Shown here piece after piece: positions 1 through 64,000 of a DNA stretch of 64,000 nucleotides. The stretch is taken from assembly GCF_016903815.1 (NCBI RefSeq), contig NZ_CP069973.1; one strand, given 5' to 3'. The stretch is from Escherichia coli (GTDB lineage Bacteria; Pseudomonadota; Gammaproteobacteria; Enterobacterales; Enterobacteriaceae). A program made the position numbers and the translations under genes. The notes under the pieces are model-generated. The model made no database searches, was not told the origin of the DNA, and saw only the letters and a list, made by a program, of their open reading frames with translations. Positions within the stretch are counted from its first letter, which is position 1. Every line of letters begins with the position of its first letter.

Positions 1-178
1 TCAGTTTGTCGCCGCCGTTATCTTTGGCCCATTGTTGCTCAAACGGCGGATTCAGGGCGGCAAACAGCTCGCGGGAGACGTCATAAGAACTGTTCAGCAG
101 TTCCGTTGCCTGTACATGGCCCGCCAGCAGCAGAGAAGCGACCAGCGCGAGTGAGTTCTTTTTCAGTAAGTTAACGGC
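1..178 (-). CDS. cysP: Thiosulfate/sulfate-binding periplasmic protein CysP, N-terminal 59 codons only (gene continues beyond window start)
   Basis: Minus-strand ATG at 176-178; translation [25 protein letters not shown]... is a signal peptide matching recalled CysP; open to position 1. Confidence 0.8.
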
Positions 179-351
179 CATTGCGCACCCTTATAAATTT
201 AATGACTTTCTAATAGCCATCATATTTATAACGGACGTGAAAGGAGTAACGGTTTTATATACCGTTTGGTGATTTGGAAGTTGAAAAGGGAATAAGAACC
301 GGGTTCAAGACGAAATCCTCCCCACAAATGCAGGGAGGAAACAGAGGTGAA

Positions 352-1143
352 TCAGATGCCGACGCTAACCGTCTCCGGCAGTGTGCTGCCGCCATCAATC
401 ACATTCTGTGTACCGGTTAAATAACTTGATTCATCCGATGCGAGGAAGGCTGCCAGTTCGCCGACTTCCAGCGGATCGGCGAGGCGACGCATCGGGATTG
501 CTTTTGCCATTTCAGTCAGCACCGATTCTGGATCTTCCGGGTTCGACTGGCGGGCAATGCTTTCCGCCATTGGCGTGCGTACGTATCCCGGGCAGATGGC
601 GTTAACGCGAATACCAGACTGCGCGTACTCCACCGCCAGCGATTTAGTCAGGCCAACAATCGCCGCTTTCGTTAAGGCATACGCCGTTTCACCCGGATCG
701 GCCACCATATCGCCAGTGACTGAAGACATCATCACAATGCGACCATCTTTGCGGGCAATCATCTCCGGCAGCACCGCCTTCGTGACGTTCCATACGCCTT
801 TAATATTGATATCAATATGGAAATCGCGATCTTCATCGCTCATATCGAGGAAACTGCCCAGACGACAAACGCCTGCGTTATTCACCAGGATATCAATGCG
901 CCCTTCTTTTTCCTTCGCGCGCTTGATAGCTGCGGCGACCGACGCCGGGTCACGCACATCGGCGACAACCGCCGTACAGCGATGACCACGACCACACAGT
1001 TCGTCCGCCAGCTTTTCGATCTCAGGGGAGATATCCAGCAAGATTAGGTTTGCGCCATGACGCGCAAAAGTTCTGGCAATTCCTTCGCCAATTCCCTGCA
1101 ATGCGCCCGTAATCAGTGCTGTCTTGCCCGTGAGTTTACCCAT
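352..1143 (-). CDS. ucpA: Short-chain dehydrogenase/reductase UcpA (263 aa)
   Basis: ORF track 352..1209; start trimmed to ATG at 1141-1143 (MGKLTGKTALITG, Rossmann GxxxGxG); SD AAGGAGAG upstream. Confidence 0.9.
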   Translation of the reverse strand: MGKLTGKTALITGALQGIGEGIARTFARHGANLILLDISPEIEKLADELCGRGHRCTAVVADVRDPASVAAAIKRAKEKEGRIDILVNNAGVCRLGSFLDMSDEDRDFHIDINIKGVWNVTKAVLPEMIARKDGRIVMMSSVTGDMVADPGETAYALTKAAIVGLTKSLAVEYAQSGIRVNAICPGYVRTPMAESIARQSNPEDPESVLTEMAKAIPMRRLADPLEVGELAAFLASDESSYLTGTQNVIDGGSTLPETVSVGI

Positions 1144-1271
1144 TTTAATGCTCTCCTTGTTAATACAGAGCGTTACACTCCATTCCCTCTGAAAATACAG
1201 GATAAACAAAATATTGCTGCGGATCAGCTCACTAATTCAGGAAAATCTCAATCCAGTCGCTGCTTTATGCA

Positions 1272-2129
1272 TCATTTCAGGCGTTGCGTTAGCTCACTGC
1301 TGCGCTCAATCATTTTCAATGACTCCACATCATTGAGTTGCACAAGGCCAACAAACAGTAAATCGGTAACAGAATTTTGCGCCGTGCGGGTGGACATCGA
1401 CGAGCTGCGCCATTCGGTTTCGCCAGAAACGGTATCGAGAGTGTAATGCGCCAGCCGCCGCAGCGGGGAATCGGTTAATGAGGTAATGGCAATCACCGTT
1501 GCCCCCTGCTTTCGCGCTGCCTCGGCGCACAAGACAATCTCTTTTTTACTGCCGCTGTAAGAGATAGCGATTTGTACATCGCCTTTTTTCAGCGCCTGGG
1601 AAACGGTGGCTTGTACATGCGTGTCAGCTTCACAGGCCACACGATAACCAATTTTCATCAGTTTGAATGAAAGATCGCGCCCCACCAGCGCCGACCCGCC
1701 CAGGCCCGTTATCTGGATAAATGGCGCTTTACTGATGACCTCAATGATTTTTTGCAGCCGCGCGTAGTCGAACAACGCGCAGGTTTGCTCCAGCGCCAGC
1801 TCTTTTTCGCGATTCAGTTTGCGGGCAATCACTTCCAGCGAATCATCACTGGTAATCGAACTGTGCAGGTGCAGCGCCGTGGCATTCGTTTTCTCCCGGC
1901 TGGCACTGTATTCGCCAATTAACGCCATACGCAATTCAGTAAATCCTTGCGCGCCGAGCTTCTGGGCAAACTTCACAATACTCGACTGGCTGATGCCGAG
2001 CAGTTTCGCCATCTTGCGCGAAGAGACAGATTTCAGCTCACTCACATTAGCCCGCAGAAAGTCAGCAATTTTTTGCTCGTTCCCGGTAAATTCACTTTCC
2101 GCATTGCGTATTTTCGTCAGGTACAACAT
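1272..2129 (-). CDS. murR: RpiR/SIS-family repressor MurR of the murQP operon (285 aa)
   Basis: ORF track 1272..2384; start trimmed to ATG at 2127-2129 (MLYLTKIRN...) with AGGAGAG SD; divergent from murQ. Confidence 0.9.
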
Positions 2130-2292
2130 CTTCCACTCTCCTGGGCTGGCAGCAAAAATTCCGCTTAAGTTCTTATGACGCTCTTCACACTCTGCGAGTG
2201 TAGACTCAATGATTCCTTTAAGTCTGTCAATTCGGGATATATGATTCCATACATCTGCAATTATTTGATCGTAAATAGTAAGGTCACCACCG

Positions 2293-3189
2293 ATGCAACT
2301 TGAAAAGATGATTACCGAAGGCTCGAACGCCGCCTCAGCTGAAATTGACCGCGTATCAACGCTGGAAATGTGCCGGATTATCAACGATGAAGATAAAACC
2401 GTGCCGCTTGCCGTTGAGCGCGTACTGCCGGATATCGCCGCGGCGATCGATGTTATCCACGCCCAGGTAAGCGGCGGCGGGCGTCTGATTTATCTCGGTG
2501 CGGGAACATCCGGTCGTCTGGGTATTCTTGATGCCAGTGAATGTCCGCCGACCTACGGCGTGAAACCGGGCCTGGTAGTTGGTTTGATTGCTGGCGGCGA
2601 ATATGCCATTCAGCACGCGGTGGAAGGCGCGGAAGATAGCCGGGAAGGCGGCGTTAACGATCTGAAAAATATTAATTTAACGGCACAGGATGTGGTGGTC
2701 GGTATTGCCGCCAGCGGTCGTACGCCGTATGTGATTGCCGGACTGGAATACGCCCGCCAGCTCGGTTGCCGCACAGTGGGAATTTCCTGTAATCCCGGGA
2801 GCGCCGTTTCAACCACCGCTGAGTTTGCCATTACGCCAGTTGTTGGGGCCGAAGTGGTCACAGGTTCTTCGCGAATGAAAGCAGGTACGGCGCAGAAACT
2901 GGTGCTCAATATGCTCTCCACCGGGCTGATGATTAAATCCGGCAAAGTGTTCGGCAACCTGATGGTCGATGTGGTCGCCACCAACGAAAAATTGCATGTG
3001 CGCCAGGTCAATATCGTCAAAAACGCTACCGGATGTAGCGCAGAGCAAGCGGAAGCGGCATTGGTTGCCTGCGAGCGCAACTGTAAAACGGCCATTGTGA
3101 TGGTGCTGAAAAATCTCGATGCCGCAGAAGCTAAAAAACGCCTTGATCAACACGGCGGCTTTATTCGTCAGGTTTTAGACAAGGAATAA
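2293..3189 (+). CDS. murQ: N-acetylmuramic acid 6-phosphate etherase MurQ (298 aa)
   Basis: ORF track 2293..3189; SIS-domain protein; recognised sequence. Confidence 0.93.
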
Positions 3190-3192
3190 CCC

Positions 3193-4617
<1,425 letters not shown>

Positions 4618-4621
4618 TAAT

Positions 4622-5923
4622 ATGAAACGGACAATGCTCTATCTTTCTCTGCTGGCTGTCAGCTGTAGCGTCAGCGCCGCAAAATACCCTGTTCTGACAG
4701 AAAGTTCGCCAGAGAAAGCAGGGTTCAACGTCGAACGGCTTAACCAGATGGATCGCTGGATAAGCCAGCAGGTGGATGCCGGTTATCCCGGCGTAAACCT
4801 GCTGATTATTAAAGATAATCAGATTGTGTATCGCAAAGCCTGGGGAGCGGCGAAAAAGTACGATGGCAGCGTATTGATGGAACAGCCTGTCAAAGCCACC
4901 ACCGGGACGCTGTATGACCTGGCTTCCAATACCAAGATGTACGCCACTAACTTTGCTCTGCAAAAGCTAATGAGCGAAGGCAAGCTGCATCCTGACGATC
5001 GGATTGCGAAATATATTCCGGGATTTGCCGATAGTCCAAATGACACCATCAAAGGCAAAAACACGCTGCGGATTTCTGACCTGCTGCATCACAGCGGCGG
5101 TTTCCCGGCGGACCCACAATATCCGAATAAAGCGGTCGCGGGCGCGTTATATTCCCAGGATAAAGGCCAGACGCTGGAGATGATCAAGCGCACGCCGCTG
5201 GAGTATCAGCCCGGCAGCAAGCATATCTACAGCGATGTCGATTATATGCTGCTTGGATTTATCGTCGAGTCGGTTACCGGTCAGCCACTTGACCGCTATG
5301 TTGAAGAGTCGATTTATCGCCCGCTCGGCCTGACGCATACGGTGTTTAATCCGCTACTGAAAGGCTTTAAACCGCAACAAATTGCCGCCACGGAACTCAA
5401 CGGCAATACCCGCGATGGCGTGATCCATTTCCCGGATATCCGCACCTCCACTCTCTGGGGTCAGGTGCACGATGAAAAAGCCTTTTATTCGATGGGCGGC
5501 GTTTCCGGGCATGCAGGGTTGTTTTCCAATACCGGCGATATTGCGGTGTTAATGCAAACGATGCTGAACGGCGGCGGCTATGGCGATGTGCAGTTGTTCA
5601 ATGCAGAAACGGTGAAGATGTTCACCACCAGCTCTAAGGAAGATGCCACTTTTGGCCTTGGCTGGCGCGTGAATGGTAATGCCACCATGACGCCGACGTT
5701 TGGCACGCTGGCAAGCCCGCAAACCTACGGTCACACTGGCTGGACCGGGACGGTGACCGTTATCGATCCGGTGAATCATATGGCGATTGTGATGTTAAGC
5801 AACAAGCCACATTCGCCAGTTGCCGATCCACAAAAAAATCCCAATATGTTCGAAAGCGGTCAGCTACCGATTGCAACTTATGGTTGGGTAGTTGATCAGG
5901 TGTATGCGGCGTTAAAGCAGTAA
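4622..5923 (+). CDS. yfeW: Penicillin-binding protein 4B / beta-lactamase-fold protein YfeW
   Basis: ORF track 4535..5923; start trimmed to ATG 4622 (MKRTMLYLSLLAVSCSVSA signal peptide); SxxK motif (SNTK) present. Confidence 0.88.
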   Translation: MKRTMLYLSLLAVSCSVSAAKYPVLTESSPEKAGFNVERLNQMDRWISQQVDAGYPGVNLLIIKDNQIVYRKAWGAAKKYDGSVLMEQPVKATTGTLYDLASNTKMYATNFALQKLMSEGKLHPDDRIAKYIPGFADSPNDTIKGKNTLRISDLLHHSGGFPADPQYPNKAVAGALYSQDKGQTLEMIKRTPLEYQPGSKHIYSDVDYMLLGFIVESVTGQPLDRYVEESIYRPLGLTHTVFNPLLKGFKPQQIAATELNGNTRDGVIHFPDIRTSTLWGQVHDEKAFYSMGGVSGHAGLFSNTGDIAVLMQTMLNGGGYGDVQLFNAETVKMFTTSSKEDATFGLGWRVNGNATMTPTFGTLASPQTYGHTGWTGTVTVIDPVNHMAIVMLSNKPHSPVADPQKNPNMFESGQLPIATYGWVVDQVYAALKQ

Positions 5924-5933
5924 TAATAAATAT

Positions 5934-5957
5934 CCTCCGGCATAGCCGGAGGTTTTT
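5934..5957 (+). terminator. Putative rho-independent terminator after yfeW (could alternatively lie inside the right end of the IS200-like element)
   Basis: Stem cctccggc / gccggagg with 3-nt loop followed by TTTTT, 10 nt after yfeW stop. Confidence 0.55.
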
Positions 5958-6033
5958 CAAATGCGCCTATAAGGCTCTCTTACCAGCCGCGCCCTAACAG
6001 GCGCACACGATCTGACATTTGCATCCAACTTCG

Positions 6034-6492
6034 TTACTTACGGCCCGTAAACGGGCTGCCCGGATAGGGAATCGATAACTGCTCTCCCATTTTATCCTCT
6101 TCAAGCTGGTGCTTTATGTAATCCTGTATCTTCGCCGTGTTCTTACCCACCGTATCGACGTAGTACCCTCTGCACCAGAACTCCCTGTTCCTGTATTTGA
6201 ATTTCAAATCACCAAACTGCTCGTAAAGCATCAGACTGCTTTTCCCTTTCAGATATCCCATAAAGCCGGATACGCTCATTTTGGGCGGGATCTCCACAAG
6301 CATATGGATATGATCTGCACAGCATTCAGCTTCCAGAATCCGTACACTTTTCCACTCACACAGCTTTCTCAAAATACTGCCTATTGCTCTACGCTTCTCT
6401 CTGTAGAACACCTGTCTTCGGTATTTTGGCGCAAAAACTATGTGATATTTACAGTTCCATCGGGTGTGCGCTAAGCTCTTTTCGTTCCCCAT
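6034..6492 (-). CDS. tnpA: IS200-type transposase TnpA (Y1 HUH family, 152 aa)
   Basis: ORF track 6034..6543; start trimmed to ATG 6490-6492 (MGNEKSLAHTRWNCKYHIVFAPKYRR...); HUH motif HIHML and C-terminal YY; near-identical to recalled Salmonella IS200 TnpA. Confidence 0.9.
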   Translation of the reverse strand: MGNEKSLAHTRWNCKYHIVFAPKYRRQVFYREKRRAIGSILRKLCEWKSVRILEAECCADHIHMLVEIPPKMSVSGFMGYLKGKSSLMLYEQFGDLKFKYRNREFWCRGYYVDTVGKNTAKIQDYIKHQLEEDKMGEQLSIPYPGSPFTGRK

Positions 6493-6632
6493 TGGGACCC
6501 CCTTTTGATTTCTTGTTTGACACTTGCAGTTGCCAGACCGCAAGGTGTTTTAACAAATCAAAAGGGGTTTTAATAACTGGCTTAAAGCTGAAAGCTTTCC
6601 GGAACCCCCAGCCTAGCTGGGGGTTTTCTGTG

Positions 6633-6668
6633 CACAAAAAGGCCAGTCAGTTGTGATACTGGCTGGCC
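6633..6668 (-). terminator. Putative rho-independent terminator after yfeX
   Basis: Minus-strand hairpin ggccagccagt...actgactggcc followed by TTTTTGTG, about 25 nt after yfeX stop. Confidence 0.6.
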
Positions 6669-6691
6669 TTAAATCATCGAATCAGAAACGA

Positions 6692-7675
<984 letters not shown>

Positions 7676-7686
7676 TCAGACGCAAA

Positions 7687-8262
7687 TTAACGCCGCCAGA
7701 TAATTTTACTGACTTTCCAGTTTTTCAGGGTATCGTCCGAAGGCATTAACCCTTCAGGACCACTCCATTCCCCGCTGAACTGGTAGCTAATATGTTGACT
7801 GCCTTCGGCTTTACATTCGACGGCACGATTATCATCACCATCAGCTTTTTGGCAATTGCCAAATGCTTTGCTGTAAAGGTCGCTAAACGGTGTACCGATT
7901 TTAACACTGGAGTCAGCTGGAATATCGCTATCCAGCACATCAATGCGGCTGATCGTGCCCTGATCGCCGTTAATCACCATCGCCACGTTGTCGCCTTTCA
8001 TCACTTCAAAAAAGCGCACCACGTTGCCGTTCGCGGTTTTCATTCCGCTGCGCAGGCGATAATCGCCATCAAGCGCATCAGCAATGGCTTGTTCTTGCAG
8101 TGGTGTGGACGCCGTTAATTCACCAACGCCCTGCTCGCTCACTTTGGTGGACGACCCAAACCAGTTCCACGGGTTAGCGGCAGACCAGTTAACTGACGAC
8201 ATCGTGGAACAGCCGGTCAGCATCAACGGCATAGCGCATAACATTAAACGCAGCGATATCAT
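7687..8262 (-). CDS. yfeY: Lipoprotein YfeY (191 aa)
   Basis: ORF track 7687..8262; lipobox LTGC in signal peptide. Confidence 0.88.
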   Translation of the reverse strand: MISLRLMLCAMPLMLTGCSTMSSVNWSAANPWNWFGSSTKVSEQGVGELTASTPLQEQAIADALDGDYRLRSGMKTANGNVVRFFEVMKGDNVAMVINGDQGTISRIDVLDSDIPADSSVKIGTPFSDLYSKAFGNCQKADGDDNRAVECKAEGSQHISYQFSGEWSGPEGLMPSDDTLKNWKVSKIIWRR

Positions 8263-8322
8263 GTCACTTCCTTTGGTTATTCAATAACGTTGCTTGGAGT
8301 GCAAATTCACCAAAAAGTGCCG

Positions 8323-8772
8323 TTATTCTTTTTCTTCATTAAAACAAGCGCGTAAACGTCGATTGGTCAGCAGCCAGATTAACGCCACAATATCCGCCAC
8401 TACCAGCGCCAGCCCGATACCGCTAACGGATTAACCGTTCAGCCACAGCCACGGTTGCCAGCAAAGTAAAACCACCTGCGCCAACAGCAACAGAAAATAG
8501 AGCACATGCCAGATACGGGGAAATGAAGCCCGCCGACCACTCAGCAAAAACGCCAGCACCGCCGGAATGCCGGGAATCAACCCCAGCCAGAAATTATCGT
8601 GATCGGGATAAAACAGATTTAGCAGTGCAGTACCCTGCTCGCGCGACGCACCGGCAATGACAAACAGCACCCAGGTTCGCGCCTGAAGCAATAGCACAAG
8701 CCAGAAGAGCAAGGGTAAACGCAGGCGACCGTGCGCATCATAATGGACAGGATGAAACTCAGTACTCTTCAT
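8323..8772 (-). pseudogene. yfeZ: Inner-membrane protein YfeZ interrupted by an in-frame TAA (stop at 8431-8433); 35 further sense codons continue in frame to a second stop at 8323-8325
   Basis: ORF track 8431..8778 (115 aa) ends ...CWQPWLWLNG*; the next in-frame codons read SVSGIGLALVVADIVALIWLLTNRRLRACFNEEKE*, which matches the recalled C-terminus of the ~149-aa K-12 protein (GAA to TAA at one position). Confidence 0.6.
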
Positions 8773-9184
8773 CTTCAATCAAACGCTTACCCAAACTCAG
8801 CACGTCGGCGTGTTCATATCCCAGGCGTTCATACATTCCGAGCACCATGTCGTTATCTTCCGGCACGTTGATCTGAATTTTCGGGCAGCCGCGAGCAATC
8901 AGCTTTTTCTCCAACCGATTAAGCAACGCATTGGCAATCCCACGCCCACGAAACTCTGGATGCACGCCAAGATAATAAGCAGACCCGCGATGCCCGTCAT
9001 AACCGCCCATCACCGTTCCGACCACTTCACCGTTTACCTCAGCGACCAGAAACAAACTGACGTCATGGTTCATCTTACGCTCGATGTCCATTTCCGGATC
9101 GTTCCACGGACGCAGCAAGTCGCAACGCTCCCAAAGGGTGATGACCTCTTCGAAATCTTCCTGGCGAAATACGCGTATCTCCAT
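8759..9184 (-). CDS. ypeA: GNAT-family acetyltransferase YpeA (141 aa)
   Basis: ORF track 8759..9295; start trimmed to ATG 9182-9184 ([11 protein letters not shown]...); 3' end overlaps yfeZ start. Confidence 0.88.
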
Positions 9185-9397
9185 GGTATTCGTTACCTTT
9201 TTGCGGGTTAAAAGGCTGATTATGGCGTGAACGGTCGAATTAGCCAATATCTGACGAAAATCGGTTGAAAAAGTGGCATAATGGGGAGTTGTCAACTATT
9301 GAAATGAAAAGTAAAACAATTCTCATCAGCAAACGGTCGTAACGGATTACGCGATACGATATAACATCTGGAACTTTATTATTACAACTCAGGCCGT

Positions 9398-10267
9398 ATG
9401 AGCACTTTTAAACCACTAAAAACACTCACTTCGCGCCGCCAGGTGCTGAAAGCCGGTTTGGCTGCCCTGACGTTGTCAGGAATGTCGCAAGCCATCGCCA
9501 AAGACGAACCTTTAAAAACCAGCAACGGACACAGCAAGCCGAAAGCCAAAAAATCTGGCGGCAAACGTGTCGTTGTTCTCGATCCAGGCCACGGAGGGAT
9601 TGATACCGGAGCGATCGGACGCAACGGTTCGAAAGAAAAACATGTGGTGCTGGCGATTGCTAAAAACGTCCGTTCCATTTTGCGTAATCATGGCATTGAT
9701 GCGCGTTTAACGCGTTCTGGCGATACGTTTATCCCACTATACGATCGCGTTGAAATCGCCCATAAACATGGCGCAGATCTGTTTATGTCAATTCATGCCG
9801 ACGGCTTTACCAACCCGAAAGCTGCCGGTGCTTCGGTATTTGCCCTCTCTAACCGTGGGGCAAGTAGCGCAATGGCGAAATACCTGTCTGAACGCGAAAA
9901 CCGCGCCGATGAAGTTGCTGGTAAAAAGGCGACTGACAAGGATCACCTATTGCAGCAAGTGCTGTTTGATCTGGTGCAAACCGATACTATTAAAAACAGC
10001 CTGACGCTCGGCTCGCATATTCTGAAGAAGATTAAGCCGGTGCATAAACTGCACAGCCGCAACACCGAACAAGCCGCGTTTGTGGTGTTGAAGTCGCCGT
10101 CGGTTCCTTCGGTGCTGGTGGAAACTTCGTTTATCACCAACCCGGAAGAAGAGCGGCTGTTAGGCACGGCGGCATTTCGCCAGAAAATCGCCACAGCGAT
10201 TGCCGAAGGCGTGATCAGTTTTTTCCACTGGTTTGACAACCAGAAAGCACACTCGAGAAAGCGGTAA
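9398..10267 (+). CDS. amiA: N-acetylmuramoyl-L-alanine amidase AmiA (289 aa, Tat signal)
   Basis: ORF track 9398..10267; twin-arginine motif SRRQVLK in signal peptide. Confidence 0.93.
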   Translation: MSTFKPLKTLTSRRQVLKAGLAALTLSGMSQAIAKDEPLKTSNGHSKPKAKKSGGKRVVVLDPGHGGIDTGAIGRNGSKEKHVVLAIAKNVRSILRNHGIDARLTRSGDTFIPLYDRVEIAHKHGADLFMSIHADGFTNPKAAGASVFALSNRGASSAMAKYLSERENRADEVAGKKATDKDHLLQQVLFDLVQTDTIKNSLTLGSHILKKIKPVHKLHSRNTEQAAFVVLKSPSVPSVLVETSFITNPEEERLLGTAAFRQKIATAIAEGVISFFHWFDNQKAHSRKR

Positions 10268-11170
<903 letters not shown>

Positions 11171-11175
11171 CTCCC

Positions 11176-12228
11176 TCACCCCCATTCCCGCATCCGCTGA
11201 TGCAACGTCAACGACGGCTTCTCGGCAAACAGCTGCTGGTAATCCGTGGCAAATTGCCCCAGATGCCAGAATCCCCACTGCATGGCGGCGTCTTTTACCG
11301 TTGTGCTTTGCGACCACGGGCTTATCAGTTCGCGGCGTACGGCGTTCAGGCGAATGCGTTTCAGCCACGCGTTCGGGCCAATGCCTAAAATAGCGTGAAA
11401 CGCGTTTTGTAGCGTGCGGCGACTGACATGCAGTTGATTACACAAGTCCAGCACCGTCACCGGTTCGGACATGTTTTCCAGCACATATTCACGGGCGCGG
11501 GAAAGTAATCTACGGTAACTCTGATGACTGATGCTTTCCGCCGTCACCATTGGCTGCGCTTCTTCCAGCATCGCCCCCATCGCCATGAGCAAATTATCCC
11601 CCAGCACTTTTCGCACCGCAGGCTGATGCAAATTCTCGGGATTCTCGCAAAACGTCGCCAGCGCCTGTTGGACAAAGCCCCACAGCGCGGCTTTATGCTG
11701 TTCTTTCACTTCCAGCGCCGACTGGCTACGCAGCATATGTAATACCCGATCCGGATTATGCAAAAAGTTAGCCTGACGGGTGATGACATCTTCAGAAAGC
11801 ACTACGCCCAGGATCGTGTAATCGTCCGGCGTACTTAATTCAAACTCGGTTCCACCAGGGCGCGTCGCTATTTCTGCGCTTCCCAGACATTGCGAACCGA
11901 TAAATCCCTGCTCACCGCGCGTCGCCGGAATGCCAAACCAGAACGAGTTCGGCCAGACCAGGCACGACTGACGCAGCGCCAGACCGGTGTATTCACGAAA
12001 AACCTGAATATCATCGAGTAGAATTTCCGTAAATTCACCATGAAACTTGCCCGGATGCAGCTGATCGTAAATCTGCTGCCAGGCGGTAATCGTCAAAGCA
12101 TGTTCATAGACATCCGTTGTCTGTCGTTGATGAACATTATCCACTTCGACCTTCGGCGTGAGCTTCAGGTTTTCGGGTAAGGGTTCATGATAAAGATGGT
12201 GCAAATTGGCTGTACGGGTCTTTTTCAT
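11176..12228 (-). CDS. eutR: AraC-family activator of the eut operon, EutR (350 aa)
   Basis: ORF track 11176..12228; C-terminal AraC-type HTH; last gene of eut cluster. Confidence 0.93.
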
Positions 12229-12273
12229 GATGTTAATGCCGGGTGTTGTAGGACACCCGGCACCTCCGACAGG

Positions 12274-12774
12274 TTAATGGGGCTTGAGACGATAACGACT
12301 ACTGCGTTTACGTAACGTCCCGGCAGAAAAGAGCTGTTCGAGCGCATTTCTGGCTTTTTCCAGCGGCCAGCCAAAGTGGGCAGCCACTTCTCCTGCCGTC
12401 ATTCCCTGACGTACTGATGTTAACAGCGCCAACAACTCGTCAGCAGATTCCACGACGATAACTGGCGCGTCGGGTTCCTTTACGGGTTGCTTCGGCTGGC
12501 GGTTAAAGCCAGTAACCAGCCACTGGGTGTCATCGTCTGGCCGACCGATCTCCTTACGGCTGATGACACGCCCGGTACGCATCGCGGCAGCACAACCTGC
12601 GTCCAGCGCCGCACGACACGCCGCCAGATCGCCTTCCACCACCAGCGTTAGGCGACCAGGGTCAAGCACTTCGTGACTGAGCAGACGAACGTTAGCTGCT
12701 TTGAGCATGGCATCCGCTGCATCTATCGCGGCGACCATGCCGTCCACTTCCAGCAATCCCAGTGCATTGATCAT
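12274..12774 (-). CDS. eutK: Microcompartment shell protein EutK (BMC domain plus C-terminal nucleic-acid-binding-like domain, 166 aa)
   Basis: ORF track 12274..12780 (TTG-initiated call); ATG at 12772-12774 with GGAGG SD gives MINALGLLEVDGMVAA... Confidence 0.9.
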   Translation of the reverse strand: MINALGLLEVDGMVAAIDAADAMLKAANVRLLSHEVLDPGRLTLVVEGDLAACRAALDAGCAAAMRTGRVISRKEIGRPDDDTQWLVTGFNRQPKQPVKEPDAPVIVVESADELLALLTSVRQGMTAGEVAAHFGWPLEKARNALEQLFSAGTLRKRSSRYRLKPH

Positions 12775-12786
12775 CGGCAACCTCCG

Positions 12787-13446
12787 TTACGCACGCTGGA
12801 TTGGATTACGCGCGATTTCCAGCACTGCATCGGTAAAAGCGTTACAGGCTGCTTTACACGCGGCCTGGCTACCGGTTAAAAATGCTGCCGAGTAGTTGGT
12901 TTCAGACGGCGGCGGGACATAGGTCACCAGCTGCACGTCGGCAGATTTCAACGCCGCATCAATGCCGTAGGTCGCTTCCAGCGGCGGTGCCACCAGATAC
13001 GCCATCGGATCGCCAAGCGTGATCCCGGCGGTTGATGAGAGATAAGAACCGGTACGCGAAACTACATGTGCCAGGAAAGCTGTGTTTTCTGCGTCATTAG
13101 CCCACTGGAAAGCCGCGCCATTTTCAATATGCGCAACCATCGCATCCAGACCAGCACGCACTTCCGCCGGGTTTGGCCCACCGAGCATAATCAGCACTTC
13201 ACCGGCAGTCGGTGACGGTCCGTGTGCAGCTCCCGCATACAGCGAGCGGCCATACACCACTTCGACCATCGCCTGCTTGGTCGCTTCGTCAGCCGCAATG
13301 TAGGTGACGTCATCGGAATCAGCAGAAATCAGCCCAAGGCTACGAATATGCGGCGGCAATTTCAGTTCACGCGCAAATTCGGCGTTAACAGAGGCAATCA
13401 CCCGCATGGCGGTGACCGACGGTCGAATCAAATCTAAAGCTGGCAT
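12787..13446 (-). CDS. eutL: Microcompartment shell protein EutL (tandem BMC domain, 219 aa)
   Basis: ORF track 12787..13446. Confidence 0.93.
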
Positions 13447-13455
13447 GATGCCTCC

Positions 13456-14343
13456 TTATCGGGTCATGTTGATGCCGGATGCTTTCTGCTCCAGCATACG
13501 TTTCGCCAAATCCACAATGACGGCTGCGGCTTCAACCGGCGGCGTGCCGCCCTGGTGAATGTTAGAGATACAGGTACGGTCGGCCTCAACGGTGGTTGCC
13601 ATACGCGGCGAGTAAACGGCGTAGCAGGAGAGGCTTTCTGACTGCCCTAATCCCGGGCGTTCCCCCACCAGTAGGATCACTACTTTCGCGCCGAGGATCT
13701 CACCGATCTGATCTTCAATCTTCACGCGACCATAACGAACAAAGAATGGCGTACCGACTTTCAGCCCGGCCTGTTTCAGGCCCGCCATCAGCGGTGGCAG
13801 GATCTCTTCGTAGTTCACGGTGATCGCATCAGTTGACAGGCCATCAGAAATAACGACCTGTACGTCCGGATTAGCAACACACTGTGCTTTCAGCGCTTCA
13901 ACAGCTTCTGCACACAGGCGGCGGCCCATATCCGGACGAGTCAGGTAAAGATTTTTGTCGCTAATTTCAGAGCGGACTTCCAGCAAGCCCTGCGCTTTCA
14001 CCCACTCTTCCGGCACTTCTTTCAGTACGGTATCTTTCGAACGAGAGTGATCGGCCAGGAAACGCAGCAACGCCTGGGTACGCGGACGCGGACCGGCACG
14101 ACCGGTACAAACGCGGGCCACGGTGCTGCGACGCAGTTCTGTTAACACATCCGCACGATGTGGGTTTTCCACACCAATCCACGCTTTTGCTTCCGCAGAG
14201 CCTAAATCCAGCGCGCAGCTTTCCGAGGTCACTGGTGTCGTACAGGTGGTGGTGGCGCACTTTGCTTCTGACGGCGCGGGGGCCGCTTGTCCCATTGACG
14301 CCATCACGCTGCGTACAATTTCTTCAATCTGTTTTTGATCCAT
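13456..14343 (-). CDS. eutC: Ethanolamine ammonia-lyase small subunit EutC (295 aa)
   Basis: ORF track 13456..14343. Confidence 0.93.
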
Positions 14344-14363
14344 GATGTGTTATCTCCGCGTCA

Positions 14364-15725
14364 TCAGAAGAACAGTGACGGATCGCCCGCCCATTTGGTC
14401 AGGCGACCGTTTGCCATAATGCCCATGCTTTCCAGCCAGCGTTCAAACTCCGGTGACGGGCGCAGGTTGAGTAACTGACGCACAGTGGCAGTGTCGTGGA
14501 ATGCTGTGGTCTGATAGTTGAGCATGATGTCATCGCCCAGCGGCATCCCCATGATGTAGTTGCAGCCTGCGGTGGCGAGCAGGATCATGAGGTTTTCGTT
14601 GAGGTTCTGGTCAGCGTCAGCGTGGTTGGTGTAGCAGCAGTCACAGCCCATAGAGATGCCGCTCAGCTTACCCATAAAGTGATCTTCTAAGCCCGCACGG
14701 ATAATCTGGCGGTCGTTGTAGAGATACTCCGGCCCAATAAAGCCGACCACGGTGTTGACGATAAACGGATCGTAATGACGCGCCAGCCCGTAGTTACGCG
14801 CTTCCATCGTCACCTGGTCTGCGCCGAAGTTAGCGCCAGCAGACAGCGCCGAACCTTGTCCGGTTTCGAAGTAGAGGCAGTTTTCCCCGGCGATACGATT
14901 GAACTCTGCGCCCACTGCGCGCGCTTCGTCGAGCATCGCCAGCTCCACGCCAAATTCTTTCAGCCCTTTTTCGCTGCCGCAGATACTCTGGAAAATCAGC
15001 CCGCCTGGTGCGCCACGACGGATCGCTTCAATCTGGGTGGTGACGTGCGCCAGCACGCAGCCCTGAGTTGGGATGTTGAATTTGTCGATCACGCCGTAGA
15101 TGGTGTCCAGCACGCGGCTTAAGTTTTCCACGTCGTCCGTCACCGGGTTGACGCCGATCACCGCATCGCCCACCCCGAAGGAAAGCCCTTCGTAGATTTG
15201 CGCAGCGATACTTTGCACGTCGTCACGGGTGTCATTTGGCTGCAAACGGGCGCTGAAGGTGCCCGGAATACCGATGGTGGTATTGGCCTTTTTGATTACC
15301 GGCATTTTCTTCGCGCCGTAGATCAGGTCCGCGTTGGAGCAAATCTTCGCCACCGCCGCGACCACTTCCGAGGTCAACCCTTTGCGGGTAAAGGCAATGT
15401 CGTCCACGCTGGTTTCATCGCTCAGCACATACTCACGCAGTTCGCTGATGCTCCAGTTTTTAATCTGGTTGTAGGCCGTTTCGTTAACATCGTCCTGAAT
15501 CAGCCGCGTCACACAGTCATCTTCATAGGCAATCACCGGATTATTGCGGATGTCCGCTACGGTCATTTCCGACAACACCTGCTTTGCCGCCACGCGCTCC
15601 TGTGAGCTTGCCGCTGCAACGCCCGCCAGCACATCCCCCGAACGCAGTTCGTTGGCTTTAGCCAGCACCTCTTTTACATCCTTAAACTGATATACATTGC
15701 CGAACAATGTGGTCTTTAGTTTCAT
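14364..15725 (-). CDS. eutB: Ethanolamine ammonia-lyase large subunit EutB (453 aa)
   Basis: ORF track 14364..15725; start 11 nt downstream of eutA stop. Confidence 0.95.
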   Translation of the reverse strand: MKLKTTLFGNVYQFKDVKEVLAKANELRSGDVLAGVAAASSQERVAAKQVLSEMTVADIRNNPVIAYEDDCVTRLIQDDVNETAYNQIKNWSISELREYVLSDETSVDDIAFTRKGLTSEVVAAVAKICSNADLIYGAKKMPVIKKANTTIGIPGTFSARLQPNDTRDDVQSIAAQIYEGLSFGVGDAVIGVNPVTDDVENLSRVLDTIYGVIDKFNIPTQGCVLAHVTTQIEAIRRGAPGGLIFQSICGSEKGLKEFGVELAMLDEARAVGAEFNRIAGENCLYFETGQGSALSAGANFGADQVTMEARNYGLARHYDPFIVNTVVGFIGPEYLYNDRQIIRAGLEDHFMGKLSGISMGCDCCYTNHADADQNLNENLMILLATAGCNYIMGMPLGDDIMLNYQTTAFHDTATVRQLLNLRPSPEFERWLESMGIMANGRLTKWAGDPSLFF

Positions 15726-15736
15726 AAGTCGTTCCC

Positions 15737-17140
15737 TCAGGAAGGAAATGCGAGTGATTTCACCGTCACCGGCACAACCGATCCGCCAAAAAGAGGCGTA
15801 CCAATGTCGATATAGTCCCCCGCGCGGACAATCACTTCGTCAATGACTGCCAACGGGAGTTGTTGTAGCTGTGGGCGCAACAACATGCCCAGAGCTTTAC
15901 CAAAGTCCTGCCCGGCCACCACCAGCAGGGGATGCGGATTCGGAAAACGCGCGACGAAATCGACCAGCGCGTTGATGACCGTCAGTACCGCGGCGTAACG
16001 CACAGGCAGCGAGGCGGGAAGCGCCAGCACGTACGCGTCAGAATTGGGATCAAGATCCAGCTGAATCAGCGCCTGTTGCCAGGCACTCACCAGATCCGTT
16101 TCATCAATTGGGATCGCCACCGGCAAATTGCGCAGCGGCAGTTGTACGCCCTCCAGCCAGATTGTGCTGCCAGAGAGCGAAAGGGTATGTGCACCCGCGC
16201 CAATCACCGTGGCGCGTACGGTTTGCGCCGGAAACTGCACGTTCATCTCACGCAGGCGCGGATGGTCATGCAGCGCCGTTGCCAGAAGCGGGCCAATATC
16301 GGCAAAACAGAACGGGTCGGCGGGCTGGTGGCGATAACATTCGCCCACGCCGCCAGAAAGCGTAATGATTTCGGGCGTAACACCTGCGGGCAGCAAACCG
16401 GTTTGCATCAATGCCTGCGCGAGCGGCGAGAGCGTTCCGTCAATCACTTCGACAATCAGCTCTGCCATCCGCCGGGTAACCTGCACCAGCTGCGCGCCGG
16501 TCAGCGAACGGGCGTCGGTGCCTGCGCCGAAGCACTCATCCACAATCATCTGCCCCGGTTTATGAGCGTAAACCACGCGCCCCTGGCTGTCGGTTTCCAG
16601 CAGGCGACCACCGACGTTGAGGCAGGCAGTGCCGCTGATTTTTCCGGCATCGAACAGGGCGTAGTTCGCGGTGCCACCGCCGATGTCGATATTCAGTACC
16701 CGACACAGCCGTTGTTCAGAAAGGGTTTGCGCCCCGGCACCGTGACCGGCGATCACGGATTCGAGATGCGGCCCGGCGCTGGCGACGACAAAATCGCCCA
16801 GCGACTGGGAGAGCGTCATCACCGCCGGGCGAGCGTTGCGGGTTTTCGCGCTTTCACCGGTGATGATGATGGCACCAGAATCAACGCTTTCCGGCGCAAT
16901 GCCCGCAGCCTGATATTGCTCGAGGATTAAGGTTTTCAGTTCCGCTTCTTTTAAACCACCCTGTTTATCGACAGGGGTAAAGAACACCGGGCTTTGCCAG
17001 CTAATTTCGCGTTTGATGAATTCGTAGCGCGGCACCTGCGACACCGCCGCACGGTTAACCAGCTCCAGGTGGGAGAAGATCACCTGGGTGGTGGTGGTGC
17101 CGATATCGATACCGACGCTCAGTAGCTGGCGAGTGTTCAC
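15737..17140 (-). CDS. eutA: Ethanolamine ammonia-lyase reactivase EutA (467 aa)
   Basis: ORF track 15737..17140; GTG start overlapping eutH stop (GTGA). Confidence 0.93.
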   Translation of the reverse strand: MNTRQLLSVGIDIGTTTTQVIFSHLELVNRAAVSQVPRYEFIKREISWQSPVFFTPVDKQGGLKEAELKTLILEQYQAAGIAPESVDSGAIIITGESAKTRNARPAVMTLSQSLGDFVVASAGPHLESVIAGHGAGAQTLSEQRLCRVLNIDIGGGTANYALFDAGKISGTACLNVGGRLLETDSQGRVVYAHKPGQMIVDECFGAGTDARSLTGAQLVQVTRRMAELIVEVIDGTLSPLAQALMQTGLLPAGVTPEIITLSGGVGECYRHQPADPFCFADIGPLLATALHDHPRLREMNVQFPAQTVRATVIGAGAHTLSLSGSTIWLEGVQLPLRNLPVAIPIDETDLVSAWQQALIQLDLDPNSDAYVLALPASLPVRYAAVLTVINALVDFVARFPNPHPLLVVAGQDFGKALGMLLRPQLQQLPLAVIDEVIVRAGDYIDIGTPLFGGSVVPVTVKSLAFPS

Positions 17141-18363
17141 GATTGTGCCTCCGCTTCGGTTTTAGCCGCGGTCGCGTCTTCTTTTGGCACCAGCATCATC
17201 GCCACGCCAATCGCCGTTACGCCGCCGATCAATTTGCCGACAATCATCGGGAAAATCATGGCGTTCATGTTGGCAGCGGCGAAGCCTAAGTGGTCGCCCA
17301 GGGCGAAAGCAGCGGAAACGGCGAAGGCGCAGTTGATCACTTTGCCGCGGGTATCCATCTGCTTCATCATGCCAAACATCGGGATGTTGTTGGCAAGCGT
17401 TGCCACCATGCCGGCTGCCGCGATGTTGTTCATATTCAGCACTTTACCGACGCTCATCAGCGGTTTTTCAAACCAGCGGGTCAGCAGCAGTACCATCGGG
17501 TACGCCCCTAACAGAACGCAGGAGATAGAACCGATAACTTCAATGGCGCGCATCACTTCACCGGGTTTGTCGCCAGGGGCCATAAAGATAGGATCCAGAC
17601 CGGGAATCAGTTCCCAGCCAAGGAGGAATTTCACTACCGCGGCAGCAAGACCGAGGGTGATCAATGCAACGAGGAATTTGGCGAAGATCTGGAAGCCGTT
17701 GATCATTTTTTCCGGGATGAATTTCAGCCCCAGCGCCACCAGCACCGCAACGATAAGTACCGGGATCATGTTCATCAGGATCAGCGCAAAGGTGAATTCC
17801 ACCGGCTGACCGTTGATCTGCACACCGGAGTACATAGCAACCAGACCACCAGCAATACAGCCAATCGGAATGGTCACAATGCCCGCCAGCACGCCGAGCG
17901 CCAGATAACGACGGTCAGAAGGTTCGATAATGCCGAGCGCCACCGGAATGGAAAACACAATCGTTGGCCCCATCATCGACCCGAGAATTAACCCAGAGTA
18001 TAGCCACGCTGCTACGTCGCCGCCCGCCAGCTCTTTGGCGAGGAAGAAGCCGCCCATATCGCACGCCAGCAGTGTTCCGGCGAACATCGATGGGTTAGCG
18101 CCGAGCATTTCGTAAACCGGGATAATCACCGGTCCGAGTACGTGGGCCAGAACAGGTGCCAGCGCGGTCATACCAACCATCGCCAGGCCCAGTGCGCCCA
18201 TTGCCATAAAGCCTTCTTCGAACTGCCCGCCGGATCCTTCGATACTTTTACCGAACTTACCGAGGAAACGAGCAGAACCGCCGAACTGCGACAGGATCCT
18301 GTCTACGGCAGCTATCAGCATAAAGAACATCATGATGTACATGATGATTTCGTTAATTCCCAT
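17137..18363 (-). CDS. eutH: Ethanolamine permease/facilitator EutH (408 aa, polytopic membrane protein)
   Basis: ORF track 17137..18363; strongly hydrophobic throughout. Confidence 0.93.
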   Translation of the reverse strand: MGINEIIMYIMMFFMLIAAVDRILSQFGGSARFLGKFGKSIEGSGGQFEEGFMAMGALGLAMVGMTALAPVLAHVLGPVIIPVYEMLGANPSMFAGTLLACDMGGFFLAKELAGGDVAAWLYSGLILGSMMGPTIVFSIPVALGIIEPSDRRYLALGVLAGIVTIPIGCIAGGLVAMYSGVQINGQPVEFTFALILMNMIPVLIVAVLVALGLKFIPEKMINGFQIFAKFLVALITLGLAAAVVKFLLGWELIPGLDPIFMAPGDKPGEVMRAIEVIGSISCVLLGAYPMVLLLTRWFEKPLMSVGKVLNMNNIAAAGMVATLANNIPMFGMMKQMDTRGKVINCAFAVSAAFALGDHLGFAAANMNAMIFPMIVGKLIGGVTAIGVAMMLVPKEDATAAKTEAEAQS

Positions 18364-18417
18364 CGCCTTTACTCCCTGTTAGTTGTTATTTATTGCCAAT
18401 GCTGAAAGTGGGTTTTT

Positions 18418-18533
18418 CCCTCACTCTGGAAGCCGAGGGGCCGGGGTGAGGGTAATTGTTTGCACCGGCGCGACTCTGTTCCCCTCACCCTAACCCTCTC
18501 CCCAAAGGGGCGAGGGGACTGTCCGTACACTTT
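18418..18533. repeat. Composite GC-rich palindromic intergenic repeat in the eutG-eutH spacer; core unit 18477-18533 has a second copy at 31870-31927; family name not confidently assigned
   Basis: Core tgttcccctcaccctaaccctctccccaaaggggcgaggggactgtccgt recurs almost identically at 31870-31927; upstream related palindrome ccctcac...gtgaggg at 18418-18452. Confidence 0.75.
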
Positions 18534-19720
18534 TATTGCGCCGCTGCGTACAGGCCGACAATCTGCTCCAGGCTGGCGGTACGCGGGTTGCTGCGCAGAC
18601 AAATATCTTCCAGCGCGGCCTGCGCCCATGCACCGTAATGCGCAGATGTCGCACCAATATCGCCCAGTCGTTTACCAATCCCGACTTCCGCAATCAGCTC
18701 ACTTACCGCGTTAATAGCGTCACGATCGTCGGATTTTTTAGTTCGCAGCGCCCGACCAATCTGACTAAAGCGTTCACGACAAACCATCCGGTTAAATTCC
18801 ATCACCGTTGGCAACAACATGGCGTTCGCCAGACCGTGCGGAATATGCAGCGCCGCCCCCGGCTGATGCGCCATCGCGTGGCATAACCCAAGCCCCGCAC
18901 TGGAAAACGCCATTCCCGCCATGCATGAAGCCAGCAACATGCTCTCGCGCGCGGCAAGGTCATGACCGTAGCCCACCGCTTTCGGCAGTGATTTACCAAT
19001 CATCGCGATTGCGCCAATCGCCAGACTGTCGGTAAACGGTGTGGCGTTCAGCGCGCTGTACGCTTCAATAGCATGGGTTAACGCGTCGATACCGGTCATC
19101 GCCGTGACATGCGACGGCACGCCTTCGGTCAGCGCAGCGTCGAGAATCGCCACATCCGGCATCAGCGAGGCGTGGGCTAACACCTGCTTGCGCCCGCTCA
19201 CCGCGTCGATAATCACCGTTACGTTGGTGGTTTCAGAACCGGTTCCGGCGGTCGTTGGAATGGCAATCAACGGCAGGCGCGGTTGCAGAACGCTGGTTTC
19301 TGACATTTCTGCCAGCGTGCTATCCGGGTTTGTCACCAGCAACGCCACGGCTTTCGCCGCATCCAGCACCGAGCCGCCGCCAAACGCGATCACCCCGTCA
19401 CAACCTGATTCACGCAACTGCGCCACGGCTGCACACACGTCGGTGATGCACGGTTCGCCCACCGGACATGGCCAGAGCGTCATGGCGATACCTTTAACGG
19501 CCAGGCTACGCGTCAGCCCGGCGGTCATCCCCGCCTGATGCAAAAAGCTGTCTGCCATCACGAACAGATGTTTCAGCCCACGCGTTTGCGCTTGCTGCCC
19601 GCAACTGCTCATCGCGCCCGGACCGCAAAGCGTCACCGGTGGAACGCTAAATGTTTTTACCCGTTGCAGATTCAGGGTATCGAACGCCTGAAAGAGCGCG
19701 GTCTGCAATTCATTTTGCAT
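18533..19720 (-). CDS. eutG: Iron-containing alcohol dehydrogenase EutG (395 aa)
   Basis: ORF track 18533..19720. Confidence 0.93.
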   Translation of the reverse strand: MQNELQTALFQAFDTLNLQRVKTFSVPPVTLCGPGAMSSCGQQAQTRGLKHLFVMADSFLHQAGMTAGLTRSLAVKGIAMTLWPCPVGEPCITDVCAAVAQLRESGCDGVIAFGGGSVLDAAKAVALLVTNPDSTLAEMSETSVLQPRLPLIAIPTTAGTGSETTNVTVIIDAVSGRKQVLAHASLMPDVAILDAALTEGVPSHVTAMTGIDALTHAIEAYSALNATPFTDSLAIGAIAMIGKSLPKAVGYGHDLAARESMLLASCMAGMAFSSAGLGLCHAMAHQPGAALHIPHGLANAMLLPTVMEFNRMVCRERFSQIGRALRTKKSDDRDAINAVSELIAEVGIGKRLGDIGATSAHYGAWAQAALEDICLRSNPRTASLEQIVGLYAAAQ

Positions 19721-20546
19721 AGATCCCCTCCGCTTTCTCTCGCCCGCTACTGGCGATCGCCAGCGGGGTCATAAACAAACTGTGCTGCGGTAAATGCACC
19801 TGTAACGCCGGGAATTGTTTGCAAAACAGTTCCGCAACGCCCGGTTGCATACAGGAGCCGCCCGCCAGCCATAAATCAGTAATGCCCTGCCCTTCAATAT
19901 GCCGGGCGACAATGTCCGCCATTTTTTCGTACACCGGTTTCACCGCGGGCCAAATCTCTTCACCGTGACCGCGCTTGTACTGCTCCGCCTCTTCCAGCGA
20001 AATACGGCGATTTCCGGCGAGAGTCAGAGAGATATGATGTCCGCCGGTGGCTTCATCTGCCGAGTAAGTCACCTTGCCCTTTTTCACGATGGCAATGCCG
20101 GTGGTGCCGCCGCCGATATCCACTACACCGGCGTTGTCCAGTTGCAGCAGATCCGCGACTGCGGTTGGCTCATCCAGCACATGGCTCACTTCCAGCCCGG
20201 CAGACTCCAGCACGTTGATGGAAATACGCGGGTCCGTACCTGGAGGAAAAGAGGTCGCCGCATGGCTAAAACGGCGACCGAATTGCTGCTCGAGGGTGTC
20301 GAGATGGCGACGAACAATGGTGACCGCACCGAAGAAATCCCAGACGATGCCGTCGCGGACCACATCAGCCCAGTCGAGGCATACCGCCACCGGCTGACCG
20401 TCGCGGTCAACAACCATCGACACCACATCGCAGGTGCCCAGATCCACCCCCAGCCACAGCGGAGATTCCGTCGCGGCAGGCGTCTGGTTACACAGCGTTG
20501 CTGCTATGTGCAGACGTGGGGTGAGCCATTGTTCGTCGTGCGCCAT
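19710..20546 (-). CDS. eutJ: Hsp70/actin-fold chaperone-like protein EutJ (278 aa)
   Basis: ORF track 19710..20546; overlaps eutG start by 11 nt. Confidence 0.93.
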   Translation of the reverse strand: MAHDEQWLTPRLHIAATLCNQTPAATESPLWLGVDLGTCDVVSMVVDRDGQPVAVCLDWADVVRDGIVWDFFGAVTIVRRHLDTLEQQFGRRFSHAATSFPPGTDPRISINVLESAGLEVSHVLDEPTAVADLLQLDNAGVVDIGGGTTGIAIVKKGKVTYSADEATGGHHISLTLAGNRRISLEEAEQYKRGHGEEIWPAVKPVYEKMADIVARHIEGQGITDLWLAGGSCMQPGVAELFCKQFPALQVHLPQHSLFMTPLAIASSGREKAEGIYAK

Positions 20547-20556
20547 CTGTTACTCC

Positions 20557-21960
20557 TTAAACAATGCGAAACGCATCGACTAATACACAGCGACGCAGAC
20601 GGACAAACGTCCGCGCGCTGGTTACCCCTTCACCGGTTGGCGTGGTGATGGTCATGGTGGTCCAGCCTTCCCCGCCCAGCCCCAGCCCGGCAATACACGG
20701 TCCGTTCTTAACGAAAATGCTGGTATCAATGGCATTCGCCATCTGGTTCATGTTTTCGATGTTGCGCGAGTGCATTGCCGCCGTGTGATGGCAACCGCCT
20801 TCCAGTTTCACCGCCAGCGCAATGGCATCCGCCACGTTGGCGACGCGCACGACGGGCAGCACCGGCATCATCAGTTCAGTCACAGCAAACGGATGTTCTG
20901 CGGTGGTTTCTACAAACAGCAGTCGCGTTTGTTCCGGAACTTTAAGGCCGATTGCCGCCGCGATTTTCGCCGCATCGCGACCAACCCAGTCACGGCTGAC
21001 GGTGCCTTTTCCGCGCTCGTCGATATTTTTCAGCAACACCGGTTGCAGCTGCTGCGCCTGCTCTGCGGTCAGTTTCACCGCGTGCTGGCCTTCCATCAGA
21101 CGCATCAGTTCATCGGCTACGCTATCCACAACAATCAGTACCTTTTCGTCGGCACAAATGATGTTGTTATCGAAAGACGCGCCTTTGACGATGGACTGAG
21201 CAGCACGGGCGAGGTCAGCGGTTTCATCCACCACTACCGGCGGGTTGCCAGCGCCTGCGGCAATCAGACGTTTATTGGTGTGTTTACGCGCCGCTTCTAC
21301 TACCGCTTCGCCGCCGGTCACCACCAGCAGGCCGATGCCCGGAAACTTGAACAAACGTTGAGCGGTTTCGATATCCGGATTTGCCACAGTAACCAGTAAG
21401 TTTTCCGGCCCGCCTGCGGCAACAATCGCCTGGTTGAGCAGCGTAATCGCCCGCTGGGAGACTTTTTTCGCCGCCGGATGCGGGGCAAAAATGACGCTGT
21501 TGCCCGCGGCAATCAGGCTTATGGCGTTATTAATTACGGTTGCCGCCGGGTTGGTGGACGGAGTTACCGAAGCCACCACGCCCCAGGGCGCGTTTTCAAT
21601 TAAAGTCAGGCCGTTGTCGCCAGTCAGCACCTGCGGAGAGAGGCACTCAACGCCCGGTGTGCCGCGCGCCTGAGCAACGTTTTTGGCAAATTTATCTTCG
21701 ACGCGGCCCATGCCGGTTTCACTGACGGCAAGCTCCGCTAAATCTCTGGCGTGTTTTTCGCCTGCTTCACGAATGGCAGCAATGGCTAACTGGCGCATTG
21801 CCACGCTCTTTAACCCTTGCTGGGCAATTTTGGCTGCCGCAACGGCGTCATCCAGGGACGCGAAAACGCCCATCTCATGAACGGCGGCGGGCGGCGTATC
21901 ACTGCTTTGCATTTTCAGCAGTACCGCTTTCACCACCTGTTCAATATCCTGTTGATTCAT
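20557..21960 (-). CDS. eutE: CoA-acylating acetaldehyde dehydrogenase EutE (467 aa)
   Basis: ORF track 20557..21960. Confidence 0.93.
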   Translation of the reverse strand: MNQQDIEQVVKAVLLKMQSSDTPPAAVHEMGVFASLDDAVAAAKIAQQGLKSVAMRQLAIAAIREAGEKHARDLAELAVSETGMGRVEDKFAKNVAQARGTPGVECLSPQVLTGDNGLTLIENAPWGVVASVTPSTNPAATVINNAISLIAAGNSVIFAPHPAAKKVSQRAITLLNQAIVAAGGPENLLVTVANPDIETAQRLFKFPGIGLLVVTGGEAVVEAARKHTNKRLIAAGAGNPPVVVDETADLARAAQSIVKGASFDNNIICADEKVLIVVDSVADELMRLMEGQHAVKLTAEQAQQLQPVLLKNIDERGKGTVSRDWVGRDAAKIAAAIGLKVPEQTRLLFVETTAEHPFAVTELMMPVLPVVRVANVADAIALAVKLEGGCHHTAAMHSRNIENMNQMANAIDTSIFVKNGPCIAGLGLGGEGWTTMTITTPTGEGVTSARTFVRLRRCVLVDAFRIV

Positions 21961-21971
21961 GATGTTCTGCC

Positions 21972-22259
21972 TTATTTGTGGAAAATTACCTGACCGCCAG
22001 ACACCACCTCATCGACAATGCCAATCACGCACAGATCGACCGGTGACGTTTCGCTTTTATGCGCCTGGCGGGCGGAACTGCCACTCACCAGCAACACCCA
22101 CTCCCCGGTTCCCGCGCCAATATTGTCGATGGCGACGGCGCATTGCCCGTCAGGATTACCTTGTGGATCAATCATTTCCACCATCAGCAATTTGTCATGC
22201 GCCAGTCCGTGATGGCGTACGGTACAAACAATTTGTCCAGTGACGACTGCCAGTTTCAT
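21972..22259 (-). CDS. eutN: Microcompartment vertex protein EutN (95 aa)
   Basis: ORF track 21972..22259; GGAGG SD upstream. Confidence 0.93.
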   Translation of the reverse strand: MKLAVVTGQIVCTVRHHGLAHDKLLMVEMIDPQGNPDGQCAVAIDNIGAGTGEWVLLVSGSSARQAHKSETSPVDLCVIGIVDEVVSGGQVIFHK

Positions 22260-22365
22260 ACCCGCCTCCGTGGCGTATTTCAGGTAAAAGCTCCCCCTAC
22301 CCTCCGCGGAAGGTAAACTGAAAAAGGAGAGAGCGTGACGCCCGAATCGACGTCACACAGGGTGA

Positions 22366-22659
22366 TTACAGGTTGCTGCTATCGCCTTTCAGGCCGATCG
22401 GGAAGACTTCTTCCAGGTCGCCGTGCGGACGCGGGATAACGTGTACAGATACCAGCTCGCCGATACGCTGTGCCGCGGCGGCACCTGCGTCGGTCGCGGC
22501 TTTACAGGCTGCAACATCACCACGAACCATGGCAGTACACAGGCCGCCGCCAATCTGCTTAACACCAACCAGCTTGACGCGCGCAGCTTTCACCATCGCG
22601 TCAGAAGCCTCAATCAGTGCAACCAGGCCCCGGGTTTCGATCATTCCTAATGCTTCCAT
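22366..22659 (-). CDS. eutM: Major microcompartment shell protein EutM (BMC domain, 97 aa)
   Basis: ORF track 22366..22701; start trimmed to ATG 22657-22659 ([26 protein letters not shown]...) with GAGGAAA SD. Confidence 0.92.
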
Positions 22660-22697
22660 TGTGCTTTCCTCTTTATCAGGGTCCAGAACGGGACCGT

Positions 22698-23714
22698 TCA
22701 TTCAACCAGTGTTTGTAAACTGCTTTCGCGGTTCACTTCTGTCTGACGCGGCACAGCTGCCACCAGCGCCAGCTCGATAATTTCCTGCACGCTACAACCA
22801 CGAGAGAGATCGTGCATCGGCGCGGCAAGCCCTTGTATCAATGGCCCGACGGCACGATATCCGCCGAGTCGTTGTGCGATTTTGTAGCCAATATTTCCGG
22901 CTTCCAGCGACGGAAAAACCATCACATTGGCCTTGCCTTGTAGCGGGCTGGCAGGCGCTTTTTGCGCCGCCACTTCCGGCACGAAGGCGGCGTCAAACTG
23001 CAACTCGCCATCCACCACCAGCTTCGGTGCGCGCTCACGGACGATTTCTGTCGCCTGCTGGACGTTGGCAACGCAGGGGTGACGGGCACTACCGTTGCTG
23101 GAAAACGACAGCATCGCCACGCGCGGTTCTTCTCCGGTGATGGCGCGCCAGGTTTCGGCGCTGGCAAGCGCGATATCCGCCAGTTGCGCCGCCGTCGGCT
23201 GTGGCACTACGCTGCAATCGGCAAAGCCCAATGCGGGGCCACTGTACTGTGGCAGCATCAGGAAAATGGAGGAGAGCGTTTTACAGCCTGGCTGTAAGCC
23301 AATAATGCGTAATCCGGCACGCAGCACATTCGCCGTGGAAGAGAGATTGCCCGCGATACAGACATCCGCTGTCCCGGCGCTGACCATTGCGGCAGCGAAC
23401 ATCAGCGGATCGGTGAGTTTTTCCAACGCATCCGGCGGCGTTTTTTCGCCCGCACGGGCCAGCCAGCGGAGAGCAAATTCTTCCCGCATTGCGAGGTTGC
23501 CATGCGGATCTATCACCTGTAGCCCGTCCATCGCCACGCCGTGACTGAGCGCAAACTGACGAAGTTCAAACGGATTGGCGACCAGAATGGGCGTTGCCAG
23601 ACCTTGTTGATGTAAATATTGCGCGGCTTTCAGCACACGTTGATCTAACGCATCCGGAAAAACCACTCTGGCGGGCGCTCGCAACGCCAGTTCACGACAA
23701 CGTTCAATAATCAT
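22698..23714 (-). CDS. eutD: Phosphotransacetylase EutD (338 aa)
   Basis: ORF track 22698..23714. Confidence 0.93.
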
Positions 23715-24514
23715 TGCGTTTCCCCCAGTCGTTGTTGGATCTGCTTCACCGTTAGCGGCTGCTTCGTTACGCTCAGGATCATCATCACGTAGACCGTGCT
23801 CGAAAGGCGGTTCAGCGCCTGCAAGATGTCCGGGCGTAATACTTCAAAACTGCGGGTTATAAACACCTGCGCCGCTACGGTTTCGGTTTCCCGCACTTTG
23901 GTGCGTAGCAGATTGAGTAACGCCGCATCGCGCCCGTGGCTGGCTTCCGGCACCAGATGATCGTGACCAAGATAGCGCAGCGGCTGATGAGAAAGCCGAT
24001 GCAGATCTTCGTCAGAAAGCCCGACAATCGCTTGGCAGGCCAGCGGTTCCCCCAGCGCATCGGCGCGCATAATGTTGCCAAGACGCGAGCGGATGTCCGC
24101 CAGCCACGGCTGCCACGGTTCCGCCAGTTCAATTTGCAGCCACACTGCCAGCGCAATGGTGCTGTCGAGAACCGCGCGAAAACCCAGACGCGGATCGCTT
24201 TTGGCGACCATTTTTTCCGCCGACAGGTGAGTCAGCGTGTCCGGCTTTTTCGCCACCGGCTGGCGGCACAGTTCGCAGCACGCCTGCCGATGTTCATCAC
24301 TACTGGTCAGCCCGTGAACGGGCTGCGGCTGCTGCTGTTCATCGTCAACAAACAGGCGGCCCTGCTCGTCAATAAACTTGATGCGCAGATGGCGGCTTTC
24401 CAGCAACTCCCGGGCAGAGGGCGTCAGGCGACTGTCCGCAGGGAGATGGATCTCTGCGCCTTCGCTAAGCGTATGATTCGCTCTTAGCCATGCTTCGGTG
24501 ATGAAATCTTTCAT
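23711..24514 (-). CDS. eutT: Cob(I)alamin adenosyltransferase EutT (267 aa)
   Basis: ORF track 23711..24514; 4-nt overlaps with both neighbours. Confidence 0.92.
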
Positions 24515-25212
24515 AGGGATTGCCAGTTAGCCGGCCAGGCGACATACAGGAATTTCACGCTGGATGTCGTACCAAATTCGATGCTGGAGCCTTTCGGGAT
24601 AAACATTACGTCGCCTGCTTTGGCGATCATGGTTTCGCCTTCGTGGCGAACATGCAGCTCCCCTTCCAGCACCATGTCGATTTCGTCGTAGTTCAGGGTC
24701 CACGGGAAGAATGCGTTCTCCCACTGCATAAAACCGGCGGCCATGCTGCTGCCGTCGTCTCCGGTCACAAGATCAGTCAAGCCCACGCAATGCGGCTCTG
24801 CGCCGTCGAAACGACCAAACTTGACGCTGCTGCCATCAATAACTTTGATGCCGCCTTTGCCGGTCACCGATTTGAAACTCGGCTGCATTGCACCCTGCTC
24901 CAGTGACTGTTTTTCCTTCATCACTTTTTCCATCAGCTGCGCGACCAGGCTTTCGGTAAACTGGCCTTCCGGTAGCTGGGCGATGATGGTTTCGCGGATA
25001 CGCTGGCTTTCGGTTTTATCGGCTGGCACGCAGGCGGGAACGGACGCCGTTACCGGGGTCGATTCATCACATTCAGTGATGGTAAAACCCAGTAGATCTG
25101 CCACTTCACGGGCTTCCGGGGTAATAATGCTGGCGCGCAGAACCACGGACATTGCCTGTTCGCCGCGCGCGTGTGCTTCACGAATATCATTCGCTGTGAT
25201 GAGTTTTTTCAC
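24511..25212 (-). CDS. eutQ: Cupin-fold protein EutQ (233 aa)
   Basis: ORF track 24511..25212. Confidence 0.92.
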   Translation of the reverse strand: MKKLITANDIREAHARGEQAMSVVLRASIITPEAREVADLLGFTITECDESTPVTASVPACVPADKTESQRIRETIIAQLPEGQFTESLVAQLMEKVMKEKQSLEQGAMQPSFKSVTGKGGIKVIDGSSVKFGRFDGAEPHCVGLTDLVTGDDGSSMAAGFMQWENAFFPWTLNYDEIDMVLEGELHVRHEGETMIAKAGDVMFIPKGSSIEFGTTSSVKFLYVAWPANWQSL

Positions 25213-25666
25213 CTGCTTCCTCCTGTTTGGTGAGAGATGCCAGATAATCCACCAGTTGCTGCACGCTTTGCGGGTCGTGGCTGTTTAGCTCGAAAATCGG
25301 CTCTTCGAAGCCCGTCTCAAGCAATAACTTTCGCGTTGCGGCGACGTCAGCATCTGGCATGTCCGTTTTACTGATGACGGCGATTTGCCGTTTGCTGACG
25401 CCAATATCCAGCAACCCGGCAGGCAACCGACTTTCCGGGTCATTCGCGCCGTGGACATAGATCAGCATGTCCACATCCTGTAGCGTGGTAATTAAGGCGT
25501 GATACCAGCGGGGATGGCTAAAATATTCACCCGGCGTATCAATATCACCCTTATCATTAAATTCTACGGCCTGCGTTTTTCTGGCGAGGGTATAATCTCC
25601 CTGCAACGCATTAAATAACGTTGTTTTTCCTGCCCCGACGGTACCCACAAACGCAATTCGTTTCAT
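25187..25666 (-). CDS. eutP: P-loop NTPase EutP (159 aa)
   Basis: ORF track 25187..25666; Walker A GTVGAGKTT; 26-nt overlap with eutQ. Confidence 0.92.
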   Translation of the reverse strand: MKRIAFVGTVGAGKTTLFNALQGDYTLARKTQAVEFNDKGDIDTPGEYFSHPRWYHALITTLQDVDMLIYVHGANDPESRLPAGLLDIGVSKRQIAVISKTDMPDADVAATRKLLLETGFEEPIFELNSHDPQSVQQLVDYLASLTKQEEAGEKTHHSE

Positions 25667-25678
25667 GAATGCCTCGTA

Positions 25679-26014
25679 TTAACTTTTGGTCATTTCACAA
25701 AGCGTATAATTTAATAAACGCCCTAAACCGCTGACGGTTTGTGATAACGCTTCTTCTACTGCACCCACCGAGCCATAAATCACCAACGCGCCGCTAAAAC
25801 GGTCGAGAAAACCGATATGCACATCGGCGGCTTTTAGTGCTAAATCACCGGCGATCATCGCCGTTTCGCCGGGAGTTAGCGTCATAATGCCGATTGCGCC
25901 CGCATCAGGAACGCCGATTTTCTTCGCCAGTTCCTCGCCGGGATGCGCGATGAGATGCGCCAGTGTGACCTGTTTACCGGGCACAAATTCCTGAATGATG
26001 CGTTCTTTATCCAT
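25679..26014 (-). CDS. eutS: Microcompartment shell protein EutS (111 aa), first gene of the eut operon
   Basis: ORF track 25679..26086; start trimmed to ATG 26012-26014 ([15 protein letters not shown]...). Confidence 0.88.
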
Positions 26015-26254
26015 GAGTCGCCGCCTGTGAAAAACTTTCGTGTATCGTGACAATTTTTCGTCAGAGTAAATAACAAAATTCGGCAAGCGCGTTTAAAAGG
26101 TGAGGTAGATCACTAAGAATGGAGAGATATTTACTGTTATGAATAAACTTTCATATGCGACGCATGAATATAAATAAAATAATATCGAGATATTTCATAT
26201 ACTGCTTTTTTTATTATTCGTAAACTCAGTAATAAGCTTTACTAATATATTTCA
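26015..26254 (-). promoter_or_regulatory. AT-rich upstream region of eutS, probable location of the main eut promoter and EutR-responsive control region
   Basis: 240-bp AT-rich non-coding stretch directly 5' of eutS on the minus strand; promoter elements not mapped by eye. Confidence 0.45.
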
Positions 26255-26287
26255 GGAAAACCGCTTACCCTGAATATTCAGGGTAAG
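26255..26287 (-). terminator. Putative rho-independent terminator of maeB (perfect 24-bp palindrome plus T-tract)
   Basis: cttaccctgaat/attcagggtaag perfect inverted repeat at 26264-26287, followed on the minus strand by CGGTTTTCC; about 20 nt after maeB stop. Confidence 0.65.
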
Positions 26288-26306
26288 CGTGAGAGTTAAG
26301 AATGAA

Positions 26307-28586
26307 TTACAGCGGTTGGGTTTGCGCTTCAACCACAGCCAGCGCCACCATGTTGACGATACGACGTACCGATGCGATCGGCGTTAACACGTGAACCGGT
26401 TTCGCCACCCCCATCAGCACCGGGCCGACAGTCACACCTTCCGAGCTGGAAACGCGCAATAAGTTGTAACTAATGCGGGCAGCTTCCATGTTCGGCATCA
26501 CCAGAATATTAGCGGAACCTTTCAAAGGGCTGTCCGGCATACGGTCGCTGCGAATCGCTTCCACCAGCGCTGCATCGCCGTGCATTTCACCATCAATCAT
26601 CAGTTCTGGTGCACGTTCCCTGACCAGTTCCAGCGCCTGACGCATTTTGCTCGAAGACGGGCAGTCAGAAGAACCAAAGTTGGAGTGCGACAATAGAGCA
26701 ACGCGCGGTTCAATACCGAAACGACGGACAGTTTCTGCCGCCATCAAGGTGATCTCCGCCAGCTCTTCTGCGTCTGGTTCGTCATTAACGTATGTATCGG
26801 CAATAAAGGTGTTACCACTCGGCAGCAGCAGCGCGTTCATGGCACCTGCGGTGTGAACGCCATCGCGATAACCAAAGACATTTTTCACCACGCTAAAATG
26901 TTCATGATAATCGCCCACCGTACCGCAGATCATTGCATCGGCTTCGCCACGCTGAACCATGATCGCGCCAATCACTGTCGGATTACTGATCAGCGCACGC
27001 TGCGCCTGCTCCTGAGTGACACCGCGACGCTTCATGATCTGGAAGTATTCAGTCCAGTACTCTTTAAAGCGCGGATCGGATTCGTTATTGACGATCTCAA
27101 AATCAACACCCGCTTTGATCTGCAAGCCCAGTTTCTGAATGCGCATTTCGATCACGTTCGGACGACCGATAAGGATCGGTTTCGCCAGCCCCAGCGTTAC
27201 CAGTTCCTGAGTGGCATGCAGAACGCGCGCCTCTTCACCTTCCGGCAGAACGACGCGCTTCGGCGCTTTGCGAGCCTGGGAAAAAATCGGCTTCATAAAC
27301 AGGTTGGTTTTGTAAACGAACTCAGTCAGCTTGTCGATGTAGACGTCGAAATCAGCAATCGGACGCGTCGCAACGCCCGACTCCATCGCTGCTTTCGCGA
27401 CCGCAGGAGCGATCTTAACGATCAAGCGCGGATCAAACGGTTTTGGAATGATGTATTCCGGACCAAAGCTCAGATCCTGATCGCCATAAGCTGAAGCCAC
27501 CACTTCACTCTGTTCCGCATGGGCCAGTTCTGCAATCGCGCGTACCGCCGCCAGTTTCATCTCTTCGTTGATGGCGGTTGCGCCAACGTCCAGCGCGCCA
27601 CGGAAGATGAACGGGAAGCAAAGAACGTTGTTCACCTGGTTCGGGTAGTCGGAACGGCCGGTACAGATGATGGCATCCGGACGCACTTCTTTCGCCAGCG
27701 GCGGCAGAATTTCCGGTTCCGGGTTCGCCAGCGCCAGGATCATTGGCGCACGGGCCATTTTCTTCACCATTTCCTGGGTCAGCACTTTCGGGCCGGAACA
27801 TCCCAGGAAAATATCCGCGCCTTCAATCACATCATCGAGGGTACGTTTGCCGTCATCCACCACCGCATATGCGGCTTTGGTTTCCGCCATGTTTGGTTCA
27901 CGGCCCTGATAGATAACGCCTTTTGAGTCGCAAACCACGATGTTATGTTTTTGCAGACCCAGCGCTACCAGCAGGTTCATACAGGCGATTGCTGCGGCAC
28001 CCGCGCCGGAAACCACCATCCGCACGTCAGAGATGTTTTTCTCCACCACGCGCAAACCGTTGAGGATGGCGGCAGTGCTGATGATTGCCGTGCCGTGCTG
28101 ATCGTCGTGGAATACCGGAATATTCATCCGCTCGCGCAGTTTCTGTTCAATATAGAAACATTCTGGCGCTTTAATGTCTTCGAGGTTGATGCCGCCGAAG
28201 GTCGGTTCAAGCGCGGCGACGACTTCAATAAATTTGTCCGGGTCGAGTTCATCAACTTCAATGTCAAATACATCAATCCCGGCGAATTTCTTAAACAGAA
28301 CGCCCTTGCCTTCCATCACCGGTTTGCCTGCCAGCGCGCCAATGTTGCCTAACCCCAGCACCGCCGTACCGTTAGAGATCACCGCTACCAGGTTACCGCG
28401 CGCGGTATATTTGTAGGCTTTTAACGGGTCTTTTTCGATTTCAAGACAAGGTGCGGCAACGCCTGGTGAGTAGGCCAGCGCCAGATCGCGCTGCGTTGCC
28501 AGAGGCTTGGTTGGAGAAACCTGGATTTTCCCTGGAACTGGAAATTCATGGAAATCAAGTGCACTTTGTTTTAACTGGTCATCCAT
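26307..28586 (-). CDS. maeB: NADP-dependent malic enzyme MaeB (759 aa; malic enzyme plus PTA-like domain)
   Basis: ORF track 26307..28586. Confidence 0.95.
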
Positions 28587-28874
28587 TTGGTTGTTCCTTT
28601 CACGTAACGTTCACAAATAAAGTGTGTGGGCAACAGCCCCTGCCCACAACGTGGCGCACATTATTACCCTGCCGGAGTCTACAGACTTTGAGCAAGTCCA
28701 AACTATCACCATTAATATAATGTTTTGGTAATAATCCTATAACACTGATGTTACCTGCTTAATCCAGCAATACCATGCCTGTCTGCTATGCTTTTTTGAT
28801 GCGTTTAGCGAAATTTCTCAGAAGTGTGAATTAACGCACTCATCTAACACTTTACTTTTCAAGGAGTATTTCCT

Positions 28875-29825
28875 ATGAACGAGTTAGACGGCATCAAACA
28901 GTTCACCACTGTCGTGGCAGACAGCGGCGATATTGAGTCCATTCGCCATTATCATCCCCAGGATGCCACCACCAATCCTTCGCTGTTACTCAAGGCTGCC
29001 GGATTATCACAATATGAGCATTTAATAGACGATGCTATCGCCTGGGGTAGAAAAAATGGCAAAACCCAGGAACAACAGGTGGTCGCAGCGTGTGACAAAC
29101 TGGCGGTCAATTTCGGTGCTGAAATTCTCAAAATCGTACCCGGTCGCGTGTCAACAGAAGTTGATGCACGCCTCTCTTTTGATAAAGAAAAGAGTATTGA
29201 GAAGGCGCGCCATCTGGTGGACTTGTATCAGCAACAAGGCGTTGAGAAATCACGCATTCTGATCAAACTGGCTTCGACCTGGGAAGGAATTCGCGCGGCA
29301 GAAGAGCTGGAAAAAGAAGGTATTAACTGCAACCTGACGCTGCTGTTTTCTTTTGCACAGGCGCGGGCCTGTGCAGAAGCAGGCGTTTTTCTGATTTCGC
29401 CGTTTGTCGGGCGTATTTATGACTGGTATCAGGCACGCAAGCCGATGGACCCGTATGTGGTGGAAGAAGATCCAGGCGTTAAATCAGTACGCAATATCTA
29501 CGACTACTATAAGCAACACCACTATGAAACCATTGTGATGGGCGCGAGCTTCCGTCGCACCGAACAAATCCTCGCCTTAACCGGCTGCGATCGACTGACT
29601 ATCGCACCGAATTTGCTGAAGGAGCTGCAGGAAAAAGTTTCGCCAGTGGTACGTAAATTAATCCCACCTTCTCAGACGTTCCCACGCCCCGCTCCCATGA
29701 GCGAAGCGGAGTTCCGTTGGGAGCACAATCAGGATGCGATGGCGGTAGAAAAACTGTCTGAAGGCATTCGTCTGTTCGCCGTTGATCAACGCAAACTGGA
29801 AGATCTTCTTGCCGCCAAACTATAA
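28875..29825 (+). CDS. talA: Transaldolase A (316 aa)
   Basis: ORF track 28875..29825; AGGAG SD upstream. Confidence 0.93.
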
Positions 29826-29844
29826 ACCAGCCACGGAGTGTTAT

Positions 29845-31848
29845 ATGTCCCGAAAAGACCTTGCCAATGCGATTCGCGCACTCAGTATGGATGCGGTACA
29901 AAAAGCCAATTCTGGTCATCCCGGCGCGCCGATGGGCATGGCTGATATTGCCGAAGTGCTGTGGAACGATTTTCTTAAACATAACCCCACCGACCCAACC
30001 TGGTATGATCGCGACCGCTTTATTCTTTCCAACGGCCACGCGTCGATGCTGCTCTACAGTTTGCTACATCTGACCGGTTACGACCTGCCGCTGGAAGAGC
30101 TGAAGAACTTCCGTCAGTTGCATTCAAAAACCCCAGGTCACCCGGAGATTGGCTATACGCCAGGTGTTGAAACCACCACCGGTCCACTTGGACAAGGTTT
30201 GGCGAACGCCGTCGGACTGGCGATAGCAGCGCGTACACTGGCGGCGCAGTTTAACCAGCCGGATCATGAAATTGTCGATCACTTCACCTATGTGTTTATG
30301 GGCGACGGTTGCCTGATGGAAGGTATTTCCCACGAAGTCTGTTCGCTGGCGGGCACGCTGGGACTGGGCAAGCTGATTGGTTTTTACGATCACAACGGTA
30401 TTTCCATCGACGGTGAAACCGAAGGCTGGTTTACCGACGATACAGCAAAACGTTTTGAAGCCTATCACTGGCATGTGATCCATGAAATCGACGGTCACGA
30501 TCCGCAGGCGGTGAAGAAAGCGATCCTTGAAGCGCAAAGCGTGAAAGATAAGCCGTCGCTGATTATCTGCCGCACAGTAATTGGCTTTGGTTCGCCGAAT
30601 AAAGCAGGTAAGGAAGAGGCGCACGGCGCACCGCTGGGGGAAGAAGAAGTGGCGCTGGCACGGCAAAAACTGGGCTGGCACCATCCGCCATTTGAGATCC
30701 CTAAAGAGATTTATCACGCCTGGGATGCCCGCGAAAAAGGCGAAAAAGCGCAGCAGAGCTGGAATGAGAAGTTTGCCGCCTATAAAAAGGCCCATCCGCA
30801 ACTGGCAGAAGAGTTTACCCGTCGGATGAGCGGCGGTTTGCCGAAGGACTGGGAGAAAACGACTCAGAAATATATCAATGAATTACAGGCAAATCCGGCG
30901 AAAATCGCTACCCGTAAGGCTTCGCAAAATACGCTTAACGCTTACGGGCCGATGCTGCCTGAGTTGCTCGGCGGTTCGGCGGATCTGGCTCCCAGCAACC
31001 TGACCATCTGGAAAGGTTCTGTTTCGCTGAAGGAAGATCCGGCGGGCAACTACATTCACTACGGGGTGCGTGAATTTGGCATGACCGCTATCGCCAACGG
31101 CATCGCGCACCACGGCGGCTTTGTGCCGTATACCGCGACGTTCCTGATGTTTGTTGAATACGCCCGTAACGCCGCGCGGATGGCGGCACTAATGAAAGCG
31201 CGGCAGATTATGGTTTATACCCACGACTCAATTGGTCTGGGCGAAGATGGTCCTACGCACCAGGCTGTTGAGCAACTGGCCAGTCTGCGCTTAACGCCAA
31301 ATTTCAGCACCTGGCGACCGTGCGATCAGGTGGAAGCAGCGGTGGGCTGGAAGCTGGCCGTTGAGCGCCACAACGGACCGACGGCACTGATCCTCTCCAG
31401 GCAGAATCTGGCCCAGGTGGAACGTACGCCGGATCAGGTTAAAGAGATTGCTCGTGGCGGTTATGTACTGAAAGACAGCGGCGGTAAGCCAGATATTATT
31501 TTGATTGCCACCGGTTCAGAGATGGAAATCACCCTGCAAGCGGCAGAGAAATTAGCGGGAGAAGGTCGCAATGTACGCGTAGTTTCCCTGCCCTCGACCG
31601 ATATTTTCGACGCCCAGGATGAGGAATATCGCGAGTCGGTGTTGCCTTCTAACGTTGCGGCTCGCGTGGCGGTGGAAGCAGGCATCGCCGATTACTGGTA
31701 CAAATATGTTGGTCTGAAAGGGGCAATTGTCGGGATGACCGGCTATGGGGAATCTGCTCCGGCAGATAAGCTGTTCCCGTTCTTTGGCTTTACCGCCGAG
31801 AATATTGTGGCAAAAGCGCATAAGGTGCTGGGAGTGAAAGGTGCCTGA
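29845..31848 (+). CDS. tktB: Transketolase 2, TktB (667 aa)
   Basis: ORF track 29782..31848; start trimmed to ATG 29845 ([27 protein letters not shown]...). Confidence 0.93.
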
Positions 31849-31869
31849 TGGTGATCGCCGGATGCTGTA

Positions 31870-31927
31870 TGTTCCCCTCACCCTAACCCTCTCCCCAGAG
31901 GGGCGAGGGGACAGTCCGTGCGCTTTT
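31870..31927. repeat. Second copy of the GC-rich palindromic repeat (same orientation as 18477-18533), 22 nt downstream of tktB stop
   Basis: tgttcccctcaccctaaccctctccccagaggggcgaggggacagtccgtgcgcttttt; differs from the first copy at only a few positions. Confidence 0.75.
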
Positions 31928-31950
31928 TAGGGGCGCATCTGGGATTTTGT

Positions 31951-32994
31951 TTAACGGGTGATCCACAACGTGGGCCAGGCGTCTGGCCCATGCCAGTTAT
32001 CGCAGGTGGGTTCTGCGGCATAACGCACCAGGCGAAAACGCTGACCGTCAAAGCGCCAGCGCGCCTGAATGCCACAATCGCTTAATCCGCGCCCTTTTGC
32101 TAAGGTCACCAGTTCACGCGATTTTTCATCGAATGTTGCGTTCATCAGTTCCAGTTCATTCGTCTCCTGACCGCTGTTGAACGGCAAACGTAACCGAACC
32201 GGGCGCGAGGCCAGTGGCTTTTTACGCGACACAATCCAAGCCAAATCAATGGTGTTATAGGCCCCTGCCTCACAGCTAATCATCATCAGCGCTTTATCAT
32301 CGGTCAGCGCAGTGACATTCACCTCACGACGTAACGGATCAAGCGAGCAGCGCAGACCATTCATCCGCCAGTTTCCATAATCCAGCAAATCGTTGCGTTC
32401 TTCGAGTGAGAGTGGCGTCGGCGTTGGGTTAACCACCGCGACCTCTTTCAGCGCAGGCGCGGGCGGTACGCTGAGCGGCGGTTCATCCCCTTTCTTTATC
32501 CACGCGGTTTCACTGCCAACGCGCTTTTGCTGAGCATCTATAAACAACAACGCCGCTTTTAAGCCACTCAGAGAAATGGTCTGATTGCCGTCGCGTAAGG
32601 TGATCGCCTTCCCTTCCTGAATCATCTGCAAAAACGCGGTGATGGTTGCCGTATCATCGGTTACTAATAACCATGGTGAAATCCGCCACTTGTCACCACT
32701 TAACGCCAACGGCTCGCCATCTAACAGCAGCCGTGGCGCTATCTCCCCTTCAGACGCATCCGGCGACTTCAACCCGCCGCGCTCAATACGTAAAACGGCA
32801 TCCGTATGCGCCCCGGCGCTGCGGCTCAGGGTCATCACCAGTCCGTTATGATCGCCCGTATTACGCGCCACGCAGAAGTTTTGGTTATTACAGGTGACCT
32901 GCCAGTCGGAAAACGCCCGTTGCGCTGGTGCCGCCCACACCAAAGACGTCGGCAACAAAGCGAAAAAAAAGAGAAGGAAAATGCGATAGCGCAT
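31951..32994 (-). CDS. ypfG: DUF1176-family periplasmic protein YpfG (347 aa)
   Basis: ORF track 31951..32994; N-terminal signal peptide. Confidence 0.88.
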   Translation of the reverse strand: MRYRIFLLFFFALLPTSLVWAAPAQRAFSDWQVTCNNQNFCVARNTGDHNGLVMTLSRSAGAHTDAVLRIERGGLKSPDASEGEIAPRLLLDGEPLALSGDKWRISPWLLVTDDTATITAFLQMIQEGKAITLRDGNQTISLSGLKAALLFIDAQQKRVGSETAWIKKGDEPPLSVPPAPALKEVAVVNPTPTPLSLEERNDLLDYGNWRMNGLRCSLDPLRREVNVTALTDDKALMMISCEAGAYNTIDLAWIVSRKKPLASRPVRLRLPFNSGQETNELELMNATFDEKSRELVTLAKGRGLSDCGIQARWRFDGQRFRLVRYAAEPTCDNWHGPDAWPTLWITR

Positions 32995-33119
32995 GGACGG
33001 TACGACCCCAGAAGTTCAAACAAACAGCACAAGTCGTATCTTCGTTGCGCAGGTAGCGCGGCTCAATCGGATTTATCGGATTGAGCCAATAATAAACAAC
33101 GAAATATTATTGTTATTTT

Positions 33120-33695
33120 TCAGTCCATTAAATGTGACATTTGCAAATAGTTAAGCAATAACACCGTCTTACCGTCACGTATCTCGCCAGTTTTGATCAT
33201 CTCCAGCGCCTTGTTGAACGGCAGCTCGAGCACTTCAATATCTTCATCTTCGACACCACCACCGGCGTTAGCGCGCTGGCTGTCACTGTATTCGGCGATA
33301 AAGAAGTGGATTAGCTCAGTCACACCGCCTGGCGACATATACAGTTCAAATAATTTGCGCACTTCGCCCACTTCATAACCCGTCTCTTCAATCGCTTCTT
33401 TACGAATACACACTTCCGGTTCGTCGTTATCCAGCAGCCCGGCGCAGGTTTCAATCAGCTGCCCGCTTTCATTGCCATTAACCCAGGTAGCGACGCGGAA
33501 CTGACGAATCAGAACCACGGTCTTTTTCTTCGCGTTGTACAGGAGGATCGTCGCACCATTACCGCGATCGTAAACTTCACGTTTATGGCGGATAACTTCG
33601 CCATCTTTGCGCGTGAGATCGTAGGTAATGTTGTGCAGGGTGAAATAGTTATCGGAGAGAATTTTGTCTTTAATGAGGGTGATTTGTTGCGTCAT
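33120..33695 (-). CDS. nudK: GDP-mannose pyrophosphatase NudK (Nudix hydrolase, 191 aa)
   Basis: ORF track 33120..33722; start trimmed to ATG 33693-33695 ([11 protein letters not shown]...); Nudix box [21 protein letters not shown]. Confidence 0.9.
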
Positions 33696-33762
33696 ACCGA
33701 CTCCACAGCGCGAAATGAACAATTATCTTACGCTGTGAAGTCGGGTTTGTCTGCGCAGGCTA

Positions 33763-35742
33763 TCAGTGAGATTTGACTGATTTTACCCCCAGCCAGTCAA
33801 TAATCCCCTGTGCCGCATGACGTCCTTCTGCCATTGCGGTAACCACCAGATCCGCACCACGCACGGCGTCACCACCAGCGAAGATTTTCGGATTGGTGGT
33901 CTGGTAACGGTACTGGCTTTCCACATCCGCGATGATGCGGCCCCATTTGTCTACCATTACACCGTGCGACTCCAGCCACGGCATCCCGTGCGGATTGAAG
34001 CCAAACGCCATAATCACCGCGTCGGCTGGCATGACAAATTCACTGCCTTCCACCGGTACTGGACGCCGACGCCCCTGGGCATCCGGCTCGCCAAGACGCG
34101 TACGCAGGAAACGAATCCCGCAAACGTGACCTTGTTCATTCAGCTCAAGCGCCACCGGCTGGACGTTAAATTCGAAGTTGGCCCCCTCTTCGCGGGCGTT
34201 CTTCACCTCTTTCTTCGAGCCTGGCATGTTAGCTTCATCACGACGATAAGCGCAGGTGACGTTACTCGCGCCGTGGCGCAGCGCAGTACGCACACAGTCC
34301 ATCGCGGTGTCGCCGCCGCCCAGTACCACGACGTTGAGTCCGGCGGTATTGATAAACGGCTCTTCCGGTAGCTCTTCGAGTCCCATCACCTGTTTAGTGT
34401 TGGCAATGAGGAACGGCAGCGCGTCATAAACGCCCGGCGCATCTTCATTGGGTAAACCCGCTTTCATGGAACGGTAAGTGCCTACGCCAACGAAGACCGC
34501 GTCGTATTGTTCCAAAAGCGAATCCAAAGAGACATCTTTACCCACTTCACAATTGAGTTCGAAGTGAATCCCCATCGCGCTGAAGATTTCCCGACGGCGT
34601 GCCAGCAGGGATTTATCCAGTTTGAAAGAAGGAATGCCGAAAGTGAGCAAGCCACCGATTTCTGGATGGCGATCGTACACCGTCACCTCTACGCCATTGC
34701 GGGTCAGAACATCCGCACAGGCCAGCCCTGCCGGACCCGCACCGATAATCGCCACCCGCTTGTCCACTTTGGTGACATGGCTTAAGTCAGGACGCCAACC
34801 TTTCGCCAACGCCTGATCTGAAATGTAGCGTTCAATGTTGCCGATAGTTACTGCGCCGTGCTCATCGCGAATAGTACAGGCACCTTCACACAAACGGTCT
34901 TGCGGACAAACGCGTCCGGTAATTTCCGGCAGGGTGTTGGTCTGGTGAGAAAGCTCGACGGCGGCGTCGATGTTTCCGGCTTTCACCAGTTCAATCCACT
35001 GCGGAATATGGTTATGCAGCGGGCAGGTCCATTCACAAACGCTGTGCTCGCCGCATTTAAGGCAGCGCGAGGCTTCCCGTTGTGCCTGATCGACACGGAA
35101 TGGCAGATAAATTTCATCAAAACCGGTTTTGCGCGCTTCAATCGCCAGTTTATCCGGCTCGCCACGCGCGGGCGTTGCCTGCATTTGCTCGACTTTACTC
35201 ATTACCGGCATTTCTTGTGCCGCGGTACTGGCATGCCACGGTTGATGTTCCTGACGTGCGGTGCGCAGGCGGCGGGATTTCGCCATGCCGGAGAGTGCGG
35301 CATCAGTGACCAGTTGCAGCGCGTCCGCCGGGCAATTCTCGACACAGGCAGGACCGTTTTCGCGCCCTGCACAAAGGTCGCATTTATGCGCCGTGGCTTT
35401 TACTTTGCCCGCCGCGACGGGTGTCAGGACGATTTGCATCGTACCAAATGGACAGGCCACCACGCAGGATTTACAGCCAATACACTTTTGCTGATTGACC
35501 TGAATGCTGTCATCAACGTGGCTGATTGCGCCATTAGGGCAACTACGGGCGCAGGGCGCATCTTCGCAATGGTGACAGGTCACTGCACTACGTTGCTGCT
35601 GATGTTTGATAACCGTAATTCGGGGATGAAAATGGTGTTGGCTCAGGACATGTTGCTCATCATTGTGAGCCATGACACAGGCGATTTCACAAGCATGACA
35701 ACCCAGACATTGCTGACTGTTGGCCATAATAAAACGATTCAT
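33763..35742 (-). CDS. aegA: Fe-S cluster-containing pyridine nucleotide-disulfide oxidoreductase AegA (659 aa; ferredoxin-like N-terminus plus GltD-like domain)
   Basis: ORF track 33763..35742; several CxxCxxCxxxCP clusters. Confidence 0.92.
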   Translation of the reverse strand: MNRFIMANSQQCLGCHACEIACVMAHNDEQHVLSQHHFHPRITVIKHQQQRSAVTCHHCEDAPCARSCPNGAISHVDDSIQVNQQKCIGCKSCVVACPFGTMQIVLTPVAAGKVKATAHKCDLCAGRENGPACVENCPADALQLVTDAALSGMAKSRRLRTARQEHQPWHASTAAQEMPVMSKVEQMQATPARGEPDKLAIEARKTGFDEIYLPFRVDQAQREASRCLKCGEHSVCEWTCPLHNHIPQWIELVKAGNIDAAVELSHQTNTLPEITGRVCPQDRLCEGACTIRDEHGAVTIGNIERYISDQALAKGWRPDLSHVTKVDKRVAIIGAGPAGLACADVLTRNGVEVTVYDRHPEIGGLLTFGIPSFKLDKSLLARRREIFSAMGIHFELNCEVGKDVSLDSLLEQYDAVFVGVGTYRSMKAGLPNEDAPGVYDALPFLIANTKQVMGLEELPEEPFINTAGLNVVVLGGGDTAMDCVRTALRHGASNVTCAYRRDEANMPGSKKEVKNAREEGANFEFNVQPVALELNEQGHVCGIRFLRTRLGEPDAQGRRRPVPVEGSEFVMPADAVIMAFGFNPHGMPWLESHGVMVDKWGRIIADVESQYRYQTTNPKIFAGGDAVRGADLVVTAMAEGRHAAQGIIDWLGVKSVKSH

Positions 35743-35947
35743 AACGACCTTCTTTTTTGGTTGTAAAAACCTTATGCTTTATATGAGTGTTGTTATTACC
35801 CGACTTACAGGGGAATCGGCAATGTTCATGTGCCCAGAATAAGTAACTATTTCGCTATAAACTGTGGCAGATCAAATAATCCCATCACTGACTAAATTGC
35901 GTTTCAGCGAACTGGAACATTAATGATTTTTTGTGGAGAAGACGCGT

Positions 35948-37648
35948 GTGATTGTTAAACGACCCGTCTCGGCCAGTCTGGCCCGGGCCTTTTTTTACAT
36001 TGTGCTGCTGTCGATTCTTTCCACGGGTATCGCTCTGCTAACGCTGGCGAGCAGTTTACGCGACGCTGAGGCTATCAATATTGCCGGATCGCTGCGTATG
36101 CAGAGTTACCGCCTGGGCTACGACTTGCAAAGTGGCAGTCCACAACTCAATGCACATCGCCAGTTGTTTCAGCAGGCACTGCATTCACCGGTATTAACCA
36201 ATCTCAACGTCTGGTATGTGCCAGAGGCAGTAAAAACCCGCTACGCGCATCTGAATGCCAACTGGCTGGAGATGAATAATCGGCTCAGCAAGGGCGACTT
36301 GCCGTGGTATCAGGCCAATATTAATAATTATGTTAATCAAATAGACCTGTTCGTGCTGGCTTTACAGCACTACGCTGAACGCAAAATGCTGCTGGTGGTG
36401 GCGATTTCCCTGGCTGGCGGCATCGGTATTTTCACGCTGGTCTTTTTTACTTTGCGCCGCATACGCCATCAGGTGGTTGCCCCGCTGAATCAGCTGGTTA
36501 CCGCCAGTCAGCGTATTGAACACGGACAGTTCGACTCGCCGCCGCTGGATACCAGCCTGCCGAATGAGCTTGGCCTGCTTGCCAAAACCTTTAACCAGAT
36601 GTCGAGCGAGCTACATAAATTGTACCGTTCGCTGGAGGCGTCAGTAGAAGAAAAGACCCGCGACCTCCACGAGGCCAAGCGTCGCCTGGAGGTGTTGTAT
36701 CAGTGTTCGCAGGCGCTGAACACCAGCCAGATTGATGTGCATTGTTTCCGCCATATTTTGCAGATTGTGCGCGACAACGAAGCGGCTGAATATCTGGAGT
36801 TAAATGTCGGTGAAAACTGGCGGATTAGCGAAGGGCAACCAAACCCGGAATTGCCGATGCAGATTTTACCAGTGACAATGCAAGAGACGGTTTACGGCGA
36901 ACTGCACTGGCAAAATAGTCACGTTTCATCATCAGAACCGCTGCTTAACAGCGTTTCGTCGATGCTGGGACGCGGTTTGTACTTTAATCAGGCGCAGAAG
37001 CATTTTCAGCAGTTATTGTTGATGGAAGAACGTGCGACCATCGCCCGCGAATTGCACGACTCGCTGGCTCAGGTACTTTCTTACTTACGTATCCAGTTGA
37101 CGTTACTGAAGCGTTCGATACCGGAAGATAACGCCACCGCACAAAGTATCATGGCCGATTTTTCCCAGGCGTTGAATGATGCTTATCGGCAGTTACGCGA
37201 GCTGTTGACTACTTTCCGCCTGACGCTGCAGCAGGCAGATCTCCCCTCCGCGTTGAGGGAAATGCTGGATACGTTACAAAATCAAACCAGCGCTAAACTG
37301 ACCCTCGACTGCCGCCTGCCAACCCTGGCGCTGGATGCGCAAATGCAGGTGCATTTGTTGCAAATTATTCGCGAAGCGGTGCTGAATGCGATGAAGCACG
37401 CCAACGCCAGCGAAATCGCCGTTAGCTGCGTCACCGCGCCGGATGGCAATCACACGGTCTATATTCGCGACAACGGGATTGGCATCGGTGAACCGAAAGA
37501 ACCCGAAGGCCATTATGGTCTGAATATCATGCGCGAACGCGCGGAAAGATTGGGTGGGACGCTGACTTTTTCGCAACCTTCCGGCGGCGGCACGTTAGTG
37601 AGTATTAGCTTTCGCTCTGCGGAGGGTGAGGAAAGTCAGCTGATGTAA
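35948..37648 (+). CDS. narQ: Nitrate/nitrite sensor histidine kinase NarQ (566 aa)
   Basis: ORF track 35933..37648; GTG at 35948 gives MIVKRPVSAS...; HAMP and HisKA_3/HATPase region. Confidence 0.9.
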   Translation: MIVKRPVSASLARAFFYIVLLSILSTGIALLTLASSLRDAEAINIAGSLRMQSYRLGYDLQSGSPQLNAHRQLFQQALHSPVLTNLNVWYVPEAVKTRYAHLNANWLEMNNRLSKGDLPWYQANINNYVNQIDLFVLALQHYAERKMLLVVAISLAGGIGIFTLVFFTLRRIRHQVVAPLNQLVTASQRIEHGQFDSPPLDTSLPNELGLLAKTFNQMSSELHKLYRSLEASVEEKTRDLHEAKRRLEVLYQCSQALNTSQIDVHCFRHILQIVRDNEAAEYLELNVGENWRISEGQPNPELPMQILPVTMQETVYGELHWQNSHVSSSEPLLNSVSSMLGRGLYFNQAQKHFQQLLLMEERATIARELHDSLAQVLSYLRIQLTLLKRSIPEDNATAQSIMADFSQALNDAYRQLRELLTTFRLTLQQADLPSALREMLDTLQNQTSAKLTLDCRLPTLALDAQMQVHLLQIIREAVLNAMKHANASEIAVSCVTAPDGNHTVYIRDNGIGIGEPKEPEGHYGLNIMRERAERLGGTLTFSQPSGGGTLVSISFRSAEGEESQLM

Positions 37649-37811
37649 TGCCTCTTATTGACCAAAGAATAGTGGCACTTAAGGTTCAGTATAAAAGGGC
37701 ATGATAATTTACATTAACTCCTTTTTTTCTCCACGATTGGCTCGTACCTTGCCGCTACAGTGAAGCAAGTCAAGCCTACAACGATACGCAGAAACACGAG
37801 GTCCTCTTTTA

Positions 37812-40800
37812 ATGGCGAATTTCTTTATTGATCGCCCCATTTTTGCCTGGGTGCTGGCAATCCTGTTGTGTCTGACAGGGACCCTGGCGATTTTCTCATT
37901 GCCCGTTGAACAATACCCCGATCTCGCGCCACCGAATGTGCGAGTGACCGCTAACTATCCCGGCGCATCGGCCCAGACGCTGGAAAACACCGTGACCCAG
38001 GTTATCGAGCAAAATATGACCGGTCTCGATAATCTGATGTATATGTCGTCTCAGAGCAGTGGCACCGGCCAGGCATCTGTCACTTTAAGTTTTAAAGCAG
38101 GCACCGATCCGGACGAAGCCGTGCAGCAAGTACAAAACCAGCTGCAATCAGCCATGCGAAAGTTACCGCAGGCGGTGCAAAATCAGGGCGTGACGGTGCG
38201 TAAAACCGGCGATACCAACATTCTGACCATTGCCTTCGTCTCTACCGATGGTTCGATGGATAAACAGGATATTGCCGATTACGTTGCCAGTAATATTCAG
38301 GATCCGTTAAGCCGCGTGAATGGCGTCGGGGATATCGATGCCTATGGTTCGCAATATTCCATGCGTATCTGGCTGGACCCGGCGAAACTCAACAGTTTCC
38401 AGATGACGGCTAAAGATGTCACTGATGCCATTGAGTCACAGAACGCGCAGATTGCGGTTGGGCAACTTGGTGGTACGCCTTCCGTCGATAAGCAGGCGCT
38501 CAACGCCACCATTAACGCCCAGTCACTGCTGCAAACACCAGAACAGTTCCGCGATATCACCTTGCGGGTGAATCAGGACGGCTCAGAGGTAAGGCTGGGC
38601 GATGTCGCCACCGTCGAAATGGGGGCGGAGAAATACGATTATCTTAGCCGCTTCAATGGTAAGCCAGCCTCCGGGTTGGGAGTAAAACTGGCCTCCGGCG
38701 CGAACGAAATGGCGACAGCGGAGCTGGTGCTCAATCGTCTCGACGAGCTGGCGCAGTATTTCCCGCACGGACTGGAATACAAGGTGGCGTATGAAACCAC
38801 CTCGTTTGTTAAAGCCTCCATTGAAGACGTGGTGAAAACGCTGCTGGAAGCTATCGCTCTGGTTTTCCTCGTTATGTATCTGTTCCTGCAAAACTTCCGC
38901 GCCACGCTGATACCCACTATCGCCGTGCCGGTGGTGTTGATGGGAACCTTCTCCGTACTTTACGCCTTCGGTTACAGCGTCAACACCTTAACCATGTTCG
39001 CAATGGTGCTGGCGATCGGTCTGCTGGTGGATGACGCCATCGTGGTGGTGGAAAACGTCGAACGTATTATGAGTGAGGAAGGACTCACTCCTCGCGAAGC
39101 CACACGTAAATCGATGGGGCAGATCCAGGGGGCACTGGTCGGGATTGCGATGGTGCTTTCGGCGGTATTTGTACCAATGGCCTTCTTCGGCGGCACCACC
39201 GGTGCCATCTATCGCCAGTTCTCTATTACCATTGTTGCGGCGATGGTGCTGTCAGTACTGGTAGCGATGATCCTCACTCCGGCTCTGTGTGCCACGCTAC
39301 TTAAGCCACTGAAAAAGGGTGAGCATCACGGGCAAAAAGGCTTTTTTGCCTGGTTTAACCAGATGTTTAACCGCAACGCCGAACGCTACGAAAAAGGGGT
39401 GGCGAAAATTCTCCACCGTAGCCTGCGCTGGATTGTGATTTATGTCCTGCTGCTTGGCGGCATGGTGTTCCTGTTCCTGCGTTTGCCGACGTCGTTCTTG
39501 CCACTGGAAGACCGGGGCATGTTTACTACCTCGGTACAGTTGCCCAGCGGTTCAACCCAACAACAGACCCTGAAAGTCGTTGAGCAAATCGAGAAATACT
39601 ACTTCACCCATGAAAAAGACAACATCATGTCGGTGTTTGCCACCGTTGGTTCTGGCCCTGGGGGTAACGGGCAAAACGTGGCGAGAATGTTTATCCGCCT
39701 GAAAGACTGGAGCGAACGCGACAGTAAGACCGGCACCTCGTTTGCCATTATCGAGCGTGCAACGAAGGCGTTTAACAAGATTAAAGAAGCTCGCGTTATC
39801 GCCAGCAGCCCGCCAGCAATTAGCGGTCTTGGTAGTTCTGCGGGTTTTGATATGGAGTTGCAGGACCACGCTGGAGCGGGTCACGATGCGCTGATGACAG
39901 CACGAAACCAGTTGCTGGCGCTGGCAGCGGAAAACCCGGAGCTAACCCGTGTGCGCCATAACGGCCTCGACGACAGTCCGCAGTTGCAGATTGATATCGA
40001 CCAGCGTAAAGCTCAGGCGCTGGGCGTTGCTATCGACGATATTAACGACACACTGCAAACCGCCTGGGGTTCGAGCTATGTGAATGACTTTATGGATCGC
40101 GGTCGCGTGAAGAAAGTCTATGTGCAGGCAGCTGCGCCGTATCGCATGCTGCCAGATGACATCAATCTCTGGTATGTCCGAAATAAAGATGGCGGCATGG
40201 TGCCCTTCTCTGCTTTCGCGACCTCACGCTGGGAGACAGGCTCGCCGCGTCTGGAACGCTATAACGGTTATTCTGCGGTTGAGATTGTTGGGGAAGCCGC
40301 ACCGGGGGTCAGTACCGGTACGGCGATGGATATTATGGAATCGTTAGTGAAGCAGCTGCCAAACGGCTTTGGTCTGGAGTGGACGGCGATGTCGTATCAG
40401 GAGCGGCTTTCCGGCGCGCAGGCTCCGGCGCTGTACGCTATTTCCTTGCTGGTGGTATTCCTGTGTCTGGCGGCGCTGTATGAAAGCTGGTCGGTGCCGT
40501 TCTCGGTAATGCTGGTCGTGCCGCTGGGGGTTATCGGCGCGCTGCTGGCAACCTGGATGCGCGGGCTGGAAAACGACGTTTACTTCCAGGTGGGCCTGTT
40601 AACGGTCATTGGTTTATCGGCGAAAAACGCCATCCTGATCGTCGAGTTTGCTAACGAGATGAACCAAAAAGGCCACGACCTGTTTGAAGCGACGCTCCAC
40701 GCCTGCCGTCAGCGTTTACGCCCAATTCTGATGACCTCGCTGGCATTTATCTTCGGCGTATTGCCAATGGCAACCAGCACGGGTGCCGGTTCCGGTGGTC

Positions 40801-40925
40801 AGCATGCGGTGGGTACTGGCGTAATGGGCGGGATGATTTCGGCCACTATTCTGGCTATTTACTTCGTGCCGCTGTTCTTTGTGCTGGTGCGCCGCCGCTT
40901 CCCGCTAAAGCCGCGCCCGGAATAA
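37812..40925 (+). CDS. acrD: RND multidrug (aminoglycoside) efflux pump AcrD (1037 aa)
   Basis: ORF track 37812..40925; 12-TM RND architecture. Confidence 0.95.
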
Positions 40926-40930
40926 GCAAT

Positions 40931-40964
40931 AAAAAAGGCGACATGCCAATGTGTCGCCTTTTTC
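40931..40964 (+). terminator. Rho-independent terminator of acrD
   Basis: Stem aggcgaca / tgtcgcct with 8-nt loop followed by TTTTT, 10 nt after acrD stop. Confidence 0.7.
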
Positions 40965-41023
40965 AACTTTCCGATTAAGAACCTGCTCAGCGGGTTCTTG
41001 CTGTTTGTACTTTGTCTCAGGAA

Positions 41024-41083
41024 TTACTTACGAAGCATAACTTCGATAAAGTCTTTCCAGTTCCCCAGTTCACGTTCAATCAT
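41024..41083 (-). CDS. ypfM: Small protein YpfM (19 aa: MIERELGNWKDFIEVMLRK)
   Basis: ATG at 41081-41083 with GAGAGG SD; too short for the ORF track; recognised as the known 19-aa small protein. Confidence 0.7.
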   Translation of the reverse strand: MIERELGNWKDFIEVMLRK

Positions 41084-41445
41084 AACAACCTCTCTTATAA
41101 TTATGGGTATTCTACGGAAACAATATACCGTGGTGAAGCTAATTTACTCGATTGCTGCGATGACTACCTCCGGGGGACAAACCTTATGTAAATACTATGG
41201 TCCTGCGGTGATGATTTGTATGTGATACACAGCAACATTTCGAGATATTCATACGGCATCTAATACTGATTTAATTCTGGTTAAAATACAGGCAGATAAC
41301 AAGATGAATATTCTTAATGTTTACGTTAAAAATGTTTAATATTATTTAATAGTTGTTAATTTGAATACTTCGATAATGTTATATTTCCTGATAATCATTT
41401 GCAGGCAAAATGTTTTCACCCTTAAATGAGTATTTATTCTCATAA

Positions 41446-41820
<375 letters not shown>

Positions 41821-41823
41821 TCT

Positions 41824-42951
41824 ATGTCGTGCCCGGTTATTGAGCTGACACAACAGCTTATTCGCCGCCCTTCCCTGAGTCCTGATGATGCAGGATGCCA
41901 GGCTTTGTTGATTGAACGTTTGCAGGCGATCGGTTTTACCGTTGAACGCATGGACTTTGCCGATACGCAGAATTTTTGGGCATGGCGTGGGCAAGGTGAA
42001 ACGTTGGCCTTTGCCGGGCATACCGACGTGGTGCCGCCTGGCGACGCCGATCGTTGGATCAATCCGCCGTTTGAACCCACCATTCGTGACGGCATGTTAT
42101 TCGGGCGCGGTGCGGCAGATATGAAAGGCTCGCTGGCGGCGATGGTGGTAGCGGCAGAACGCTTTGTCGCACAACATCCCAACCATACGGGGCGACTGGC
42201 ATTTCTGATCACTTCTGATGAAGAAGCCAGTGCCCATAACGGTACGGTAAAAGTCGTCGAAGCGTTAATGGCGCGTAATGAGCGTCTCGATTACTGCCTG
42301 GTCGGCGAACCGTCGAGTATCGAAGTGGTTGGTGATGTGGTGAAAAATGGTCGTCGCGGATCGTTAACCTGCAACCTCACCATTCATGGCGTGCAGGGGC
42401 ATGTTGCCTACCCACATCTGGCTGACAATCCGGTACATCGCGCAGCACCTTTCCTTAATGAATTAGTGGCTATTGAGTGGGATCAGGGCAATGAATTCTT
42501 CCCGGCGACCAGTATGCAGATTGCCAATATTCAGGCGGGAACGGGCAGTAACAACGTTATTCCGGGTGAACTGTTTGTGCAGTTTAACTTCCGCTTCAGC
42601 ACCGAACTGACTGATGAGATGATCAAAGCGCAGGTACTTGCCCTGCTTGAAAAACATCAACTGCGCTATACGGTGGATTGGTGGCTTTCCGGGCAGCCAT
42701 TTTTGACCGCGCGCGGTAAACTGGTGGATGCGGTCGTTAACGCGGTTGAGCACTATAATGAAATTAAACCGCAGCTACTGACCACAGGCGGAACGTCCGA
42801 CGGGCGCTTTATTGCCCGCATGGGGGCGCAGGTGGTGGAACTCGGGCCGGTCAATGCCACTATTCATAAAATTAATGAATGTGTGAACGCTGCCGACCTG
42901 CAGCTACTTGCCCGTATGTATCAACGTATCATGGAACAGCTCGTCGCCTGA
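41824..42951 (+). CDS. dapE: Succinyl-diaminopimelate desuccinylase DapE (375 aa)
   Basis: ORF track 41824..42951; M20 peptidase family; starts 3 nt after yffB stop. Confidence 0.95.
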
Positions 42952-42978
42952 TGAGTGGTTCTGCAAGAGGAAATAAGC

Positions 42979-43179
42979 ATGGACTGGCTGGCTAAATATT
43001 GGTGGATTCTGGTGATTGTCTTTTTGGTAGGCGTCCTGCTGAACGTGATTAAAGATCTCAAGCGCGTCGACCATAAGAAATTTCTCGCCAACAAGCCGGA
43101 GCTTCCCCCGCATCGTGATTTCAACGATAAGTGGGACGATGACGACGACTGGCCGAAAAAGGATCAACCGAAGAAGTAA
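42979..43179 (+). CDS. ypfN: Small membrane protein YpfN (66 aa)
   Basis: ORF track 42955..43179; start trimmed to ATG 42979 ([21 protein letters not shown]...). Confidence 0.85.
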
Positions 43180-43184
43180 GCTGA

Positions 43185-43255
43185 GCGGCCGGATAAGGCG
43201 TTCACGCCACATCCGGCCATGATGCCTGATACAGTCTTATCAGGCCTACCCGGCT
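43185..43255. repeat. BIME: two REP (palindromic unit) sequences between ypfN and ypfH
   Basis: gccggataaggcgttcacgccacatccggc (43188-43217) and gcctgatacagtcttatcaggcctac (43224-43249) match the REP pattern. Confidence 0.8.
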
Positions 43256-43259
43256 ATTA

Positions 43260-43958
43260 TTACATCATTTCAATCACATCATCATCGCCAGGCTTACCGC
43301 CGCTTAGCGCTTCGTCGAAATAATGTTTCGGAATGGTATAACGCAAGTGATCCAGGGCAAATTGCATACTGCGATTGTCGATCGCATGGCCTAAATCCTC
43401 CACGATATCCAGCGTCACGTCACCACCGGCACTGATTAACGCTTCCTGCGCCGCAACCGCATGCGCCAGATCGATAACCGGATCTTCACCGCCATGAATC
43501 AAGTGAATTGTCGTGGCTGTAGACGCGGTTTCCGGCAGGCTCGCGTAGCGTCCGTTGAAGGCAATGACGCGCGAAGCAAGGCCCGGTTCGGCTTTAATGC
43601 TCTCCAGCGCCATAATCGCGCCTTGTGAGAAACCGATTAGCGCCGTGGCGTTAGCCCCTACTCCGCTTTGTTTCTGCCAGTAGCGTACCGTTTCAATAAA
43701 CGTCGACATGATGGCATCCACACGCTCCTGGCGATTATCTTCCGTAATACCCTGCACCGAAAACCACTGACGCCCCGCCGGATTACCGCTCGGCTCCGCG
43801 CCACCGACACTCACCACCAGCGCATCAGGAAACAGCGGTGCAAACCAGCTACCTATTTCCCCCATTGCCACCGGGTTATCCCCGACACCGTGGAAAAGCA
43901 GTAACAACTGTTGCGCAGGTTTATCCGGGCTTTGAACAACAAAATGGTCATGTTTCAT
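43260..43958 (-). CDS. ypfH: Esterase/alpha-beta hydrolase YpfH (232 aa)
   Basis: ORF track 43260..43982; start trimmed to ATG 43956-43958 (MKHDHFVVQS...) with AAGGAG SD; GFSQG nucleophile elbow. Confidence 0.88.
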   Translation of the reverse strand: MKHDHFVVQSPDKPAQQLLLLFHGVGDNPVAMGEIGSWFAPLFPDALVVSVGGAEPSGNPAGRQWFSVQGITEDNRQERVDAIMSTFIETVRYWQKQSGVGANATALIGFSQGAIMALESIKAEPGLASRVIAFNGRYASLPETASTATTIHLIHGGEDPVIDLAHAVAAQEALISAGGDVTLDIVEDLGHAIDNRSMQFALDHLRYTIPKHYFDEALSGGKPGDDDVIEMM

Positions 43959-44031
43959 GGCGAACTCCTTAACTGATGTCATTAATTTTACGCCGCTGAC
44001 TCACAATGACCATGGGAGAAAATTGAAGGAG

Positions 44032-46047
44032 TCAGTGAAAAAATTGCCATTGCGTTATGCGATCGCGCAGACGCTCAGTGCGAACATCATCAAGTGCGTA
44101 TAGCGCCTGCGCGGCTTCTTCGCGTTGACGGACCAGTAACAGCTTACGGCCTGAAAGTTTAAGTGTGGTACATAACTGCGCGTCACTGACGTTTTTCTGT
44201 AAACGCCCACGCAGCGCCGGTAATGCCAGTTCACTGGTTTGTAGCAGACGCAATAAGCAACCTAACGATGTTAATAGCGGACGATGAGCGAAAGCAAAAC
44301 CGGCCAGTTCAAGCCAGTCGTCGTCAGAAAGGACGGCATCGTTTAGTGGATCAACAGGAAGCGTTTCGCCATTCCACTTTGCGAGAGCTTGCGCATCGCG
44401 ACGTAAACGGTAATGCTCACCTTCAGCCAGTTGTTTACCCGCATCACTCATCGGTAACAGCGCCATCGCCGTATAGCAACCGCTGCTGGCTTCACGATGA
44501 TTACCCATTCGCACCAGCACAAAACCGCAGCGTTGCCAGAAACGCCATAATTCCCCGGTGTAACCAAAACTCACCGAAAGATAGTCGAGGTCCTGCGTAT
44601 ATTGCAAAGCACCAGCAATAAGTTGCCGCCCTGTGCCTTCCCGCTGACGAGCCGGATGAACTGCTATCCGGCTAACCCGCCGTCCGCGCAATGTCGCCGC
44701 CAGTGGATTGCTGCCGTGCGCCGCCAGCGACTGGGCCACCAGATTACCCCGCGGGCGACGAAAACCCGCCCATACCGCCTGACTGAGTTCTTGAGATAAT
44801 CCGCCCTCATCCACCAGCCACAGCGCTCCGGCAATCTCGTTTTCGCCAGCCGCCTGTAAAAAATGTTGCCCTGGTGCATCCATCATGCGGCGTAAATCCA
44901 GCGGCGAAGTCCGGTAGTGCGCGCCAGACAATAGCTGATATACCTTTAACGGCGTTTCTGGTTCGCTTCGCCATAACGTCTGTTCAAAAGCAGAAATGAC
45001 GATGTCACCTTGTGGTTCGTGAGTGAAGTTTTCGTCGTCAAAAACCAGTGCCTCACTAACCATTTTTTCCAGCGGGCATCCCTGCGCCCAGCGGATCGGT
45101 TGTTGCAGTTCAAAACGGTGTAAATGTGGAAAGCGAGCGCAAAATTTCAGCAAAAAACCACGTCCGGTGCCTTCATAGCCCTGCACCGTAGTGGTTAACA
45201 ACGTTCGAGGAAAACGCGATACCAGTTGATGCAACAACGGCGCAGGTATGGCTGCGGCTTCATCGACCACCAGCCAGTCGGCTTGCTCATCGCTGGCTAA
45301 CAAGGCATCCGGTGCAATAAAGCGAAACTTCTCGCCCGCAAATTGTGCCAGTACATCCGTTGCCGCTTTTGCGGGCGCGGTGACAATCGCACTGCCCGCA
45401 ATACGAGAAATGAGTTGCCCTGCCAACGCCGATTTACCGCGCCCACGCGCAGCCGTTACCGCTGCCACGCCCGGCGGCATGGTCAGTAACTGCTGTAAGA
45501 GTTGCTGTTGTTCTGGTTGTGGTGTGCCGGTCGCGGGGTGCCAGTCAGTACGGGGAGCAAAATGCACCAACGTGAACGGCTGGTTTTGCCGCCAGAGGAT
45601 GGCGTCGTTATTCGCCGTAAGTACACGTTTGAGATGCTGGACAAAATGCGGCGTCGCAATAGGGTCAGGGCAATCACTCCAGCGCAGCGAGTCGGCATCA
45701 GGTTGGTTTTCCCACTCTTCCCATACAGGGAGTAACAACACCAGCCAGCTTCCCGCTTTCAACGTTCCGCTAAGTGCTGCAAAGGCAGCGGCATCAAAGC
45801 CGTGGCGGGCGTCGAATACCGCATGCCGGAATTCGCGCCCAAGTAAAGTTTGTAGCGCCGAGGGAAAACAGTGGTTTTCAGCGACTGGCTGCGGCGAAAT
45901 CCACAGCCAGTCGCCAGGTAAGGCATCACGCAACTTAAGCGCATGATCAAAACACCAACCCTCTTCCCCGCTCAACACCAGCAAGCGGCGGATCCCTTCA
46001 CGTTTCATTTGCGCTGTTAATGTGTGAAGCGCAGTCAGTTCAGCCAT
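44032..46047 (-). CDS. tmcA: tRNA(Met) cytidine acetyltransferase TmcA (671 aa)
   Basis: ORF track 44032..46047; Walker A GRGKS helicase-like domain plus GNAT domain. Confidence 0.92.
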   Translation of the reverse strand: MAELTALHTLTAQMKREGIRRLLVLSGEEGWCFDHALKLRDALPGDWLWISPQPVAENHCFPSALQTLLGREFRHAVFDARHGFDAAAFAALSGTLKAGSWLVLLLPVWEEWENQPDADSLRWSDCPDPIATPHFVQHLKRVLTANNDAILWRQNQPFTLVHFAPRTDWHPATGTPQPEQQQLLQQLLTMPPGVAAVTAARGRGKSALAGQLISRIAGSAIVTAPAKAATDVLAQFAGEKFRFIAPDALLASDEQADWLVVDEAAAIPAPLLHQLVSRFPRTLLTTTVQGYEGTGRGFLLKFCARFPHLHRFELQQPIRWAQGCPLEKMVSEALVFDDENFTHEPQGDIVISAFEQTLWRSEPETPLKVYQLLSGAHYRTSPLDLRRMMDAPGQHFLQAAGENEIAGALWLVDEGGLSQELSQAVWAGFRRPRGNLVAQSLAAHGSNPLAATLRGRRVSRIAVHPARQREGTGRQLIAGALQYTQDLDYLSVSFGYTGELWRFWQRCGFVLVRMGNHREASSGCYTAMALLPMSDAGKQLAEGEHYRLRRDAQALAKWNGETLPVDPLNDAVLSDDDWLELAGFAFAHRPLLTSLGCLLRLLQTSELALPALRGRLQKNVSDAQLCTTLKLSGRKLLLVRQREEAAQALYALDDVRTERLRDRITQWQFFH

Positions 46048-46061
46048 CCCTGCCCCGGAAG

Positions 46062-46925
46062 TTAAATGCTTTTACCAAAAGTATTGCATTGTGCCGGATC
46101 ACCGCTGTCGAAACCACGTTTAAACCAGCTGTAGCGTTGCTGAGAAGTGCCATGAGTGAAACTGTCTGGTACTACTCGCCCCTGACTTTGCTGTTGTAAA
46201 CGGTCATCGCCGATGGCCTGCGCCGCGTTCAGCGCCTCTTCCAGATCGCCGGTTTCCAGAACACCTTGCTGCTGCATACTATGCCCCCAGACACCGGCAA
46301 AACAGTCGGCCTGGAGTTCCATACGCACAGATAAGCGGTTCACTTCCGCCTGCGTCGCGTTTTGTTGCAGTTGACGAACTTTCGGCTCGATGCCTAACAG
46401 TTTCTGCACATGATGACCGACTTCATGGGCGATAACGTACCCCTGGGCAAAATCGCCATCCGCGCCAAGTTTGTCTTTCATGTCATCATAGAAGGAGAGA
46501 TCGATATAAACCGTGCCATCCGCCGGGCAATAGAACGGTCCCATAATGGACTGGCCCGCCCCGCATCCGGTGCGCGTCATTCCACGGTACATGACCAGCT
46601 TCGGTTGCTGATAGGTCTTACCCATCTTCTCGAACTGCTGTCCCCAGGTGTCTTCCGTGGTTGCCAGAATCACCGAGGTGAATTTTGCGGCTTCGTCTTC
46701 ATTTGGGCTAATTGACCGCGTTGATTGCTGTTGAGAAACCGGCTGTCCGGTCATCAACCCGGTTAAATCAACGCCATAGTAGCCTGCAACCAGCACGACA
46801 ATCAGTAAAATCAGCCCGCCTTTACCGCTTGGCAGGCGAAAACCGGGACCGCCCATAGACGGACCACCAGAGCTGTTGCGCCTGTCTTCAACATTGTCAC
46901 TTTCACGTCGCCCTTGCCAACGCAT
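46062..46925 (-). CDS. ypfJ: Predicted zinc metalloprotease-like protein YpfJ (287 aa)
   Basis: ORF track 46062..46925; HExxH motif (HEVGHH); N-terminal TM segment. Confidence 0.88.
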
Positions 46926-47092
46926 AGATACCTCAACAATATATTCATTATAGAAATGATCGTAGGTGGTTCAGAGGAAGATTACCACAGGAAAGCGGGA
47001 TGAAATGGCGGAGGAATGAGCGTTCAATGCACATCTTATGAGAGCGGTTGTCTTGCCGTGCCAGCTGCACGGCAAGATGATGAGCAGAAAAA

Positions 47093-47806
47093 TCAGTCCA
47101 GCTGTACACCCAGGCGGCGGGCGACGGCTTCATAGGCCTCGATCAGGCCACCGAGGCTCTGGCGGAAACGGTCCTTGTCCATTTTCTCCAGCGTTTCTTT
47201 GTCCCACAGGCGGCTGCCGTCCGGGGAGAACTCATCGCCCAGTACCACTTCACCTTTGTACAGGCCAAACTCCAGTTTAAAGTCGACCAAAATCAGACCA
47301 GCATCATCGAACAGTTTTTTCAGCACGTCGTTCGCTTTGTAGGTCAGCTCTTTCATACGCGCCAGGTTCTCTTTACTTACCCAGCCAAAGGTTTCGCAGT
47401 AAGATTCGTTGACCATCGGATCGTGCATGGCGTCGTTTTTCAGGAACAGATCGAACAGCGGCGGGTTCAGCTCAATACCTTCTTCGATTCCAAGTCGTTT
47501 CACCAGAGAGCCAGCAGCACGGTTACGCACGACACACTCAACCGGCACCATATCCAGCTTTTTCACCAGACATTCGGTGTCGGAGAGCAGACGCTCCATT
47601 TGAGTCGGGATACCCGCTTCAGCCAGTTTGCTCATAATGAAGTAGTTGAACTTGTTGTTCACCATACCTTTGCGATCAAACTGCTCAATGCGCGCGCCAT
47701 CCCCTGCTGACGTATCATTGCGGAATTCGAGCACCAACAGGTCCGGGTTTTCCGTGCTGTATACGGTTTTCGCTTTACCACGATACAACTCAGCTTGCTT
47801 TTGCAT
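47093..47806 (-). CDS. purC: SAICAR synthetase PurC (237 aa)
   Basis: ORF track 47093..47815; start trimmed to ATG 47804-47806 ([13 protein letters not shown]...) with AGGAG SD. Confidence 0.93.
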
Positions 47807-47859
47807 CTTTATCACTCCTGGGTGTGAATTAACGTTTTAAAATCTTTTGCTGTCTGGTG

Positions 47860-47908
47860 TGCCGGATGTTTTGTCAGATGCGGCAAGAACGCCTTATCCG
47901 ACCTACGT
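47860..47908. repeat. REP (palindromic unit) element between bamC and purC
   Basis: gccggatg...gatgcggcaagaacgccttatccgacctac matches the REP pattern. Confidence 0.75.
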
Positions 47909-47959
47909 CCGACAAACAAATTTTGTGCGAATTACCGCTAAAATCGCATTTTTCTGCCG

Positions 47960-47975
47960 ACGCACACGTTTGCGT
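47960..47975 (-). promoter_or_regulatory. Candidate PurR operator (PUR box) upstream of purC
   Basis: Minus-strand ACGCAAACGTGTGCGT, one mismatch from the recalled palindromic PUR-box ACGCAAACGTTTGCGT; about 155 nt upstream of the purC ATG. Confidence 0.6.
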
Positions 47976-48018
47976 ATCATATCAGAAAAAAGGGCCGGAT
48001 GACTCCAGCCCTGTATTT

Positions 48019-49053
48019 TTACTTGCTAAACGCAGCCTGGAAGACAGCTACCAGCGCGTCGTTCTGACTCTGAGTCAGAGTATGACCTTTCGGATCGATG
48101 AACTGTAGGCTGCTGCGGTTATCTAAATCGCCAACCTGCAGTTTATAGTCACCGGATGCCAGGCCTGGATCGCTCGCGCCCAGTTCCTGCCAGTCGCTGT
48201 CAGACAGCGGCTTGTAAGTTACGGCCATGTTACCCTGCGAACGGGTGCTGTCGGTCACTTTCATGCCCACTTTTTCCAGCGCCGCTGGCAGACGTTGCCA
48301 AACCACATTGAACGGCCCGCGTACGACCAGCATCGGTAAACCGGTGTCATCAGCTGCACTTTGTACGTCCATAGTGGTGGAGGCACGATTTTGCGCAGCG
48401 TTCGCGGCGTCAGTGGCAGATTTATCCAGACCGGCGGAAATAACGTTCATCATCTCCGTGCTGTAACGCTGCATGGAAGCCGCGTCTGCAACCGGTTTGC
48501 CCGCCTGTTCCAGGTTCAGCAGTTTAACCGTAACCGCCTGCTGATAACCCTGCGGCTTAACAGAGATTTGATAACGACCACGATACTGCTCGTCTTCGTC
48601 CAGACGGTTCCATTGTACCCAATCGGTGGTCAGTGTCTGACCAGCATCATCACGTTGGGTGATGGTGTAGTTTTTCGCCTGCAGCACGCTAACCACCTGC
48701 GGCCACAGAGTATTGCCACGACCATTTTCCACCAGCAATGAAGCGGTATCGCCCGTGAACTGGGTACGCGCGCCAGAAACCAGTGCCAGCGGCTGGGCTG
48801 GTGGACGAATGTCCAGCGCCTTACCGACAGCACCACTACCGTTGGTCACCGGGATTGCATAATCACCGGAGGTCACCGGCAAAATCATTCCAGCCGGGGC
48901 ATGAAGCTCCGCAAGCGGTGCCGCTTCCAGGTAGGCTTCATCACCACTGACCTGACGCTTATAGCGTGAGTCAGAACTACAGGCAGCGAGTAATAAAACA
49001 AGCGAAACACCCGCAACCTTTGCCAGGCGCGACTTTTGAACAGAGTAAGCCAT
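48019..49053 (-). CDS. bamC: Outer-membrane protein assembly lipoprotein BamC (NlpB, 344 aa)
   Basis: ORF track 48019..49056; second Met taken as start; lipobox LAAC. Confidence 0.92.
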
Positions 49054-49069
49054 CAAATCTCCCTAAACT

Positions 49070-49948
49070 TTACAGCAAACCGGCATGCTTAAGCGCCGCT
49101 CTGACCGTCTCACGACCACTGTCGGTGATAGGTGTCATTGGCAGGCGCAGCGTATCGGTCGCCACAAGACCCAGTTCCTTACATGCCCATTTCACCGGGA
49201 TTGGATTGGGTTCGACAAATAGTTTGTTGTGTAATGGCATCAGACGCTGATTAATAACGCGTGCCTCGGCAAAATGCCCTTCTGCTGCCAGTTTGCACAT
49301 CTGGGCCATATCATGCGCTGCGACGTTAGCCGTAACGGAAATAACCCCATGACCGCCTAATTGCATGAAGTCCAGCGCGCTCGCATCATCGCCGCTCAGC
49401 AGAACAAAATCATCTGAAACCAGCTCTTTGATCTGGTTTACACGCGTTAAGTTCCCTGTTGCCTCTTTGATTCCGATAATATTTTTTACTTTCGCCAGAC
49501 GGCCCACCGTTTCCGGGAGCAGATCGCAGCCAGTACGGGACGGCACATTATACAGAATTTGCGGCAGGTCAGTATGTTCAGCGATGGCTTTGAAATGCTG
49601 ATACAAACCTTCTTGCGACGGACGATTGTAGTAAGGGGTTACCGTCAGGCAGCCGACGATACCACTGTCATTGAAGCGCTGCGTCAGGCTAATGGCTTCC
49701 GCAGTAGCGTTAGCGCCGGTCCCGGCAATCACCGGAATGCGCCCGTCAGCCAGCTCCAGCGTCATCATCACCACATCAGCATGTTCGTCATGATTTAAGG
49801 TAGCGGACTCGCCAGTGGTGCCAACAGAAACGATCGCCGAAGTACCGCTGGCGACATGATAATCAATCAGTTTTTTCAAGCTAGCCCGACAGACATTACC
49901 TTTTTCATCCATCGGAGTAACAATCGCGACAATACTTCCCGTGAACAT
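49070..49948 (-). CDS. dapA: 4-hydroxy-tetrahydrodipicolinate synthase DapA (292 aa)
   Basis: ORF track 49070..49966; start trimmed to ATG 49946-49948 ([17 protein letters not shown]...). Confidence 0.93.
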
Positions 49949-50093
49949 GGGCCATCCTCTGTGCAAACAAGTGTCTCAATGGTACGTTTGGTATGGCATT
50001 AAAAGCAAGCAGACAGAACCGTTCTGATTGTTGTATGCATGTTTTTTTTATGCTTTCCTTAAGAACAACTCACCCCTTAAAGGAATAACCAGT

Positions 50094-50666
50094 TTGACAC
50101 TGTCATCGCAACATTATCTGGTGATCACTGCGTTGGGTGCCGATCGCCCTGGAATTGTGAACACCATCACCCGTCATGTCAGTAGTTGCGGCTGTAATAT
50201 TGAAGACAGTCGCCTGGCGATGCTGGGAGAAGAGTTCACGTTTATCATGCTGCTTTCCGGTTCATGGAATGCCATTACTCTGATTGAATCAACGTTACCG
50301 TTGAAAGGTGCAGAACTGGATCTTTTAATCGTGATGAAGCGCACGACGGCGCGTCCGCGTCCGCCAATGCCAGCATCTGTCTGGGTTCAGGTCGATGTGG
50401 CAGACTCCCCGCATTTAATTGAACGCTTCACAGCACTTTTCGACGCGCATCATATGAACATTGCGGAGCTGGTGTCACGCACGCAACCTGCTGAAAATGA
50501 ACGGGCTGCGCAGTTGCATATTCAGATAACCGCCCACAGCCCCGCATCTGCGGACGCAGCAAATATTGAGCAAGCGTTCAAAGCCCTATGTACAGAACTC
50601 AATGCACAAGGCAGTATTAACGTCGTCAATTATTCCCAACATGATGAACAGGATGGAGTTAAGTAA
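50094..50666 (+). CDS. gcvR: Glycine cleavage system transcriptional repressor GcvR (ACT domains, 190 aa), probable TTG start
   Basis: ORF track 50028..50666; TTG at 50094 preceded by AAGGA SD gives (M)TLSSQHYLVITALGADRPG... Confidence 0.85.
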   Translation: MTLSSQHYLVITALGADRPGIVNTITRHVSSCGCNIEDSRLAMLGEEFTFIMLLSGSWNAITLIESTLPLKGAELDLLIVMKRTTARPRPPMPASVWVQVDVADSPHLIERFTALFDAHHMNIAELVSRTQPAENERAAQLHIQITAHSPASADAANIEQAFKALCTELNAQGSINVVNYSQHDEQDGVK

Positions 50667-51136
50667 TGAATCCACTGAAAGCCGGTGATATCGCACCGAA
50701 ATTTAGCTTGCCGGATCAAGACGGAGAACAAGTTAATTTGACCGACTTCCAGGGACAGCGTGTTCTGGTTTATTTCTACCCGAAAGCCATGACCCCCGGC
50801 TGTACCGTACAGGCCTGCGGCTTACGCGATAACATGGATGAGTTGAAAAAAGCGGGCGTTGATGTGCTGGGTATCAGCACCGATAAACCCGAAAAACTCT
50901 CCCGTTTTGCGGAAAAAGAGCTGCTTAACTTTACGCTCCTGTCTGATGAGGACCACCAGGTGTGCGAACAATTCGGCGTCTGGGGTGAAAAGTCCTTCAT
51001 GGGCAAAACCTACGATGGTATTCATCGCATCAGCTTCCTGATTGACGCTGATGGCAAAATCGAACATGTCTTTGACGATTTCAAAACCAGCAATCACCAC
51101 GACGTTGTGCTGAACTGGCTGAAAGAACACGCCTGA
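50666..51136 (+). CDS. bcp: Thiol peroxidase (peroxiredoxin) Bcp (156 aa)
   Basis: ORF track 50666..51136; peroxidatic Cys in PGCT motif; ATG overlaps gcvR stop (TAATG). Confidence 0.93.
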   Translation: MNPLKAGDIAPKFSLPDQDGEQVNLTDFQGQRVLVYFYPKAMTPGCTVQACGLRDNMDELKKAGVDVLGISTDKPEKLSRFAEKELLNFTLLSDEDHQVCEQFGVWGEKSFMGKTYDGIHRISFLIDADGKIEHVFDDFKTSNHHDVVLNWLKEHA

Positions 51137-51330
51137 TTACTTTGCTCCATTCCGTGCTGGCTGCGCTTGCGGTCAGCACACCTCACTTCTCGTGATCAAG
51201 ATCACATTCTCGCTTTCCCCTGCGACACGGGTGTCGAATTCATTTTTTGCTGAACGTTAATGACCATCATTTTTGTACCGTTCAGAATACAGTTAATTCA
51301 TAACTTATTGAATACATTAAATTAATCAGA

Positions 51331-51348
51331 CTGGCATCCTTTATGCAA
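51331..51348 (+). promoter_or_regulatory. Candidate sigma54 (-24/-12) promoter of the hyf operon
   Basis: cTGGCATcctttaTGCAa with GG-N10-GC spacing, about 40 nt upstream of the hyfA ATG. Confidence 0.6.
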
Positions 51349-51388
51349 TATGAAATGCAATGTTTCATATCATTTTCAAGGAGCCGAC

Positions 51389-52006
51389 ATGAACCGCTTT
51401 GTGGTGGCCGAACCACTGTGGTGTACAGGATGTAATACCTGTCTCGCTGCCTGTTCGGACGTGCATAAAACGCAAGGTTTACAGCAACACCCGCGCCTGG
51501 CCCTGGCGAAGACGTCAACACTCACTGCCCCTGTCGTGTGTCATCACTGTGAGGAAGCCCCTTGCCTGCAGGTCTGCCCGGTCAATGCCATCTCCCAGAG
51601 GGATGATGCGATCCAACTCAACGAAAGCCTTTGTATTGGTTGCAAGCTTTGCGCCGTGGTCTGCCCATTTGGTGCAATCAGCGCTTCAGGAAGCCGTCCG
51701 GTGAATGCCCCGGCGCAATATGTTTTTCAGGCTGATGGCTCACTCAAAGACGGCGAAGAAAACGCGCCGACCCAACATGCTTTGCTGCGCTGGGAACCGG
51801 GTGTCCAGACCGTCGCGGTGAAATGCGACCTGTGTGATTTCTTGCCAGAAGGTCCGGCCTGCGTTCGCGCTTGCCCGAATCAGGCGTTACGGCTGATCAC
51901 CGACGATAGCCTGCAACGTCAGATGAAAGAAAAACAGCGCCTTGCCGCAAGCTGGTTTGCCAATGGCGGGGAGGATCCCCTTTCCCTCACTCAGGAGCAA
52001 CGCTAA
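51389..52006 (+). CDS. hyfA: Hydrogenase-4 component A, 4Fe-4S ferredoxin-type subunit HyfA (205 aa)
   Basis: ORF track 51350..52006; start trimmed to ATG 51389 (MNRFVVAEPLWCTGC...) with AAGGAG SD. Confidence 0.9.
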   Translation: MNRFVVAEPLWCTGCNTCLAACSDVHKTQGLQQHPRLALAKTSTLTAPVVCHHCEEAPCLQVCPVNAISQRDDAIQLNESLCIGCKLCAVVCPFGAISASGSRPVNAPAQYVFQADGSLKDGEENAPTQHALLRWEPGVQTVAVKCDLCDFLPEGPACVRACPNQALRLITDDSLQRQMKEKQRLAASWFANGGEDPLSLTQEQR

Positions 52007-54024
52007 TGGATGCCCTGCAATTATTAACCTGGTCGCTGATCCTCTATCTGTTTGCCAGTCTGGCTTCGCTGTTTTTACTCGGTCTGGACAGACTGGCTAT
52101 TAAGCTTTCCGGCATCACATCGCTGGTGGGTGGCGTGATTGGCATCATCAGCGGAATTACGCAATTACATGCAGGCGTAACTTTAGTCGCCCGTTTTGCC
52201 ACGCCTTTTAACTTTGCCGATTTAACCCTGCGAATGGATAGCCTCTCGGCATTTATGGTGCTGGTTATCTCCTTGCTGGTGGTGGTTTGTTCGCTCTATT
52301 CATTGACTTATATGCGCGAATACGAGGGCAAAGGCGCGGCGGCGATGGGCTTCTTTATGAATCTTTTCATCGCATCGATGGTTGCCCTGCTGGTGATGGA
52401 CAACGCTTTTTGGTTCATCGTGCTGTTTGAAATGATGTCGCTGTCTTCCTGGTTTCTGGTCATTGCCAGGCAGGATAAAACGTCAATCAACGCTGGCATG
52501 CTCTACTTTTTTATCGCCCACGCCGGATCGGTACTGATTATGATCGCCTTCTTGCTGATGGGGCGCGAAAGCGGCAGCCTCGATTTTGCCAGTTTCCGCA
52601 CGCTTTCACTTTCTCCGGGGCTGGCGTCGGCGGTGTTCCTGATGGCCTTCTTTGGTTTTGGCGCGAAAGCCGGGATGATGCCGTTGCACAGCTGGTTGCC
52701 ACGCGCTCACCCTGCCGCACCATCGCACGCTTCGGCGTTGATGTCTGGCGTAATGGTCAAAATCGGTATTTTCGGCATCCTGAAAGTAGCGATGGACCTG
52801 CTGGCGCAAACGGGTTTGCCGCTGTGGTGGGGCATTCTGGTGATGGCGATCGGCGCAATCTCCGCGCTCCTGGGCGTGCTGTATGCGCTGGCGGAACAGG
52901 ATATCAAACGGCTGCTGGCCTGGAGTACCGTCGAAAACGTCGGCATTATTTTGCTGGCGGTCGGTGTGGCGATGGTCGGTCTGTCACTGCACGACCCGCT
53001 GCTCACCGTTGTTGGACTGCTCGGCGCGCTGTTTCATCTGCTCAACCATGCGCTGTTCAAAGGGCTGCTGTTTCTCGGCGCGGGTGCGATTATTTCGCGT
53101 TTGCATACCCACGACATGGAAAAAATGGGGGCACTGGCAAAACGGATGCCGTGGACAGCCGCAGCATGCCTGATTGGTTGCCTCGCGATATCAGCCATTC
53201 CTCCGCTGAATGGTTTTATCAGCGAATGGTACACCTGGCAGTCGCTGTTCTCACTAAGTCGTGTGGAAGCCGTAGCGCTACAACTTGCGGGTCCTATTGC
53301 TATGGTGATGCTGGCAGTCACTGGTGGGCTGGCAGTAATGTGCTTCGTCAAAATGTACGGTATTACTTTCTGTGGAGCGCCGCGCAGTACACACGCTGAA
53401 GAGGCACAGGAAGTGCCAAATACGATGATCGTCGCCATGCTACTGCTCGCGGCACTCTGCGTATTCATTGCGCTTAGTGCCAGTTGGCTGGCACCGAAGA
53501 TAATGCACATTGCCCATGCGTTTACCAATACCCCTCCCGTCACTGTCGCCAGCGGAATAGCACTTGTACCCGGCACGTTTCATACACGGGTCACTCCCTC
53601 ATTACTGTTGCTGTTACTACTGGCGATGCCTTTGCTGCCTGGCCTTTACTGGCTATGGTGTCGTTCGCGCCGCGCAGCGTTTCGTCGCACAGGAGATGCC
53701 TGGGCATGCGGCTACGGCTGGGAAAATGCGATGGCCCCGTCAGGCAATGGCGTGATGCAGCCGCTGCGTGTGGTCTTTTGTGCGCTATTTCGTCTACGAC
53801 AACAGCTCGACCCTACGCTGAGGCTGAACAAAGGTCTTGCGCACGTCACCGCCAGGGCTCAGAGCACAGAACCCTTCTGGGATGAGCGGGTGATCCGCCC
53901 CATCGTGAGCGCCACCCAACGGCTGGCCAAAGAAATACAGCATCTGCAAAGCGGCGACTTTCGTCTCTATTGCCTGTATGTGGTCGCCGCACTGGTTGTG
54001 CTGCTAATCGCTATTGCCGTCTAA
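52006..54024 (+). CDS. hyfB: Hydrogenase-4 membrane subunit HyfB (672 aa, NuoL/MnhA-like antiporter-type)
   Basis: ORF track 52006..54024; ATG overlaps hyfA stop. Confidence 0.93.
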   Translation: MDALQLLTWSLILYLFASLASLFLLGLDRLAIKLSGITSLVGGVIGIISGITQLHAGVTLVARFATPFNFADLTLRMDSLSAFMVLVISLLVVVCSLYSLTYMREYEGKGAAAMGFFMNLFIASMVALLVMDNAFWFIVLFEMMSLSSWFLVIARQDKTSINAGMLYFFIAHAGSVLIMIAFLLMGRESGSLDFASFRTLSLSPGLASAVFLMAFFGFGAKAGMMPLHSWLPRAHPAAPSHASALMSGVMVKIGIFGILKVAMDLLAQTGLPLWWGILVMAIGAISALLGVLYALAEQDIKRLLAWSTVENVGIILLAVGVAMVGLSLHDPLLTVVGLLGALFHLLNHALFKGLLFLGAGAIISRLHTHDMEKMGALAKRMPWTAAACLIGCLAISAIPPLNGFISEWYTWQSLFSLSRVEAVALQLAGPIAMVMLAVTGGLAVMCFVKMYGITFCGAPRSTHAEEAQEVPNTMIVAMLLLAALCVFIALSASWLAPKIMHIAHAFTNTPPVTVASGIALVPGTFHTRVTPSLLLLLLLAMPLLPGLYWLWCRSRRAAFRRTGDAWACGYGWENAMAPSGNGVMQPLRVVFCALFRLRQQLDPTLRLNKGLAHVTARAQSTEPFWDERVIRPIVSATQRLAKEIQHLQSGDFRLYCLYVVAALVVLLIAIAV

Positions 54025-54034
54025 GGAAATCACC

Positions 54035-54982
54035 ATGAGACAAACTCTTTGCGACGGATATCTGATCATTTTTGCGTTAGCACAGGCCGTGATTCTGCTG
54101 GCGCTAACCCCGCTTTTTACGGGGATTTCCCGGCAGATACGCGCGCGTATGCACTCCCGTCGCGGACCGGGGATCTGGCAGGATTATCGCGATATCCACA
54201 AACTGTTTAAACGCCAGGAAGTTGCGCCGACATCTTCAGGTCTGATGTTCCGCATGATGCCGTGGGTATTAATCAGCAGCATGCTGGTGCTGGCGATGGC
54301 CCTACCACTATTTATTACTGTTTCCCCTTTTGCGGGCGGCGGCGATCTGATCACCCTTATCTATCTTCTTGCCCTGTTTCGTTTTTTCTTTGCTCTTTCC
54401 GGGCTGGATACCGGAAGCCCGTTTGCGGGAGTCGGTGCCAGTCGCGAGTTGACGCTCGGCATTCTGGTCGAACCCATGCTCATTCTCTCACTGCTGGTAT
54501 TGGCGCTGATAGCGGATTCCACGCATATCGAGATGATCAGCAAGACGCTGGCGACGGGCTGGAACTCGCCGCTAACCACCGTACTGGCGTTACTGGCCTG
54601 TGGTTTTGCCTGCTTCATTGAGATGGGAAAAATTCCCTTTGATGTTGCTGAAGCAGAACAGGAATTACAGGAAGGCCCGCTGACCGAATATTCCGGTGCC
54701 GGGCTGGCGCTGGCGAAGTTGGGGCTGGGGCTGAAACAGATCGTGATGGCAGCACTGTTTGTGGCCCTGTTTCTGCCCTTTGGGCGCGCGCAAGAACTTT
54801 CTCTCGCCTGCCTGCTGACTTCACTTGTCGTTACGCTGCTCAAGGTTTTGCTGATTTTTGTACTGGCCTCAATCGCAGAAAACACGCTGGCACGCGGGCG
54901 TTTTTTACTCACTCACCATGTGACCTGGCTTGGCTTCAGCCTTGCTGCGCTTGCATGGGTCTTCTGGTTAACCGGTCTGTAA
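54035..54982 (+). CDS. hyfC: Hydrogenase-4 membrane subunit HyfC (315 aa, NuoH-like)
   Basis: ORF track 54014..54982; start trimmed to ATG 54035 (MRQTLCDGYLII...). Confidence 0.9.
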   Translation: MRQTLCDGYLIIFALAQAVILLALTPLFTGISRQIRARMHSRRGPGIWQDYRDIHKLFKRQEVAPTSSGLMFRMMPWVLISSMLVLAMALPLFITVSPFAGGGDLITLIYLLALFRFFFALSGLDTGSPFAGVGASRELTLGILVEPMLILSLLVLALIADSTHIEMISKTLATGWNSPLTTVLALLACGFACFIEMGKIPFDVAEAEQELQEGPLTEYSGAGLALAKLGLGLKQIVMAALFVALFLPFGRAQELSLACLLTSLVVTLLKVLLIFVLASIAENTLARGRFLLTHHVTWLGFSLAALAWVFWLTGL

Positions 54983-54998
54983 GGAGCACTGACGGAAT

Positions 54999-56438
54999 AT
55001 GGAAAATCTTGCTCTGACGACGTTATTGCTGCCTTTTATCGGCGCACTGGTCGTTTCGTTTTCGCCACAACGTCGGGCCGCCGAATGGGGGGTTTTGTTC
55101 GCCGCGCTGACCACGCTGTGCATGTTGTCACTGATCTCCGCGTTTTATCAGGCCGATAAAGTTGCCGTCACGTTGACGTTGGTCAACGTGGGGGATGTGG
55201 CGTTGTTTGGCCTGGTCATTGATCGCGTGAGTACGCTGATTCTGTTTGTGGTGGTGTTCCTCGGTTTGCTGGTCACGATCTACTCCACGGGTTATCTGAC
55301 GGATAAAAATCGCGAACACCCGCATAACGGCACGAATCGTTATTACGCATTTTTGCTGCTGTTTATCGGCGCGATGGCGGGACTGGTACTCTCTTCGACG
55401 CTGCTCGGTCAGTTGTTGTTTTTTGAAATTACGGGCGGCTGCTCCTGGGCGTTGATCAGTTATTACCAGAGCGATAAAGCGCAGCGTTCGGCACTAAAAG
55501 CGTTGCTTATTACCCATATCGGTTCGTTGGGGTTGTATCTTGCCGCCGCCACGCTGTTTTTGCAGACCGGAACGTTTGCGCTTAGCGCGATGAGCGAGTT
55601 ACACGGCGACGCACGCTATCTGGTTTATGGTGGCATCCTGTTTGCCGCGTGGGGGAAATCGGCCCAGCTACCGATGCAAGCGTGGCTACCGGATGCAATG
55701 GAAGCGCCAACACCGATCAGCGCCTATCTCCACGCCGCATCGATGGTGAAAGTGGGCGTTTACATTTTTGCCCGTGCCATTATCGACGGCGGCAATATCC
55801 CGCATGTGATTGGCGGCGTTGGCATGGTTATGGCACTGGTCACCATTCTTTATGGCTTCCTGATGTATTTGCCACAGCAGGATATGAAGCGGTTGCTGGC
55901 CTGGTCGACCATCACTCAACTTGGCTGGATGTTTTTCGGCTTGTCGCTCTCCATCTTCGGCTCGCGGCTGGCGCTGGAGGGCAGCATCGCCTACATCGTC
56001 AACCACGCGTTCGCTAAAAGCCTGTTTTTCCTTGTAGCAGGTGCGCTGAGTTACAGCTGCGGCACGCGCTTGTTGCCGCGTCTGCGTGGCGTATTGCACA
56101 CCCTGCCGTTGCCAGGCGTGGGTTTCTGCGTGGCAGCGCTGGCGATTACCGGCGTACCGCCGTTCAACGGCTTCTTCAGTAAATTCCCGCTGTTTGCCGC
56201 CGGTTTTGCGTTGTCAGTGGAGTACTGGATCCTGCTGCCCGCCATGATTCTGCTGATGATTGAATCGGTCGCCAGTTTCGCCTGGTTTATTCGCTGGTTT
56301 GGTCGCGTCGTGCCTGGCAAACCGAGCGAGGCCGTCGCCGATGCCGCACCGCTGCCAGGATCAATGCGCCTGGTGTTGATTGTACTGATTGTGATGTCGC
56401 TGATTTCCAGCGTAATCGCCGCGACCTGGTTGCAGTAA
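54999..56438 (+). CDS. hyfD: Hydrogenase-4 membrane subunit HyfD (479 aa, antiporter-type)
   Basis: ORF track 54999..56438. Confidence 0.92.
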   Translation: MENLALTTLLLPFIGALVVSFSPQRRAAEWGVLFAALTTLCMLSLISAFYQADKVAVTLTLVNVGDVALFGLVIDRVSTLILFVVVFLGLLVTIYSTGYLTDKNREHPHNGTNRYYAFLLLFIGAMAGLVLSSTLLGQLLFFEITGGCSWALISYYQSDKAQRSALKALLITHIGSLGLYLAAATLFLQTGTFALSAMSELHGDARYLVYGGILFAAWGKSAQLPMQAWLPDAMEAPTPISAYLHAASMVKVGVYIFARAIIDGGNIPHVIGGVGMVMALVTILYGFLMYLPQQDMKRLLAWSTITQLGWMFFGLSLSIFGSRLALEGSIAYIVNHAFAKSLFFLVAGALSYSCGTRLLPRLRGVLHTLPLPGVGFCVAALAITGVPPFNGFFSKFPLFAAGFALSVEYWILLPAMILLMIESVASFAWFIRWFGRVVPGKPSEAVADAAPLPGSMRLVLIVLIVMSLISSVIAATWLQ

Positions 56439-56449
56439 GGAGATGATGA

Positions 56450-57100
56450 ATGACCGGTTCTATGATCGTAAATAATCTGGCGGGACTGATGATGCTGACA
56501 TCGCTGTTTGTGATTAGCGTCAAAAGCTATCGCCTGTCATGCGGATTTTACGCCTGCCAGTCGCTGGTGCTGGTGTCTATTTTCGCCACTCTCTCGTGCC
56601 TGTTCGCCGCAGAGCAACTGCTGATCTGGTCCGCCAGCGCCTTTATCACCAAAGTGCTGCTGGTACCGTTAATCATGACTTACGCTGCACGAAATATTCC
56701 CCAGAACATCCCGGAAAAAGCGTTATTCGGTCCGGCAATGATGACACTGCTCGCGGCGTTAATTGTCCTGCTTTGCGCATTTGTCGTTCAGCCCGTGAAG
56801 CTACCGATGGCTACCGGGCTGAAACCGGCGCTGGCGGTGGCGTTAGGTCATTTTCTGCTTGGCCTGCTGTGCATTGTCAGCCAGCGCAATATCCTGCGGC
56901 AAATTTTTGGTTACTGCCTGATGGAAAACGGCTCCCATCTGGTGCTGGCGCTTCTAGCCTGGCGTGCACCGGAACTGGTGGAAATTGGTATCGCTACCGA
57001 CGCCATCTTCGCCGTCATTGTGATGGTGTTACTGGCAAGAAAAATATGGCGTACCCACGGCACGCTGGACGTGAATAACTTGACCGCGCTGAAGGGATAA
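56450..57100 (+). CDS. hyfE: Hydrogenase-4 membrane subunit HyfE (216 aa)
   Basis: ORF track 56450..57100. Confidence 0.92.
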
Positions 57101-57104
57101 TGAG

Positions 57105-58685
57105 ATGAGTTATTCTGTGATGTTCGCTTTACTCCTGCTCACGCCGCTGCTTTTTTCGCTGCTCTGTTTTGCCTGTCGGAAACGGGGGCACTCTGCGACT
57201 CTCGCGGTGACAGTATTACATAGCTTAGGGATCACACTGCTACTGATTCTGGCACTGTGGGTGGTCCAAACTGCCGCTGATGCGGGAGAAATATTCGCTG
57301 CGGGACTGTGGCTTCATATTGATGGTCTGGGCGGTTTGTTCCTCGCCATTCTTGGTGTGATTGGCTTTCTCACCGGTGTTTACTCGATTGGCTACATGCG
57401 TCATGAAGTGGCACACGGCGAGCTTTCACCCGTTACGCTGTGCGATTACTACGGTTTCTTCCATCTGTTTTTGTTCACCATGCTGCTGGTTGTCACCAGC
57501 AATAACCTTATTGTGATGTGGGCGGCGATCGAAGCCACCACCTTAAGCTCGGCGTTTCTGGTAGGCATTTACGGTCAGCGTTCATCGCTGGAAGCTGCAT
57601 GGAAGTACATCATTATTTGTACTGTTGGTGTCGCTTTTGGTCTGTTCGGTACCGTGCTGGTATACGCCAACGCCGCCAGCGTTATGCCGCAGGCAGAAAT
57701 GGCGATATTCTGGAGCGAGGTTCTTAAGCAATCGTCCTTGCTTGACCCAACATTAATGCTGTTGGCCTTTGTGTTCGTGCTAATTGGCTTTGGCACTAAA
57801 ACCGGGCTATTCCCCATGCACGCCTGGCTGCCAGATGCTCACAGTGAAGCGCCGAGTCCGGTCAGCGCCCTGCTCTCCGCCGTATTGCTGAACTGCGCGC
57901 TGTTGGTGCTGATTCGCTATTACATCATTATTTGCCAGGCCATCGGCAGCGATTTCCCCAACCGGTTGTTGCTCATCTTCGGCATGTTGTCGGTTGCCGT
58001 GGCGGCATTTTTCATTCTGGTACAGCGGGACATTAAGCGTCTGCTGGCGTACTCCAGCGTGGAGAACATGGGACTGGTCGCGGTGGCGCTAGGCATTGGC
58101 GGGCCGCTGGGAATTTTTGCCGCGCTGCTGCACACCTTAAACCACAGTCTGGCAAAAACGCTGTTGTTCTGCGGTTCCGGCAATGTACTGCTCAAGTACG
58201 GCACGCGCGATCTCAACGTCGTCTGCGGAATGCTTAAAATCATGCCATTTACCGCCGTGTTGTTTGGCGGCGGTGCGCTGGCGCTGGCCGGGATGCCGCC
58301 CTTCAACATTTTTCTTAGCGAATTTATGACCGTTACCGCCGGACTGGCGCGTAATCATCTGCTGCTTATCGTCCTGCTGTTATTGCTGTTAACGCTGGTG
58401 CTGGCGGGCCTGGTACGGATGGCTGCGCGGGTGTTAATGGCGAAACCGCCGCAGGCCGTTAACCGGGGTGAACTTGGCTGGTTGACCACCTCGCCAATGG
58501 TGATTCTGCTGGTCATGATGCTGGCGATGGGAACGCATATTCCACAACCTGTCATCAGGATCCTGGCGGGCGCTTCCACTATAGTCCTCTCAGGGACGCA
58601 CGACCTGCCTGCACAACGTAGCACCTGGCATGATTTTTTGCCTTCAGGCACCGCATCTGTTTCGGAGAAACACAGTGAACGTTAA
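57105..58685 (+). CDS. hyfF: Hydrogenase-4 membrane subunit HyfF (526 aa, antiporter-type)
   Basis: ORF track 57105..58685. Confidence 0.92.
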
Positions 58686-60390
58686 TTCATCGTCAAATCG
58701 TGGCGAAGCGATTCTCGCCGCCCTGAAAACGCAGTTCCCCGGCGCGGTGCTGGATGAAGAGCGACAAACGCCTGAACAGGTCACCATTACGGTGAAAATC
58801 AATCTGCTGCCTGACGTTGTGCATTATCTTTATTATCAACATGATGGCTGGCTTCCAGTCCTGTTTGGCAACGACGAGCGGACACTTAACGGTCATTACG
58901 CGGTTTATTATGCCCTTTCTATGGAAGGGGCCGAAAAATGCTGGATCGTGGTGAAGGCACTGGTCGATGCCGACAGTCGGGAGTTTCCGTCAGTCACACC
59001 GCGCGTCCCTGCCGCGGTCTGGGGCGAGCGAGAAATTCGCGATATGTACGGGCTGATTCCGGTTGGCCTGCCGGATCAGCGTCGGCTGGTGTTGCCCGAT
59101 GACTGGCCGGAAGATATGCATCCGCTGCGCAAAGACGCGATGGATTATCGACTGCGCCCAGAACCGACGACTGATACCGAAACGTATCCGTTTATCAACG
59201 AGGGCAACAGCGATGCGCGGGTTATCCCTGTCGGCCCGCTGCATATCACCTCCGATGAACCAGGTCACTTCCGCTTGTTTGTGGATGGCGAGCAAATTGT
59301 CGATGCTGATTACCGCCTGTTTTATGTCCATCGCGGCATGGAGAAACTGGCAGAAACGCGGATGGGCTACAACGAAGTGACCTTCTTATCCGACCGCGTG
59401 TGTGGGATTTGCGGTTTTGCCCACAGTGTGGCCTATACCAACTCGGTTGAAAATGCACTGGGGATTGAGGTGCCGCAACGAGCGCATACTATTCGCTCGA
59501 TTCTGCTGGAAGTCGAACGGCTGCATAGTCATTTGCTCAACCTTGGCCTCTCCTGCCATTTTGTTGGATTTGATACCGGCTTTATGCAATTTTTCCGCGT
59601 GCGGGAAAAGTCGATGACGATGGCGGAATTGCTGACCGGGTCGCGTAAAACCTACGGTCTGAATCTGATTGGTGGTGTTCGCCGCGATATTCTCAAAGAG
59701 CAACGTCTGCAAACGCTGAAACTGGTGCGCGAGATGCGCGCCGACGTGTCGGAGCTGGTAGAGATGCTGCTTGCCACGCCGAATATGGAACAACGCACTC
59801 AGGGCATTGGCATTCTCGACCGACAAATCGCCCGTGATTATAGCCCTGTCGGGCCGCTGATCCGCGGCAGTGGTTTTGCCCGTGATTTGCGCTTTGATCA
59901 CCCCTACGCCGACTACGGCAATATTCCCAAAACGCTGTTTACCTTTACCGGCGGCGATGTCTTCTCCCGCGTGATGGTCCGTGTCAAAGAGACGTTTGAT
60001 TCGCTGGCAATGCTGGAATTTGCCCTCGACAACATGCCGGATACCCCACTGCTGACCGAAGGCTTTAGCTATAAACCTCACGCATTCGCGCTGGGCTTTG
60101 TTGAAGCGCCACGTGGTGAAGACGTGCACTGGAGCATGCTCGGTGATAACCAAAAATTGTTCCGCTGGCGCTGTCGTGCCGCCACCTACGCCAACTGGCC
60201 AGTGCTGCGTTACATGCTGCGCGGCAATACCGTTTCTGACGCACCGCTGATTATCGGTAGCCTTGATCCCTGCTACTCCTGTACCGACCGTGTGACGCTG
60301 GTTGATGTGCGCAAGCGCCAGTCAAAAACCGTGCCGTATAAAGAGATCGAACGCTACGGCATTGATCGTAACCGTTCGCCGCTGAAGTAA
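58675..60390 (+). CDS. hyfG: Hydrogenase-4 [NiFe] large catalytic subunit HyfG; start assigned to GTG 58675 (start uncertain)
   Basis: ORF track 58630..60390; GTG at 58675 preceded by GGAGA SD gives (M)[13 protein letters not shown]...; C-terminal DPCYSCTDR metal-binding motif; overlaps hyfF by 11 nt. Confidence 0.85.
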
Positions 60391-60399
60391 GGACAGAAG

Positions 60400-60945
60400 A
60401 TGCTGAAGTTACTGAAAACTATTATGCGCGCCGGAACCGCGACGGTGAAATATCCCTTCGCGCCACTGGAGGTCAGCCCAGGCTTTCGCGGGAAACCGGA
60501 CCTGATGCCCAGCCAATGTATTGCCTGCGGTGCCTGCGCTTGTGCTTGTCCGGCAAATGCGCTGACTATCCAGACCGACGACCAGCAAAATACGCGCACC
60601 TGGCAGCTCTATCTGGGGCGTTGTATTTACTGCGGACGTTGTGAAGAAGTGTGCCCGACCAGAGCCATTCAGCTTACCAATAACTTTGAACTGACCGTCA
60701 CCAATAAAGCCGATCTCTATACCCGCGCGACGTTCCATCTACAACGTTGCAGCCGTTGCGAACGCCCGTTTGCCCCGCAAAAAACCGTCGCACTGGCTGC
60801 TGAATTGTTGGCACAGCAACAAAATGCGCCACAAAACCGCGAAATGTTATGGGCGCAAGCGAGCGTCTGCCCGGAGTGCAAACAACGCGCGACGCTGATC
60901 AACGACGACACAGATGAACCGCTGGTGGCTAAGGAGCAGCTATGA
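60400..60945 (+). CDS. hyfH: Hydrogenase-4 ferredoxin-type subunit HyfH (181 aa)
   Basis: ORF track 60400..60945; two CxxCxxCxxxCP motifs. Confidence 0.92.
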
Positions 60946-61700
60946 GTCCAGTGCTTACGCAACATGTCAGCCAGCCCATAACGCTGGACGAGCAAACGCA
61001 AAAGATAAAGCAGCATTTGCTACAGGATATCCGTCGCTCGGCTTACGTTTATCGCGTCGATTGCGGCGGCTGCAACGCCTGCGAAATCGAAATTTTTGCC
61101 GCCATCACACCCGTATTCGACGCAGAACGTTTTGGCATTAAGGTTGTTTCATCACCACGTCACGCCGATATTTTGTTATTTACTGGCGCAGTCACCCGAG
61201 CGATGCGTATGCCTGCACTTCGGGCATATGAGTCTGCCCCCGATCATAAAATCTGTGTTTCCTACGGCGCGTGTGGTGTCGGCGGCGGTATTTTCCACGA
61301 TCTCTACAGCGTCTGGGGCGGCAGCGACACCATTGTCCCCATTGATGTTTGGATCCCCGGCTGCCCGCCAACACCGGCCGCCACCATTCACGGTTTCGCC
61401 GTGGCGCTCGGTTTGCTGCAACAGAAGATTCACGCGGTGGATTATCGCGATCCCACCGGGGTGACCATGCAACCGCTGTGGCCGCAGATCCCGCCATCAC
61501 AGCGTATCGCCGTTGAGCGAGAAGCGCGGCGGCTGGCGGGCTATCGTCAGGGGCGAGAAATTTGCGATCGGCTCCTGCGCCATTTAAGCGACGATCCTAC
61601 AGGAAATCGGGTTAACACCTGGTTGCGCGAAGCTGACGATCCGCGTCTCAATAGTATCGTTCAGCAACTCTTTCGCATTCTCCGGGGGTTACATGGCTGA
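60942..61700 (+). CDS. hyfI: Hydrogenase-4 [NiFe] small subunit HyfI (252 aa, NuoB-like)
   Basis: ORF track 60942..61700. Confidence 0.92.
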
Positions 61701-62106
61701 GGAGTGCAGGGAAATTGTTTTCTGGACGCTGCGAAAAAAGTTTGTCGCCAGTAGCGACGAGATGCCGGAACACAGCTCTCAGGTAATGTATTACTCGCTG
61801 GCTATCGGTCATCACGTTGGCGTGATTGATTGCCTGAGTGTCGCCTTCCGCTGCCCACTGACGGAATACGAAGATTGGCTTGCACAGGTCGAAGAGGAGC
61901 AAGCCCGACGTAAGATGCTGGGGGTGATGACCTTTGGTGAGATTGTTATTGACGCCAGCCACACCGCCCTGTTGACCCGGGCATTCGCGCCACTGGCAGA
62001 TGACGCGATGTCGGCGTGGCAGGCGCGTAGCATTCAATTCATTCATCTGTTGGATGAAATTGTGCAGGAACCGGCCATCTATCTGATGGCCAGAAAAATT
62101 GCGTGA
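61693..62106 (+). CDS. hyfJ: Hydrogenase-4 component HyfJ (137 aa, HycH-like maturation factor)
   Basis: ORF track 61693..62106. Confidence 0.9.
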
Positions 62107-62135
62107 GAAGGATTTCTCATTAATAAGGACTGTTG

Positions 62136-64000
62136 ATGGCTATGTCAGACGAGGCGATGTTTGCCCCGCCGCAAGGAATAACAATTGAAGCGGTAAACGG
62201 AATGCTCGCGGAGCGGTTAGCGCAGAAACACGGCAAGGCGTCTTTATTACGCGCCTTCATCCCGCTGCCGCCGCCGTTCAGCCCGGTACAACTTATTGAA
62301 CTGCATGTTCTCAAAAGCAACTTCTATTACCGCTACCATGATGATGGCAGCGATGTGACGGCAACAACAGAGTATCAGAGTGAGATGGTCGATTATTCGC
62401 GCCACGCCGTCCTTCTCGGCAGTAGTGGAATGGCGGAGCTACGCTTTATTCGCACCCACGGCAGTCGTTTTACTCCCCAGGATTGCACACTGTTTAACTG
62501 GCTGGCGCGGATAATCACCCCGGTTCTGCAATCATGGCTCAATGATGAAGAACAGCAGGTGGCGCTGCGTTTGCTGGAGAAAGATCGCGATCATCATCGG
62601 GTACTGGTGGATATCACTAATGCAGTGTTGTCACATCTTGATCTCGACGATCTGATCGCTGACGTCGCTCGTGAGATCCATCATTTTTTCGGTCTGGCTT
62701 CAGTCAGTATGGTACTGGGCGATCATCGAAAGAACGAGAAGTTCAGCCTGTGGTGCAGCGATCTTTCTGCCTCACATTGTGCGTGTCTGCCACGCTGTAT
62801 GCCTGGCGAAAGTGTATTGCTGACACAAACGCTACAAACCCGACAACCGACCTTGACGCACCGTGCAGACGATCTGTTTCTCTGGCAACGCGACCCGTTA
62901 TTACACTTACTTGCATCTAACGGCTGCGAATCTGCGCTCCTTATACCGCTCACCTTTGGCAACCATACACCGGGCGCATTGTTGCTGGCGCATACCTCTT
63001 CCACTCTCTTTAGTGAGGAAAACTGCCAGCTACTACAACATATTGCCGATCGCATCGCTATTGCCGTTGGCAATGCCGATGCCTGGCGCAGCATGACCGA
63101 TTTGCAGGAAAGCTTGCAGCAAGAAAACCACCAGCTTAGCGAGCAGCTCCTTTCGAATCTGGGCGTCGGTGACATTATCTATCAAAGCCAGGCAATGGAA
63201 GATTTGCTCCAGCAGGTAGATATTGTGGCGAAGAGCGACAGTACGGTGTTGATTTGTGGTGAAACCGGAACCGGCAAAGAGGTGATCGCCAGAGCGATCC
63301 ATCAACTTAGCCCACGACGCGACAAGCCACTGGTCAAAATCAACTGCGCTGCCATCCCCGCCAGTCTTCTGGAAAGTGAGTTATTCGGTCATGACAAAGG
63401 GGCATTTACTGGTGCGATTAATACCCATCGTGGTCGTTTTGAAATTGCCGATGGCGGCACGTTGTTTCTCGATGAAATTGGCGATCTGCCGTTAGAACTT
63501 CAGCCTAAACTGCTGCGCGTATTGCAGGAACGGGAGATTGAGCGTCTCGGCGGGAGTAGAACGATCCCGGTAAATGTCAGAGTCATTGCCGCCACCAACC
63601 GTGATTTGTGGCAAATGGTTGAAGATCGCCAGTTTCGCAGCGATCTCTTTTATCGCCTGAATGTCTTCCCACTGGAACTGCCGCCACTGCGCGACCGTCC
63701 GGAAGATATCCCTCTTTTAGCAAAGCATTTCACGCAAAAAATGGCGCGCCATATGAATCGCGCAATTGACGCCATCCCGACCGAGGCGCTACGCCAGTTG
63801 ATGTCGTGGGACTGGCCGGGCAACGTGCGCGAGCTGGAAAACGTGATTGAGCGAGCGGTACTACTGACTCGCGGTAACAGTCTGAATTTACATCTTAATG
63901 TCCGACAAAGCCGTTTACTGCCGACGCTAAATGAAGATTCAGCGCTTCGCAGTTCAATGGCGCAGTTGCTGCACCCGACGACGCCAGAGAATGACGAAGA
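62136..64000 (+). CDS. hyfR: Sigma54-dependent transcriptional activator HyfR (FhlA-like), 3'-truncated by the window end
   Basis: ATG at 62136 with TAAGGA SD; frame open to 64000; translation has GAF-like N-terminus and AAA+ region with GETGTGKE and GAFTGA motifs; not in ORF track because no stop in window. Confidence 0.88.

Follow-up and report, generated by a model that had tools for sequence, protein, structure and literature searches.

An IS200C insertion beside the yfeX terminator in a lineage of Escherichia coli, and the hairpin-plus-T-tract context of IS200-group insertion sites

IS200 of Salmonella enterica, the founder of its group, is a 707-710 bp insertion sequence with a single gene, tnpA, encoding a 152-aa Y1 HUH transposase with Y125 as the catalytic residue. 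The Y125F mutant of this transposase is catalytically dead (PMC4513863). Transposase is made in very small amounts, owing to a weak promoter near nt 40, a hairpin at the left end that acts as a terminator, a stem-loop that takes up the Shine-Dalgarno sequence and the antisense RNA art200 (PMC4513863). The left-end hairpin, at nt 12-34, is a bidirectional terminator that blocks impinging transcription; the Shine-Dalgarno stem-loop lies at nt 69-138; and art200 (also STnc490) is an RNA antisense to the tnpA 5'UTR, with a start at nt 153/154 and a length of about 90 nt (PMC4513863). The element has been described as almost dormant in the laboratory (PMC4513863; bioRxiv 10.1101/2024.06.26.600842). 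For the wider IS200/IS605 family, a peel-and-paste model of transposition has been derived from IS608 of Helicobacter pylori and ISDra2 of Deinococcus (PMC6006769, PMC5027513, PMC2806898). Both of these carry tnpB and have defined targets (TTAC, TTGAT). In an unrelated class of mobile DNA, the group IIC introns, landing occurs just downstream of a Rho-independent terminator's stem-loop, and also at attC sites (PMC7923331).

Here we describe an IS200-type element found in the window, by which we mean the whole 64,000-nt stretch of E. coli DNA that was analysed. The element lies between pbp4b (yfeW) and yfeX. It resembles Salmonella IS200 in its single tnpA gene, in the length, HUH motif and catalytic tyrosine of the transposase, and in matching the Rfam model RF01405, which Salmonella IS200 matches as well; the two structured landmarks of the left part occupy element nt 11-33 and nt 68-137, shifted by 1 nt relative to the Salmonella numbering. 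It differs in that RefSeq names the E. coli variant IS200C and in measuring 711 bp under the boundary convention used here, and in some E. coli lineages as many as 35 places in one genome are occupied by it, whereas IS200 is usually called dormant. With IS608 and ISDra2 it shares a homologous TnpA with aligned HUH and tyrosine residues, subterminal hairpins in the place of terminal inverted repeats, and an orientation consistent with insertion into the lagging-strand template; unlike them it has no tnpB, and its apparent target is a T-tract behind a hairpin. IS1541 of Yersinia pestis and Y. pseudotuberculosis is alike in its left-end hairpin sequence, its right-end hairpin (CCTCCGGCTATGCCGGAGGATATTTATT) and its placement after a hairpin and T-tract. 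The left-end tips of the two elements differ (GTGCCCAGAA in IS1541, GTGCACAGAA in IS200C), and head-to-tail tandems occur for IS1541 in Y. pestis while none were seen for IS200C. The likeness to group IIC introns is confined to target choice, as these are retroelements that use RNA-DNA pairing and reverse transcription.

Identity, ends and transposase of the element

The genes pbp4b and yfeX end at 5923 (+) and 6692 (-), respectively. Of the ORFs in the 768 bp that separate them one is a convincing gene, at 6034-6492 (-). The segment from 5925 to 6635 (-), 711 bp in length, is almost certainly an intact copy of IS200C (IS200 group, IS200/IS605 family) whose insertion into the short spacer between the convergent genes pbp4b and yfeX took place in the ancestry of a single E. 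coli lineage. As such it is an ordinary known element at a polymorphic site, and no new element type. Its limits were placed by comparison with empty sites and with eight independent copies. The empty alleles of strains APEC 102026 and PE15 read ...GCAGTAATAAAAAGGCCAG..., and the occupied allele of the window reads ...GCAGTAATAA|TAAATATCC...GTGCAC|AAAAAGGCCAG...; when occupied and empty alleles are set against each other (TAATAAAAAGG versus TAATAA[...]AAAAAGG), the net insertion is 711 bp. The active top strand of the element is the minus strand of the window, which puts the left end at 6635 and the right end at 5925. This boundary is ambiguous by 2 nt, with 5927-6637 fitting equally well, since the target and the end of the element are both TT; for the same reason, insertion without target duplication and insertion with a 2-bp TT duplication look alike at this net gain. 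No experimentally determined IS200C cleavage sites were found in the literature examined.

A 709-bp core, GTGCACAGAAAACCCCC...CCGGAGGATATTTA, was identical in all eight independent copies compared, and TT follows it in each of them. These copies lie at yfeX and nagE, at a lom gene in a prophage, at an ldr toxin gene, at plaP and ydcL, and on two plasmids, one of them phage-like. The end sequences (GTGCAC... and ...TATTTATT) form no inverted repeats, and a subterminal hairpin is present at each end. There is no tnpB; tnpA is the sole family-matching ORF in the 711 bp, the size of the IS200 group being about 0.7 kb. The segment thus behaves as an insertion sequence, in multiple copies with identical ends at different sites and with empty sites in relatives. 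The converse reading, in which an ancestral 711-bp segment was deleted in other strains, was rejected on the uniformity of the empty alleles and on the multi-copy nature and precise ends of the element. An IS200/IS605-family insertion sequence at 5926-6640 had been proposed from the window sequence by a model (the original prediction); the identity is borne out by Pfam, NCBIfam, Rfam and RefSeq, and the ends needed shifting by 1-5 bp, to 5925-6635.

The tnpA gene (6034..6492, -) encodes 152 aa, as had been predicted. The protein matches Pfam Y1_Tnp (PF01797) with an E value of 3.8e-38 and 130.7 bits (cutoff 23), and the NCBIfam equivalog transpos_IS200 (NF033573) with 147.7 bits (cutoff 55). 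An identical protein, WP_000526135.1, is labelled by the RefSeq annotation (PGAP) as 'IS200/IS605-like element IS200C family transposase'. Relatives of solved structure are 2ec2, 2f4f and 2a6m (IS608 TnpA), with an E value of 3.9e-19 to 2a6m. In the alignment with IS608, residues H61/H63, Y125 and Q129 correspond to H64/H66, Y127 and Q131, so that the HUH motif is H61-I-H63 and Y125, aligned with IS608 Y127, is the catalytic nucleophile. The HIH motif (residues 61-63) named in the original prediction is therefore retained; the C-terminal YY that was listed beside it falls at residues 110-111, where IS608 has no tyrosine, and gives way to Y125. A longer reading of the gene from a TTG start (169 aa, 6034-6543) was rejected, as the ATG at 6492 follows a Shine-Dalgarno sequence and matches the RefSeq protein. 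Three further ORFs, at 6109-6474 (+, 121 aa), 6384-6656 (+, 90 aa) and 6449-6637 (-, 62 aa), were discarded as spurious, being unsupported and overlapping either tnpA or the structured leader.

Terminal structures, expression control and the yfeX terminator

The left-end subterminal hairpin occupies exactly 6603-6625 (-), with the sequence aacccccagc-cta-gctgggggtt, and folds as a perfect 10-bp stem with a 3-nt loop, at the position and in the form that had been predicted. By family analogy it would also be a binding site for TnpA. Between this hairpin and tnpA, the 5'UTR contains a second stem-loop at 6499..6568 (-), in which CCCCUUUUGAUUU is predicted to pair with AAAUCAAAAGGGG, burying the Shine-Dalgarno sequence AAGGGGGU. 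The minimum free energy of this fold is -42 kcal/mol (z = -4.8), and none of 200 shuffled sequences was as stable; together with the match to RF01405, this upholds the earlier proposal that the ribosome-binding site pairs with an upstream complement in this stem-loop. The RF01405 (STnc490) match is full-length, at 6502-6625 (-), with 146 bits and an E value of 1.4e-31 against a gathering score of 56. Although STnc490 is the name of an antisense RNA, the model matches the tnpA-sense strand and takes in the left-end hairpin; it may represent the 5'tnpA RNA in its sense direction, or its construction may have used the opposite strand. Other Rfam matches in the region were weak and were set aside as chance, namely Vax2os1_2 (15.6 bits, gathering score 55) and a partial match to STnc490 on the plus strand (19.8 bits).

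A putative art200 was placed at 6483..6572 (+) by transferring the Salmonella coordinates with the 1-nt offset. A candidate promoter for it, TTTACA-17-TAAGCT, lies at 6449-6477, a site that was not called in a simple scan of 5850-6750 for the sigma-70 consensus, which found no site; the tnpA and art200 promoters are placed solely by transfer from the Salmonella data. By analogy with that element, transposase output of the copy at yfeX would be throttled by the same four devices.

At the other end of the element, the right-end subterminal hairpin (5934..5952, -) has an 8-bp stem with 7 G-C pairs and is present in every copy examined. On the top strand ATATTTATT comes next and forms the right terminus. 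In the plus-strand reading the same hairpin is followed by TTTTT and looks like a terminator, 11 nt past the pbp4b stop codon. As the hairpin and its TTTTT lie inside every copy, they belong to the right end of the element and not to a host terminator, and the hairpin directly past pbp4b should be annotated as part of the insertion sequence.

The host terminator at this locus is the intrinsic terminator of yfeX, at 6636..6670 (-), which consists of a hairpin at 6639-6670 and TTTTT at 6640-6636, as judged from folds of occupied and empty alleles and from alignments. This terminator is the target of the insertion, and it remains intact upstream of the left end of the element. That end directly abuts the T-tract, with the element and yfeX pointing the same way; the top-strand flank is AAGGCCAGCCAGTATCACAACTGACTGGCCTTTTT|GTGCAC..., with terminator hairpin and T-tract followed by the tip of the element. 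Host spacer outside the insertion amounts to 57 bp, close to the 60 bp or so estimated originally. The insertion had been predicted to lie in or next to the terminators of both yfeW and yfeX; this is correct for yfeX, and the hairpin after yfeW is the right end described above. We infer that yfeX keeps a hairpin and five T residues after the insertion, and that pbp4b, which formerly ran into the weak reverse face of the yfeX hairpin, now meets the right-end hairpin and TTTTT. In this arrangement tnpA would be shielded from read-through from both neighbours, and the insertion would be nearly harmless.

Distribution of the insertion and mobility of IS200C

IS200C was found in 3097 of 5426 complete E. 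coli genomes, with a median of 1 and a maximum of 35 places per genome; 1287 places were on plasmids. The exact junction between the left end and yfeX was present in 147 of the 5426 genomes (201 with a looser junction cutoff), always on the chromosome and always single, and about 97% of E. coli genomes have the yfeW-yfeX locus without an insertion sequence. Carriers of the yfeX insertion have from 1 to about 30 copies of IS200C, some strains having 18-31 places and some 1-3. Since carriers range from few to many copies, the insertion marks a lineage and no single strain. The original prediction had called it a strain marker; the junction is common to 147 genomes and not private to one strain. 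Carriers include multidrug-resistant clinical isolates with 20-30 IS200C copies. In K-12 (strain RP437) no insertion sequence was found at the yfeW-yfeX locus, in agreement with the original prediction; with the junction in 147 of 5426 genomes and K-12 empty, the segment is not ordinary sequence shared at this locus by all E. coli.

Alleles without IS200C have a spacer of 57 bp or, in K-12-type strains, of 240 bp. In the RP437 allele the yfeX terminator hairpin is duplicated, with two 30-nt copies that are 93% identical and 182 bp apart (833-862 and 1015-1044 of L004), and the segment enclosed by the duplicated hairpins contains a pair of REP-like palindromes, GCCTGATGCGCTACGCTTATCAGGCCTAC and GCCGGATAAGGCGTTCACGCCGCATCCGGC. 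The locus thus has three alleles: a short one, a BIME-bearing one and the one with IS200C. Strain HCP5S3_I2 has a different IS200/IS605-family tnpA (WP_000502112.1) between yfeX and yfeY, with its yfeW-yfeX spacer empty (L005, 1904-2362); neighbouring insertions of this type inflate the count of 'occupied' loci obtained with long queries (176).

A very close relative of the window source is strain 7/2 (NZ_CP023820.1, 2844121-2908120), a Swedish faecal isolate with 22 IS200C places, which differs from the window at 2 of 64,000 positions (8433 and 61886). No second IS200 copy was found in the 64-kb window, and no other mobile-element gene is annotated in this near-identical genome, in keeping with the claim that the element is the only mobile DNA of the window. 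The eutB and eutA genes are adjacent in the window (14364-17140), 11 bp apart; K-12 carries the CPZ-55 prophage between them, so the eut operon of the window is the uninterrupted form.

Copies of IS200C that are 100% identical were found on chromosomes, in a prophage region (by lom and tail-fibre genes) and on the 97-kb phage-like plasmid p50579417_1, and some genomes have 20-35 places. The identity of the copies and the high number of places suggest recent activity, or a burst, of IS200C in some E. coli lineages, which conflicts with the usual description of IS200 as dormant. It bears directly on a different view of the yfeX copy, namely that it is a fixed, immobile relic kept for host-regulating RNAs (the processed 5'tnpA RNA and antisense art200), a small-RNA locus instead of a transposon. 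Salmonella IS200 has indeed been called essentially immobile, with its 5'tnpA RNA domesticated (bioRxiv 10.1101/2024.06.26.600842; PMC5435999), the RNA-structure region of the yfeX-site copy is intact, and the insertion is stably inherited in 147 genomes. Yet the tnpA ORF, its catalytic residues and both ends are also intact, and the presence of 100% identical copies on plasmids and in prophages, with as many as 35 places in one genome, indicates recent transposition in E. coli lineages; we regard the relic as improbable. A domesticated host system of another kind, a REP-associated tyrosine transposase (RAYT/TnpA_REP) whose hairpins would be REP elements, was considered because of a weak match to NCBIfam REP_Tyr_transpos (E 8.5e-08) and of the hairpins on both sides of the gene. 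At 32.2 bits, that match falls far short of its cutoff of 80; the score for the IS200 equivalog is 147.7. RAYTs are typically single-copy (bioRxiv 10.1101/119735), whereas the unit at yfeX is multi-copy, with precise ends and known empty sites. Score cutoffs, copy number and empty sites together refute the RAYT/REPtron reading, to which we attach virtually no probability, and the segment is treated below as an insertion sequence.

Sequence context of insertion sites

By analogy with IS608 and ISDra2 (Barabas 2008; PMC5027513, PMC6006769), TnpA dimers would bind the subterminal hairpins of the top strand and excise this strand as a single-stranded circle. The circle would then be inserted into the lagging-strand template on the 3' side of a short target, which would not be duplicated. 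The GC skew of the plus strand of the window is -0.027, and in K-12, where it has the orientation found in the window, the locus maps to 2.549 Mb. On the established K-12 map we take this position to belong to the oriC-ter replichore that is replicated toward lower coordinates. GC skew and map position thus make the minus strand, which is the top strand of the element, the lagging-strand template, and the orientation at yfeX fits the family model.

A G+C-rich hairpin with a T-rich tail was found immediately 5' of the left end at all eight E. coli sites compared. The tail is a run of 5-7 T at seven of them, the exception being the second plasmid (L016), where TTCATT follows a 10-bp stem with one mismatch; at 7 of the 8 sites the hairpin comes after the 3' end of a gene in the same orientation. 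A scan for the left-end hairpin in one genome per species gave at least 120 loci (L017-L136), in Yersinia pestis (IS1541), Vibrio, Dickeya, Brenneria, Enterococcus, Ruminococcus, Mailhella/Desulfovibrio and others, and 118 distinct flanks were tested. Among the matches listed, a hairpin and T-rich tail ended at the left end in 100 of the 118 flanks, compared with 46 of 5000 random positions (about 1%), 201 of 5000 TTG positions and 9.7% of the ends of runs of four or more T. Most of the 18 listed sites that failed the hairpin rule have imperfect stems. In 90 of the 100 positive sites among these matches, 3-6 nt separate the end of the stem from the tip of the element. Across the matches listed, the last flank base was always T, with TT at about 115 of the 118 sites, and the order was constant: hairpin, T-tract, left end.

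The sequences point to the T-tract after a G+C-rich hairpin, as found in a Rho-independent terminator, as the apparent preferred target. We tentatively propose, as a possibility that is still some way from established, that IS200-group elements (IS200C, IS1541 and relatives in Firmicutes, Desulfovibrionaceae, Vibrio and others) actively choose such terminators. On a single-stranded lagging-strand template, the complex of transposase and element ends would recognise the G+C-rich hairpin with its T-tract and insert the element at a distance of 3-6 nt beyond the stem; the target would then mimic the element's own right end. By analogy with the guides of IS608, the A-rich tetranucleotides 5' of the hairpin feet (..AGAA|AACCCCC on the left and ..AAAA|CCTCCGG on the right) may read the T-tract. 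The competing account invokes selection only, with insertion at any T-rich site and survival of harmless copies just past terminators. In its favour, selection would remove copies that land in genes or promoters, the ends of T runs are already rich in terminator-like hairpins (the 9.7% given above), and a recent preprint that found terminator-context enrichment at the family level reads it as a context limiting transposase expression. Set against this are the tight register of stem and tip, the constant orientation with its invariable T, both among the matches listed, and the many other neutral positions in intergenic space; insertion beside the right-end hairpin of another copy, as seen for IS1541, also fits a hairpin and T-rich target. 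We consider selection alone less likely than not but a live alternative, and purifying selection against copies at other places may account for part of the terminator association.

Should active target choice prove right, it would provide a simple and testable rule for the landing sites of IS200-group elements and a reason for their being tolerated. A Y1 transposon would then follow a 'safe harbour' rule based on structure as well as sequence, and would have converged with group IIC introns on one solution; this would also explain how IS200 persists at high copy number with little harm. In the literature examined, terminator adjacency was not shown as a target-selection mechanism, and older papers on IS200 and IS1541 may describe a preference.

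Head-to-tail IS1541 tandems were observed in Y. pestis NCTC5923 (L103, about 330-370; also L104 and L106), in which one copy's right end, ...CCGGAGGATATTTATT, passes directly into GTGCCCAGAA, the left end of the next, so that the right-end hairpin and ATATTTATT directly abut the following copy. Such tandems are expected if the right-end hairpin with its T-rich tail serves as a target, or if circle junctions reintegrate. The listed matches include Vibrio ruber (L051-L062), Enterococcus (L069-L075) and Y. pestis (L102-L136) as examples, and among these matches elements of several phyla share all 20 of the specified left-end hairpin bases (AACCCCCAGC...GCTGGGGGTTC) without change. Many of the listed matches lie at contig ends, so these elements break assemblies.

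Follow-up and report, generated by a model that had tools for sequence, protein, structure and literature searches.

Does the yfeZ gene of this Escherichia coli chromosome carry a genuine nonsense mutation and, if so, what does the cell lose with it? The question was raised by a stretch of 64,000 nucleotides (referred to below as the window, its first letter being position 1), in which the yfeZ reading frame, on the minus strand, is interrupted by an in-frame TAA at 8433-8431 (local sequence ...TGG CTG AAC GGT TAA TCC GTT AGC...). Beyond this triplet, 35 sense codons (SVSGIGLALVVADIVALIWLLTNRRLRACFNEEKE) follow in frame up to the usual TAA at 8325-8323, just as a preliminary description of this DNA had read it. 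The description also placed the premature stop after 115 codons. The stop is indeed present, but the count depends on the start: 115 codons are obtained from the TTG at 8778, where the mechanically called ORF 8431-8778 begins, and 113 from the ATG at 8772, which RefSeq annotates as the start on identical or near-identical DNA. With the latter start, the truncated product is 113 amino acids (aa) long, versus 149 aa for the intact protein. Coordinates of the gene, of its two parts and of the neighbouring features are collected in Table 1.

Table 1. Features of the yfeZ region (window coordinates)
Feature	Position	Strand	Basis
Full yfeZ frame, 149 codons and stop, broken at codon 114	8323..8772	-	RefSeq CDS coordinates transferred
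Premature ochre codon TAA (ancestral GAA, Glu114), next base T (TAA-T)	8431..8433	-	Sequence comparison
Remaining ORF, 113 codons, predicted TM1-TM3	8434..8772	-	Translation; Pfam profile match
Orphaned 35 sense codons, predicted TM4 (about residues 116-136) and basic cytoplasmic tail, no second mutation	8326..8430	-	
ypeA (GNAT acetyltransferase), upstream; stop overlaps the yfeZ ATG by 14 nt	8759..9184	-	RefSeq annotation
yfeY, downstream lipoprotein gene, intact	7687..8262	-	RefSeq name 'RpoE-regulated lipoprotein'
Candidate sigma-E-like promoter (GGCACTT-N16-TCCAA), after the normal end of yfeZ and ahead of the yfeY start	8294..8321	-	Pattern match

Intact relatives of this gene have a sense codon at the interrupted place. 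In MG1655, yfeZ (b2433, NP_416928.4) has 149 codons, of which the 114th is GAA (Glu), and encodes a putative inner membrane protein of the DUF2919 family (PF11143). This is the same gene, in the same ypeA-yfeZ-yfeY-yfeX synteny, and its DNA is 98% identical to the window; apart from codon 114, the two proteins differ by five amino acids (S83T, I87T, H89R, N145Y and E147V). The preliminary description was right in giving K-12 a protein of about 149 aa with GAA at this position, a single G-to-T change away from the window. The K-12 tail ends in ...CFYEVKE and not in ...CFNEEKE. Strain 3426, whose yfeZ is intact (WP_001296281.1), has a single difference with the window in 601 bases, and this difference is the first base of codon 114. 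Strains 1579 and AR_0015 likewise have the ancestral C at plus-strand position 8433, where the window has A. We also aligned 25 orthologues from Escherichia, Citrobacter, Salmonella, Enterobacter, Lelliottia, Kluyvera, Kosakonia and other genera: column 114 was E in 20 of them, S in 3, D in 2, and a stop in none. Reference YfeZ proteins do not end at ...WLWLNG, as they would if the short form were the ordinary one; the orthologues are 149 aa long. Given GAA in the relatives and no stop among the orthologues, TAA is the derived state, and was reached by one G-to-T transversion. The gene of the window thus has an in-frame stop where its relatives have a sense codon, in a frame that is otherwise kept.

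As the difference is a single base, an error of sequencing or assembly has to be considered, in which case the true base would be G and yfeZ would be intact. A 61-base query centred on the TAA found an exact match in seven strains (222, 103, 2779, 5283, 98210, 98192 and 98224) out of the 5,426 complete E. coli genomes. Sources of these carriers were urine in Boston, and blood in Houston and in Alexandria (Egypt). RefSeq marks yfeZ as a pseudogene with an "internal stop" in all seven. Strain 222 (NZ_CP020516.1, A9P13_RS07320) and the six others match the window exactly throughout the yfeZ region, with the stop at the same codon and the same genes on either side. RefSeq annotation of identical DNA thus already lists the allele as a pseudogene. 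In a 15-billion-protein collection, the exact 113-aa product was also present on 115 further public contigs (171 index blocks) across NCBI, ENA and Logan; among these are assemblies whose accession prefixes are Japanese, a further NCBI assembly and one metagenome scaffold. With seven complete genomes from at least three cities and these 115 contigs, the allele occurs in independent isolates, as a heritable allele should, and the recovery of the same base across independent projects effectively excludes a sequencing error. Moreover, the change is a substitution and not a homopolymer indel, and the genomes that have the TAA also have a second, independent marker of the clade, in hyfJ, described below. 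We therefore consider the chance of an error to be negligible.

The carriers are closely related to one another. Direct comparison of strains 103, 2779, 5283 and 98210 with the window over 28,463 bp gave no difference save for one extra IS200 in 2779. Over the first 25 kb, strain 98192 has exactly the sequence of the window, and at least 39 other complete genomes have 1 to 2 mismatches with it; these others include none of the seven TAA carriers. One of these near-identical genomes, WCHEC96200, has been published as ST405, phylogroup D, and another is labelled O102:H6. We infer that the host background is ST405-type, judging from near-identity to WCHEC96200 rather than from MLST typing.

The other end of the window permits a finer placement of the event. 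Over 45-64 kb, six genomes are identical to the window, namely five carriers and AR_0015, the sole genome with an intact yfeZ in this identical set. At position 61886, within hyfJ (plus strand, 61693-62106), the window has A, and strains 7/2 and 1579 have T; the change is non-synonymous and switches the HyfJ accession from WP_001521037.1 to WP_100190773.1. The derived A is common to all seven TAA carriers and to AR_0015, the one genome with intact yfeZ in which it was found (98210 and 2779 each have one private SNP besides). A rare hyfJ SNP common to all carriers, in a near-invariant background that keeps GAA, points to one recent origin of the stop, by the evidence of one marker SNP within 64 kb rather than of a genome-wide tree. 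The simplest history would then be that the hyfJ change came first, and that the yfeZ stop arose afterwards, once.

The IS200C copies of the region add a complication. The window has one copy between yfeX and pbp4b (5922-6641, with tnpA at about 6034-6492, minus strand). A second copy is found between yfeY and yfeX, at the same site (7605-7609), in AR_0015, which is intact for yfeZ, and in the carrier 2779, the two being identical over 810 bp including the flanks; it is absent from the window and from the five other carriers compared directly at the junction. To account for this pattern, one additional event has to be assumed: the copy was excised precisely, or it was inserted twice in parallel. 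Elements of the IS200/IS605 family normally excise precisely, and if this happened once, later on, the pattern can be fitted to the tree (AR_0015, (2779, other carriers)).

We then come to what the protein loses. YfeZ is mentioned in passing in the literature, in screens, with no function reported. No NCBIfam family model matches it, a PDB search with its sequence gave no match, and a Foldseek search of its AlphaFold model against the PDB returned nothing at E ≤ 0.001. Hydropathy of the protein with Glu114 restored delineates four hydrophobic segments (21-39, 61-79, 87-105 and 116-134), i.e. the putative transmembrane segments TM1 to TM4. Basic residues cluster at the N-terminus, in the 80-89 loop and in the C-terminal tail, a charge distribution that would place both termini in the cytoplasm, and codon 114 in the short acidic periplasmic loop between TM3 and TM4. 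The AlphaFold model computed on the orthologue alignment (mean pLDDT 83.7, pTM 0.73) has helices at 21-42, 58-77, 85-111 and 118-136, a loop at 112-117 and a short helix at 138-144, and its confidence is highest over TM4. The claim that the stop removes the last transmembrane segment, already present in the preliminary description, is therefore borne out both by hydropathy and by the model, as TM4 lies beyond the stop, immediately after the 112-117 loop. The Pfam profile DUF2919 reports the same loss: the restored protein scored 169.4 bits over profile positions 1-145 of 146 (gathering threshold, 27.2 bits), and the 113-aa product 137.5 bits, still above threshold but over positions 1-111 of 146 only, so that the profile is no longer covered as a whole.

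Could the 113-aa product nevertheless be a stable three-helix protein, which keeps its activity or acquires a changed one, so that the allele would encode a variant rather than a null? The first 113 residues are the more conserved part, with 42% of invariant columns against 25% in the deleted tail, and they suffice for the 137 bits obtained with DUF2919. Furthermore, the allele persists worldwide, and a stop at Glu114 has arisen independently on a K-12-type background (one contig, see below). Against this stand the orthologues from other Enterobacteriaceae genera, which among the best 120 matches listed are almost all 149 aa long (a few have 145-164 aa) and keep TM4. In the alignment of 25 orthologues, the 36 deleted residues contain the invariant positions G118, D127, A130, W133, L134, T136, R139, A142 and F144; TM4 thus has an invariant intramembrane Asp, in addition to the highest confidence of the model. 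Finally, losing one helix flips the C-terminus across the membrane, and RefSeq treats the gene as a pseudogene. A functional variant is in our opinion unlikely. From the conservation of the deleted part, we infer rather that yfeZ function is lost, the three-helix remnant, with its C-terminus in the periplasm, being probably mis-assembled or inactive.

Full-length YfeZ would still be made if the premature stop were read through or suppressed, a possibility to which the 35 downstream codons, free of any further mutation, lend some appeal. However, an intact tail is also explained by a young mutation, as the carriers are identical over 28 kb. Termination in E. coli is most efficient at TAA-T, the context of this stop, which makes readthrough unlikely. 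None of the 25 aligned orthologues has a stop at column 114, so this is not a conserved recoding site. Production of the full-length protein by this route is scarcely credible.

Re-initiation, giving a separate C-terminal piece, was also considered and rejected: the only in-frame candidates are GTG codons (125 and 129) located inside TM4, and no ribosome-binding site is visible there. On the opposite strand, the G-to-T change creates the palindrome TTAA within 8428-8436, and hence a TAA on the plus strand as well. It terminates the mechanical antisense ORF 8294-8434, which bears no sign of being a gene.

The neighbourhood of yfeZ has the standard E. coli order, with hemF and amiA on one strand and ypeA-yfeZ-yfeY-yfeX on the other. 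The candidate promoter of Table 1 was detected with a sigma-E-type pattern. With one mismatch allowed, the match at 8321-8294 is the single one in the 64-kb window; since this count is not above chance, the argument lies in its position. It is on these grounds that yfeY very probably has its own promoter. With a promoter of its own, and only about 105 nt of yfeZ mRNA newly untranslated, little polarity on yfeY is expected. Some other E. coli strains have an insertion of about 146 bp within the ypeA-yfeZ-yfeY segment, which splits the match into two pieces. The match to yfeZ in strain STECUZB006 is interrupted (two places, 73% coverage).

Is the allele itself responsible for the success of its carriers? 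Under this explanation, inactivation of yfeZ would have been positively selected and would have helped the ST405 sublineage to spread. The blood and urine infections that yielded the carriers do span three continents, and other lesions of the gene exist. A 131-aa frameshift allele (P0020) is present in 45 contigs of the public collection, and a second, independent Glu114-stop on a K-12-type background (P0031) was found in one 4.54-Mb contig. In Shigella flexneri, yfeZ is called as a 5′-truncated gene (P0030). Further forms (P0008, P0026 and P0046) are a 176-aa protein with a 27-aa internal tandem duplication, a 154-aa stop-loss and a 235-aa protein. In addition, one experimental-evolution study lists yfeZ among putatively beneficial genes, although its authors cannot conclude to a benefit for that group.

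Several observations speak against adaptive loss. The allele is present in only 7 of the 5,426 complete genomes, and the evidence fits a single origin. Among complete genomes, the same stop was not found on a K-12-type background, and the large collection gave the one contig mentioned above; these searches thus lend no support to recurrent selection, nor do we see a sign of convergent selection on yfeZ. The other disrupted alleles affect the same gene, but they are sporadic lesions, caused by different mutations or in different backgrounds, and are rarer than the allele of the window or unrelated to it by descent. They are also rare beside intact yfeZ, which is found in more than 1,000 contigs of the public collection. 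Such a pattern would be expected from hitchhiking in a successful clone. Given that a stop would result from 55 of all the 1,341 single-base changes that yfeZ can undergo, an occasional nonsense allele carried along in this way is unremarkable. Persistence of the allele over three continents tells us that it is not strongly deleterious, and is equally compatible with a selective benefit. Overall, we find positive selection of yfeZ inactivation quite improbable. The more specific proposal that the Glu114-stop is non-neutral, loss or remodelling of YfeZ conferring an advantage in fitness or drug tolerance by which the ST405 sublineage spread between continents, has in our view a slighter chance still. 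If it were true, the allele would not only mark the clade but also amount to a natural experiment on the role of YfeZ.

We conclude that the yfeZ stop is very likely the result of one recent G-to-T change (Glu114 to stop) in a sublineage of the ST405-type clone, inherited clonally, that yields a probable null allele, near-neutral and with little effect on yfeY. The scenario would be as follows. The GAA to TAA transversion would have arisen once, recently, in this sublineage. Translation then stops in the short, predicted periplasmic loop after TM3, and the fourth helix, with its invariant intramembrane Asp127, is lost together with the basic tail. The three-helix fragment, whose C-terminus would end up across the membrane from its normal place, would most likely be non-functional or degraded, making the carriers natural yfeZ knockouts. 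The allele would be neutral or nearly so, and its spread would be that of the clone, with no selection acting on the allele itself. Expression of yfeY would be little affected, thanks to the sigma-E-type promoter of its own that is predicted after the normal yfeZ stop. In this scenario, the mutation and the state it derives from, its inheritance and distribution, and the part missing from the protein are established by the data above, whereas loss of function, neutrality and the lack of polarity on yfeY are our reading of them.

The yfeZ stop allele leaves known biology unchanged, and its value is mostly practical. The yfeZ SNP cleanly marks one sublineage within a global, multidrug-resistance-associated ST405-type clone, and the hyfJ SNP at 61886 is a second marker for the same sublineage. 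Because the carriers were isolated from bloodstream and urinary infections, the C-terminal quarter of YfeZ is dispensable in the human host, and the protein as a whole probably is too. Finally, the carriers and their closest intact relatives, such as AR_0015, make up a ready natural knockout pair for work on DUF2919.

Follow-up and report, generated by a model that had tools for sequence, protein, structure and literature searches.

A Conserved Hairpin Between eutK and eutR as a Putative Folded Spacer in the eutR Ribosome-Binding Site

The intercistronic spacer between eutK and eutR of Escherichia coli carries a GC-rich RNA hairpin that is conserved with covariation across genera and lies between the only strong Shine–Dalgarno (SD) sequence of the spacer and the eutR start codon. 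Judging from the comparison of orthologous junctions, this hairpin may well be a constitutively folded spacer within the eutR ribosome-binding site (RBS), that is, part of an accommodated or split RBS of the type known from genes 25 and 38 of bacteriophage T4, an interpretation to which a probability of about 0.55 is assigned. The 30S subunit would pair with the GGAGG sequence located right after the eutK stop codon on the eut mRNA, and the GC-clamped stem-loop, starting 0–2 nt past the SD, would remain folded and be looped out. The AUG codon, which lies 8–11 unpaired nt past the 3' base of the stem, would thereby reach a workable distance from the SD despite a linear separation of 34 nt. Selection would keep the stem paired because its unfolding would leave the only SD too distant from the AUG. 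The distal SD would then set the level of EutR synthesis from the long operon transcript and would feed the autoinduction of EutR.

Organization of the eutK–eutR Junction

All coordinates refer to the window, which is the whole 64-kb stretch of E. coli DNA that was analysed. RefSeq names the two genes on matching E. coli DNA eutK and eutR, and positions 12000–12500 of the window are matched in 5,419 of 5,426 complete genomes. The eutK coding sequence (12274–12780, minus strand), a 168-residue open reading frame present both in the list of open reading frames and in RefSeq, encodes a BMC shell protein with an EutK_C domain and ends with the UAA stop codon at 12274–12276; the Pfam domains BMC and EutK_C are found on its orthologues. 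The eutR coding sequence (11176–12228, minus strand, with the AUG at 12226–12228) encodes the AraC-family activator of the eut operon, which consists of 350 residues. This start position is supported by the conservation of the N-terminal MKK across genera.

The spacer from eutK to eutR on the minus strand is 45 nt long (12229–12273) and reads in the mRNA sense, from stop codon to start codon, UAA-CCUGUC-GGAGG-UGCCGGGUGU-CCUACA-ACACCCGGCA-UUAACAUC-AUG. The eutK stop codon is followed by the linker CCUGUC (12268–12273, minus strand), whose 6 nt lead up to the SD; this length recurs in nearly all junctions bearing the hairpin. The SD, GGAGG (12263–12267, minus strand), is invariant in the junction alignment and gives the best anti-SD duplex, and it becomes GGAGGUG (12261–12267) if the first two bases of the stem are included. 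The hairpin (12237–12262, minus strand) is made of the 5' arm UGCCGGGUGU at 12262–12253, the loop CCUACA at 12252–12247 and the 3' arm ACACCCGGCA at 12246–12237. An unpaired, A-rich tail of 8 nt, UUAACAUC (12229–12236, minus strand), connects the stem with the AUG, and the corresponding tails of the orthologues are 8–11 nt long and contain no SD-like sequence.

The UAA codon of eutK is in frame with the eutR start codon (12226–12276). The 45 nt between them correspond to 15 codons, none of which is a stop codon, and read-through of the UAA would give an EutK–EutR fusion. The shared frame is probably incidental, the spacer elsewhere being 37–50 nt long, and 97 nt in Intestinirhabdus. At the other end of eutR, its stop codon (11176–11178, minus strand) is separated by only 5 bp from that of the convergent hemF gene (11168–11170, plus strand), and a simple scan detected no intrinsic terminator between or just past the two stop codons. 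Since the stop codons are so close and no intrinsic terminator was detected, the hemF and eutR transcripts probably overlap.

Hairpin and SD Sequence in E. coli

The initial annotation of this region had described a perfect stem of 9 bp in the spacer. The inverted repeat is indeed perfect, but the stem extends to 10 bp and closes a loop of 6 nt. The same annotation had taken GGAGG, about 34 nt from the AUG, to be the only strong SD, and this is confirmed by sliding the anti-SD sequence along the spacer. The duplex of the 16S rRNA 3' end at UCGGAGGUG has a free energy of −10.8 kcal/mol, and the second-best site, 25 nt from the AUG, reaches −3.8 kcal/mol. The distance from the end of GGAGG to the eutR AUG is 34 nt on the linear sequence and 8 unpaired nt once the 10-bp stem folds. 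The effective spacing of about 10 nt that had been proposed is therefore correct for a 9-bp stem but shortens to 8 nt with the full one.

The E. coli hairpin alone has a folding energy of −18.6 kcal/mol, and the 101-nt context of the hairpin folds with a z score of −2.07 relative to shuffled sequences. The minimum free energy fold of the E. coli sequence has two extra G–U pairs, which take the last two G residues of GGAGG; this extension into the SD is missing in roughly half of the orthologous junctions. When 100 nt of eutK context is included, folds of the naked RNA often have the SD paired, inconsistently between species. In Salmonella (L064) and Citrobacter (L005), the eutK codons UCUGACGGAG, located about 100 nt upstream of the eutR start codon, are predicted to pair with UCUGUCGGAGG, a segment that includes the SD. 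This predicted pairing is G–U-rich and is not seen in E. coli or Klebsiella; where present, it would mask the SD unless eutK is under translation.

Under a first-order Markov model, 0.5 perfect stems of 10 bp or longer with loops of 3–8 nt are expected by chance per 64 kb. The window has eight such stem hits, which correspond to five distinct hairpins including the one between eutK and eutR. The eutK–eutR hairpin exceeds chance, and its conservation with covariation across genera settles the point.

Conservation and Covariation of the Hairpin

A species scan with one genome per species yielded 63 loci with EutR, and ten further junctions, including those of S. Typhimurium and Phytobacter, were obtained through EutR homologues. 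Within E. coli, 5,310 of 5,390 genomes share an identical 76-nt segment around the hairpin, which is present in a single copy, and the most divergent copy has changes in the loop and flanks with the stem unchanged. The orthologous junctions have a common layout consisting of the stop codon, 6 nt, GGAG(G), 0–2 nt, the hairpin, 8–11 nt and the AUG, which is found in Escherichia, Salmonella (arizonae and Typhimurium), Citrobacter, Klebsiella, Pseudocitrobacter, Phytobacter, Pluralibacter and Intestinirhabdus. Conservation of the stem wherever the SD is conserved had been named in the initial annotation as a check on its proposal. In agreement with it, about 34 distinct junctions without a proximal SD, several metagenome contigs among them, combine GGAG(G) with an abutting, covarying hairpin. 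Among the loci L001, L057, L058 and L059 are a 'Citrobacter sp.' MAG contig, in which EutR and the spacer are 100% identical to those of E. coli, and short contigs (about 400 bp) under the labels Bacillus hominis and Prolixibacteraceae, with EutR fragments that are 95–98% identical; these oddities probably reflect mis-binning or contamination with E. coli DNA.

The two arms of the stem change in a compensatory manner. The corresponding segments of the 5' and 3' arms are UGU and ACA in E. coli, CGU and ACG in E. whittamii, GGGGCUUC and GAAGCUUC in the Citrobacter freundii group, GCGUCC and GGGCGU in Salmonella, AGCGU and ACGCU in Klebsiella grimontii, AAGUGC and GCGCUU in Pseudocitrobacter, GUCGGG and CCCGAC in Phytobacter, and GCCGAAUGCC and GGCAUUCGGC in the junction L069. 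The CCGG/CCGG base of the stem, which is otherwise invariant, also covaries, being replaced by GUCGG/CCGAC in Phytobacter and by GCCGAA/UUCGGC in L069. In an alignment of 30 junctions to a covariance model built from four Escherichia sequences, 95% of the stem cells are standard pairs and two-sided changes occur in nine of the ten pairs. None of 500 shuffles reached the observed values of pairing and covariation, a control that overstates the significance because the covariance model imposed the structure on the alignment and the lineages share ancestry. If the 3' partners are displaced by 1–3 columns, the pairing drops to 33–50%. The covariance-model alignment replaced an earlier one made with MAFFT and RNAalifold, in which the upper stem was misaligned and the covariation term was only weak, and the hairpin geometry was tabulated by hand, anchored on the stem base.

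Pairing amounts to 95.0% in the sense orientation versus 83.9% in the antisense orientation, with G–U in 34 of 280 stem cells, and the sense-strand hairpin is more stable than the antisense one in 11 of 14 lineages. Because both pairing and stability favour the sense strand, the structure under selection is an RNA on the eut transcript and not a DNA palindrome or an antisense RNA. The loop varies freely in sequence and in length across lineages (3–12 nt by the contiguous-stem measure), conservation does not extend to the upper stem, and in most species the sequences flanking the stem are single-stranded. The stability of the hairpin ranges from −11 to −23 kcal/mol and is between −18 and −23 kcal/mol in most lineages. 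The variable loop and the unpaired flanks fit a structural spacer better than a sequence-specific operator. In the junction L072, AAGGAG stands upstream of the hairpin in place of GGAGG, and anti-SD complementarity is retained; this shift of register argues that SD function, rather than one particular sequence, is conserved.

Spacing Between the SD Sequence and the Start Codon

The hairpin is 20 nt long in L067, 22–28 nt in the others and 77 nt in Intestinirhabdus. On the linear sequence, the AUG is 30–86 nt away from the SD, and excision of the hairpin leaves a remainder of 8–13 nt, mostly 8–11 nt. An extra palindrome is nested in the hairpin loop of Intestinirhabdus alba (L028, approximately 1918–1991), where the spacer has a folding energy of −50 kcal/mol, and the SD and the 9-nt tail of this 77-nt structure are unaltered. 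In those of the tested core lineages that bear GGAGG, the best anti-SD duplex has a free energy of −10 to −10.8 kcal/mol and is located 30–36 nt from the AUG; in Intestinirhabdus, it is 85 nt away. L068, L069 and L071 carry a weaker GGAG (−5.6 to −6.6 kcal/mol). No comparable anti-SD site was found within 18 nt of the AUG in the core lineages tested.

The eutR orthologues of Brenneria, Dickeya, Pectobacterium, Samsonia and Lonsdalea, which lack the hairpin, have GGAGG 9–10 nt from the AUG, and Buttiauxella and Hafnia have AAGGAG or GAGGAG 5–6 nt from the eutR AUG. Since GGAGG stands at 9–10 nt in the hairpin-less orthologues, the hairpin looks like an insertion just after the SD of an ordinary GGAGG-N9-AUG site, one that would have been tolerated and later retained owing to its folding out of the way. 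Other lineages combine a hairpin with a proximal SD. Yokenella (L030) and L072 have the upstream SD, the hairpin and a proximal SD as well; L070 retains a stable hairpin with a proximal GGAG and has lost the upstream SD; and Entomohabitans (L073) has a different hairpin together with a proximal G-rich element. Because it is kept in lineages with a proximal SD, the hairpin seems to be older or more persistent than a strict dependence on the distal SD, and it may have a role beyond bridging, for example in stability or processing. The overall pattern, although correlative, is what would be predicted for an SD-bridging hairpin. The idea of such a bridge put forward in the initial annotation is thus favoured by the comparison of the junctions, but the lineages having both the hairpin and a proximal SD do not conform to it. 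That annotation also suggested that the hairpin could couple eutR translation to read-through from the operon promoter, or act in processing or stability.

Known Classes of Elements Ruled Out

An intrinsic terminator is ruled out by the lack of a U-tract or terminator-like site on either strand within 11900–12900; the tail (UUAACAUC, UUAAAAGAUC) is A-rich in all species. The hairpin does not belong to the REP/BIME repeats, as it occurs at a median of one place per E. coli genome, and a search of the 64-kb window with the covariance model found no second copy, except for the reverse strand of the palindrome itself. Rfam families give only chance matches to the hairpin below threshold, with CRISPR-DR8 at 16.4 bits (gathering score, 39) and nhaA-I at 15.5 bits (gathering score, 37). 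An RNA thermometer or SD-sequestering hairpin is rejected because the SD lies outside the conserved stem and because a stem of this stability would not melt at physiological temperatures. The sRNA MavR is not the partner of the hairpin, its target being located towards the 3' end of the coding sequence of eutR (PMC8565329).

An alternative eutR start with its own SD is also rejected: the E. coli spacer contains no in-frame ATG, GTG or TTG, and MKK is the conserved N-terminus. In some assemblies, gene callers place the eutR start in the hairpin region (L065, 1201–1221; L067, 1201–1218; L074, 601–627). The resulting miscalled products include P0013, with 357 residues starting from a UUG in the hairpin loop, and P0016, with 356 residues. 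P0001, with 359 residues, comes from a single 2.3-kb contig in which a 1-nt deletion in the 3' arm creates an in-frame GUG; this deletion probably reflects an error of sequencing or else a rare variant.

A Plausible Accommodated RBS and Its Known Counterparts

The junction combines the features by which split RBSs are recognised, namely a sole SD that is farther than about 15–20 nt from the start codon, a hairpin that fills the excess distance and leaves a functional unpaired spacing (about 5–11 nt), compensatory conservation of this hairpin, and a normal RBS in relatives without it. From these features we infer that ribosomes use the distal SD across the folded hairpin and that this use sets EutR synthesis. 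A ribosome terminating at the eutK UAA would, given the dimensions of its footprint, cover the linker and part of the SD and not the stem. Since the terminating ribosome would not reach the stem, the hairpin could stay folded on the translated operon mRNA, and subunits might pass from eutK to the SD close by. Against an accommodated RBS stand the effective spacing of 8–11 nt, which together with the width of the helix comes near the upper limit of functional distances, and the predicted pairing of SD residues in E. coli and in folds of the naked RNA. EutR being a low-level regulator, SD-independent initiation on the unstructured, A-rich start region could also suffice. A weak constitutive promoter, P2, precedes eutR in Salmonella; in five species, a search of the 400 nt preceding eutR gave no sigma70 promoter match for P2, even at 8 of 12 positions.

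The closest counterparts are the split RBSs of phage T4. There, a hairpin shortens the SD–AUG distance from 22 to 5 nt in gene 38 and from 27 to 11 nt in gene 25, and these sites were confirmed by mutagenesis, reporter fusions, DMS probing and phylogeny (Nivinskas et al. 1999; Malys and Nivinskas 2009; reviewed in PMC3014915). The eutR site resembles them in that the linear distance from the SD to the AUG is too great (22 and 27 nt for the T4 genes and 34 nt for eutR), a stable hairpin would restore the spacing (5 and 11 nt in T4, 8–10 nt in eutR), the site is intercistronic (gene 26–25 in T4, eutK–eutR here), and the structure is present in close relatives, with a normal RBS without the structure in more distant ones. 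It differs from the T4 sites in being chromosomal and bacterial, in the larger size of its hairpin (26 nt, and 77 nt in one genus) and in the persistence of the hairpin in some lineages with a proximal SD. Moreover, the function of the T4 sites was shown experimentally, whereas that proposed for the eutR site is derived from sequence comparison.

Two other systems show partial similarity. In E. coli thrS, a folded hairpin within a split RBS is accommodated without unfolding (Sacerdot et al. 1998, as described in PMC3936740), and the eutR hairpin likewise falls inside the ribosome-binding region of an mRNA from the E. coli chromosome. However, the thrS SD adjoins the AUG and the hairpin, a sequence-specific operator for ThrRS, divides them from an upstream single-stranded ribosome-binding segment, whereas in eutR the hairpin stands between the SD and the AUG and lacks a conserved loop. 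REP sequences and other intercistronic stabilisers share with the eutR hairpin a GC-rich stem-loop without a U-tract, located between cistrons and near the upstream stop codon. Unlike them, the eutR hairpin is single-copy, has no Rfam or REP-like match and always holds the same position with respect to the SD and the AUG.

Alternative Explanations

It is conceivable, but rather unlikely, that the hairpin is mainly an element of mRNA stability or processing and that its adjacency to the SD is secondary. It might act as a 3' barrier shielding eutS–eutK from 3'-to-5' exonucleases after the eutR part of the transcript has decayed, or as a 5' stem-loop stabilising a processed or P2-initiated eutR transcript. 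A stable, GC-rich stem-loop without a U-tract between cistrons would be suitable for such a role, and known intercistronic stabilisers such as the REP sequence in malE–malF resemble the eutK–eutR stem-loop. The hairpin is also kept in L070, L072, Yokenella and Entomohabitans despite a proximal SD; the 3' part of the transcript may be unstable, with eutR and hemF converging without a detectable intrinsic terminator; and eutR mRNA undergoes decay by RNase E that is countered by the sRNA MavR (PMC8565329). A stabilising role, however, leaves unexplained why GGAG(G) always abuts the stem, why the tail of 8–11 nt and the effective spacing remain constant over hairpins of 20–77 nt, and why a proximal SD is absent from the core clade. 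A translational damper or insulator seems still less probable. Here, the strong SD would be held too far from the AUG, so that EutR would be made at a low level or only by ribosomes terminating on eutK, through re-initiation or coupling, which would limit the regulator relative to the abundant structural proteins. Consistently, the conserved distance of 6 nt between the stop codon and the SD would place the terminating ribosome on or next to the SD, the stem starts 11–12 nt past the eutK stop codon, regulators are typically poorly translated, and a partial G–U extension reaches into the SD in E. coli. Stable REP hairpins within about 15 nt of a stop codon, a range into which the eutR stem falls, reportedly stall terminating ribosomes and lower the expression of the upstream gene, an observation attributed to Liang and Deutscher. 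But a damper would have no need of a conserved, accessible SD at a fixed geometry, since the absence of an SD would do; the G–U extension into the SD is not conserved; and the hairpin-less orthologues carry a strong GGAGG at normal spacing, so strong eutR translation is tolerated there. Neither the stability reading nor the damper reading is exclusive, as both are compatible with an accommodated RBS.

The position between the SD and the AUG would also be ideal for translational repression, for which thrS provides a precedent, and the hairpin could in principle be an operator of the thrS type for an RNA-binding regulator, with EutR or the nucleic-acid-binding C-terminal domain of EutK as candidates. 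This is a very improbable explanation. The EutK C-terminal domain contains an unexplained helix-turn-helix (PMC5821096), and the hairpin is present at nearly all junctions where an EutK_C-bearing eutK precedes eutR; this co-occurrence, however, is confounded by phylogeny, and Buttiauxella has the same EutK C-terminus without such a hairpin. The loop and the upper stem are not conserved either, leaving only a generic GC clamp; this argues against recognition of a specific sequence, though a protein might still bind the hairpin by its shape. There is accordingly only a slim chance that a protein bound to the stem, either the EutK C-terminal domain, whose gene ends 12 nt upstream, or EutR, would tune EutR synthesis; if it did, the production of the shell would be linked to the level of the activator by a thrS-like translational feedback in a metabolic-organelle operon. 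Hardly credible is a neutral or chance palindrome, such as the functionless relic of a small palindromic insertion. The hairpin does resemble an insertion into a GGAGG-N9-AUG site, and a further nested palindromic insertion is seen in Intestinirhabdus, but compensatory changes across at least eight genera, a stem that is invariant in about 5,300 E. coli genomes, the single-copy nature of the element and the low chance expectation (about 0.5 per 64 kb) all stand against the absence of function.

Implications for EutR Synthesis

EutR and EutBC compete for adenosylcobalamin, and the long operon transcript is the source of EutR autoinduction (Sheppard and Roth, as cited). Because the site would set the amount of EutR made per operon transcript, the hairpin would be part of the EutR feedback loop. 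The only post-transcriptional mechanism reported for eutR in the literature searched is the sRNA MavR (PMC8565329). This literature contains no description of the hairpin; the original Salmonella papers (Roof and Roth; Sheppard and Roth; Kofoid) were outside the search and could mention it.

Bridging of a distant SD by a hairpin has been proven in hardly any genes apart from 38 and 25 of T4. If the accommodated RBS proposed here is correct, a chromosomal case with such deep conservation would show that bacterial operons use this device, and the hairpins of 20–77 nt with a constant remainder would form a natural series on the size of the structure that the 30S subunit can accommodate. The eutR site would then be a chromosomal example of a rare, known initiation device in a pathogen-relevant operon and not a new principle.

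Other Structured Elements in the Window

A scan of the whole window with Rfam at gathering scores returned only STnc490, an Hfq-binding sRNA, as a full-length match on the minus strand at 6502–6625 (146 bits versus a gathering score of 56). This match overlaps a perfect 10-bp hairpin at 6603–6625. Three more perfect hairpins whose stems reach 10 bp or more are located at 26262–26289, 40932–40963 and 47051–47077, and the one at 40932–40963 (AAAAAGGCGACA...UGUCGCCUUUUU) resembles a bidirectional terminator.

Follow-up and report, generated by a model that had tools for sequence, protein, structure and literature searches.

The window analysed here, a stretch of 64,000 nucleotides from Escherichia coli, can be said with high confidence to hold the complete, uninterrupted ethanolamine-utilisation (eut) operon of a non-K-12 strain, in which the eutA/eutB junction represents an empty chromosomal attachment site for small IntZ tyrosine integrase islands. 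The operon comprises 17 genes, eutSPQTDMNEJGHABCLKR, which run co-directionally and in the canonical order from 26014 down to 11176, with inter-gene gaps of -26 to +169 nt, and all of them are intact. The features of the locus, in the direction of transcription, are the following:

26015..26306, minus strand: maeB-eutS intergenic region, with the terminator-like hairpin of maeB (26262..26289) and the putative main ethanolamine/B12-induced promoter
25679..26014, minus strand: eutS, microcompartment shell protein, first gene (NF012012; 111 aa, 111/111 identical to MG1655)
25187..25666, minus strand: eutP (NF012011; 159 aa, 155/159 identical to MG1655)
24511..25212, minus strand: eutQ (NF012001; 233 aa)
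23711..24514, minus strand: eutT, corrinoid adenosyltransferase (NF011595; 267 aa)
22698..23714, minus strand: eutD, phosphotransacetylase (NF007233; 338 aa)
22366..22659, minus strand: eutM, shell protein (NF012018; 97 aa, identical to MG1655)
21972..22259, minus strand: eutN, shell vertex protein (NF011992; 95 aa, identical to MG1655)
20557..21960, minus strand: eutE, acetaldehyde dehydrogenase (NF011927; 467 aa)
19710..20546, minus strand: eutJ (NF011660; 278 aa)
18533..19720, minus strand: eutG, alcohol dehydrogenase (NF011998; 395 aa)
18364..18532, minus strand: eutG-eutH intergenic region, with a G+C-rich dispersed repeat
17137..18363, minus strand: eutH, ethanolamine permease (NF011665; 408 aa)
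15737..17140, minus strand: eutA, ethanolamine ammonia-lyase reactivase (NF007991, 1070 bits, full length; 467 aa, 459/467 identical to MG1655)
15626..15820, minus strand: block of raised nucleotide conservation, running from the 3' end of eutA through the spacer into the 5' end of eutB
14364..15725, minus strand: eutB, ethanolamine ammonia-lyase large subunit (NF011649, 663 bits; 453 aa, 452/453 identical to MG1655)
13456..14343, minus strand: eutC, ethanolamine ammonia-lyase small subunit (NF003971; 295 aa)
12787..13446, minus strand: eutL, shell protein (NF011934; 219 aa)
12274..12774, minus strand: eutK, shell protein (NF012010; 166 aa)
11176..12228, minus strand: eutR, AraC-family activator, last gene (NF007522, 790 bits; 350 aa, 347/350 identical to MG1655)

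All 17 Eut proteins match NCBIfam equivalog or subfamily models end to end and above the curated cut-offs, and none of the 17 genes contains an internal stop or a frameshift. Both subunits of the ethanolamine ammonia-lyase score above the cut-offs of their models (663 bits for EutB and 340 bits for EutC), the five shell proteins EutS, EutM, EutN, EutL, and EutK match theirs, and EutR is covered over 350/350 positions. Judged by its genes, the locus has the gene set of an EUT1-type ethanolamine-utilisation microcompartment. Every gene has the same length as in MG1655, with amino-acid identities of 98-100%; where the proteins are not identical, they show 1-8 amino-acid differences from the K-12 versions, whose function has been demonstrated. 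The original prediction described a contiguous 17-gene cluster with ORFs of the expected length, and eutA and eutB as neighbours separated by 11 bp and no prophage. The former is borne out by these lengths and by the lack of internal stops, and for the latter the ORF list and the sequence give exactly the same coordinates.

At the junction, eutA, whose GTG start overlaps the stop codon of eutH by 4 nt, and eutB, which starts with ATG (both according to the ORF list), are separated by an 11-nt spacer (15726..15736, minus strand), GGGAACGACTT, which holds most of the eutB Shine-Dalgarno sequence. The junction reads ...TTC CTT CCT TGA GGGAACGACTT ATG AAA..., with the Shine-Dalgarno-like GAGGGAA overlapping the stop codon of eutA. 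No integrase or phage genes lie between eutA and eutB, where only these 11 nt are found, nor elsewhere in the window, judging by the annotation of the corresponding region of strain 7/2. The sequence TCAGGAAG, which consists of the eutA stop codon and the last codons of this gene (15737..15744, unstranded), occurs once at the junction, and no second copy bracketing foreign DNA was seen in the junction alignments. Because TCAGGAAG is present only once, the attachment site is empty.

This site is occupied in MG1655, where the annotation agrees with the original prediction: CPZ-55, a cryptic prophage of 6,790 bp (2558691..2565480) with intZ and yffL to yffS, lies between eutB (b2441) and eutA (b2451), and is flanked by an 8-bp duplication of TCAGGAAG, where the crossover occurs. 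MG1655 and BW25113, in both of which CPZ-55 interrupts the operon, hold all 17 eut genes, with lengths identical to those of the window and 98-100% protein identity; the difference is that MG1655 carries these 6,790 bp, on the opposite strand, after the eutA stop codon, whereas the site is empty in the window. In occupied strains, the island is placed exactly after the eutA stop codon, with duplicated TCAGGAAG at its ends and its genes on the strand opposite to eut. IntZ-type islands other than CPZ-55 are found at the same site in ~200 natural isolates (about 4% of complete genomes), and three of them use an identical TCAGGAAG crossover according to the junction alignments. Examples are the islands of CV839-06, EC-107, 14EC033, and U71 (PMC6652756), which insert at the site unoccupied in the window; such islands are roughly 9-12 kb long, and hold differing cargo and an integrase with ~82-86% DNA identity to intZ. 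The same insertion site and the 8-bp duplication have been described previously (PMC6379469), and the eutA/eutB site has been called a 'prophage insertion hot spot', in an operon that is conserved in 47/47 UPEC (PMC6652756).

CPZ-55 was also the basis on which the strain had been predicted not to be a K-12 derivative. The expectation that K-12 has eutA and eutB apart stood for MG1655, but not for the W3110 reference, in which both genes are directly adjacent and the junction is identical to that of the window over the 81 nt compared. In addition, ER2796 lost CPZ-55 by precise excision, and XL1-Blue does not hold it (PMC4444293, PMC11148124). Because W3110, ER2796, and XL1-Blue all lack CPZ-55, its absence does not exclude K-12, and the original reasoning is invalid on its own; the conclusion that the strain is not K-12 at this locus is nevertheless borne out by the sequence identity. 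Aligned over >20 kb, the operon region shares only 96.8-97.2% identity with MG1655 and W3110, which corresponds to ~3% nucleotide divergence, and near-identity (~100%) to either strain was not found across the region. By contrast, a single base distinguishes positions 1..50000 of the window from strain 7/2, a Swedish faecal isolate, and the operon is identical or near-identical in human isolates such as strains 222, 103, and 7/2. The existence of an identical junction in some K-12 strains would also suit a K-12 derivative that, like W3110, does not hold CPZ-55. However, the identity values, the one-base distance to a faecal isolate, and the presence of an IS200C copy and of a differing eutG-eutH spacer, neither of them found in K-12, leave practically no probability for such an origin, which can be regarded as already refuted by sequence divergence. 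Due to the ~3% nucleotide difference from MG1655 and the match to human isolates such as 7/2, the window is assigned to a non-K-12 strain. Full CPZ-55, for its part, was found in 213 genomes, and those in the sampled rows all bear the names of K-12-type laboratory stocks or derivatives, whatever their host field. The window and MG1655 also share their flanking chromosomal genes. Extra DNA that seemed to lie between murR and murQ was an artefact, traced to an ORF that had been called too long; this region is collinear with K-12.

The contiguous junction is found in 4,961 of the 5,426 complete E. coli genomes (about 91%). In other species and metagenomes, the arrangement of eutA stop codon, 11 nt, and eutB ATG was found in 41/41 loci from at least eight enterobacterial genera, which comprise 35 species genomes retrieved with an EutB N-terminus pattern and six contigs found independently through EutA homologues. 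The spacer sequence is invariant in 39 of these 41 loci, and carries a single C>T change in the remaining two. Within E. coli, identity to the window over eutA-eutB reaches 99% or more in 156 genomes, and each of the best 30 of these 156 matches aligns unbroken over 100% of the query. The contiguity in 4,961/5,426 E. coli genomes and in 41/41 other loci agrees with the claim of an ancestral arrangement, and indicates that the contiguous junction is the common and ancestral state in E. coli. An IntZ-type island might instead have been present once in the lineage and have left by precise excision. This is what happened to CPZ-55 in ER2796, and the island is also missing from XL1-Blue (PMC4444293, PMC11148124); moreover, the W3110 junction is identical to that of the window, and therefore excision is scarless, so that a never-occupied site and a precisely restored one have the same sequence. 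However, all close relatives are contiguous (the 156 genomes, the best 30 of them in a single piece), and, as the site is empty in ~91% of E. coli and in 41/41 loci of other species, parsimony favours a site that was never occupied. A secondary origin of the empty site is accordingly very improbable, and a never-occupied site is the preferred explanation.

Within the operon, conservation is, in addition, highest at the eutA/eutB junction. The block around it shows a synonymous-codon identity of 0.97-0.99, versus 0.69 over eutA and eutB, and holds the 45-nt windows with the highest conservation in about 10 kb of the operon. These first conservation estimates came from loci selected by an exact match to residues 1-18 of EutB. 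In the six loci found independently via EutA, the block is 87-98% identical, versus 74-87% for its flanks, and its eutB side varies at synonymous sites. Because of this variation in independent loci, a stronger claim of near-invariance across genera was toned down. One tentative and rather unlikely explanation is that ~120-190 nt of this block constitute a conserved cis-acting element, in which a hairpin would make the translation of eutB depend mainly on the ribosome terminating at eutA, and whose constraint would offer the IntZ island family a stable, genus-spanning attachment site. If so, an insertion would cut eutB off from transcription and from translational coupling alike. The raised conservation is consistent with this idea, with no structural signal accompanying it. 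The minimum free energy (MFE) fold does predict a 7-bp hairpin in the block (UUUCCUU/GAGGGAA), where the eutB Shine-Dalgarno sequence pairs with the last eutA codons. However, when 181 nt and 101 nt at the junction were folded, the MFE structures proved no more stable than those of shuffled sequences (z = -0.05 and +0.27), RNAalifold and pair counts detected no covariation there, as the block shows hardly any variation, and the predicted structure shifts with the boundaries chosen. RNA structure was rejected as evidence at the junction on the basis of these z-scores near 0 and the lack of covariation. No Rfam match was obtained at the junction even at E <= 10, and STnc490, which lies within the IS200 copy, was the sole match across the entire window. 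A hidden overlapping gene was also set aside as the cause of the synonymous constraint: the ORFs that cross the block are all short, such as an antisense one of 49 aa, and none of them matches its extent. Similarly, a consensus scan found no internal promoter in the eutA 3' end and one site in 15.4 kb, fewer than in shuffled sequences, and searching the literature for such a promoter brought up nothing beyond unrelated work on ectoine.

Regarding function, the eut operons of Nissle 1917, UPEC, and K-12 W3110 hold the same 17 genes as the window, in the same order and strand, with adjacent eutA and eutB and an 11-nt spacer, although that of W3110 shows ~3% nucleotide divergence and a different eutG-eutH repeat. 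Function has been established experimentally for those strains (PMC11334477, PMC7617246, PMC6652756). BW25113 does not use ethanolamine, but once the prophage has been scarlessly removed it again grows with ethanolamine as a nitrogen source (PMC11334477). In BW25113 itself, eutB is not induced and microcompartments are not formed, while Nissle 1917, with an uninterrupted operon, exhibits both (PMC7617246). The intact ORFs, together with the growth restored in BW25113 by removal of the prophage and the microcompartments of Nissle 1917, indicate that the arrangement in the window is probably functional; with B12 provided, ethanolamine would be expected to serve the strain at least as a source of nitrogen.

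In Salmonella enterica, eutG-eutH-eutA-eutB-eutC follow the same order, with eutA and eutB also 11 nt apart, and EutA shows ~90% protein identity to that of the window. The regulation of eut and its use for carbon acquisition have been mainly worked out in Salmonella. The E. coli locus equals that of LT2 in gene content (PMC11334477). In the mechanism proposed for the window, a single transcript initiated at the promoter ahead of eutS would run through eutA into eutBCLKR; the site holds one TCAGGAAG, and therefore read-through from eutA into eutBCLKR would be possible. The translation of eutB would then start from the Shine-Dalgarno sequence overlapping the stop codon of eutA. Based on established knowledge and published experiments, EutR is expected to turn on the operon in the presence of ethanolamine and adenosylcobalamin. 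Likewise, EutBC would cleave ethanolamine into acetaldehyde and ammonia inside the shell formed by EutS, EutM, EutN, EutL, and EutK, with EutA reactivating the lyase, and EutE, EutD, and EutG presumably processing the acetaldehyde.

The position of the main promoter is taken from Salmonella and E. coli literature, as summarised in a figure legend (PMC7617246, Fig. 1). The maeB-eutS region has a mean column identity of 97% to MG1655, and the ~125 nt adjoining eutS are invariant, while several positions differ from K-12 in the distal half. In the eutG-eutH spacer, alignment to MG1655 and CV839-06 places the repeat where K-12 has two REP copies. A 23-mer of this repeat has a second copy at 31874..31896, and the spacer arrangement is shared by 303 of the 5,426 complete E. 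coli genomes. These substitutions in the distal promoter region, the eutG-eutH element that differs from K-12, and the 1-8 substitutions per protein could point to an operon that is structurally intact but silent or impaired, be it by amino-acid changes, by promoter differences, or by polarity from the repeat; commensals also vary in their use of ethanolamine as a carbon source, according to surveys cited in PMC7617246. Nevertheless, the scan predicted no terminator-like site between eutG and eutH, the 17 genes are free of frameshifts and stops, and the same alleles are found unchanged in many clinical isolates, which is not expected for a decaying locus. Decay is seen, by contrast, in island-bearing strains, as in 14EC033, where eutS to eutA are deleted, and in EC-107, where eutR is frameshifted; neither lesion is present in the window. 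An impaired operon is therefore unlikely, and a working one is preferred.

An unbroken operon with an empty site is no new finding, having already been documented as the normal condition of most E. coli. The locus represents the standard, probably working ethanolamine operon of wild-type (clinical or commensal) E. coli, and matters little beyond annotation. The presence or absence of CPZ-55 is an unreliable marker to separate K-12 from non-K-12 strains, and interruption of the site is not unique to K-12, as natural isolates amounting to ~4% of complete genomes carry other islands there. The use of ethanolamine by these bacteria is relevant to their fitness in the gut and the urinary tract.

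The eut operon of the window comprises 17 genes recognised by NCBIfam models, arranged as eutS-P-Q-T-D-M-N-E-J-G-H-A-B-C-L-K-R from 26014 down to 11176. All 17 match their MG1655 counterparts in length and share 98-100% protein identity with them, none of the 17 contains an internal stop, and neighbouring genes overlap by up to 26 nt or stand at most 169 nt apart, the widest interval being the eutG-eutH spacer. The contiguous cluster with ORFs of the expected length described in the original prediction is thus borne out, and its coordinates and description of the eutA/eutB boundary are exact:

14364..15725, minus strand: eutB (453 aa, ATG start)
15726..15736, minus strand: eutA-eutB spacer (11 nt)
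15737..17140, minus strand: eutA (467 aa, GTG start)
15737..15744: the 8-mer TCAGGAAG, covering the eutA stop codon and the last eutA codons

The junction between the two genes reads ...TTCCTTCC TGA GGGAACGACTT ATG AAA..., with a Shine-Dalgarno-like motif (GAGGGAA) overlapping the eutA stop codon.

In MG1655, this junction is occupied by the element recorded as "cryptic prophage CPZ-55" (2558691..2565480; 6,790 bp), located between eutB (b2441) and eutA (b2451); its genes, intZ and yffL to yffS, run in the opposite direction to eut. The alignment blocks between the window and MG1655 break precisely at the eutA/eutB junction, and a base-level comparison places TCAGGAAG at both ends of CPZ-55 and in a single copy in the window, confirming the location that had been stated for the MG1655 prophage. 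This crossover agrees with the published description, in which CPZ-55 integrates directly behind the eutA stop codon and the 8 bp TCAGGAAG are duplicated (PMC6379469). The window holds an intact eut operon with an empty attachment site.

The same statement fails, however, for K-12 as a whole. W3110 (NC_007779.1; locus L006, 9127..9137) has no CPZ-55, its eutA and eutB are separated only by an 11-nt spacer like that of the window, and its junction is identical to that of the window across the 81 nt compared. CPZ-55 has also been lost from ER2796 through precise excision, and is missing from XL1-Blue (PMC4444293, PMC11148124). Since these three strains lack the prophage, its absence does not prove a non-K-12 origin, and CPZ-55 is an unreliable K-12 marker. 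The conclusion that the strain is not a K-12 derivative stands, although not by the reasoning from the missing prophage, because the window is only 96.8-97.2% identical to MG1655 and W3110. Strain 7/2, isolated from human faeces in Sweden, differs from it at a single base in 50,000, and a 3.4-kb test segment shows full identity to six other human isolates.

Two further features lie outside the operon. A single-base difference from strain 7/2 at 8431..8433 creates a premature stop (E114*) in yfeZ (8323..8772, minus strand), leaving 113 of its 149 codons; because six strains with complete genomes (222, 103, 5283, 98210, 98192, and 98224) share this allele, it represents a real sub-clade marker rather than a sequencing error. 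In addition, an IS200C copy absent from K-12 (6034..6625) is located between pbp4b (yfeW) and yfeX, and a 3.4-kb probe including it (5900..9300) is at least 80% covered in 181 of 5,426 complete genomes:

6034..6492, minus strand: IS200C tnpA
6502..6625: STnc490 RNA element, IS200C 5' region

A 300-bp probe shows an unbroken eutA/eutB junction in 4,961 of the 5,426 complete E. coli genomes and an interrupted or deleted one in about 8.5%, which fits the published figure of 8% (PMC6379469). Full-length CPZ-55 is present at ≥99% identity in 213 genomes, and the carriers sampled are all named as K-12-type laboratory stocks or derivatives, although the host given for a few is human or pig. In about 200 other genomes the match, of 80-90% identity, is confined to the integrase end. 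The three inspected among them, 14EC033 (L004), EC-107 (L042), and CV839-06 (L043), are natural isolates, each with an IntZ-family island of its own (roughly 9-12 kb) at the identical TCAGGAAG crossover, in keeping with the "prophage insertion hot spot" described in UPEC and with the prophage of strain U71, reported there as novel (PMC6652756). The loss of the eutS-to-eutA half of the operon in 14EC033, next to an IS1 copy, and the frameshifted eutR of EC-107, which also has gadC, murI, and IS elements as extra cargo, suggest that splitting of the eut operon is followed by its decay.

A degenerate pattern for EutB residues 1-18 retrieved 35 species genomes from Citrobacter, Klebsiella, Salmonella, Escherichia, Yokenella, Pluralibacter, Pseudocitrobacter, and Intestinirhabdus, in all of which a EutA homologue ends 11 nt ahead of the eutB ATG. 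The same spacing is found in 6/6 further contigs, one from Salmonella enterica, that were located independently by way of their EutA homologues (78-90% identity). For these enterobacteria the contiguous state is therefore the ancestral one, as had been proposed.

Early stops break the eutA and/or eutB frames in the species-representative assemblies of Citrobacter amalonaticus (L025), Klebsiella michiganensis (L028), and Citrobacter koseri (L039), which may reflect assembly errors or pseudogenes; these loci were excluded from the codon analysis. Some database E. coli "EutA" proteins combine EutH and EutA domains (P0002, P0009-P0012, P0063; 674-763 aa) or EutA and EutB domains (P0093/P0094; 792 aa); frameshifts or gene-calling errors, where eutH and eutA overlap by 4 nt and at the 11-nt eutA/eutB spacer, are the probable origin of these fusions.

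Across genera, the most conserved nucleotide stretch of the operon, synonymous sites included, surrounds the junction:

about 15626..15820, minus strand: conserved block (eutA 3' end, spacer, and eutB 5' end)

Aligned by codon, 16 sequences show a synonymous-codon identity of 0.97-0.99 between ~27 codons ahead of the eutA stop and ~17 codons into eutB, compared to 0.69 averaged over eutA and eutB, part of the eutB-side signal being due to the choice of the first locus set via the EutB N-terminus. Nucleotide alignments of about 10 kb give 0.99-1.0 identity for the 45-nt windows at the junction versus a mean of 0.82, followed by peaks at the eutH start and the eutB/eutC boundary. Because of that selection, the test was repeated on the six independently located loci, where the block is 87-98% identical versus 74-87% for the flanks, with a nearly invariant eutA side (-60..-1) and a eutB side that varies at synonymous sites. 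Among E. coli genomes, 5,058 match the 300-bp junction probe at ≥99% identity, and only 156 match the whole 2.8-kb eutA-eutB segment at that level. Fold z-scores near 0, with neither an Rfam match nor covariation, give no indication of an RNA element at the junction. A predicted 7-bp hairpin, in which GAGGGAA pairs with UUUCCUU from the final eutA codons, would mask the eutB Shine-Dalgarno and be compatible with translational coupling as a hypothesis. Integrases generally use conserved targets, and the location of the integrase core inside the block fits this habit.

From established knowledge of eut and published work, EutR would activate the promoter upstream of eutS in response to ethanolamine and adenosylcobalamin, with a weak internal promoter keeping up eutR expression (PMC7617246, Fig. 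1 legend). Ethanolamine imported via EutH would be split by EutBC, using the cofactor from EutT, within a shell of EutS, M, N, L, and K, with EutA reactivating the lyase and EutE, EutD, and EutG processing acetaldehyde. K-12 strain BW25113, where the insert is present, resembles a Δeut strain in behaviour, and once the insert is scarlessly removed it again grows with ethanolamine as its nitrogen source (PMC11334477); with the insert in place, BW25113 induces eutS and eutR but not eutB, and microcompartments are absent (PMC7617246). These experiments argue that the window's arrangement is the working one and, together with the intact ORFs, support its predicted functionality; the operon is probably functional in this strain. 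Function could be affected mainly by the small number of amino-acid substitutions relative to K-12, by distal promoter differences, and by a different eutG-eutH repeat.

The eutG-eutH spacer (18364..18532) contains a G+C-rich dispersed repeat (GGGGAGAGGGTTAGGGTGAGGGG and its inverted partner), whereas that of K-12 holds two REP copies and that of CV839-06 one. The 23-mer of this repeat recurs without change at 31874..31896, downstream of tkt; the window's spacer version occurs in 303 of 5,426 genomes, and no terminator-like site is predicted in it.

The whole finding is already in the literature: the MG1655 insertion and where precisely it lies, the fact that most E. coli lack it, the status of the site as a hot spot, and what the insertion does to function. 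The uninterrupted eut operon is a correct but ordinary finding. Only two points are added: the nucleotide conservation at the eutA/eutB junction is unusually strong, and the absence of CPZ-55 does not discriminate K-12 from other E. coli.

Follow-up and report, generated by a model that had tools for sequence, protein, structure and literature searches.

BoxC elements, later renamed PIT (potential intrastrand triplex) elements and after that TMECO triplex motifs, form a known family of non-coding interspersed repeats in E. coli and related Proteobacteria, and their description is reportedly connected with the names of Bergler in 1992, of Bachellier and of Hoyne and Maher in 2000 and 2002. We know of no cognate transposase or other mobility enzyme for BoxC and, to our knowledge, neither a link to RAYT/TnpA_REP nor an IHF site or a gyrase site has been assigned to it. 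The catalogue for K-12 comprises 23 TMECO, and the published pattern of the motif is 5'-CCCTCNCCC N3-6 GGGNGAGGG N3 GGGNGAGGG[G/T/C/-]-3' (Holder et al., 2015; PMC4666352). Five inverted pairs, each composed of one type-A unit (TTA loop) and one type-B unit (CCG loop), were described in K-12 (PMC4666352), and an independent survey gave E. coli BoxC as a 56-bp element with 32 reported copies (PMC2267715). CD and NMR showed an intrastrand purine-motif triplex for DNA oligonucleotides of the consensus in vitro, with a Tm of about 74 °C for the oligonucleotide of type A mm, and the NMR data excluded a G-quadruplex (PMC4666352). The same paper further reports that an in vivo DMS footprint gave no triplex protection, that purine-motif triplexes cannot form in RNA, and that PIT elements block DNA polymerase in vitro. 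The elements were found to possess no promoter or terminator activity and to leave RNA polymerase unaffected in vivo, they show no bias in gene class, distance or operon position, and an association with a transposase has not been reported (PMC4666352). Variation between strains was described as much greater at TMECO loci than in the intergenic regions used as controls, and the changes were sorted by Holder et al. into the categories region missing, intergenic change and palindrome effect (PMC4666352).

The window analysed here is the whole stretch of 64,000 nucleotides of E. coli DNA, in which the eutSPQTDMNEJGHABCLKR operon is intact and located on the minus strand. The operon (11176-26014) runs uninterrupted and eutA adjoins eutB; in K-12 the CPZ-55 prophage lies between these two genes. 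Strain 7/2 (NZ_CP023820.1) showed 100% identity in every compared segment, and over the first 50 kb its annotated genes have the same coordinates. The first-pass annotation of the window had described the eutG-eutH spacer as almost entirely repeat, with nested inverted repeats in a core that recurs in the same orientation at a second place, and all of this was borne out: the 169-bp spacer is nearly all repeat, the inverted repeats are present (Table 1), and the direct repeat between 18477-18534 and 31870-31927 spans 58 nt, of which 54/58 are identical (93%), in the same orientation. The window contains exactly two copies of the central 22-mer CCCTCACCCTAACCCTCTCCCC, with 0 copies expected from 100 dinucleotide shuffles. 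Arms of the upstream palindrome and of the core can also pair with each other (inverted repeats I2 and I3), and both copies lie between annotated CDSs.

Table 1. Coordinates of the features of the eutG-eutH spacer, of the second BoxC locus and of the classical REPs in the window (dot: no strand assigned).
Feature	Position	Strand	Remark
eutH	17137-18363	-	
eutG-eutH spacer	18364-18532		169 bp
eutH start codon (18363-18361) and 31-nt leader (18364-18394) with Shine-Dalgarno GGGAG	18361-18394	-	Common to all sampled E. coli alleles
Left copy of the direct repeat TTTATTG(C) (7-8 nt) that borders the variable cassette	18389-18396	.	Same 7-mer bounds the BIME cassettes
Left junction CAATGCTGAAAGTGGGTTTTT	18397-18417	.	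Ends in the T-run that opens K-12 BoxC pairs
Inverted repeat I1, upstream palindrome (arms)	18415-18429 / 18441-18455		
Perfect centre of I1, CCCTCAC/GTGAGGG	18418-18424 / 18446-18452		
Type-B unit of BoxC/TMECO, degenerate, with CCG as second loop (the upstream palindrome)	18418-18452	+	Fuzzy pattern match, alignment to K-12 type-B arms
Linker joining the two inverted units, TAATTGTTTGCACCGGCGCGACTC	18453-18476	.	Roughly 25 nt; collinear with the ygfF-gcvP, alx-sstT and fepB-entC linkers of K-12
Full 58-nt BoxC unit	18477-18534	-	Final 2 nt overlap the eutG stop codon
Nested inverted repeats of the core (arms)	18480-18490 / 18508-18518		91% complementarity
36-nt triplex motif CCCTCGCCCCTTTGGGGAGAGGGTTAGGGTGAGGGG, type A with one mismatch	18481-18516	-	Exact consensus match
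Right copy of the direct repeat, TTTATTGC	18532-18539	.	Includes the eutG stop codon (18533-18535)
eutG	18533-19720	-	TAA stop at 18535-18533
Solo BoxC unit, tktB-ypfG spacer (convergent genes)	31870-31927	-	Exact consensus match
36-nt motif of the tktB-ypfG unit, CCCTCGCCCCTCTGGGGAGAGGGTTAGGGTGAGGGG	31874-31909	-	
Classical REP palindromes, ypfN-ypfH (two REPs)	43188-43250		
Classical REP palindrome, purC-bamC	47860-47910		

Judged by its sequence, the eutG-eutH repeat is a BoxC element. The published pattern, used as a regular expression, matches the minus strand exactly at 18482-18516 and at 31875-31909. The motif of the eut copy is letter-for-letter that of the K-12 TMECO nos. 7, 11 and 15 ('type A mm'), and the motif of the tktB-ypfG copy is that of nos. 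9 (fabI/envM), 16, 19 and 22 (Table 1 of PMC4666352). The K-12 copies were recovered from NC_000913.3 at their published positions. No. 9, beside fabI (envM), stands at what we take to be the place of the first BoxC description. The 58-nt unit of the eut spacer shares 55/58 positions with the K-12 ygfF-gcvP copy, and among the K-12 copies compared the identity was 51-55/58 in two gap-free alignments and 42-44/58 in the other two.

The whole spacer is a single composite in which a linker joins a type-B unit on the plus strand to an intact minus-strand type-A unit, and by its sequence it is the published inverted A+B pair. The palindrome that the first-pass annotation had listed as a feature upstream of the core is real; it is not a separate feature, and corresponds to a degenerate, inverted type-B copy. 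Relative to the BoxC pattern, this stretch (18418-18452, plus strand) has 3 substitutions and 1 deletion; it is decayed to the plain hairpin CCCTCAC...GTGAGGG, separated by a 28-nt gap from the type-A motif at 18481-18516. Three K-12 pairs, those at ygfF-gcvP, alx-sstT and fepB-entC, align collinearly with the composite, linker and T-run ends included, giving 97-104 identities per 131-135 alignment columns (72-79%). For the type-B arm together with the linker, the closest paralogues have an identity of about 80%, and the paralogue search identified no recent donor locus for the eut composite.

A genome-wide search for the family and its copy number, as suggested by the first-pass annotation, showed that BoxC is interspersed, being detectable at a median of 15 and at up to 29 places in a genome, and that it is present in 5425/5426 complete E. 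coli genomes; recurrence of the element elsewhere was thereby confirmed. Neither of the two loci of the window carries BoxC in K-12, as Table 1 of PMC4666352 lists no TMECO between 1.35 and 3.05 Mb. The supplement of that paper gave no match for eutG, eutH, tktB or ypfG, although eutG-eutH may still be one of the 63 loci that its authors catalogued. The gathering scan of the window with Rfam 15 found no family for the spacer, and a permissive scan of 18300-18600 returned chance-level matches only (E >= 0.23, scores far under gathering). The sole result of the gathering scan in the window is an STnc490 match at 6502-6625 (minus strand, 146 bits), which lies directly upstream of an IS200C-family tnpA (6034-6492, minus strand) between pbp4b and yfeX and is presumably the IS200 5' leader RNA. 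Two mechanical ORFs cross the spacer (18390-18629, minus; 18456-18638, plus); a reading as small ORFs was set aside, the repeat being intergenic in both orientations genome-wide.

The BoxC spacer is carried by 303/5426 complete E. coli genomes (5.6%), among them NRG 857C, and is absent at this site in about 94%. All other sampled alleles carry REP/BIME arrays at the same site, with 1-5 tandem 100-bp units and spacer lengths of 99, 116, 216, 316 or 516 bp. When alleles were counted in 60 evenly spaced rows of the E. coli matches, the two-unit BIME (K-12 type) was found in 27/60 and the one-unit BIME in 17/60, followed by the three-unit (5/60) and five-unit BIME (4/60), the O157-type with its 99-bp spacer (3/60) and the BoxC allele (3/60), while one row (1/60) was a partial match and not scorable. 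By strain group, K-12 strains carry two BIME units, B strains carry three, and O157/O55 carry the truncated 99-bp version. A synthetic empty-site query gave no match in these rows (0/60 evenly spaced E. coli rows), nor was an empty site found in Salmonella, Klebsiella and E. albertii, all of which are REP-occupied. The hypothetical empty site would leave a eutG-eutH spacer of 26 nt.

The alleles differ between two fixed borders. The 31 nt next to eutH are identical in the BoxC allele, in all BIME alleles, in E. albertii and in E. whittamii, the eutG stop codon is invariant too, and the sequence between leader and stop is swapped among alleles. This variable cassette is bounded by the TTTATTG(C) direct repeat in BoxC and BIME alleles alike (7 nt shared, 8 in BoxC), and by inference the repeat could be regarded as target-site-duplication-like. 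In Klebsiella an analogous ATAAATG duplication was seen. By eye, the start of the left junction, ATTGCCAATGCTGA, taken together with ATTGC of the leader, resembles the REP half-site ATTGCCGGATGCTGA. Strain SWHEFF_68 contains an identical tract of 318 bp (18227-18544) that includes the whole BoxC spacer, while about 580 bp of eutH and eutG on its two sides differ by 46 SNPs. Since the tract is identical amid SNP-bearing flanks, the BoxC allele was probably passed between lineages by homologous recombination, and the tract looks like a short recombination tract that brought the allele into a divergent background.

Outside E. coli, the eutG-eutH spacer holds one BIME unit in E. whittamii, two in E. 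albertii, and 3 and about 4.5 units in two further Escherichia species. Salmonella enterica has a REP pair of a genus-specific REP sequence, and a Klebsiella contig has REPs of the Klebsiella type. As REP-type elements were found in each of these relatives, the BIME is the ancestral state and the BoxC pair a derived replacement. The eutG-eutH junction is either an ancient landing pad for such repeats or a place at which a structured element is maintained.

The second locus of the window shows a similar distribution. The BoxC allele of the tktB-ypfG spacer is a minority allele (830/5426 genomes), K-12-like strains, IHE3034 and others have one to several REPs at the identical position, and in the window a REP half-site, GCCGGATGCTG, still abuts the BoxC (31835-31965). 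A general replacement of REP by BoxC was considered and fails at the three K-12 BoxC loci that were tested. There, the alternatives are a large indel with its breakpoint about 40 bp from BoxC (fabI-ycjD), a missing ygfF region (ygfF-gcvP), and either the collapse of the pair into one hairpin or 400 bp of unrelated inserted sequence (alx-sstT). In EH01-18-04-A the alx-sstT locus has lost 75 bp internally relative to the K-12 A+B pair, resulting in a single perfect hairpin, TCTCCCTCTCCCCAAAAGGGGCGAGGGGA, and this exemplifies the 'palindrome effect' described by Holder et al. At fabI-ycjD and ygfF-gcvP the homology to K-12 stops about 15-45 bp from the BoxC unit in roughly 40% of E. coli genomes, with ycjD replaced in CFT073/O157 and ygfF absent in O157; as the homology ends so close to the units, BoxC copies often mark indel breakpoints. 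The variation at these three loci agrees with the categories of Holder et al. (PMC4666352). Against a background of roughly 10% of 3' intergenic regions that bear a REP, replacement of REP by BoxC at two of five loci is suggestive only.

On the eut mRNA, the sense strand bears the G-rich version of the motif. The first-pass annotation had placed the repeat within the minus-strand eut transcript and expected a stable fold there, in agreement with the prediction of -68.5 kcal/mol (z -2.2) for a 191-nt mRNA-sense stretch spanning the spacer. The predicted energies were -23.7 kcal/mol for the 63-nt core RNA and -16.4 kcal/mol (z -2.45) for the hairpin of the type-B remnant, and 138 nt of the one-unit BIME allele, at -48.3 kcal/mol (z -2.55), are structured to a comparable degree; all these z-scores, about -1.9 to -2.5 against composition-matched shuffles, are modest, and the folding tools model Watson-Crick and GU pairs only. 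The hairpin of the BoxC allele starts 14 nt past the eutG UAA and the REP of the BIME allele 2 nt past it. According to PMC12306157, which cites Liang et al. (2015), REPs less than 16 nt from a stop codon lower the translation of the gene upstream, and the BoxC hairpin is at the edge of this range.

Taken together, the spacer is very probably a composite BoxC, a derived allele that replaced a REP/BIME and was spread by recombination, and it would serve as a structured spacer, on a par with the BIME before it, and be a hot spot for local instability, rather than serve as a dedicated regulator of eut. With regard to function, we infer that the BoxC in eut is an interspersed repeat that ranges from functionless to mildly functional. 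At the DNA level, the G-rich strand, which is the non-template strand of the inducible eut operon, may fold into a hairpin or intrastrand triplex when single-stranded, and the folded strand could cause polymerase stalling, slippage and replacement of the site; such events would explain the hypervariability. At the RNA level, the eut mRNA would carry very stable GC-rich stem-loops that start 14 nt past the eutG stop, and these should be plain stem-loops because the purine-motif triplex cannot form in RNA. If they act at all, the stem-loops may act as a generic structured spacer that would hold back 3'-to-5' exonucleases and possibly slow terminating ribosomes, which is the role attributed to the REP/BIME at this site in other strains and genera. 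The presence of structured repeats in the spacer across three genera could mean that structure is selected and that the element is more than neutral, and an allele-specific effect on the EutG/EutH ratio is possible.

Several other explanations were weighed against this one. If the spacer were a divergent, mutated variant of REP/BIME, of the same family as in the other strains, its position at the site of their BIMEs would be expected, and the left junction ATTGCCAATGCTGA is faintly like a REP half, as is the linker AATTG..GCACCG.CGC.ACT like the BIME inter-unit linker. However, a pattern scan for the REP consensus of the GCCGGATGCGGCG ... CGCCTTATCCGGC type found no match in 18364-18532, the orthologous spacers of other strains do have such matches, the repeat matches another, well-defined family exactly, and BoxC and BIME alleles are unalignable between the bounding TTTATTG repeats. 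The notion of a REP variant is refuted by this comparison and deserves virtually no credence; the first-pass annotation was right that the repeat is not a classical REP and that classical REPs are present near 43188 and 47860. That the spacer holds an intrinsic terminator, an attenuator or an internal promoter is extremely unlikely and has been largely refuted already. The hairpins are GC-rich and the family unit ends in a plus-strand T-run, but in the eut sense they are followed by AACAGAG and AAAAACCC (AAAAACC), with no U-tract. The scan gave no promoter-like or terminator-like site in the spacer and two terminator-like matches that both lie inside eutH, the promoter scan found no sigma-70-like promoter within the spacer, and the published PIT assays were negative (PMC4666352). 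An RNA switch between a G-quadruplex and a hairpin, in which GGGGAGAGGGUUAGGGUGAGGGG and the C-rich arm would be competitors for pairing, with an effect on translation or decay, is very unlikely. A canonical four-tract G4 motif, GGGGAGAGGGTTAGGGTGAGGGG, is located at 18494-18516 on the minus strand, directly 3' of the complementary C-rich arm, and the G4 regular expression matches the eut sense strand only. RNA G4s are reportedly depleted and unfolded in E. coli. The G4 potential of the DNA oligonucleotide was noted by the authors of PMC4666352, whose NMR data on that DNA oligonucleotide nevertheless gave a triplex and not a G4, and the adjacent, perfectly placed C-rich arm is predicted to give a hairpin of about -24 kcal/mol that should win.

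It was also considered that the spacer might be a dedicated cis-acting RNA element of eut, which would provide differential stability or processing of eutS-eutG versus eutH-eutR or throttle the termination of eutG translation. The stable predicted fold in the sense RNA is consistent with this, as are the structured repeats at the site in every genus examined, the eutH Shine-Dalgarno leader, which is kept intact, and the hairpin 14 nt past the eutG UAA, which falls just within the range of less than 16 nt (PMC12306157, citing Liang et al., 2015). Against it stand the about 94% of E. coli in which BoxC is missing at the site, a family that occurs in both orientations on either side of unrelated genes and shows bias neither to operons nor to functions (PMC4666352), and PIT elements that according to the same paper have no terminator or promoter activity and leave RNA polymerase unaffected; the fold has neither covariation nor Rfam support. 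A dedicated cis-acting element is therefore unlikely, and equally unlikely is its corollary that the lineage has a distinct EutG/EutH stoichiometry. The roles in mRNA processing or stability and in differential expression of the downstream genes that had been proposed in the first-pass annotation find no support in existing data, given that the PIT elements described in PMC4666352 lack promoter and terminator activity and operon bias. Of the observations that would have spoken against such a role, absence at this site was found in about 94% of E. coli, whereas the element does recur elsewhere; a generic structured-spacer role may still apply, because the genomes that lack BoxC carry a BIME there. 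A further, doubtful proposal is that BoxC actively replaces REP cassettes, with REP hairpins or flanks serving as landing or template-switch sites, or that a stable hairpin after eutG is selected in Escherichia, Salmonella and Klebsiella alike, the sequence family being interchangeable. This draws on the fact that both BoxC copies of the window stand at REP sites of other strains and that the eut cassette shares its direct repeat with the BIME. If true, either version would be the first mechanistic or functional handle on BoxC.

The reading of the spacer as a derived BoxC allele has little consequence for the biology of eut, since this is a catalogued family for which no regulatory function has come to light in three decades of work. 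The BoxC family has already been published, as have its paired architecture, its hypervariability and the fact that regulatory activity could not be detected. Small new descriptive points are that the eutG-eutH junction is a BIME copy-number polymorphism, that REP-type repeats occupy it in at least three genera, and that 5.6% of E. coli carry a BoxC pair there instead. The junction thereby provides, at a single site within an operon, a clean series of natural alleles, a BoxC pair versus BIMEs of 1, 2, 3 or 5 units, which can be used for testing the effects of intra-operon repeats on mRNA stability or on translation of the upstream gene. The two BoxC-for-REP substitutions bear on how these orphan repeats spread.

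Among known systems, MITE-like repeats such as ERIC/IRU and RSA resemble the eut element in being short (~130 bp), non-coding, interspersed composites with inverted arms, and the 7-8 nt direct repeat that flanks the eut BoxC cassette adds to the likeness. In contrast to MITEs, BoxC has no defined terminal inverted repeats, and the flanking direct repeat is no evidence of BoxC transposition because the BIME alleles have the same repeat. REP/BIME elements occupy the same site in other strains and genera, and they share with BoxC the extragenic, GC-rich and operon-internal character, a stable RNA hairpin just after the stop codon and a variable copy number. They belong, however, to an unrelated sequence family: BoxC does not contain the GCCGGATG...CATCCGGC consensus, and its symmetry is three-segment (C-G-G), whereas that of REP/BIME is a simple palindrome. 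Both BoxC loci of the window stand in for REP/BIME, an association that was not found in the parts of PMC4666352 that were consulted. The closest system is BoxC as published, from which the element of the window differs in its degenerate type-B arm at 18418-18452 and with which it has in common that it is extragenic and multicopy, that its locus varies between strains, and that it is built of paired A and B units with a conserved linker and T-run ends.

Follow-up and report, generated by a model that had tools for sequence, protein, structure and literature searches.

The window analysed here is a 64,000-nt stretch of Escherichia coli DNA whose minus strand carries the eut operon. According to the ORF list, the RefSeq annotation and the translations, the junction between its shell protein genes eutM and eutN is organized as follows.

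22366-22659, minus strand: eutM coding sequence (97 aa), the upstream cistron, encoding the major hexameric shell protein
22260-22365, minus strand: untranslated eutM-eutN spacer of 106 nt
22257-22269, minus strand: eutN start region, with the Shine-Dalgarno sequence GGAGG (22265-22269), a 5-nt gap and the ATG (22257-22259)
21972-22259, minus strand: eutN coding sequence (95 aa), the downstream cistron, encoding the pentameric vertex protein

The distance of 106 nt, which had been noted in the original prediction, agrees with the RefSeq gene coordinates. It had also been stated that most eut genes overlap or abut. This is true, but the eutM-eutN gap is itself exceeded by that between eutG and eutH (169 nt); eutK and eutR are separated by 45 nt, eutD and eutM by 38 nt, and most of the remaining junctions overlap or are at most 12 nt long. 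Among these, the eutA-eutB gap measures 11 nt (window 15725-15737), and the strain of the window is therefore without CPZ-55, the prophage which splits the eut operon between these two genes in K-12. Bases 21900-22750 match E. coli strain 7/2 at 100% identity and 5409 records at 95% or more, and the spacer is found in 5407 of 5426 E. coli genomes, at one place per genome (median 1). It carries no annotated feature in the RefSeq entries of strain 7/2, a K-12 isolate and MG1655, and Rfam covariance models gave no match to 21000-23500 on either strand up to E = 10. In the literature searched, no account of this spacer was found.

The RNA transcribed from the spacer is predicted to be highly structured, and its elements are listed here from the eutM side.

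22333-22358, minus strand: hairpin 1, GUGUGACGUC-GAUUCG-GGCGUCACGC, 10 bp, -16.2 kcal/mol
22320-22332, minus strand: pyrimidine tract UCUCUCCUUUUUC, which is weak as a U-tract and doubles as the 5' arm of the hairpin 2 outer helix
22291-22331, minus strand: hairpin 2, a 15-bp composite hairpin (MFE, RNAalifold)
22275-22290, minus strand: A/U-rich segment CUUUUACCUGAAAUAC, predicted to be single-stranded (unpaired in the MFE structure)

Hairpin 1 starts 8 nt past the eutM stop codon. The GUGACG...CGUCAC stem that had been recognized at 22335-22356 is indeed present and extends to 10 bp, and the pyrimidine-rich run described behind it is found there as UCUCUCCUUUUUC. The palindrome centred on CCGCGG at 22301-22313 is likewise real and turns out to be the tip of hairpin 2, which is composed of an outer helix (CUCUCCU/GGGGGAG, the latter being the partner of the pyrimidine tract) and an inner one (UACCUUC-CGCG-GAGGGUA). 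Starting one base beyond the end of hairpin 1, hairpin 2 abuts it and stacks on it. Further downstream, the A/U-rich segment contains a motif, UACCUGAA (22279-22286), which is kept in Escherichia, Citrobacter, Klebsiella spallanzanii, most Buttiauxella and Entomohabitans. The segment may be a site for RNase E or a standby region for ribosomes. The fold of the whole spacer reaches -42.2 kcal/mol with z = -2.0 to -2.7 relative to dinucleotide shuffles; such a z is modest for a single sequence, and it is conservation that carries the weight of the evidence.

The pattern GTGACGYC-N4-24-GRCGTCAC has a single match in the 64 kb, versus none in 100 shuffles. Hairpin 1 is kept in 24 species from six genera, where it is located 5-9 nt past the eutM stop codon with predicted energies of -12 to -18 kcal/mol and loops of 4-20 nt that vary freely. 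Its core of eight pairs is 100% paired in 16 distinct sequences from the six genera. Compensatory changes have occurred at two of these pairs (C-G/U-A/U-G at one, G-C/A-U at the other), the covariation score was matched by none of 500 shuffles, and control alignments slid along the sequence were 22-56% paired. The arms, GUGACGUC and GACGUCAC, are almost unchanged from Escherichia to Buttiauxella, while fourfold-degenerate sites of eutM and eutN show 41-61% identity between E. coli and the distant genera, which is to say that synonymous sites are near saturation. For hairpin 2, aligned across Escherichia, Citrobacter and K. spallanzanii, 97.9% of the cells are paired (slid controls, 53-71%), compensatory changes are observed at three pairs and the covariation score was again matched by 0 of 500 shuffles. 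Within E. coli, spacer polymorphisms are confined to unpaired positions. On the opposite strand, the invariant U·G pairs would turn into C·A mismatches, and the selected structure is therefore that of the eut sense RNA. Both hairpins are thus under purifying selection on the eut mRNA strand.

Two coding candidates overlapping hairpin 1 were rejected. A small sense ORF running through it (GTG start, 19 codons) is preceded by no Shine-Dalgarno sequence, and the loop lengths of the orthologues vary by non-multiples of three; it was set aside on inspection. The other, a 34-codon antisense ORF (22335-22439, plus strand), has its GTG start 5 nt past an AGGAG Shine-Dalgarno sequence; in other species the equivalent frames are different and encode 6-78 aa, so that it is not conserved and is probably a by-product of the sense-strand pyrimidine tract and hairpin.

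In order to compare the junction across species, EutN was searched for in one genome per species, which gave 48 loci, 42 of them with eutM directly upstream. The spacers of these 42 species range from 52 to 211 nt, and two main kinds can be distinguished. The first, defined by hairpin 1, comprises the 24 species mentioned above, which belong to Escherichia, the Citrobacter freundii group and its relatives, K. spallanzanii, Buttiauxella, Entomohabitans and Yokenella. In the second kind (14 species: Salmonella, the K. oxytoca group, K. pneumoniae, C. koseri, C. amalonaticus, C. sedlakii, Pluralibacter and Pseudocitrobacter), hairpin 1 is entirely missing and the spacer instead contains REP-type palindromes, GCCGGATAAG...CATCCGGC, resembling those that are dispersed elsewhere in the window. 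The REP consensus itself (GCCGGATG...CTTATCCGGCCTAC type) is found in the orthologous spacers of Salmonella, Klebsiella, C. koseri, C. amalonaticus and C. sedlakii, and is absent from that of E. coli. As the E. coli spacer is single copy, with hairpin 1 present once per locus, it is therefore no REP-like dispersed repeat, and its assignment as a REP or BIME element was rejected. Other GC-rich hairpins, unrelated to either kind, occupy the spacers of Intestinirhabdus, Pseudomonas nitroreducens and two Rhodocyclaceae.

Despite this diversity of sequence, all 42 spacers contain a hairpin of -11.9 kcal/mol or stronger which starts at most 20 nt past the eutM stop codon, and the whole-spacer z has a median of -2.3. 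As unrelated sequences supply this hairpin in 42 of 42 species, conservation concerns the presence of a stable stop-adjacent hairpin followed by a long untranslated gap. The Salmonella spacer, which had been proposed for comparison, has a stable hairpin by the eutM stop codon but carries REP elements in place of hairpin 1.

K. spallanzanii (L043) has an Escherichia/Citrobacter-type spacer, whereas those of K. oxytoca, K. michiganensis and K. grimontii (L029-L031), to which it is closely related, are REP-type, and three C. amalonaticus-like genomes contain three different REP arrangements. Such differences among close relatives suggest rapid turnover or recombination at the eutM-eutN junction. 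Within E. coli, strain 90-1 (L055, NZ_CP050047.1, 1592-2760) carries a copy of IS911 inside the spacer, inserted after approximately spacer position 79, in the A/U-rich stretch, which parts eutN from the hairpins. Fast turnover between and within species, as in the C. amalonaticus-like genomes and the IS911 strain, is what would be expected if the spacer were a non-functional leftover, such as a decayed insertion, at a junction permissive for palindromic insertions. This explanation is nonetheless very unlikely: both hairpins show purifying selection and compensatory changes, polymorphisms avoid the stems, and neither the retention of the spacer in nearly all E. coli genomes nor the stop-adjacent hairpin in every species examined is what a leftover would be expected to display.

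The original prediction was that the spacer could act as a partial terminator or attenuator lowering the expression of eutN and later genes. The first requirement of a canonical intrinsic terminator, a stable GC-rich stem-loop, is provided by hairpin 1, whose 10-bp conserved stem ends in GC and is followed by a U-containing tract. The canonical U-tract (about 7 U directly 3' of the stem) is missing, however, the tail being UCUCUCCUU with 3 U among its first seven nucleotides, and there is no fit to GC(U)7RU, the reported signature of strong intrinsic terminator sites. In a d'Aubenton-Carafa-type score, which is approximate as it was computed with modern energy parameters, the E. coli tail has nT = 2.0 and d = -20. 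Among the 24 species with hairpin 1, nT is 0.7-2.2 and d is negative in 23, the sole positive score (d = +4.5) being that of one Buttiauxella species with the tail UUUCUUUAAC. A consensus scan flagged hairpin 1, along with other sites: it returned 4 terminator-like sites in 1.7 kb, where 2.1 were expected. A U-rich or pyrimidine tail does follow hairpin 1 in five of the six genera, but Yokenella lacks it, as do all orthologues of the REP type or with other hairpins, although a hairpin is always there. Moreover, pairing within hairpin 2 explains why the tract is conserved in Escherichia and Citrobacter. With a U-tract that is weak and not conserved, hairpin 1 is thus not a canonical intrinsic terminator, and what is conserved at this junction is not canonical intrinsic termination.

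Regarding Rho, the spacer includes a C/U-rich stretch of ~30 nt, but in the predicted fold it is taken up in the stem of hairpin 2. In a published term-seq study performed in media that do not induce eut, no sense-strand end was reported at the junction, the only end being an antisense one within eutM, and the accompanying table of Rho regions, obtained with eut not induced, has no eut entry (PMC7815308). The antisense 3' end, of low score, maps to MG1655 2572217 on the plus strand, corresponding to about window position 22426 (MG1655 coordinate = window + 2549791), inside eutM (PMC7815308, supplementary file 1). Antisense transcription in non-inducing media therefore runs across the spacer or the 3' end of eutM; a scan of the plus-strand sequence found no sigma-70-like promoter for it.

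Published transcript levels bear on this question. In E. coli LF82, the RPKM values in minimal medium/bile salts are: eutS 20/76, eutP 39/166, eutQ 24/192, eutT 13/83, eutD 108/357, eutM 55/177, eutN 5/62, eutE 14/149, eutJ 13/147, eutG 35/168, eutH 106/514, eutA 36/223, eutB 61/358, eutC 47/286, eutL 30/126, eutK 37/94 and eutR 142/308 (PMC6379400). In this table, eutN has the lowest value of the 17 eut genes under both conditions. From eutM to eutN, RPKM drops 2.9-11-fold, a figure to be read with the weak induction of the operon, a library whose strandedness is not stated and the shortness of the genes in mind (PMC6379400); the antisense 3' end within eutM could also inflate the eutM counts. 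It is therefore plausible that expression differs between the two sides of the junction. In Salmonella, shell-gene transcripts have likewise been reported above those of cargo genes (PMC12487888).

The proteins differ far more. In E. coli W3110 grown on ethanolamine with B12, the relative amounts were EutQ 100, EutM 96, EutL 39, EutB 37, EutE 27, EutC 24, EutS 11, EutD 10, EutK 8, EutG 7, EutP 7 and EutN 1, that is, an EutM:EutN ratio of ~96:1 (PMC11334477). Since EutD stands at 10 against 96 for EutM although eutD is also upstream of the hairpins, translation dominates much of this protein pattern.

A partial Rho-independent terminator or attenuator, in which hairpin 1 and its tail would release some polymerases and lower eutN together with all later genes, would be consistent with eutD and eutM having higher RPKM than eutN, eutE and eutJ, by ~2-fold (bile) to ~7-fold (minimal medium) (PMC6379400). 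It is at odds with the behaviour of the genes beyond eutN: eutE and eutJ RNA is 2.4-2.8-fold above that of eutN and back to 0.25-0.84 of eutM, with eutH higher still and the genes from eutH to eutC broadly at or above the level of eutM (PMC6379400), and the EutE, EutB and EutL proteins reach 27-39 times EutN (PMC11334477). The predicted lowering thus does not appear to be sustained in the genes beyond eutN. As the extreme EutM:EutN ratio is specific to eutN, it does not come from termination alone, and the eutN-only dip in RNA, which a terminator alone cannot give, can be given by segmental decay or by poor translation of eutN. Of the proposal of a terminator or attenuator, what stands is a structured and selected RNA at the junction across which RPKM falls; the intrinsic-terminator mechanism itself is unlikely, and any termination activity of the hairpins would be at most weak.

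Low output restricted to eutN directs attention to its translation start. The eutN Shine-Dalgarno sequence forms a duplex of -9.5 kcal/mol, among the strongest in the eut operon, and is invariant in the alignments, as is the ATG. The start region is predicted to be less accessible than that of eutM, with mean unpaired probabilities of 0.33 vs 0.63, but the predicted folds are heterogeneous and show no single structure sequestering the ribosome-binding site across species. In Citrobacter and K. spallanzanii (L007, L008, L043 and relatives), the last 21 nt of the spacer contain a six-codon mini-uORF, ATGCCACGGAGGCGGGTATGA, whose stop codon runs into the eutN ATG; its start codon is replaced by ACG in Escherichia and the frame differs in Buttiauxella, and this candidate was rejected as not conserved.

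RNA that is translated poorly is typically less stable. The spacer could accordingly be viewed as a translational insulator, whose structured gap would stop eutM ribosomes from re-initiating at eutN and whose local structure would limit initiation, the RNA level being secondary. An unstable, poorly translated RNA would then explain the eutN dip (PMC6379400), the low level would be specific to eutN as observed (1, versus 27 for EutE, the next product; PMC11334477), and a spacer of at least 52 nt in every species, when most other eut junctions overlap or are at most 12 nt long, would fit such a function, as would the lower predicted accessibility of the eutN start. This explanation appears quite unlikely, though, given the strong Shine-Dalgarno sequence followed by an ATG at a 5-nt spacing and the heterogeneity of the folds around it. 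In addition, uncoupling requires distance only and not two selected hairpins by the eutM stop codon, and in the pdu operon pduN is low despite a gap of just 3 nt.

Our preferred reading, held tentatively and with somewhat less than even confidence, is that the spacer may be an intercistronic module of REP-like character, whose hairpins would protect the 3' side of the eutM message with at most weak attenuation, eutN being translationally uncoupled. Its mechanism is modelled on REP elements and on the mal, puf and pap operons. Two abutting stable stem-loops would form right behind the eutM stop codon, followed by an exposed A/U-rich stretch and then by an independent ribosome-binding site for eutN. 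By analogy, the hairpins would act as a barrier to 3'-to-5' exonucleases and might also stop a minor fraction of the polymerases. Processing might take place within the A/U-rich stretch (22275-22290), and an RNA ending at the hairpins, or cut just downstream of them, would retain an intact eutM segment. The eutN segment, left with an unprotected 5' end and uncoupled from the heavily translated eutM, would decay sooner. In combination with whatever restricts the translation or the stability of EutN, such a module would contribute to the large excess of the hexamer over the vertex protein.

Two further conserved hairpins flank eutM on its 5' side.

22680-22695, minus strand: small hairpin GGUCC-CGUUCU-GGACC, located ~20 nt before the eutM Shine-Dalgarno sequence within the 38 nt between eutD and eutM
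22715-22736, minus strand: hairpin GUGAAC-CGCGAAAGC-AGUUUAC, within the last codons of eutD

The former (GGUCC-N6-GGACC) is invariant in 20 of 20 aligned Enterobacteriaceae sequences, and the latter shows compensatory changes at five of its seven pairs among 20 species (RNAalifold). These two hairpins may mark where a stable eutM segment begins on its 5' side, or may enhance eutM translation.

Differential expression by intercistronic hairpins is long established, and the eut junction adds a detail to this principle without raising a new question. The classic case of an intercistronic REP stabilizer is malE-malF, attributed to Newbury et al. in 1987, and hairpins conferring segmental mRNA stability were reportedly described in 1988 both for the Rhodobacter puf operon, by Chen and Belasco, and for the E. 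coli papBA operon, by Baga et al. In puf and papBA, the structural protein made in excess is encoded in a hairpin-bounded segment and the neighbouring segments decay faster, which sets the stoichiometry. In a similar manner, eutM is flanked by conserved hairpins on both sides, a likeness that for eut comes from sequence. Operon-internal partial intrinsic terminators are also familiar, from the rplL-rpoB attenuator and from the terminators after fimbrial major-subunit genes. The eut junction resembles these in having a hairpin and a pyrimidine/U-containing tail behind an abundant structural gene with a drop of RNA across it, but differs from them by its weak, non-conserved U-tract and by the recovery of the downstream genes.

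REP elements have been experimentally documented as stabilizers of upstream mRNA and as partial Rho-dependent terminators inside operons, REP325, between yjdM and yjdN, being a recent intercistronic case (bioRxiv 10.64898/2026.03.23.713779). Like them, the E. coli element places a stable stem-loop immediately behind the upstream cistron, which is the more strongly expressed of the two, and its very slot is filled by actual REP sequences in Salmonella, Klebsiella and several Citrobacter. Unlike them, it is single copy, lacks the REP consensus, is neither mobile nor dispersed, and is accompanied by a second, covarying hairpin and by the conserved UACCUGAA motif. The replacement of one by the other across genera amounts to a natural experiment on the interchangeability of REP elements and private hairpins as operon tuners.

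Besides the low level of EutD and the term-seq data, which were taken without eut induction and show no sense-strand end here, two observations count against the protective-module reading. One is the near-invariant sequence of hairpin 1, which exceeds what a generic barrier needs. It could be expected if hairpin 1 were a sequence-specific recognition element, with a protein binding the GUGACGUC and GACGUCAC arms as RNA or as a DNA inverted repeat and exerting regulated control; the arms hardly change across genera whose synonymous sites are near saturation, and a helix-turn-helix domain without a known ligand is found in EutK, one of the Eut shell proteins (PMC5821096). Such a role is nevertheless highly improbable, as many lineages have swapped the whole element for unrelated REP hairpins while keeping the operon, the G·U pairs speak against a DNA palindrome, and no known operator consensus was recognized by inspection. 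Likeness of the TGACGTC arms to the operators of CRP, MetJ or other regulators was considered and rejected on inspection, since the spacing and repeats do not fit. More improbable still is that hairpin 1 would serve as the site of a Eut-encoded or host protein, e.g., the helix-turn-helix domain of EutK, by which shell assembly would feed back on EutM:EutN production.

The other is provided by the pdu operon, which reaches a similar shell stoichiometry without a comparable spacer. Microcompartment shells require many EutM hexamers and very few EutN pentamers, at a ratio of ~100:1, and pdu, where stoichiometry is based on gene order and ribosome-binding sites, likewise requires many hexamers and few pentamers. 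There, pduA and pduB overlap by 4 nt, pduJ and pduK are 3-24 nt apart and pduM and pduN 3 nt apart, with no structured spacer. A hairpin-bearing spacer would therefore be a solution specific to eut and no general microcompartment rule. Within eut, the protective module would be an ordinary kind of operon tuning, which most likely helps to hold the shell-protein message far above the vertex-protein message, and swapping the spacer could offer an engineering handle to shift Eut shell stoichiometry.

Two other large gaps were observed in these operons. In the pdu locus L052, pduE and pduG are separated by 205 nt (12989-13195), compared with ~15 nt in others, possibly as a result of a palindromic insertion. 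In the window, the largest gap of the eut operon, the 169-nt eutG-eutH spacer (18364-18532, minus strand), contains a G/C-rich dispersed repeat, CCCCTCGCCCCTTTGGGGAGAGGGTTAGGGTGAGGGG..., which occurs at 17 places in an E. coli genome (median). Of 5426 E. coli genomes, only 303 share this form of the spacer, the gap being 216 nt in MG1655, and RPKM goes up again at eutH, immediately after it (PMC6379400).

Follow-up and report, generated by a model that had tools for sequence, protein, structure and literature searches.

The window analysed here is a 64-kb stretch of E. coli DNA (64,000 nucleotides) in which the spacer between maeB and eutS occupies positions 26015-26306 and both flanking genes lie on the minus strand. 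The list of open reading frames, together with the RefSeq annotation of identical or near-identical E. coli DNA, identifies maeB (26307-28586, minus; stop codon at 26307-26309) as the gene for the NADP-dependent malic enzyme, and the same list and RefSeq annotation identify eutS (25679-26014, minus) as the first gene of the ethanolamine-utilisation (eut) operon. Shortly past the maeB stop codon the spacer contains a palindrome, and the 451 bases around it are 100% identical to those of E. coli strain 7/2 and were found in 5423 of the 5426 complete E. coli genomes. The records that we inspected, K-12 MG1655 included, carry no annotated feature in the spacer; a sigma-70 promoter scan of the same region produced 0 matches, and an Rfam scan returned only sub-threshold chance matches, the best of them scoring 26 bits where the gathering score is 49. 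Two short open reading frames in the AT-rich segment of the spacer were rejected, a 15-codon frame on the minus strand (ATG at 26198) whose start codon is lost in other E. coli alleles, and a 12-codon frame on the plus strand for which other E. coli alleles also have no start codon.

The first-pass annotation of this DNA had pointed to a perfect, loop-less 24-bp palindrome a short distance past the maeB stop. We located the quoted 24-mer (cttaccctgaat/attcagggtaag) at 26264-26287, exactly where it had been placed, but the perfect palindrome is longer than described and measures 28 bp (26262-26289). Its two 14-nt arms CGCTTACCCTGAAT and ATTCAGGGTAAGCG meet without a gap and are 100% complementary, and 17 nt separate the maeB stop codon from its start. 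No other loop-less palindrome in the 64-kb window has arms of at least 9 nt, the runner-up having an arm of 8 nt, and the longest arm obtained in 100 Markov-1 simulated windows was 11 nt. A search of the window for a second copy with up to three mismatches found none, with 0 expected. In addition, the minus-strand RNA folds at -26 kcal/mol in a 76-nt context (z = -6.2), and 0 of 200 shuffled sequences did as well. Given the unique arm length, the simulations, the lack of a near-copy and the fold z-score, the palindrome is not a product of chance, and these results confirm it as a real element.

When transcribed as part of the maeB message, the palindrome yields a 12-bp stem with seven G-C pairs and a 4-nt AUAU loop, and the hairpin alone has a folding energy of about -20 kcal/mol. 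A terminator calls for a stable stem-loop with G+C in its stem, placed on the sense strand shortly past the gene, and maeB has one. Downstream of the stem, the sequence and the transcript data delimit a short U-containing tail, G-UUUU-CCU (26254-26261, minus), with its four U at 26257-26260. The annotation had spoken of a T-run on the minus strand after the palindrome; the four U are indeed present, but the term overstates a tract of 3-4 U that is preceded by one or two non-U bases. The tail also differs between strains, being GGUUUUCC in the window allele and GGUUUAGC (also written A/GGUUUAGC), GGUUUGGC or AGUUUAGC elsewhere in E. coli, and the window allele has one U more than the three found in the other E. 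coli alleles examined. With G-UUUU-CCUG (GUUUUCCU) it barely passes a simple terminator scan that requires 5 T in 8, while the K-12 allele (AGUUUAGC), the only other E. coli allele scanned, fails it. In MG1655 the stem core lies at 2576055-2576080 and the sense-strand tail reads A (coordinate ending in 54), G (53), U (52), U (51), U (50) and A (49); a substitution in K-12 opens the outermost pair of the stem. Tail scores computed with a TransTermHP-type formula, which serves as a relative measure only, ranged from -2.3 to -3.4 in the Escherichia alleles, about half of the -5.3 to -6.1 obtained for the canonical terminators of sister genera. A U run of 3-4 residues argues against a strong intrinsic terminator, and because the run is so short any intrinsic termination here is probably inefficient.

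Next, we studied how the element varies within Escherichia. In an alignment of eight diverse E. coli alleles none of the 26 columns of the palindrome core was variable, while the flanks varied at a rate of 13% (3 columns of the 17 nt before the core and 18 of the 143 nt after it), which gives a probability of 0.026 for finding no change in 26 columns. The palindrome is present at one locus in 5409 of the 5426 complete E. coli genomes and is intact, with at least 28 of the 30 queried bases, in 5244 of these 5409. A repeat family would have many copies per genome, but the palindrome has a single one, since the two 'places' reported for it are one palindrome counted on both strands. Among the 17 E. 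coli genomes without it there may be deletions such as that of E. coli 19AR0656 (NZ_CM132277.1, locus L002 2230-3000), in which an IS1B is joined to the last maeB codons (…CAACCGC followed directly by GGTGATGCTGCC…) and the maeB stop, the hairpin and the entire spacer are gone, together with eutS and the 5' portion of eutP.

A few divergent alleles carry changes inside the stem. Read on the maeB sense strand, the internal changes in a divergent Escherichia (L010) and in E. coli MSB1_4I replace C-G by U.G, U-A by U.G and A-U by G.U, and the pairing is kept. MSB1_4I also has one A-to-U change that does not keep it: the innermost pair is lost and the loop grows from 4 to 6 nt. Read on the other strand, the pairing-preserving changes become C.A mismatches. 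Across five distinct sequences 96.7% of the cells were paired in the sense direction vs 91.7% in the antisense direction. The asymmetry is suggestive of an RNA hairpin, although the covariation behind it is thin: the changes are one-sided G.U replacements, and no double compensatory change occurred among the five distinct sequences, a set too small to give the test power. In MSB1_4I (NZ_LR898874.1, locus L092 2940-6030) an insertion of ~1.7 kb lies between the maeB hairpin and eutS; it carries a family-4 glycosyltransferase gene convergent with maeB, and an IS1A is found between eutS and eutP. Despite this 1.7-kb insertion the hairpin, with its 6-nt loop and one G.U pair, stays beside maeB and not beside eutS.

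Published transcript maps of K-12 were then compared with the position of the hairpin. In the SMRT-Cappable-seq data of Yan et al. (2018; PMC6131387, Supplementary Data 1), full-length transcripts that cover b2463 (maeB) only end at 2576049/2576050, a site typed there as 'novelTTS'. These ends fall 5-6 nt past the stem, equivalent to positions 26257-26258 of the window; the 3' ends thus lie in the U tract in vivo, as seen in K-12 and carried over to the strain of the window by position. In M9 the reverse-strand transcript 2576050-2578498 had 52 reads at the TSS, 11 at the TTS, 0 passing and 12 within 50 bp downstream, with a median read-through of 0. The second sheet, which is presumably the Rich condition given the two growth conditions of that paper, lists the reverse-strand transcripts 2576049-2578443 (TSS 62, TTS 37, passing 3, 2 within 50 bp downstream, median read-through of 135 nt) and 2576049-2578531 (TSS 62, TTS 21, passing 4, 7 within 50 bp downstream, median read-through of 86 nt). 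The few K-12 maeB transcripts that read through end in the equivalent of the AT-rich stretch 26120-26253, with median extensions of 86-135 nt. No maeB transcript covering eutS appears in the K-12 SMRT-Cappable-seq rows, and 0-4 of 52-62 reads pass through; the outcome that the first-pass annotation had named as contradicting a terminator, maeB transcripts running into eutS, was therefore not seen in untreated K-12. The hairpin marks the end of the maeB transcript in K-12, and this 3' end, being listed in a genome-wide K-12 dataset, is already known. The curated Term-seq 3' ends of Adams et al. (2021; PMC7815308) have no entry at 25757xx-25762xx, which could reflect thresholding and is uninformative for a modestly expressed gene; the TERMITe supplements likewise hold no entry for the maeB 3' end, and the palindrome string was not found in the literature searched.

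The K-12 data also contain a Rho signal in this spacer. Adams et al. (2021; PMC7815308, Supplementary file 2) report a Rho termination region on the minus strand with its peak at MG1655 2575860, which maps to position 26069 of the window; the region is classed as 'orphan' and has a Rho score of 5.5 (p = 1.5e-13, 800-nt windows). Their read counts upstream and downstream are 161/21 without bicyclomycin (BCM) and 195/140 with it, so that downstream reads go from 0.13 to 0.72 of the upstream count when Rho is inhibited. These published K-12 data place BCM-sensitive read-through beyond a U-poor stem-loop, as measured in 800-nt windows that cannot separate read-through from maeB from new initiation; the BCM-induced signal over eutS/eutP could stem from starts inside the AT-rich spacer and not from maeB. 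Position 26069 falls within the conserved eut promoter/leader block described below, some 190 nt beyond the hairpin. Just upstream of the peak, the sense RNA has a C-rich and G-poor patch (26090-26125, minus; 13-16 C vs 3-6 G per 50 nt) that we regard as a candidate rut-like site, and the ~130 nt that come right after the stem are AU-rich and C-poor and do not readily look like a rut site. The sense RNA has another C-rich, G-poor patch (26290-26320; 18 C vs 5 G in 50 nt), which spans the maeB stop and lies just upstream of the hairpin.

To place the element in a wider context, we compared the sequence past each maeB stop codon at 80 Enterobacteriaceae maeB loci. Citrobacter, the Klebsiella oxytoca group, Yokenella, Pseudocitrobacter and Salmonella have a different, canonical terminator 14-20 nt past the maeB stop, composed of GGCGCGGG-loop-CCCGCGCC followed by TTTTTATTT (7 T in 8), and the Citrobacter version passes the terminator scan. 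Where eutS follows in these sister genera the spacer is ~160 bp long vs 292 bp in E. coli, and in the alignment their T-run directly adjoins a block of ~105 bp that is conserved with E. coli. In Salmonella enterica eutS lies 2.1 kb from maeB in subsp. diarizonae (L036) and is not within 2.5 kb of it in subsp. arizonae (L060), so extra DNA separates the two genes in these Salmonella.

The conserved block, which we designate the eutS promoter/leader block (26015-26119, minus), is shared by Escherichia, Citrobacter, Klebsiella, Yokenella and Pseudocitrobacter, and none of its 105 columns varies among the eight E. coli alleles. Inside it, ~92 bp upstream of the eutS ATG, lies GTGAGGTAGATCAC (GTGA-N6-TCAC; 26100-26113), which is almost unchanged across the genera from Escherichia to Klebsiella and Yokenella, matches the CRP consensus and looks like a CRP site in the eut P1 promoter region. 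The hairpin is separated from this block by an AT-rich, polymorphic filler (26120-26253), and both the filler and the palindrome are found in Escherichia only, being absent from Citrobacter, Klebsiella and Yokenella. The annotation had taken the AT-rich region for the control region of eutS, but this stretch is missing from the genera that keep the conserved promoter block. Salmonella and E. coli are known to have an EutR-dependent P1 promoter (review: PMC5821096), and from the pattern of sequence conservation it is plausible that the block at 26015-26119, not the AT-rich stretch, is its seat. The AT-rich filler exists as deeply diverged haplotypes: in 4385 genomes the Escherichia-specific segment of 187 nt around the palindrome is only 90-95% identical to the window allele, which is itself a minority allele with about 345 genomes. 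A mobile-element origin of these 187 nt was considered and rejected, as no real homology to plasmids or phages was found; the 'plasmid' matches were mislabelled chromosomes and the phage matches were 31-nt chance hits.

Hairpins of one type or another are a constant feature downstream of maeB. Every Enterobacteriaceae maeB examined has a stable one in the first 90 nt past the stop; Enterobacter, Leclercia and Raoultella have REP-like palindrome pairs after maeB, and CCCTCTCCC/GGGAGAGGG repeat pairs follow the gene in other genera. The maeB 3' flank thus appears, from these comparisons, to be a hot spot of hairpin-element turnover. When the Enterobacter and Leclercia loci L039, L042, L055 and L064 (at 3415-3475) were compared with 26262-26289 of the window, the outer arms of the hairpin (CGCTTACCC…GGGTAAGCG) aligned with the inner part of a tail-to-tail REP-like pair, CGCTTACCCGACCTAC…GTAGGCCGGATAAGCG. 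This alignment hints that the Escherichia hairpin may be a shortened relic of a REP pair, a lead that concerns its origin only. The Enterobacter REP-type 15-mer occurs once per fetched locus.

Taken together, we think it probable, if by no means certain, that the palindrome encodes the 3' stem-loop of the maeB mRNA and combines weak intrinsic termination with Rho-dependent termination further on, after which the RNA is trimmed to the stem. From the hairpin, the K-12 ends and the low read-through, all of which are observed, we infer how these ends arise. RNA polymerase, having moved 17 nt past the maeB stop, would transcribe the 28-nt inverted repeat, and the RNA would fold into the stable 12-bp hairpin. 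Mature maeB transcripts would end 5-6 nt beyond it, in the short U run, as the K-12 ends do. Rho would halt escaping polymerases over the following ~100-200 nt of untranslated spacer, and 3'-5' exonucleases would trim the longer RNAs to the hairpin, which would protect the message. The net effect would be a monocistronic maeB mRNA and a eut operon shielded from maeB transcription. The identification of the palindrome as the maeB terminator in the first-pass annotation thus holds as far as the transcript ends and the terminators at this position in sister genera go, but has to be tempered by the short, variable U-tract and by the Rho region downstream. Similarly, the proposed insulation of eut from maeB agrees with the near absence of read-through in K-12, but Rho may contribute as much to it as the hairpin does; the insulation probably depends on Rho too. 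Proteomic measurements in which MaeB abundance was unchanged under eut-inducing conditions (PMC11334477) are consistent with separate maeB and eut transcription units.

The closest competitor to weak termination backed by Rho is that the hairpin and the short U run stop nearly all maeB transcription by themselves, independently of Rho, and that the Rho signal of the spacer comes from other transcripts, for example from spurious starts in AT-rich DNA. Such an arrangement is possible, and a stem of about -20 kcal/mol, the fact that 80-90% of the full-length reads stop either 5-6 nt past it or within 50 nt, the success of the window allele in the terminator scan and the correspondence in position to the canonical terminators of Citrobacter, Klebsiella and Salmonella would all agree with it. 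It sits poorly with a tail of only 3-4 U set behind one or two non-U bases, which varies freely among strains and in K-12 fails the scan, with ragged M9 ends within 50 nt (12) that match in number those at the site itself (11), and with downstream coverage that climbs in BCM to 72% of the upstream level. Because of the short and variable U run, the ragged M9 ends within 50 nt and the BCM-sensitive signal we argue against a strong intrinsic terminator, and we regard full self-sufficiency as doubtful.

Two further explanations leave transcription termination aside. The perfect two-fold symmetry, which includes the centre, and the near invariance in E. coli would suit a site acting in the DNA, where the dyad would bind a dimeric regulator or form a cruciform and affect eut or maeB; the first-pass annotation had also raised a dimeric protein site. 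An operator would be expected to be conserved with the promoter it serves and/or to recur elsewhere, but this palindrome occupies one locus per genome, lies outside the cross-genus promoter block, ~250 bp before the eutS start, and is missing from genera that keep that block. Where eutS has been moved away, the element remains with maeB, and the Escherichia variants alter its centre and make the DNA asymmetric, with C.A on one strand, while keeping the pairing of the sense RNA. Its TGAAT/ATTCA sequence has, presumably, the wrong spacing for ArgR or Cra boxes, a comparison of consensus sequences that we offer as a lead. We therefore set the protein-site suggestion aside and regard a DNA-level role as extremely unlikely. 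The remaining explanation, which we hold to be very unlikely, is that the palindrome is a functionless relic, for instance of a REP/BIME pair or of an insertion event that brought in the AT-rich segment. The arms CGCTTACCC / GGGTAAGCG do align with the REP-like pair of Enterobacter/Leclercia, and the surrounding segment is lineage-specific; against a relic, more than 5200 genomes share the fixed core next to polymorphic bases, and transcripts end there. An origin as a relic would not exclude a present function.

The contrast with the sister genera looks like a case of interconversion between intrinsic and Rho-dependent termination, by analogy with what has been proposed for other E. coli mRNAs. 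A more far-reaching scenario, which we consider unlikely, is that in Escherichia the ancestral canonical terminator was replaced by a U-poor and possibly REP-derived hairpin plus ~130 nt of AT-rich spacer, with the insulation of eut shifted to a largely Rho-dependent process that ends inside the eut promoter region. If this were so, maeB read-through could feed eut expression when Rho activity drops. Hairpins at gene ends are textbook matter, and as one of them the maeB hairpin is ordinary and matters little. Its modest value is to show, in a clean natural case, a terminator caught between two states; this bears on the interconversion of intrinsic and Rho-dependent termination and on the degree to which transcription from a constitutive neighbour is kept out of the inducible eut operon.

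Finally, we compared the element with the closest known systems. Like REP/BIME elements, the maeB palindrome is extragenic, lies at a gene end and has similar arm ends, and REP-like pairs stand at the same place in Enterobacter, Leclercia and Raoultella; unlike them, it is single-copy in E. coli genomes. It also shows no match to the E. coli REP consensus, and membership in REP or another repeat family was rejected because the palindrome is single-copy and lacks this match. With Rho-independent terminators it shares a stem-loop on the sense strand shortly past the stop, followed by U, and 3' ends in the U run. It differs from them in its tail, where 3-4 U stand in place of 7-8, one or two non-U bases precede them and the sequence changes from strain to strain; no A-tract lies upstream, and a Rho-sensitive region follows. 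It works like a terminator or 3' stem-loop of a gene end, but with a marginal U-tract and a questionable independence from Rho it is only a putative member of the intrinsic terminators in the strict sense. A further counterpart is the class described by Dar and Sorek (2018; PMC6061677), in which Rho-dependent E. coli mRNAs end at stable stem-loops without U-rich tails, Rho terminating downstream and PNPase or RNase II trimming the RNA to the stem. These authors propose that U-poor hairpins may combine weak intrinsic termination with Rho and that evolution readily interconverts the two modes through the U content. The first ~130 nt after the maeB stem are, unlike the downstream regions of that class, AU-rich and not C-rich, and the Rho evidence has a resolution of 800 nt. 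The maeB hairpin resembles those stem-loops in being stable and U-poor, in lying at the steady-state 3' end of its message and in being followed by a BCM-sensitive signal and a patch with C in excess over G. The maeB-eutS spacer thus fits the description of Dar and Sorek (2018), and by analogy the maeB message would be trimmed by exonucleases to its hairpin in the same way.
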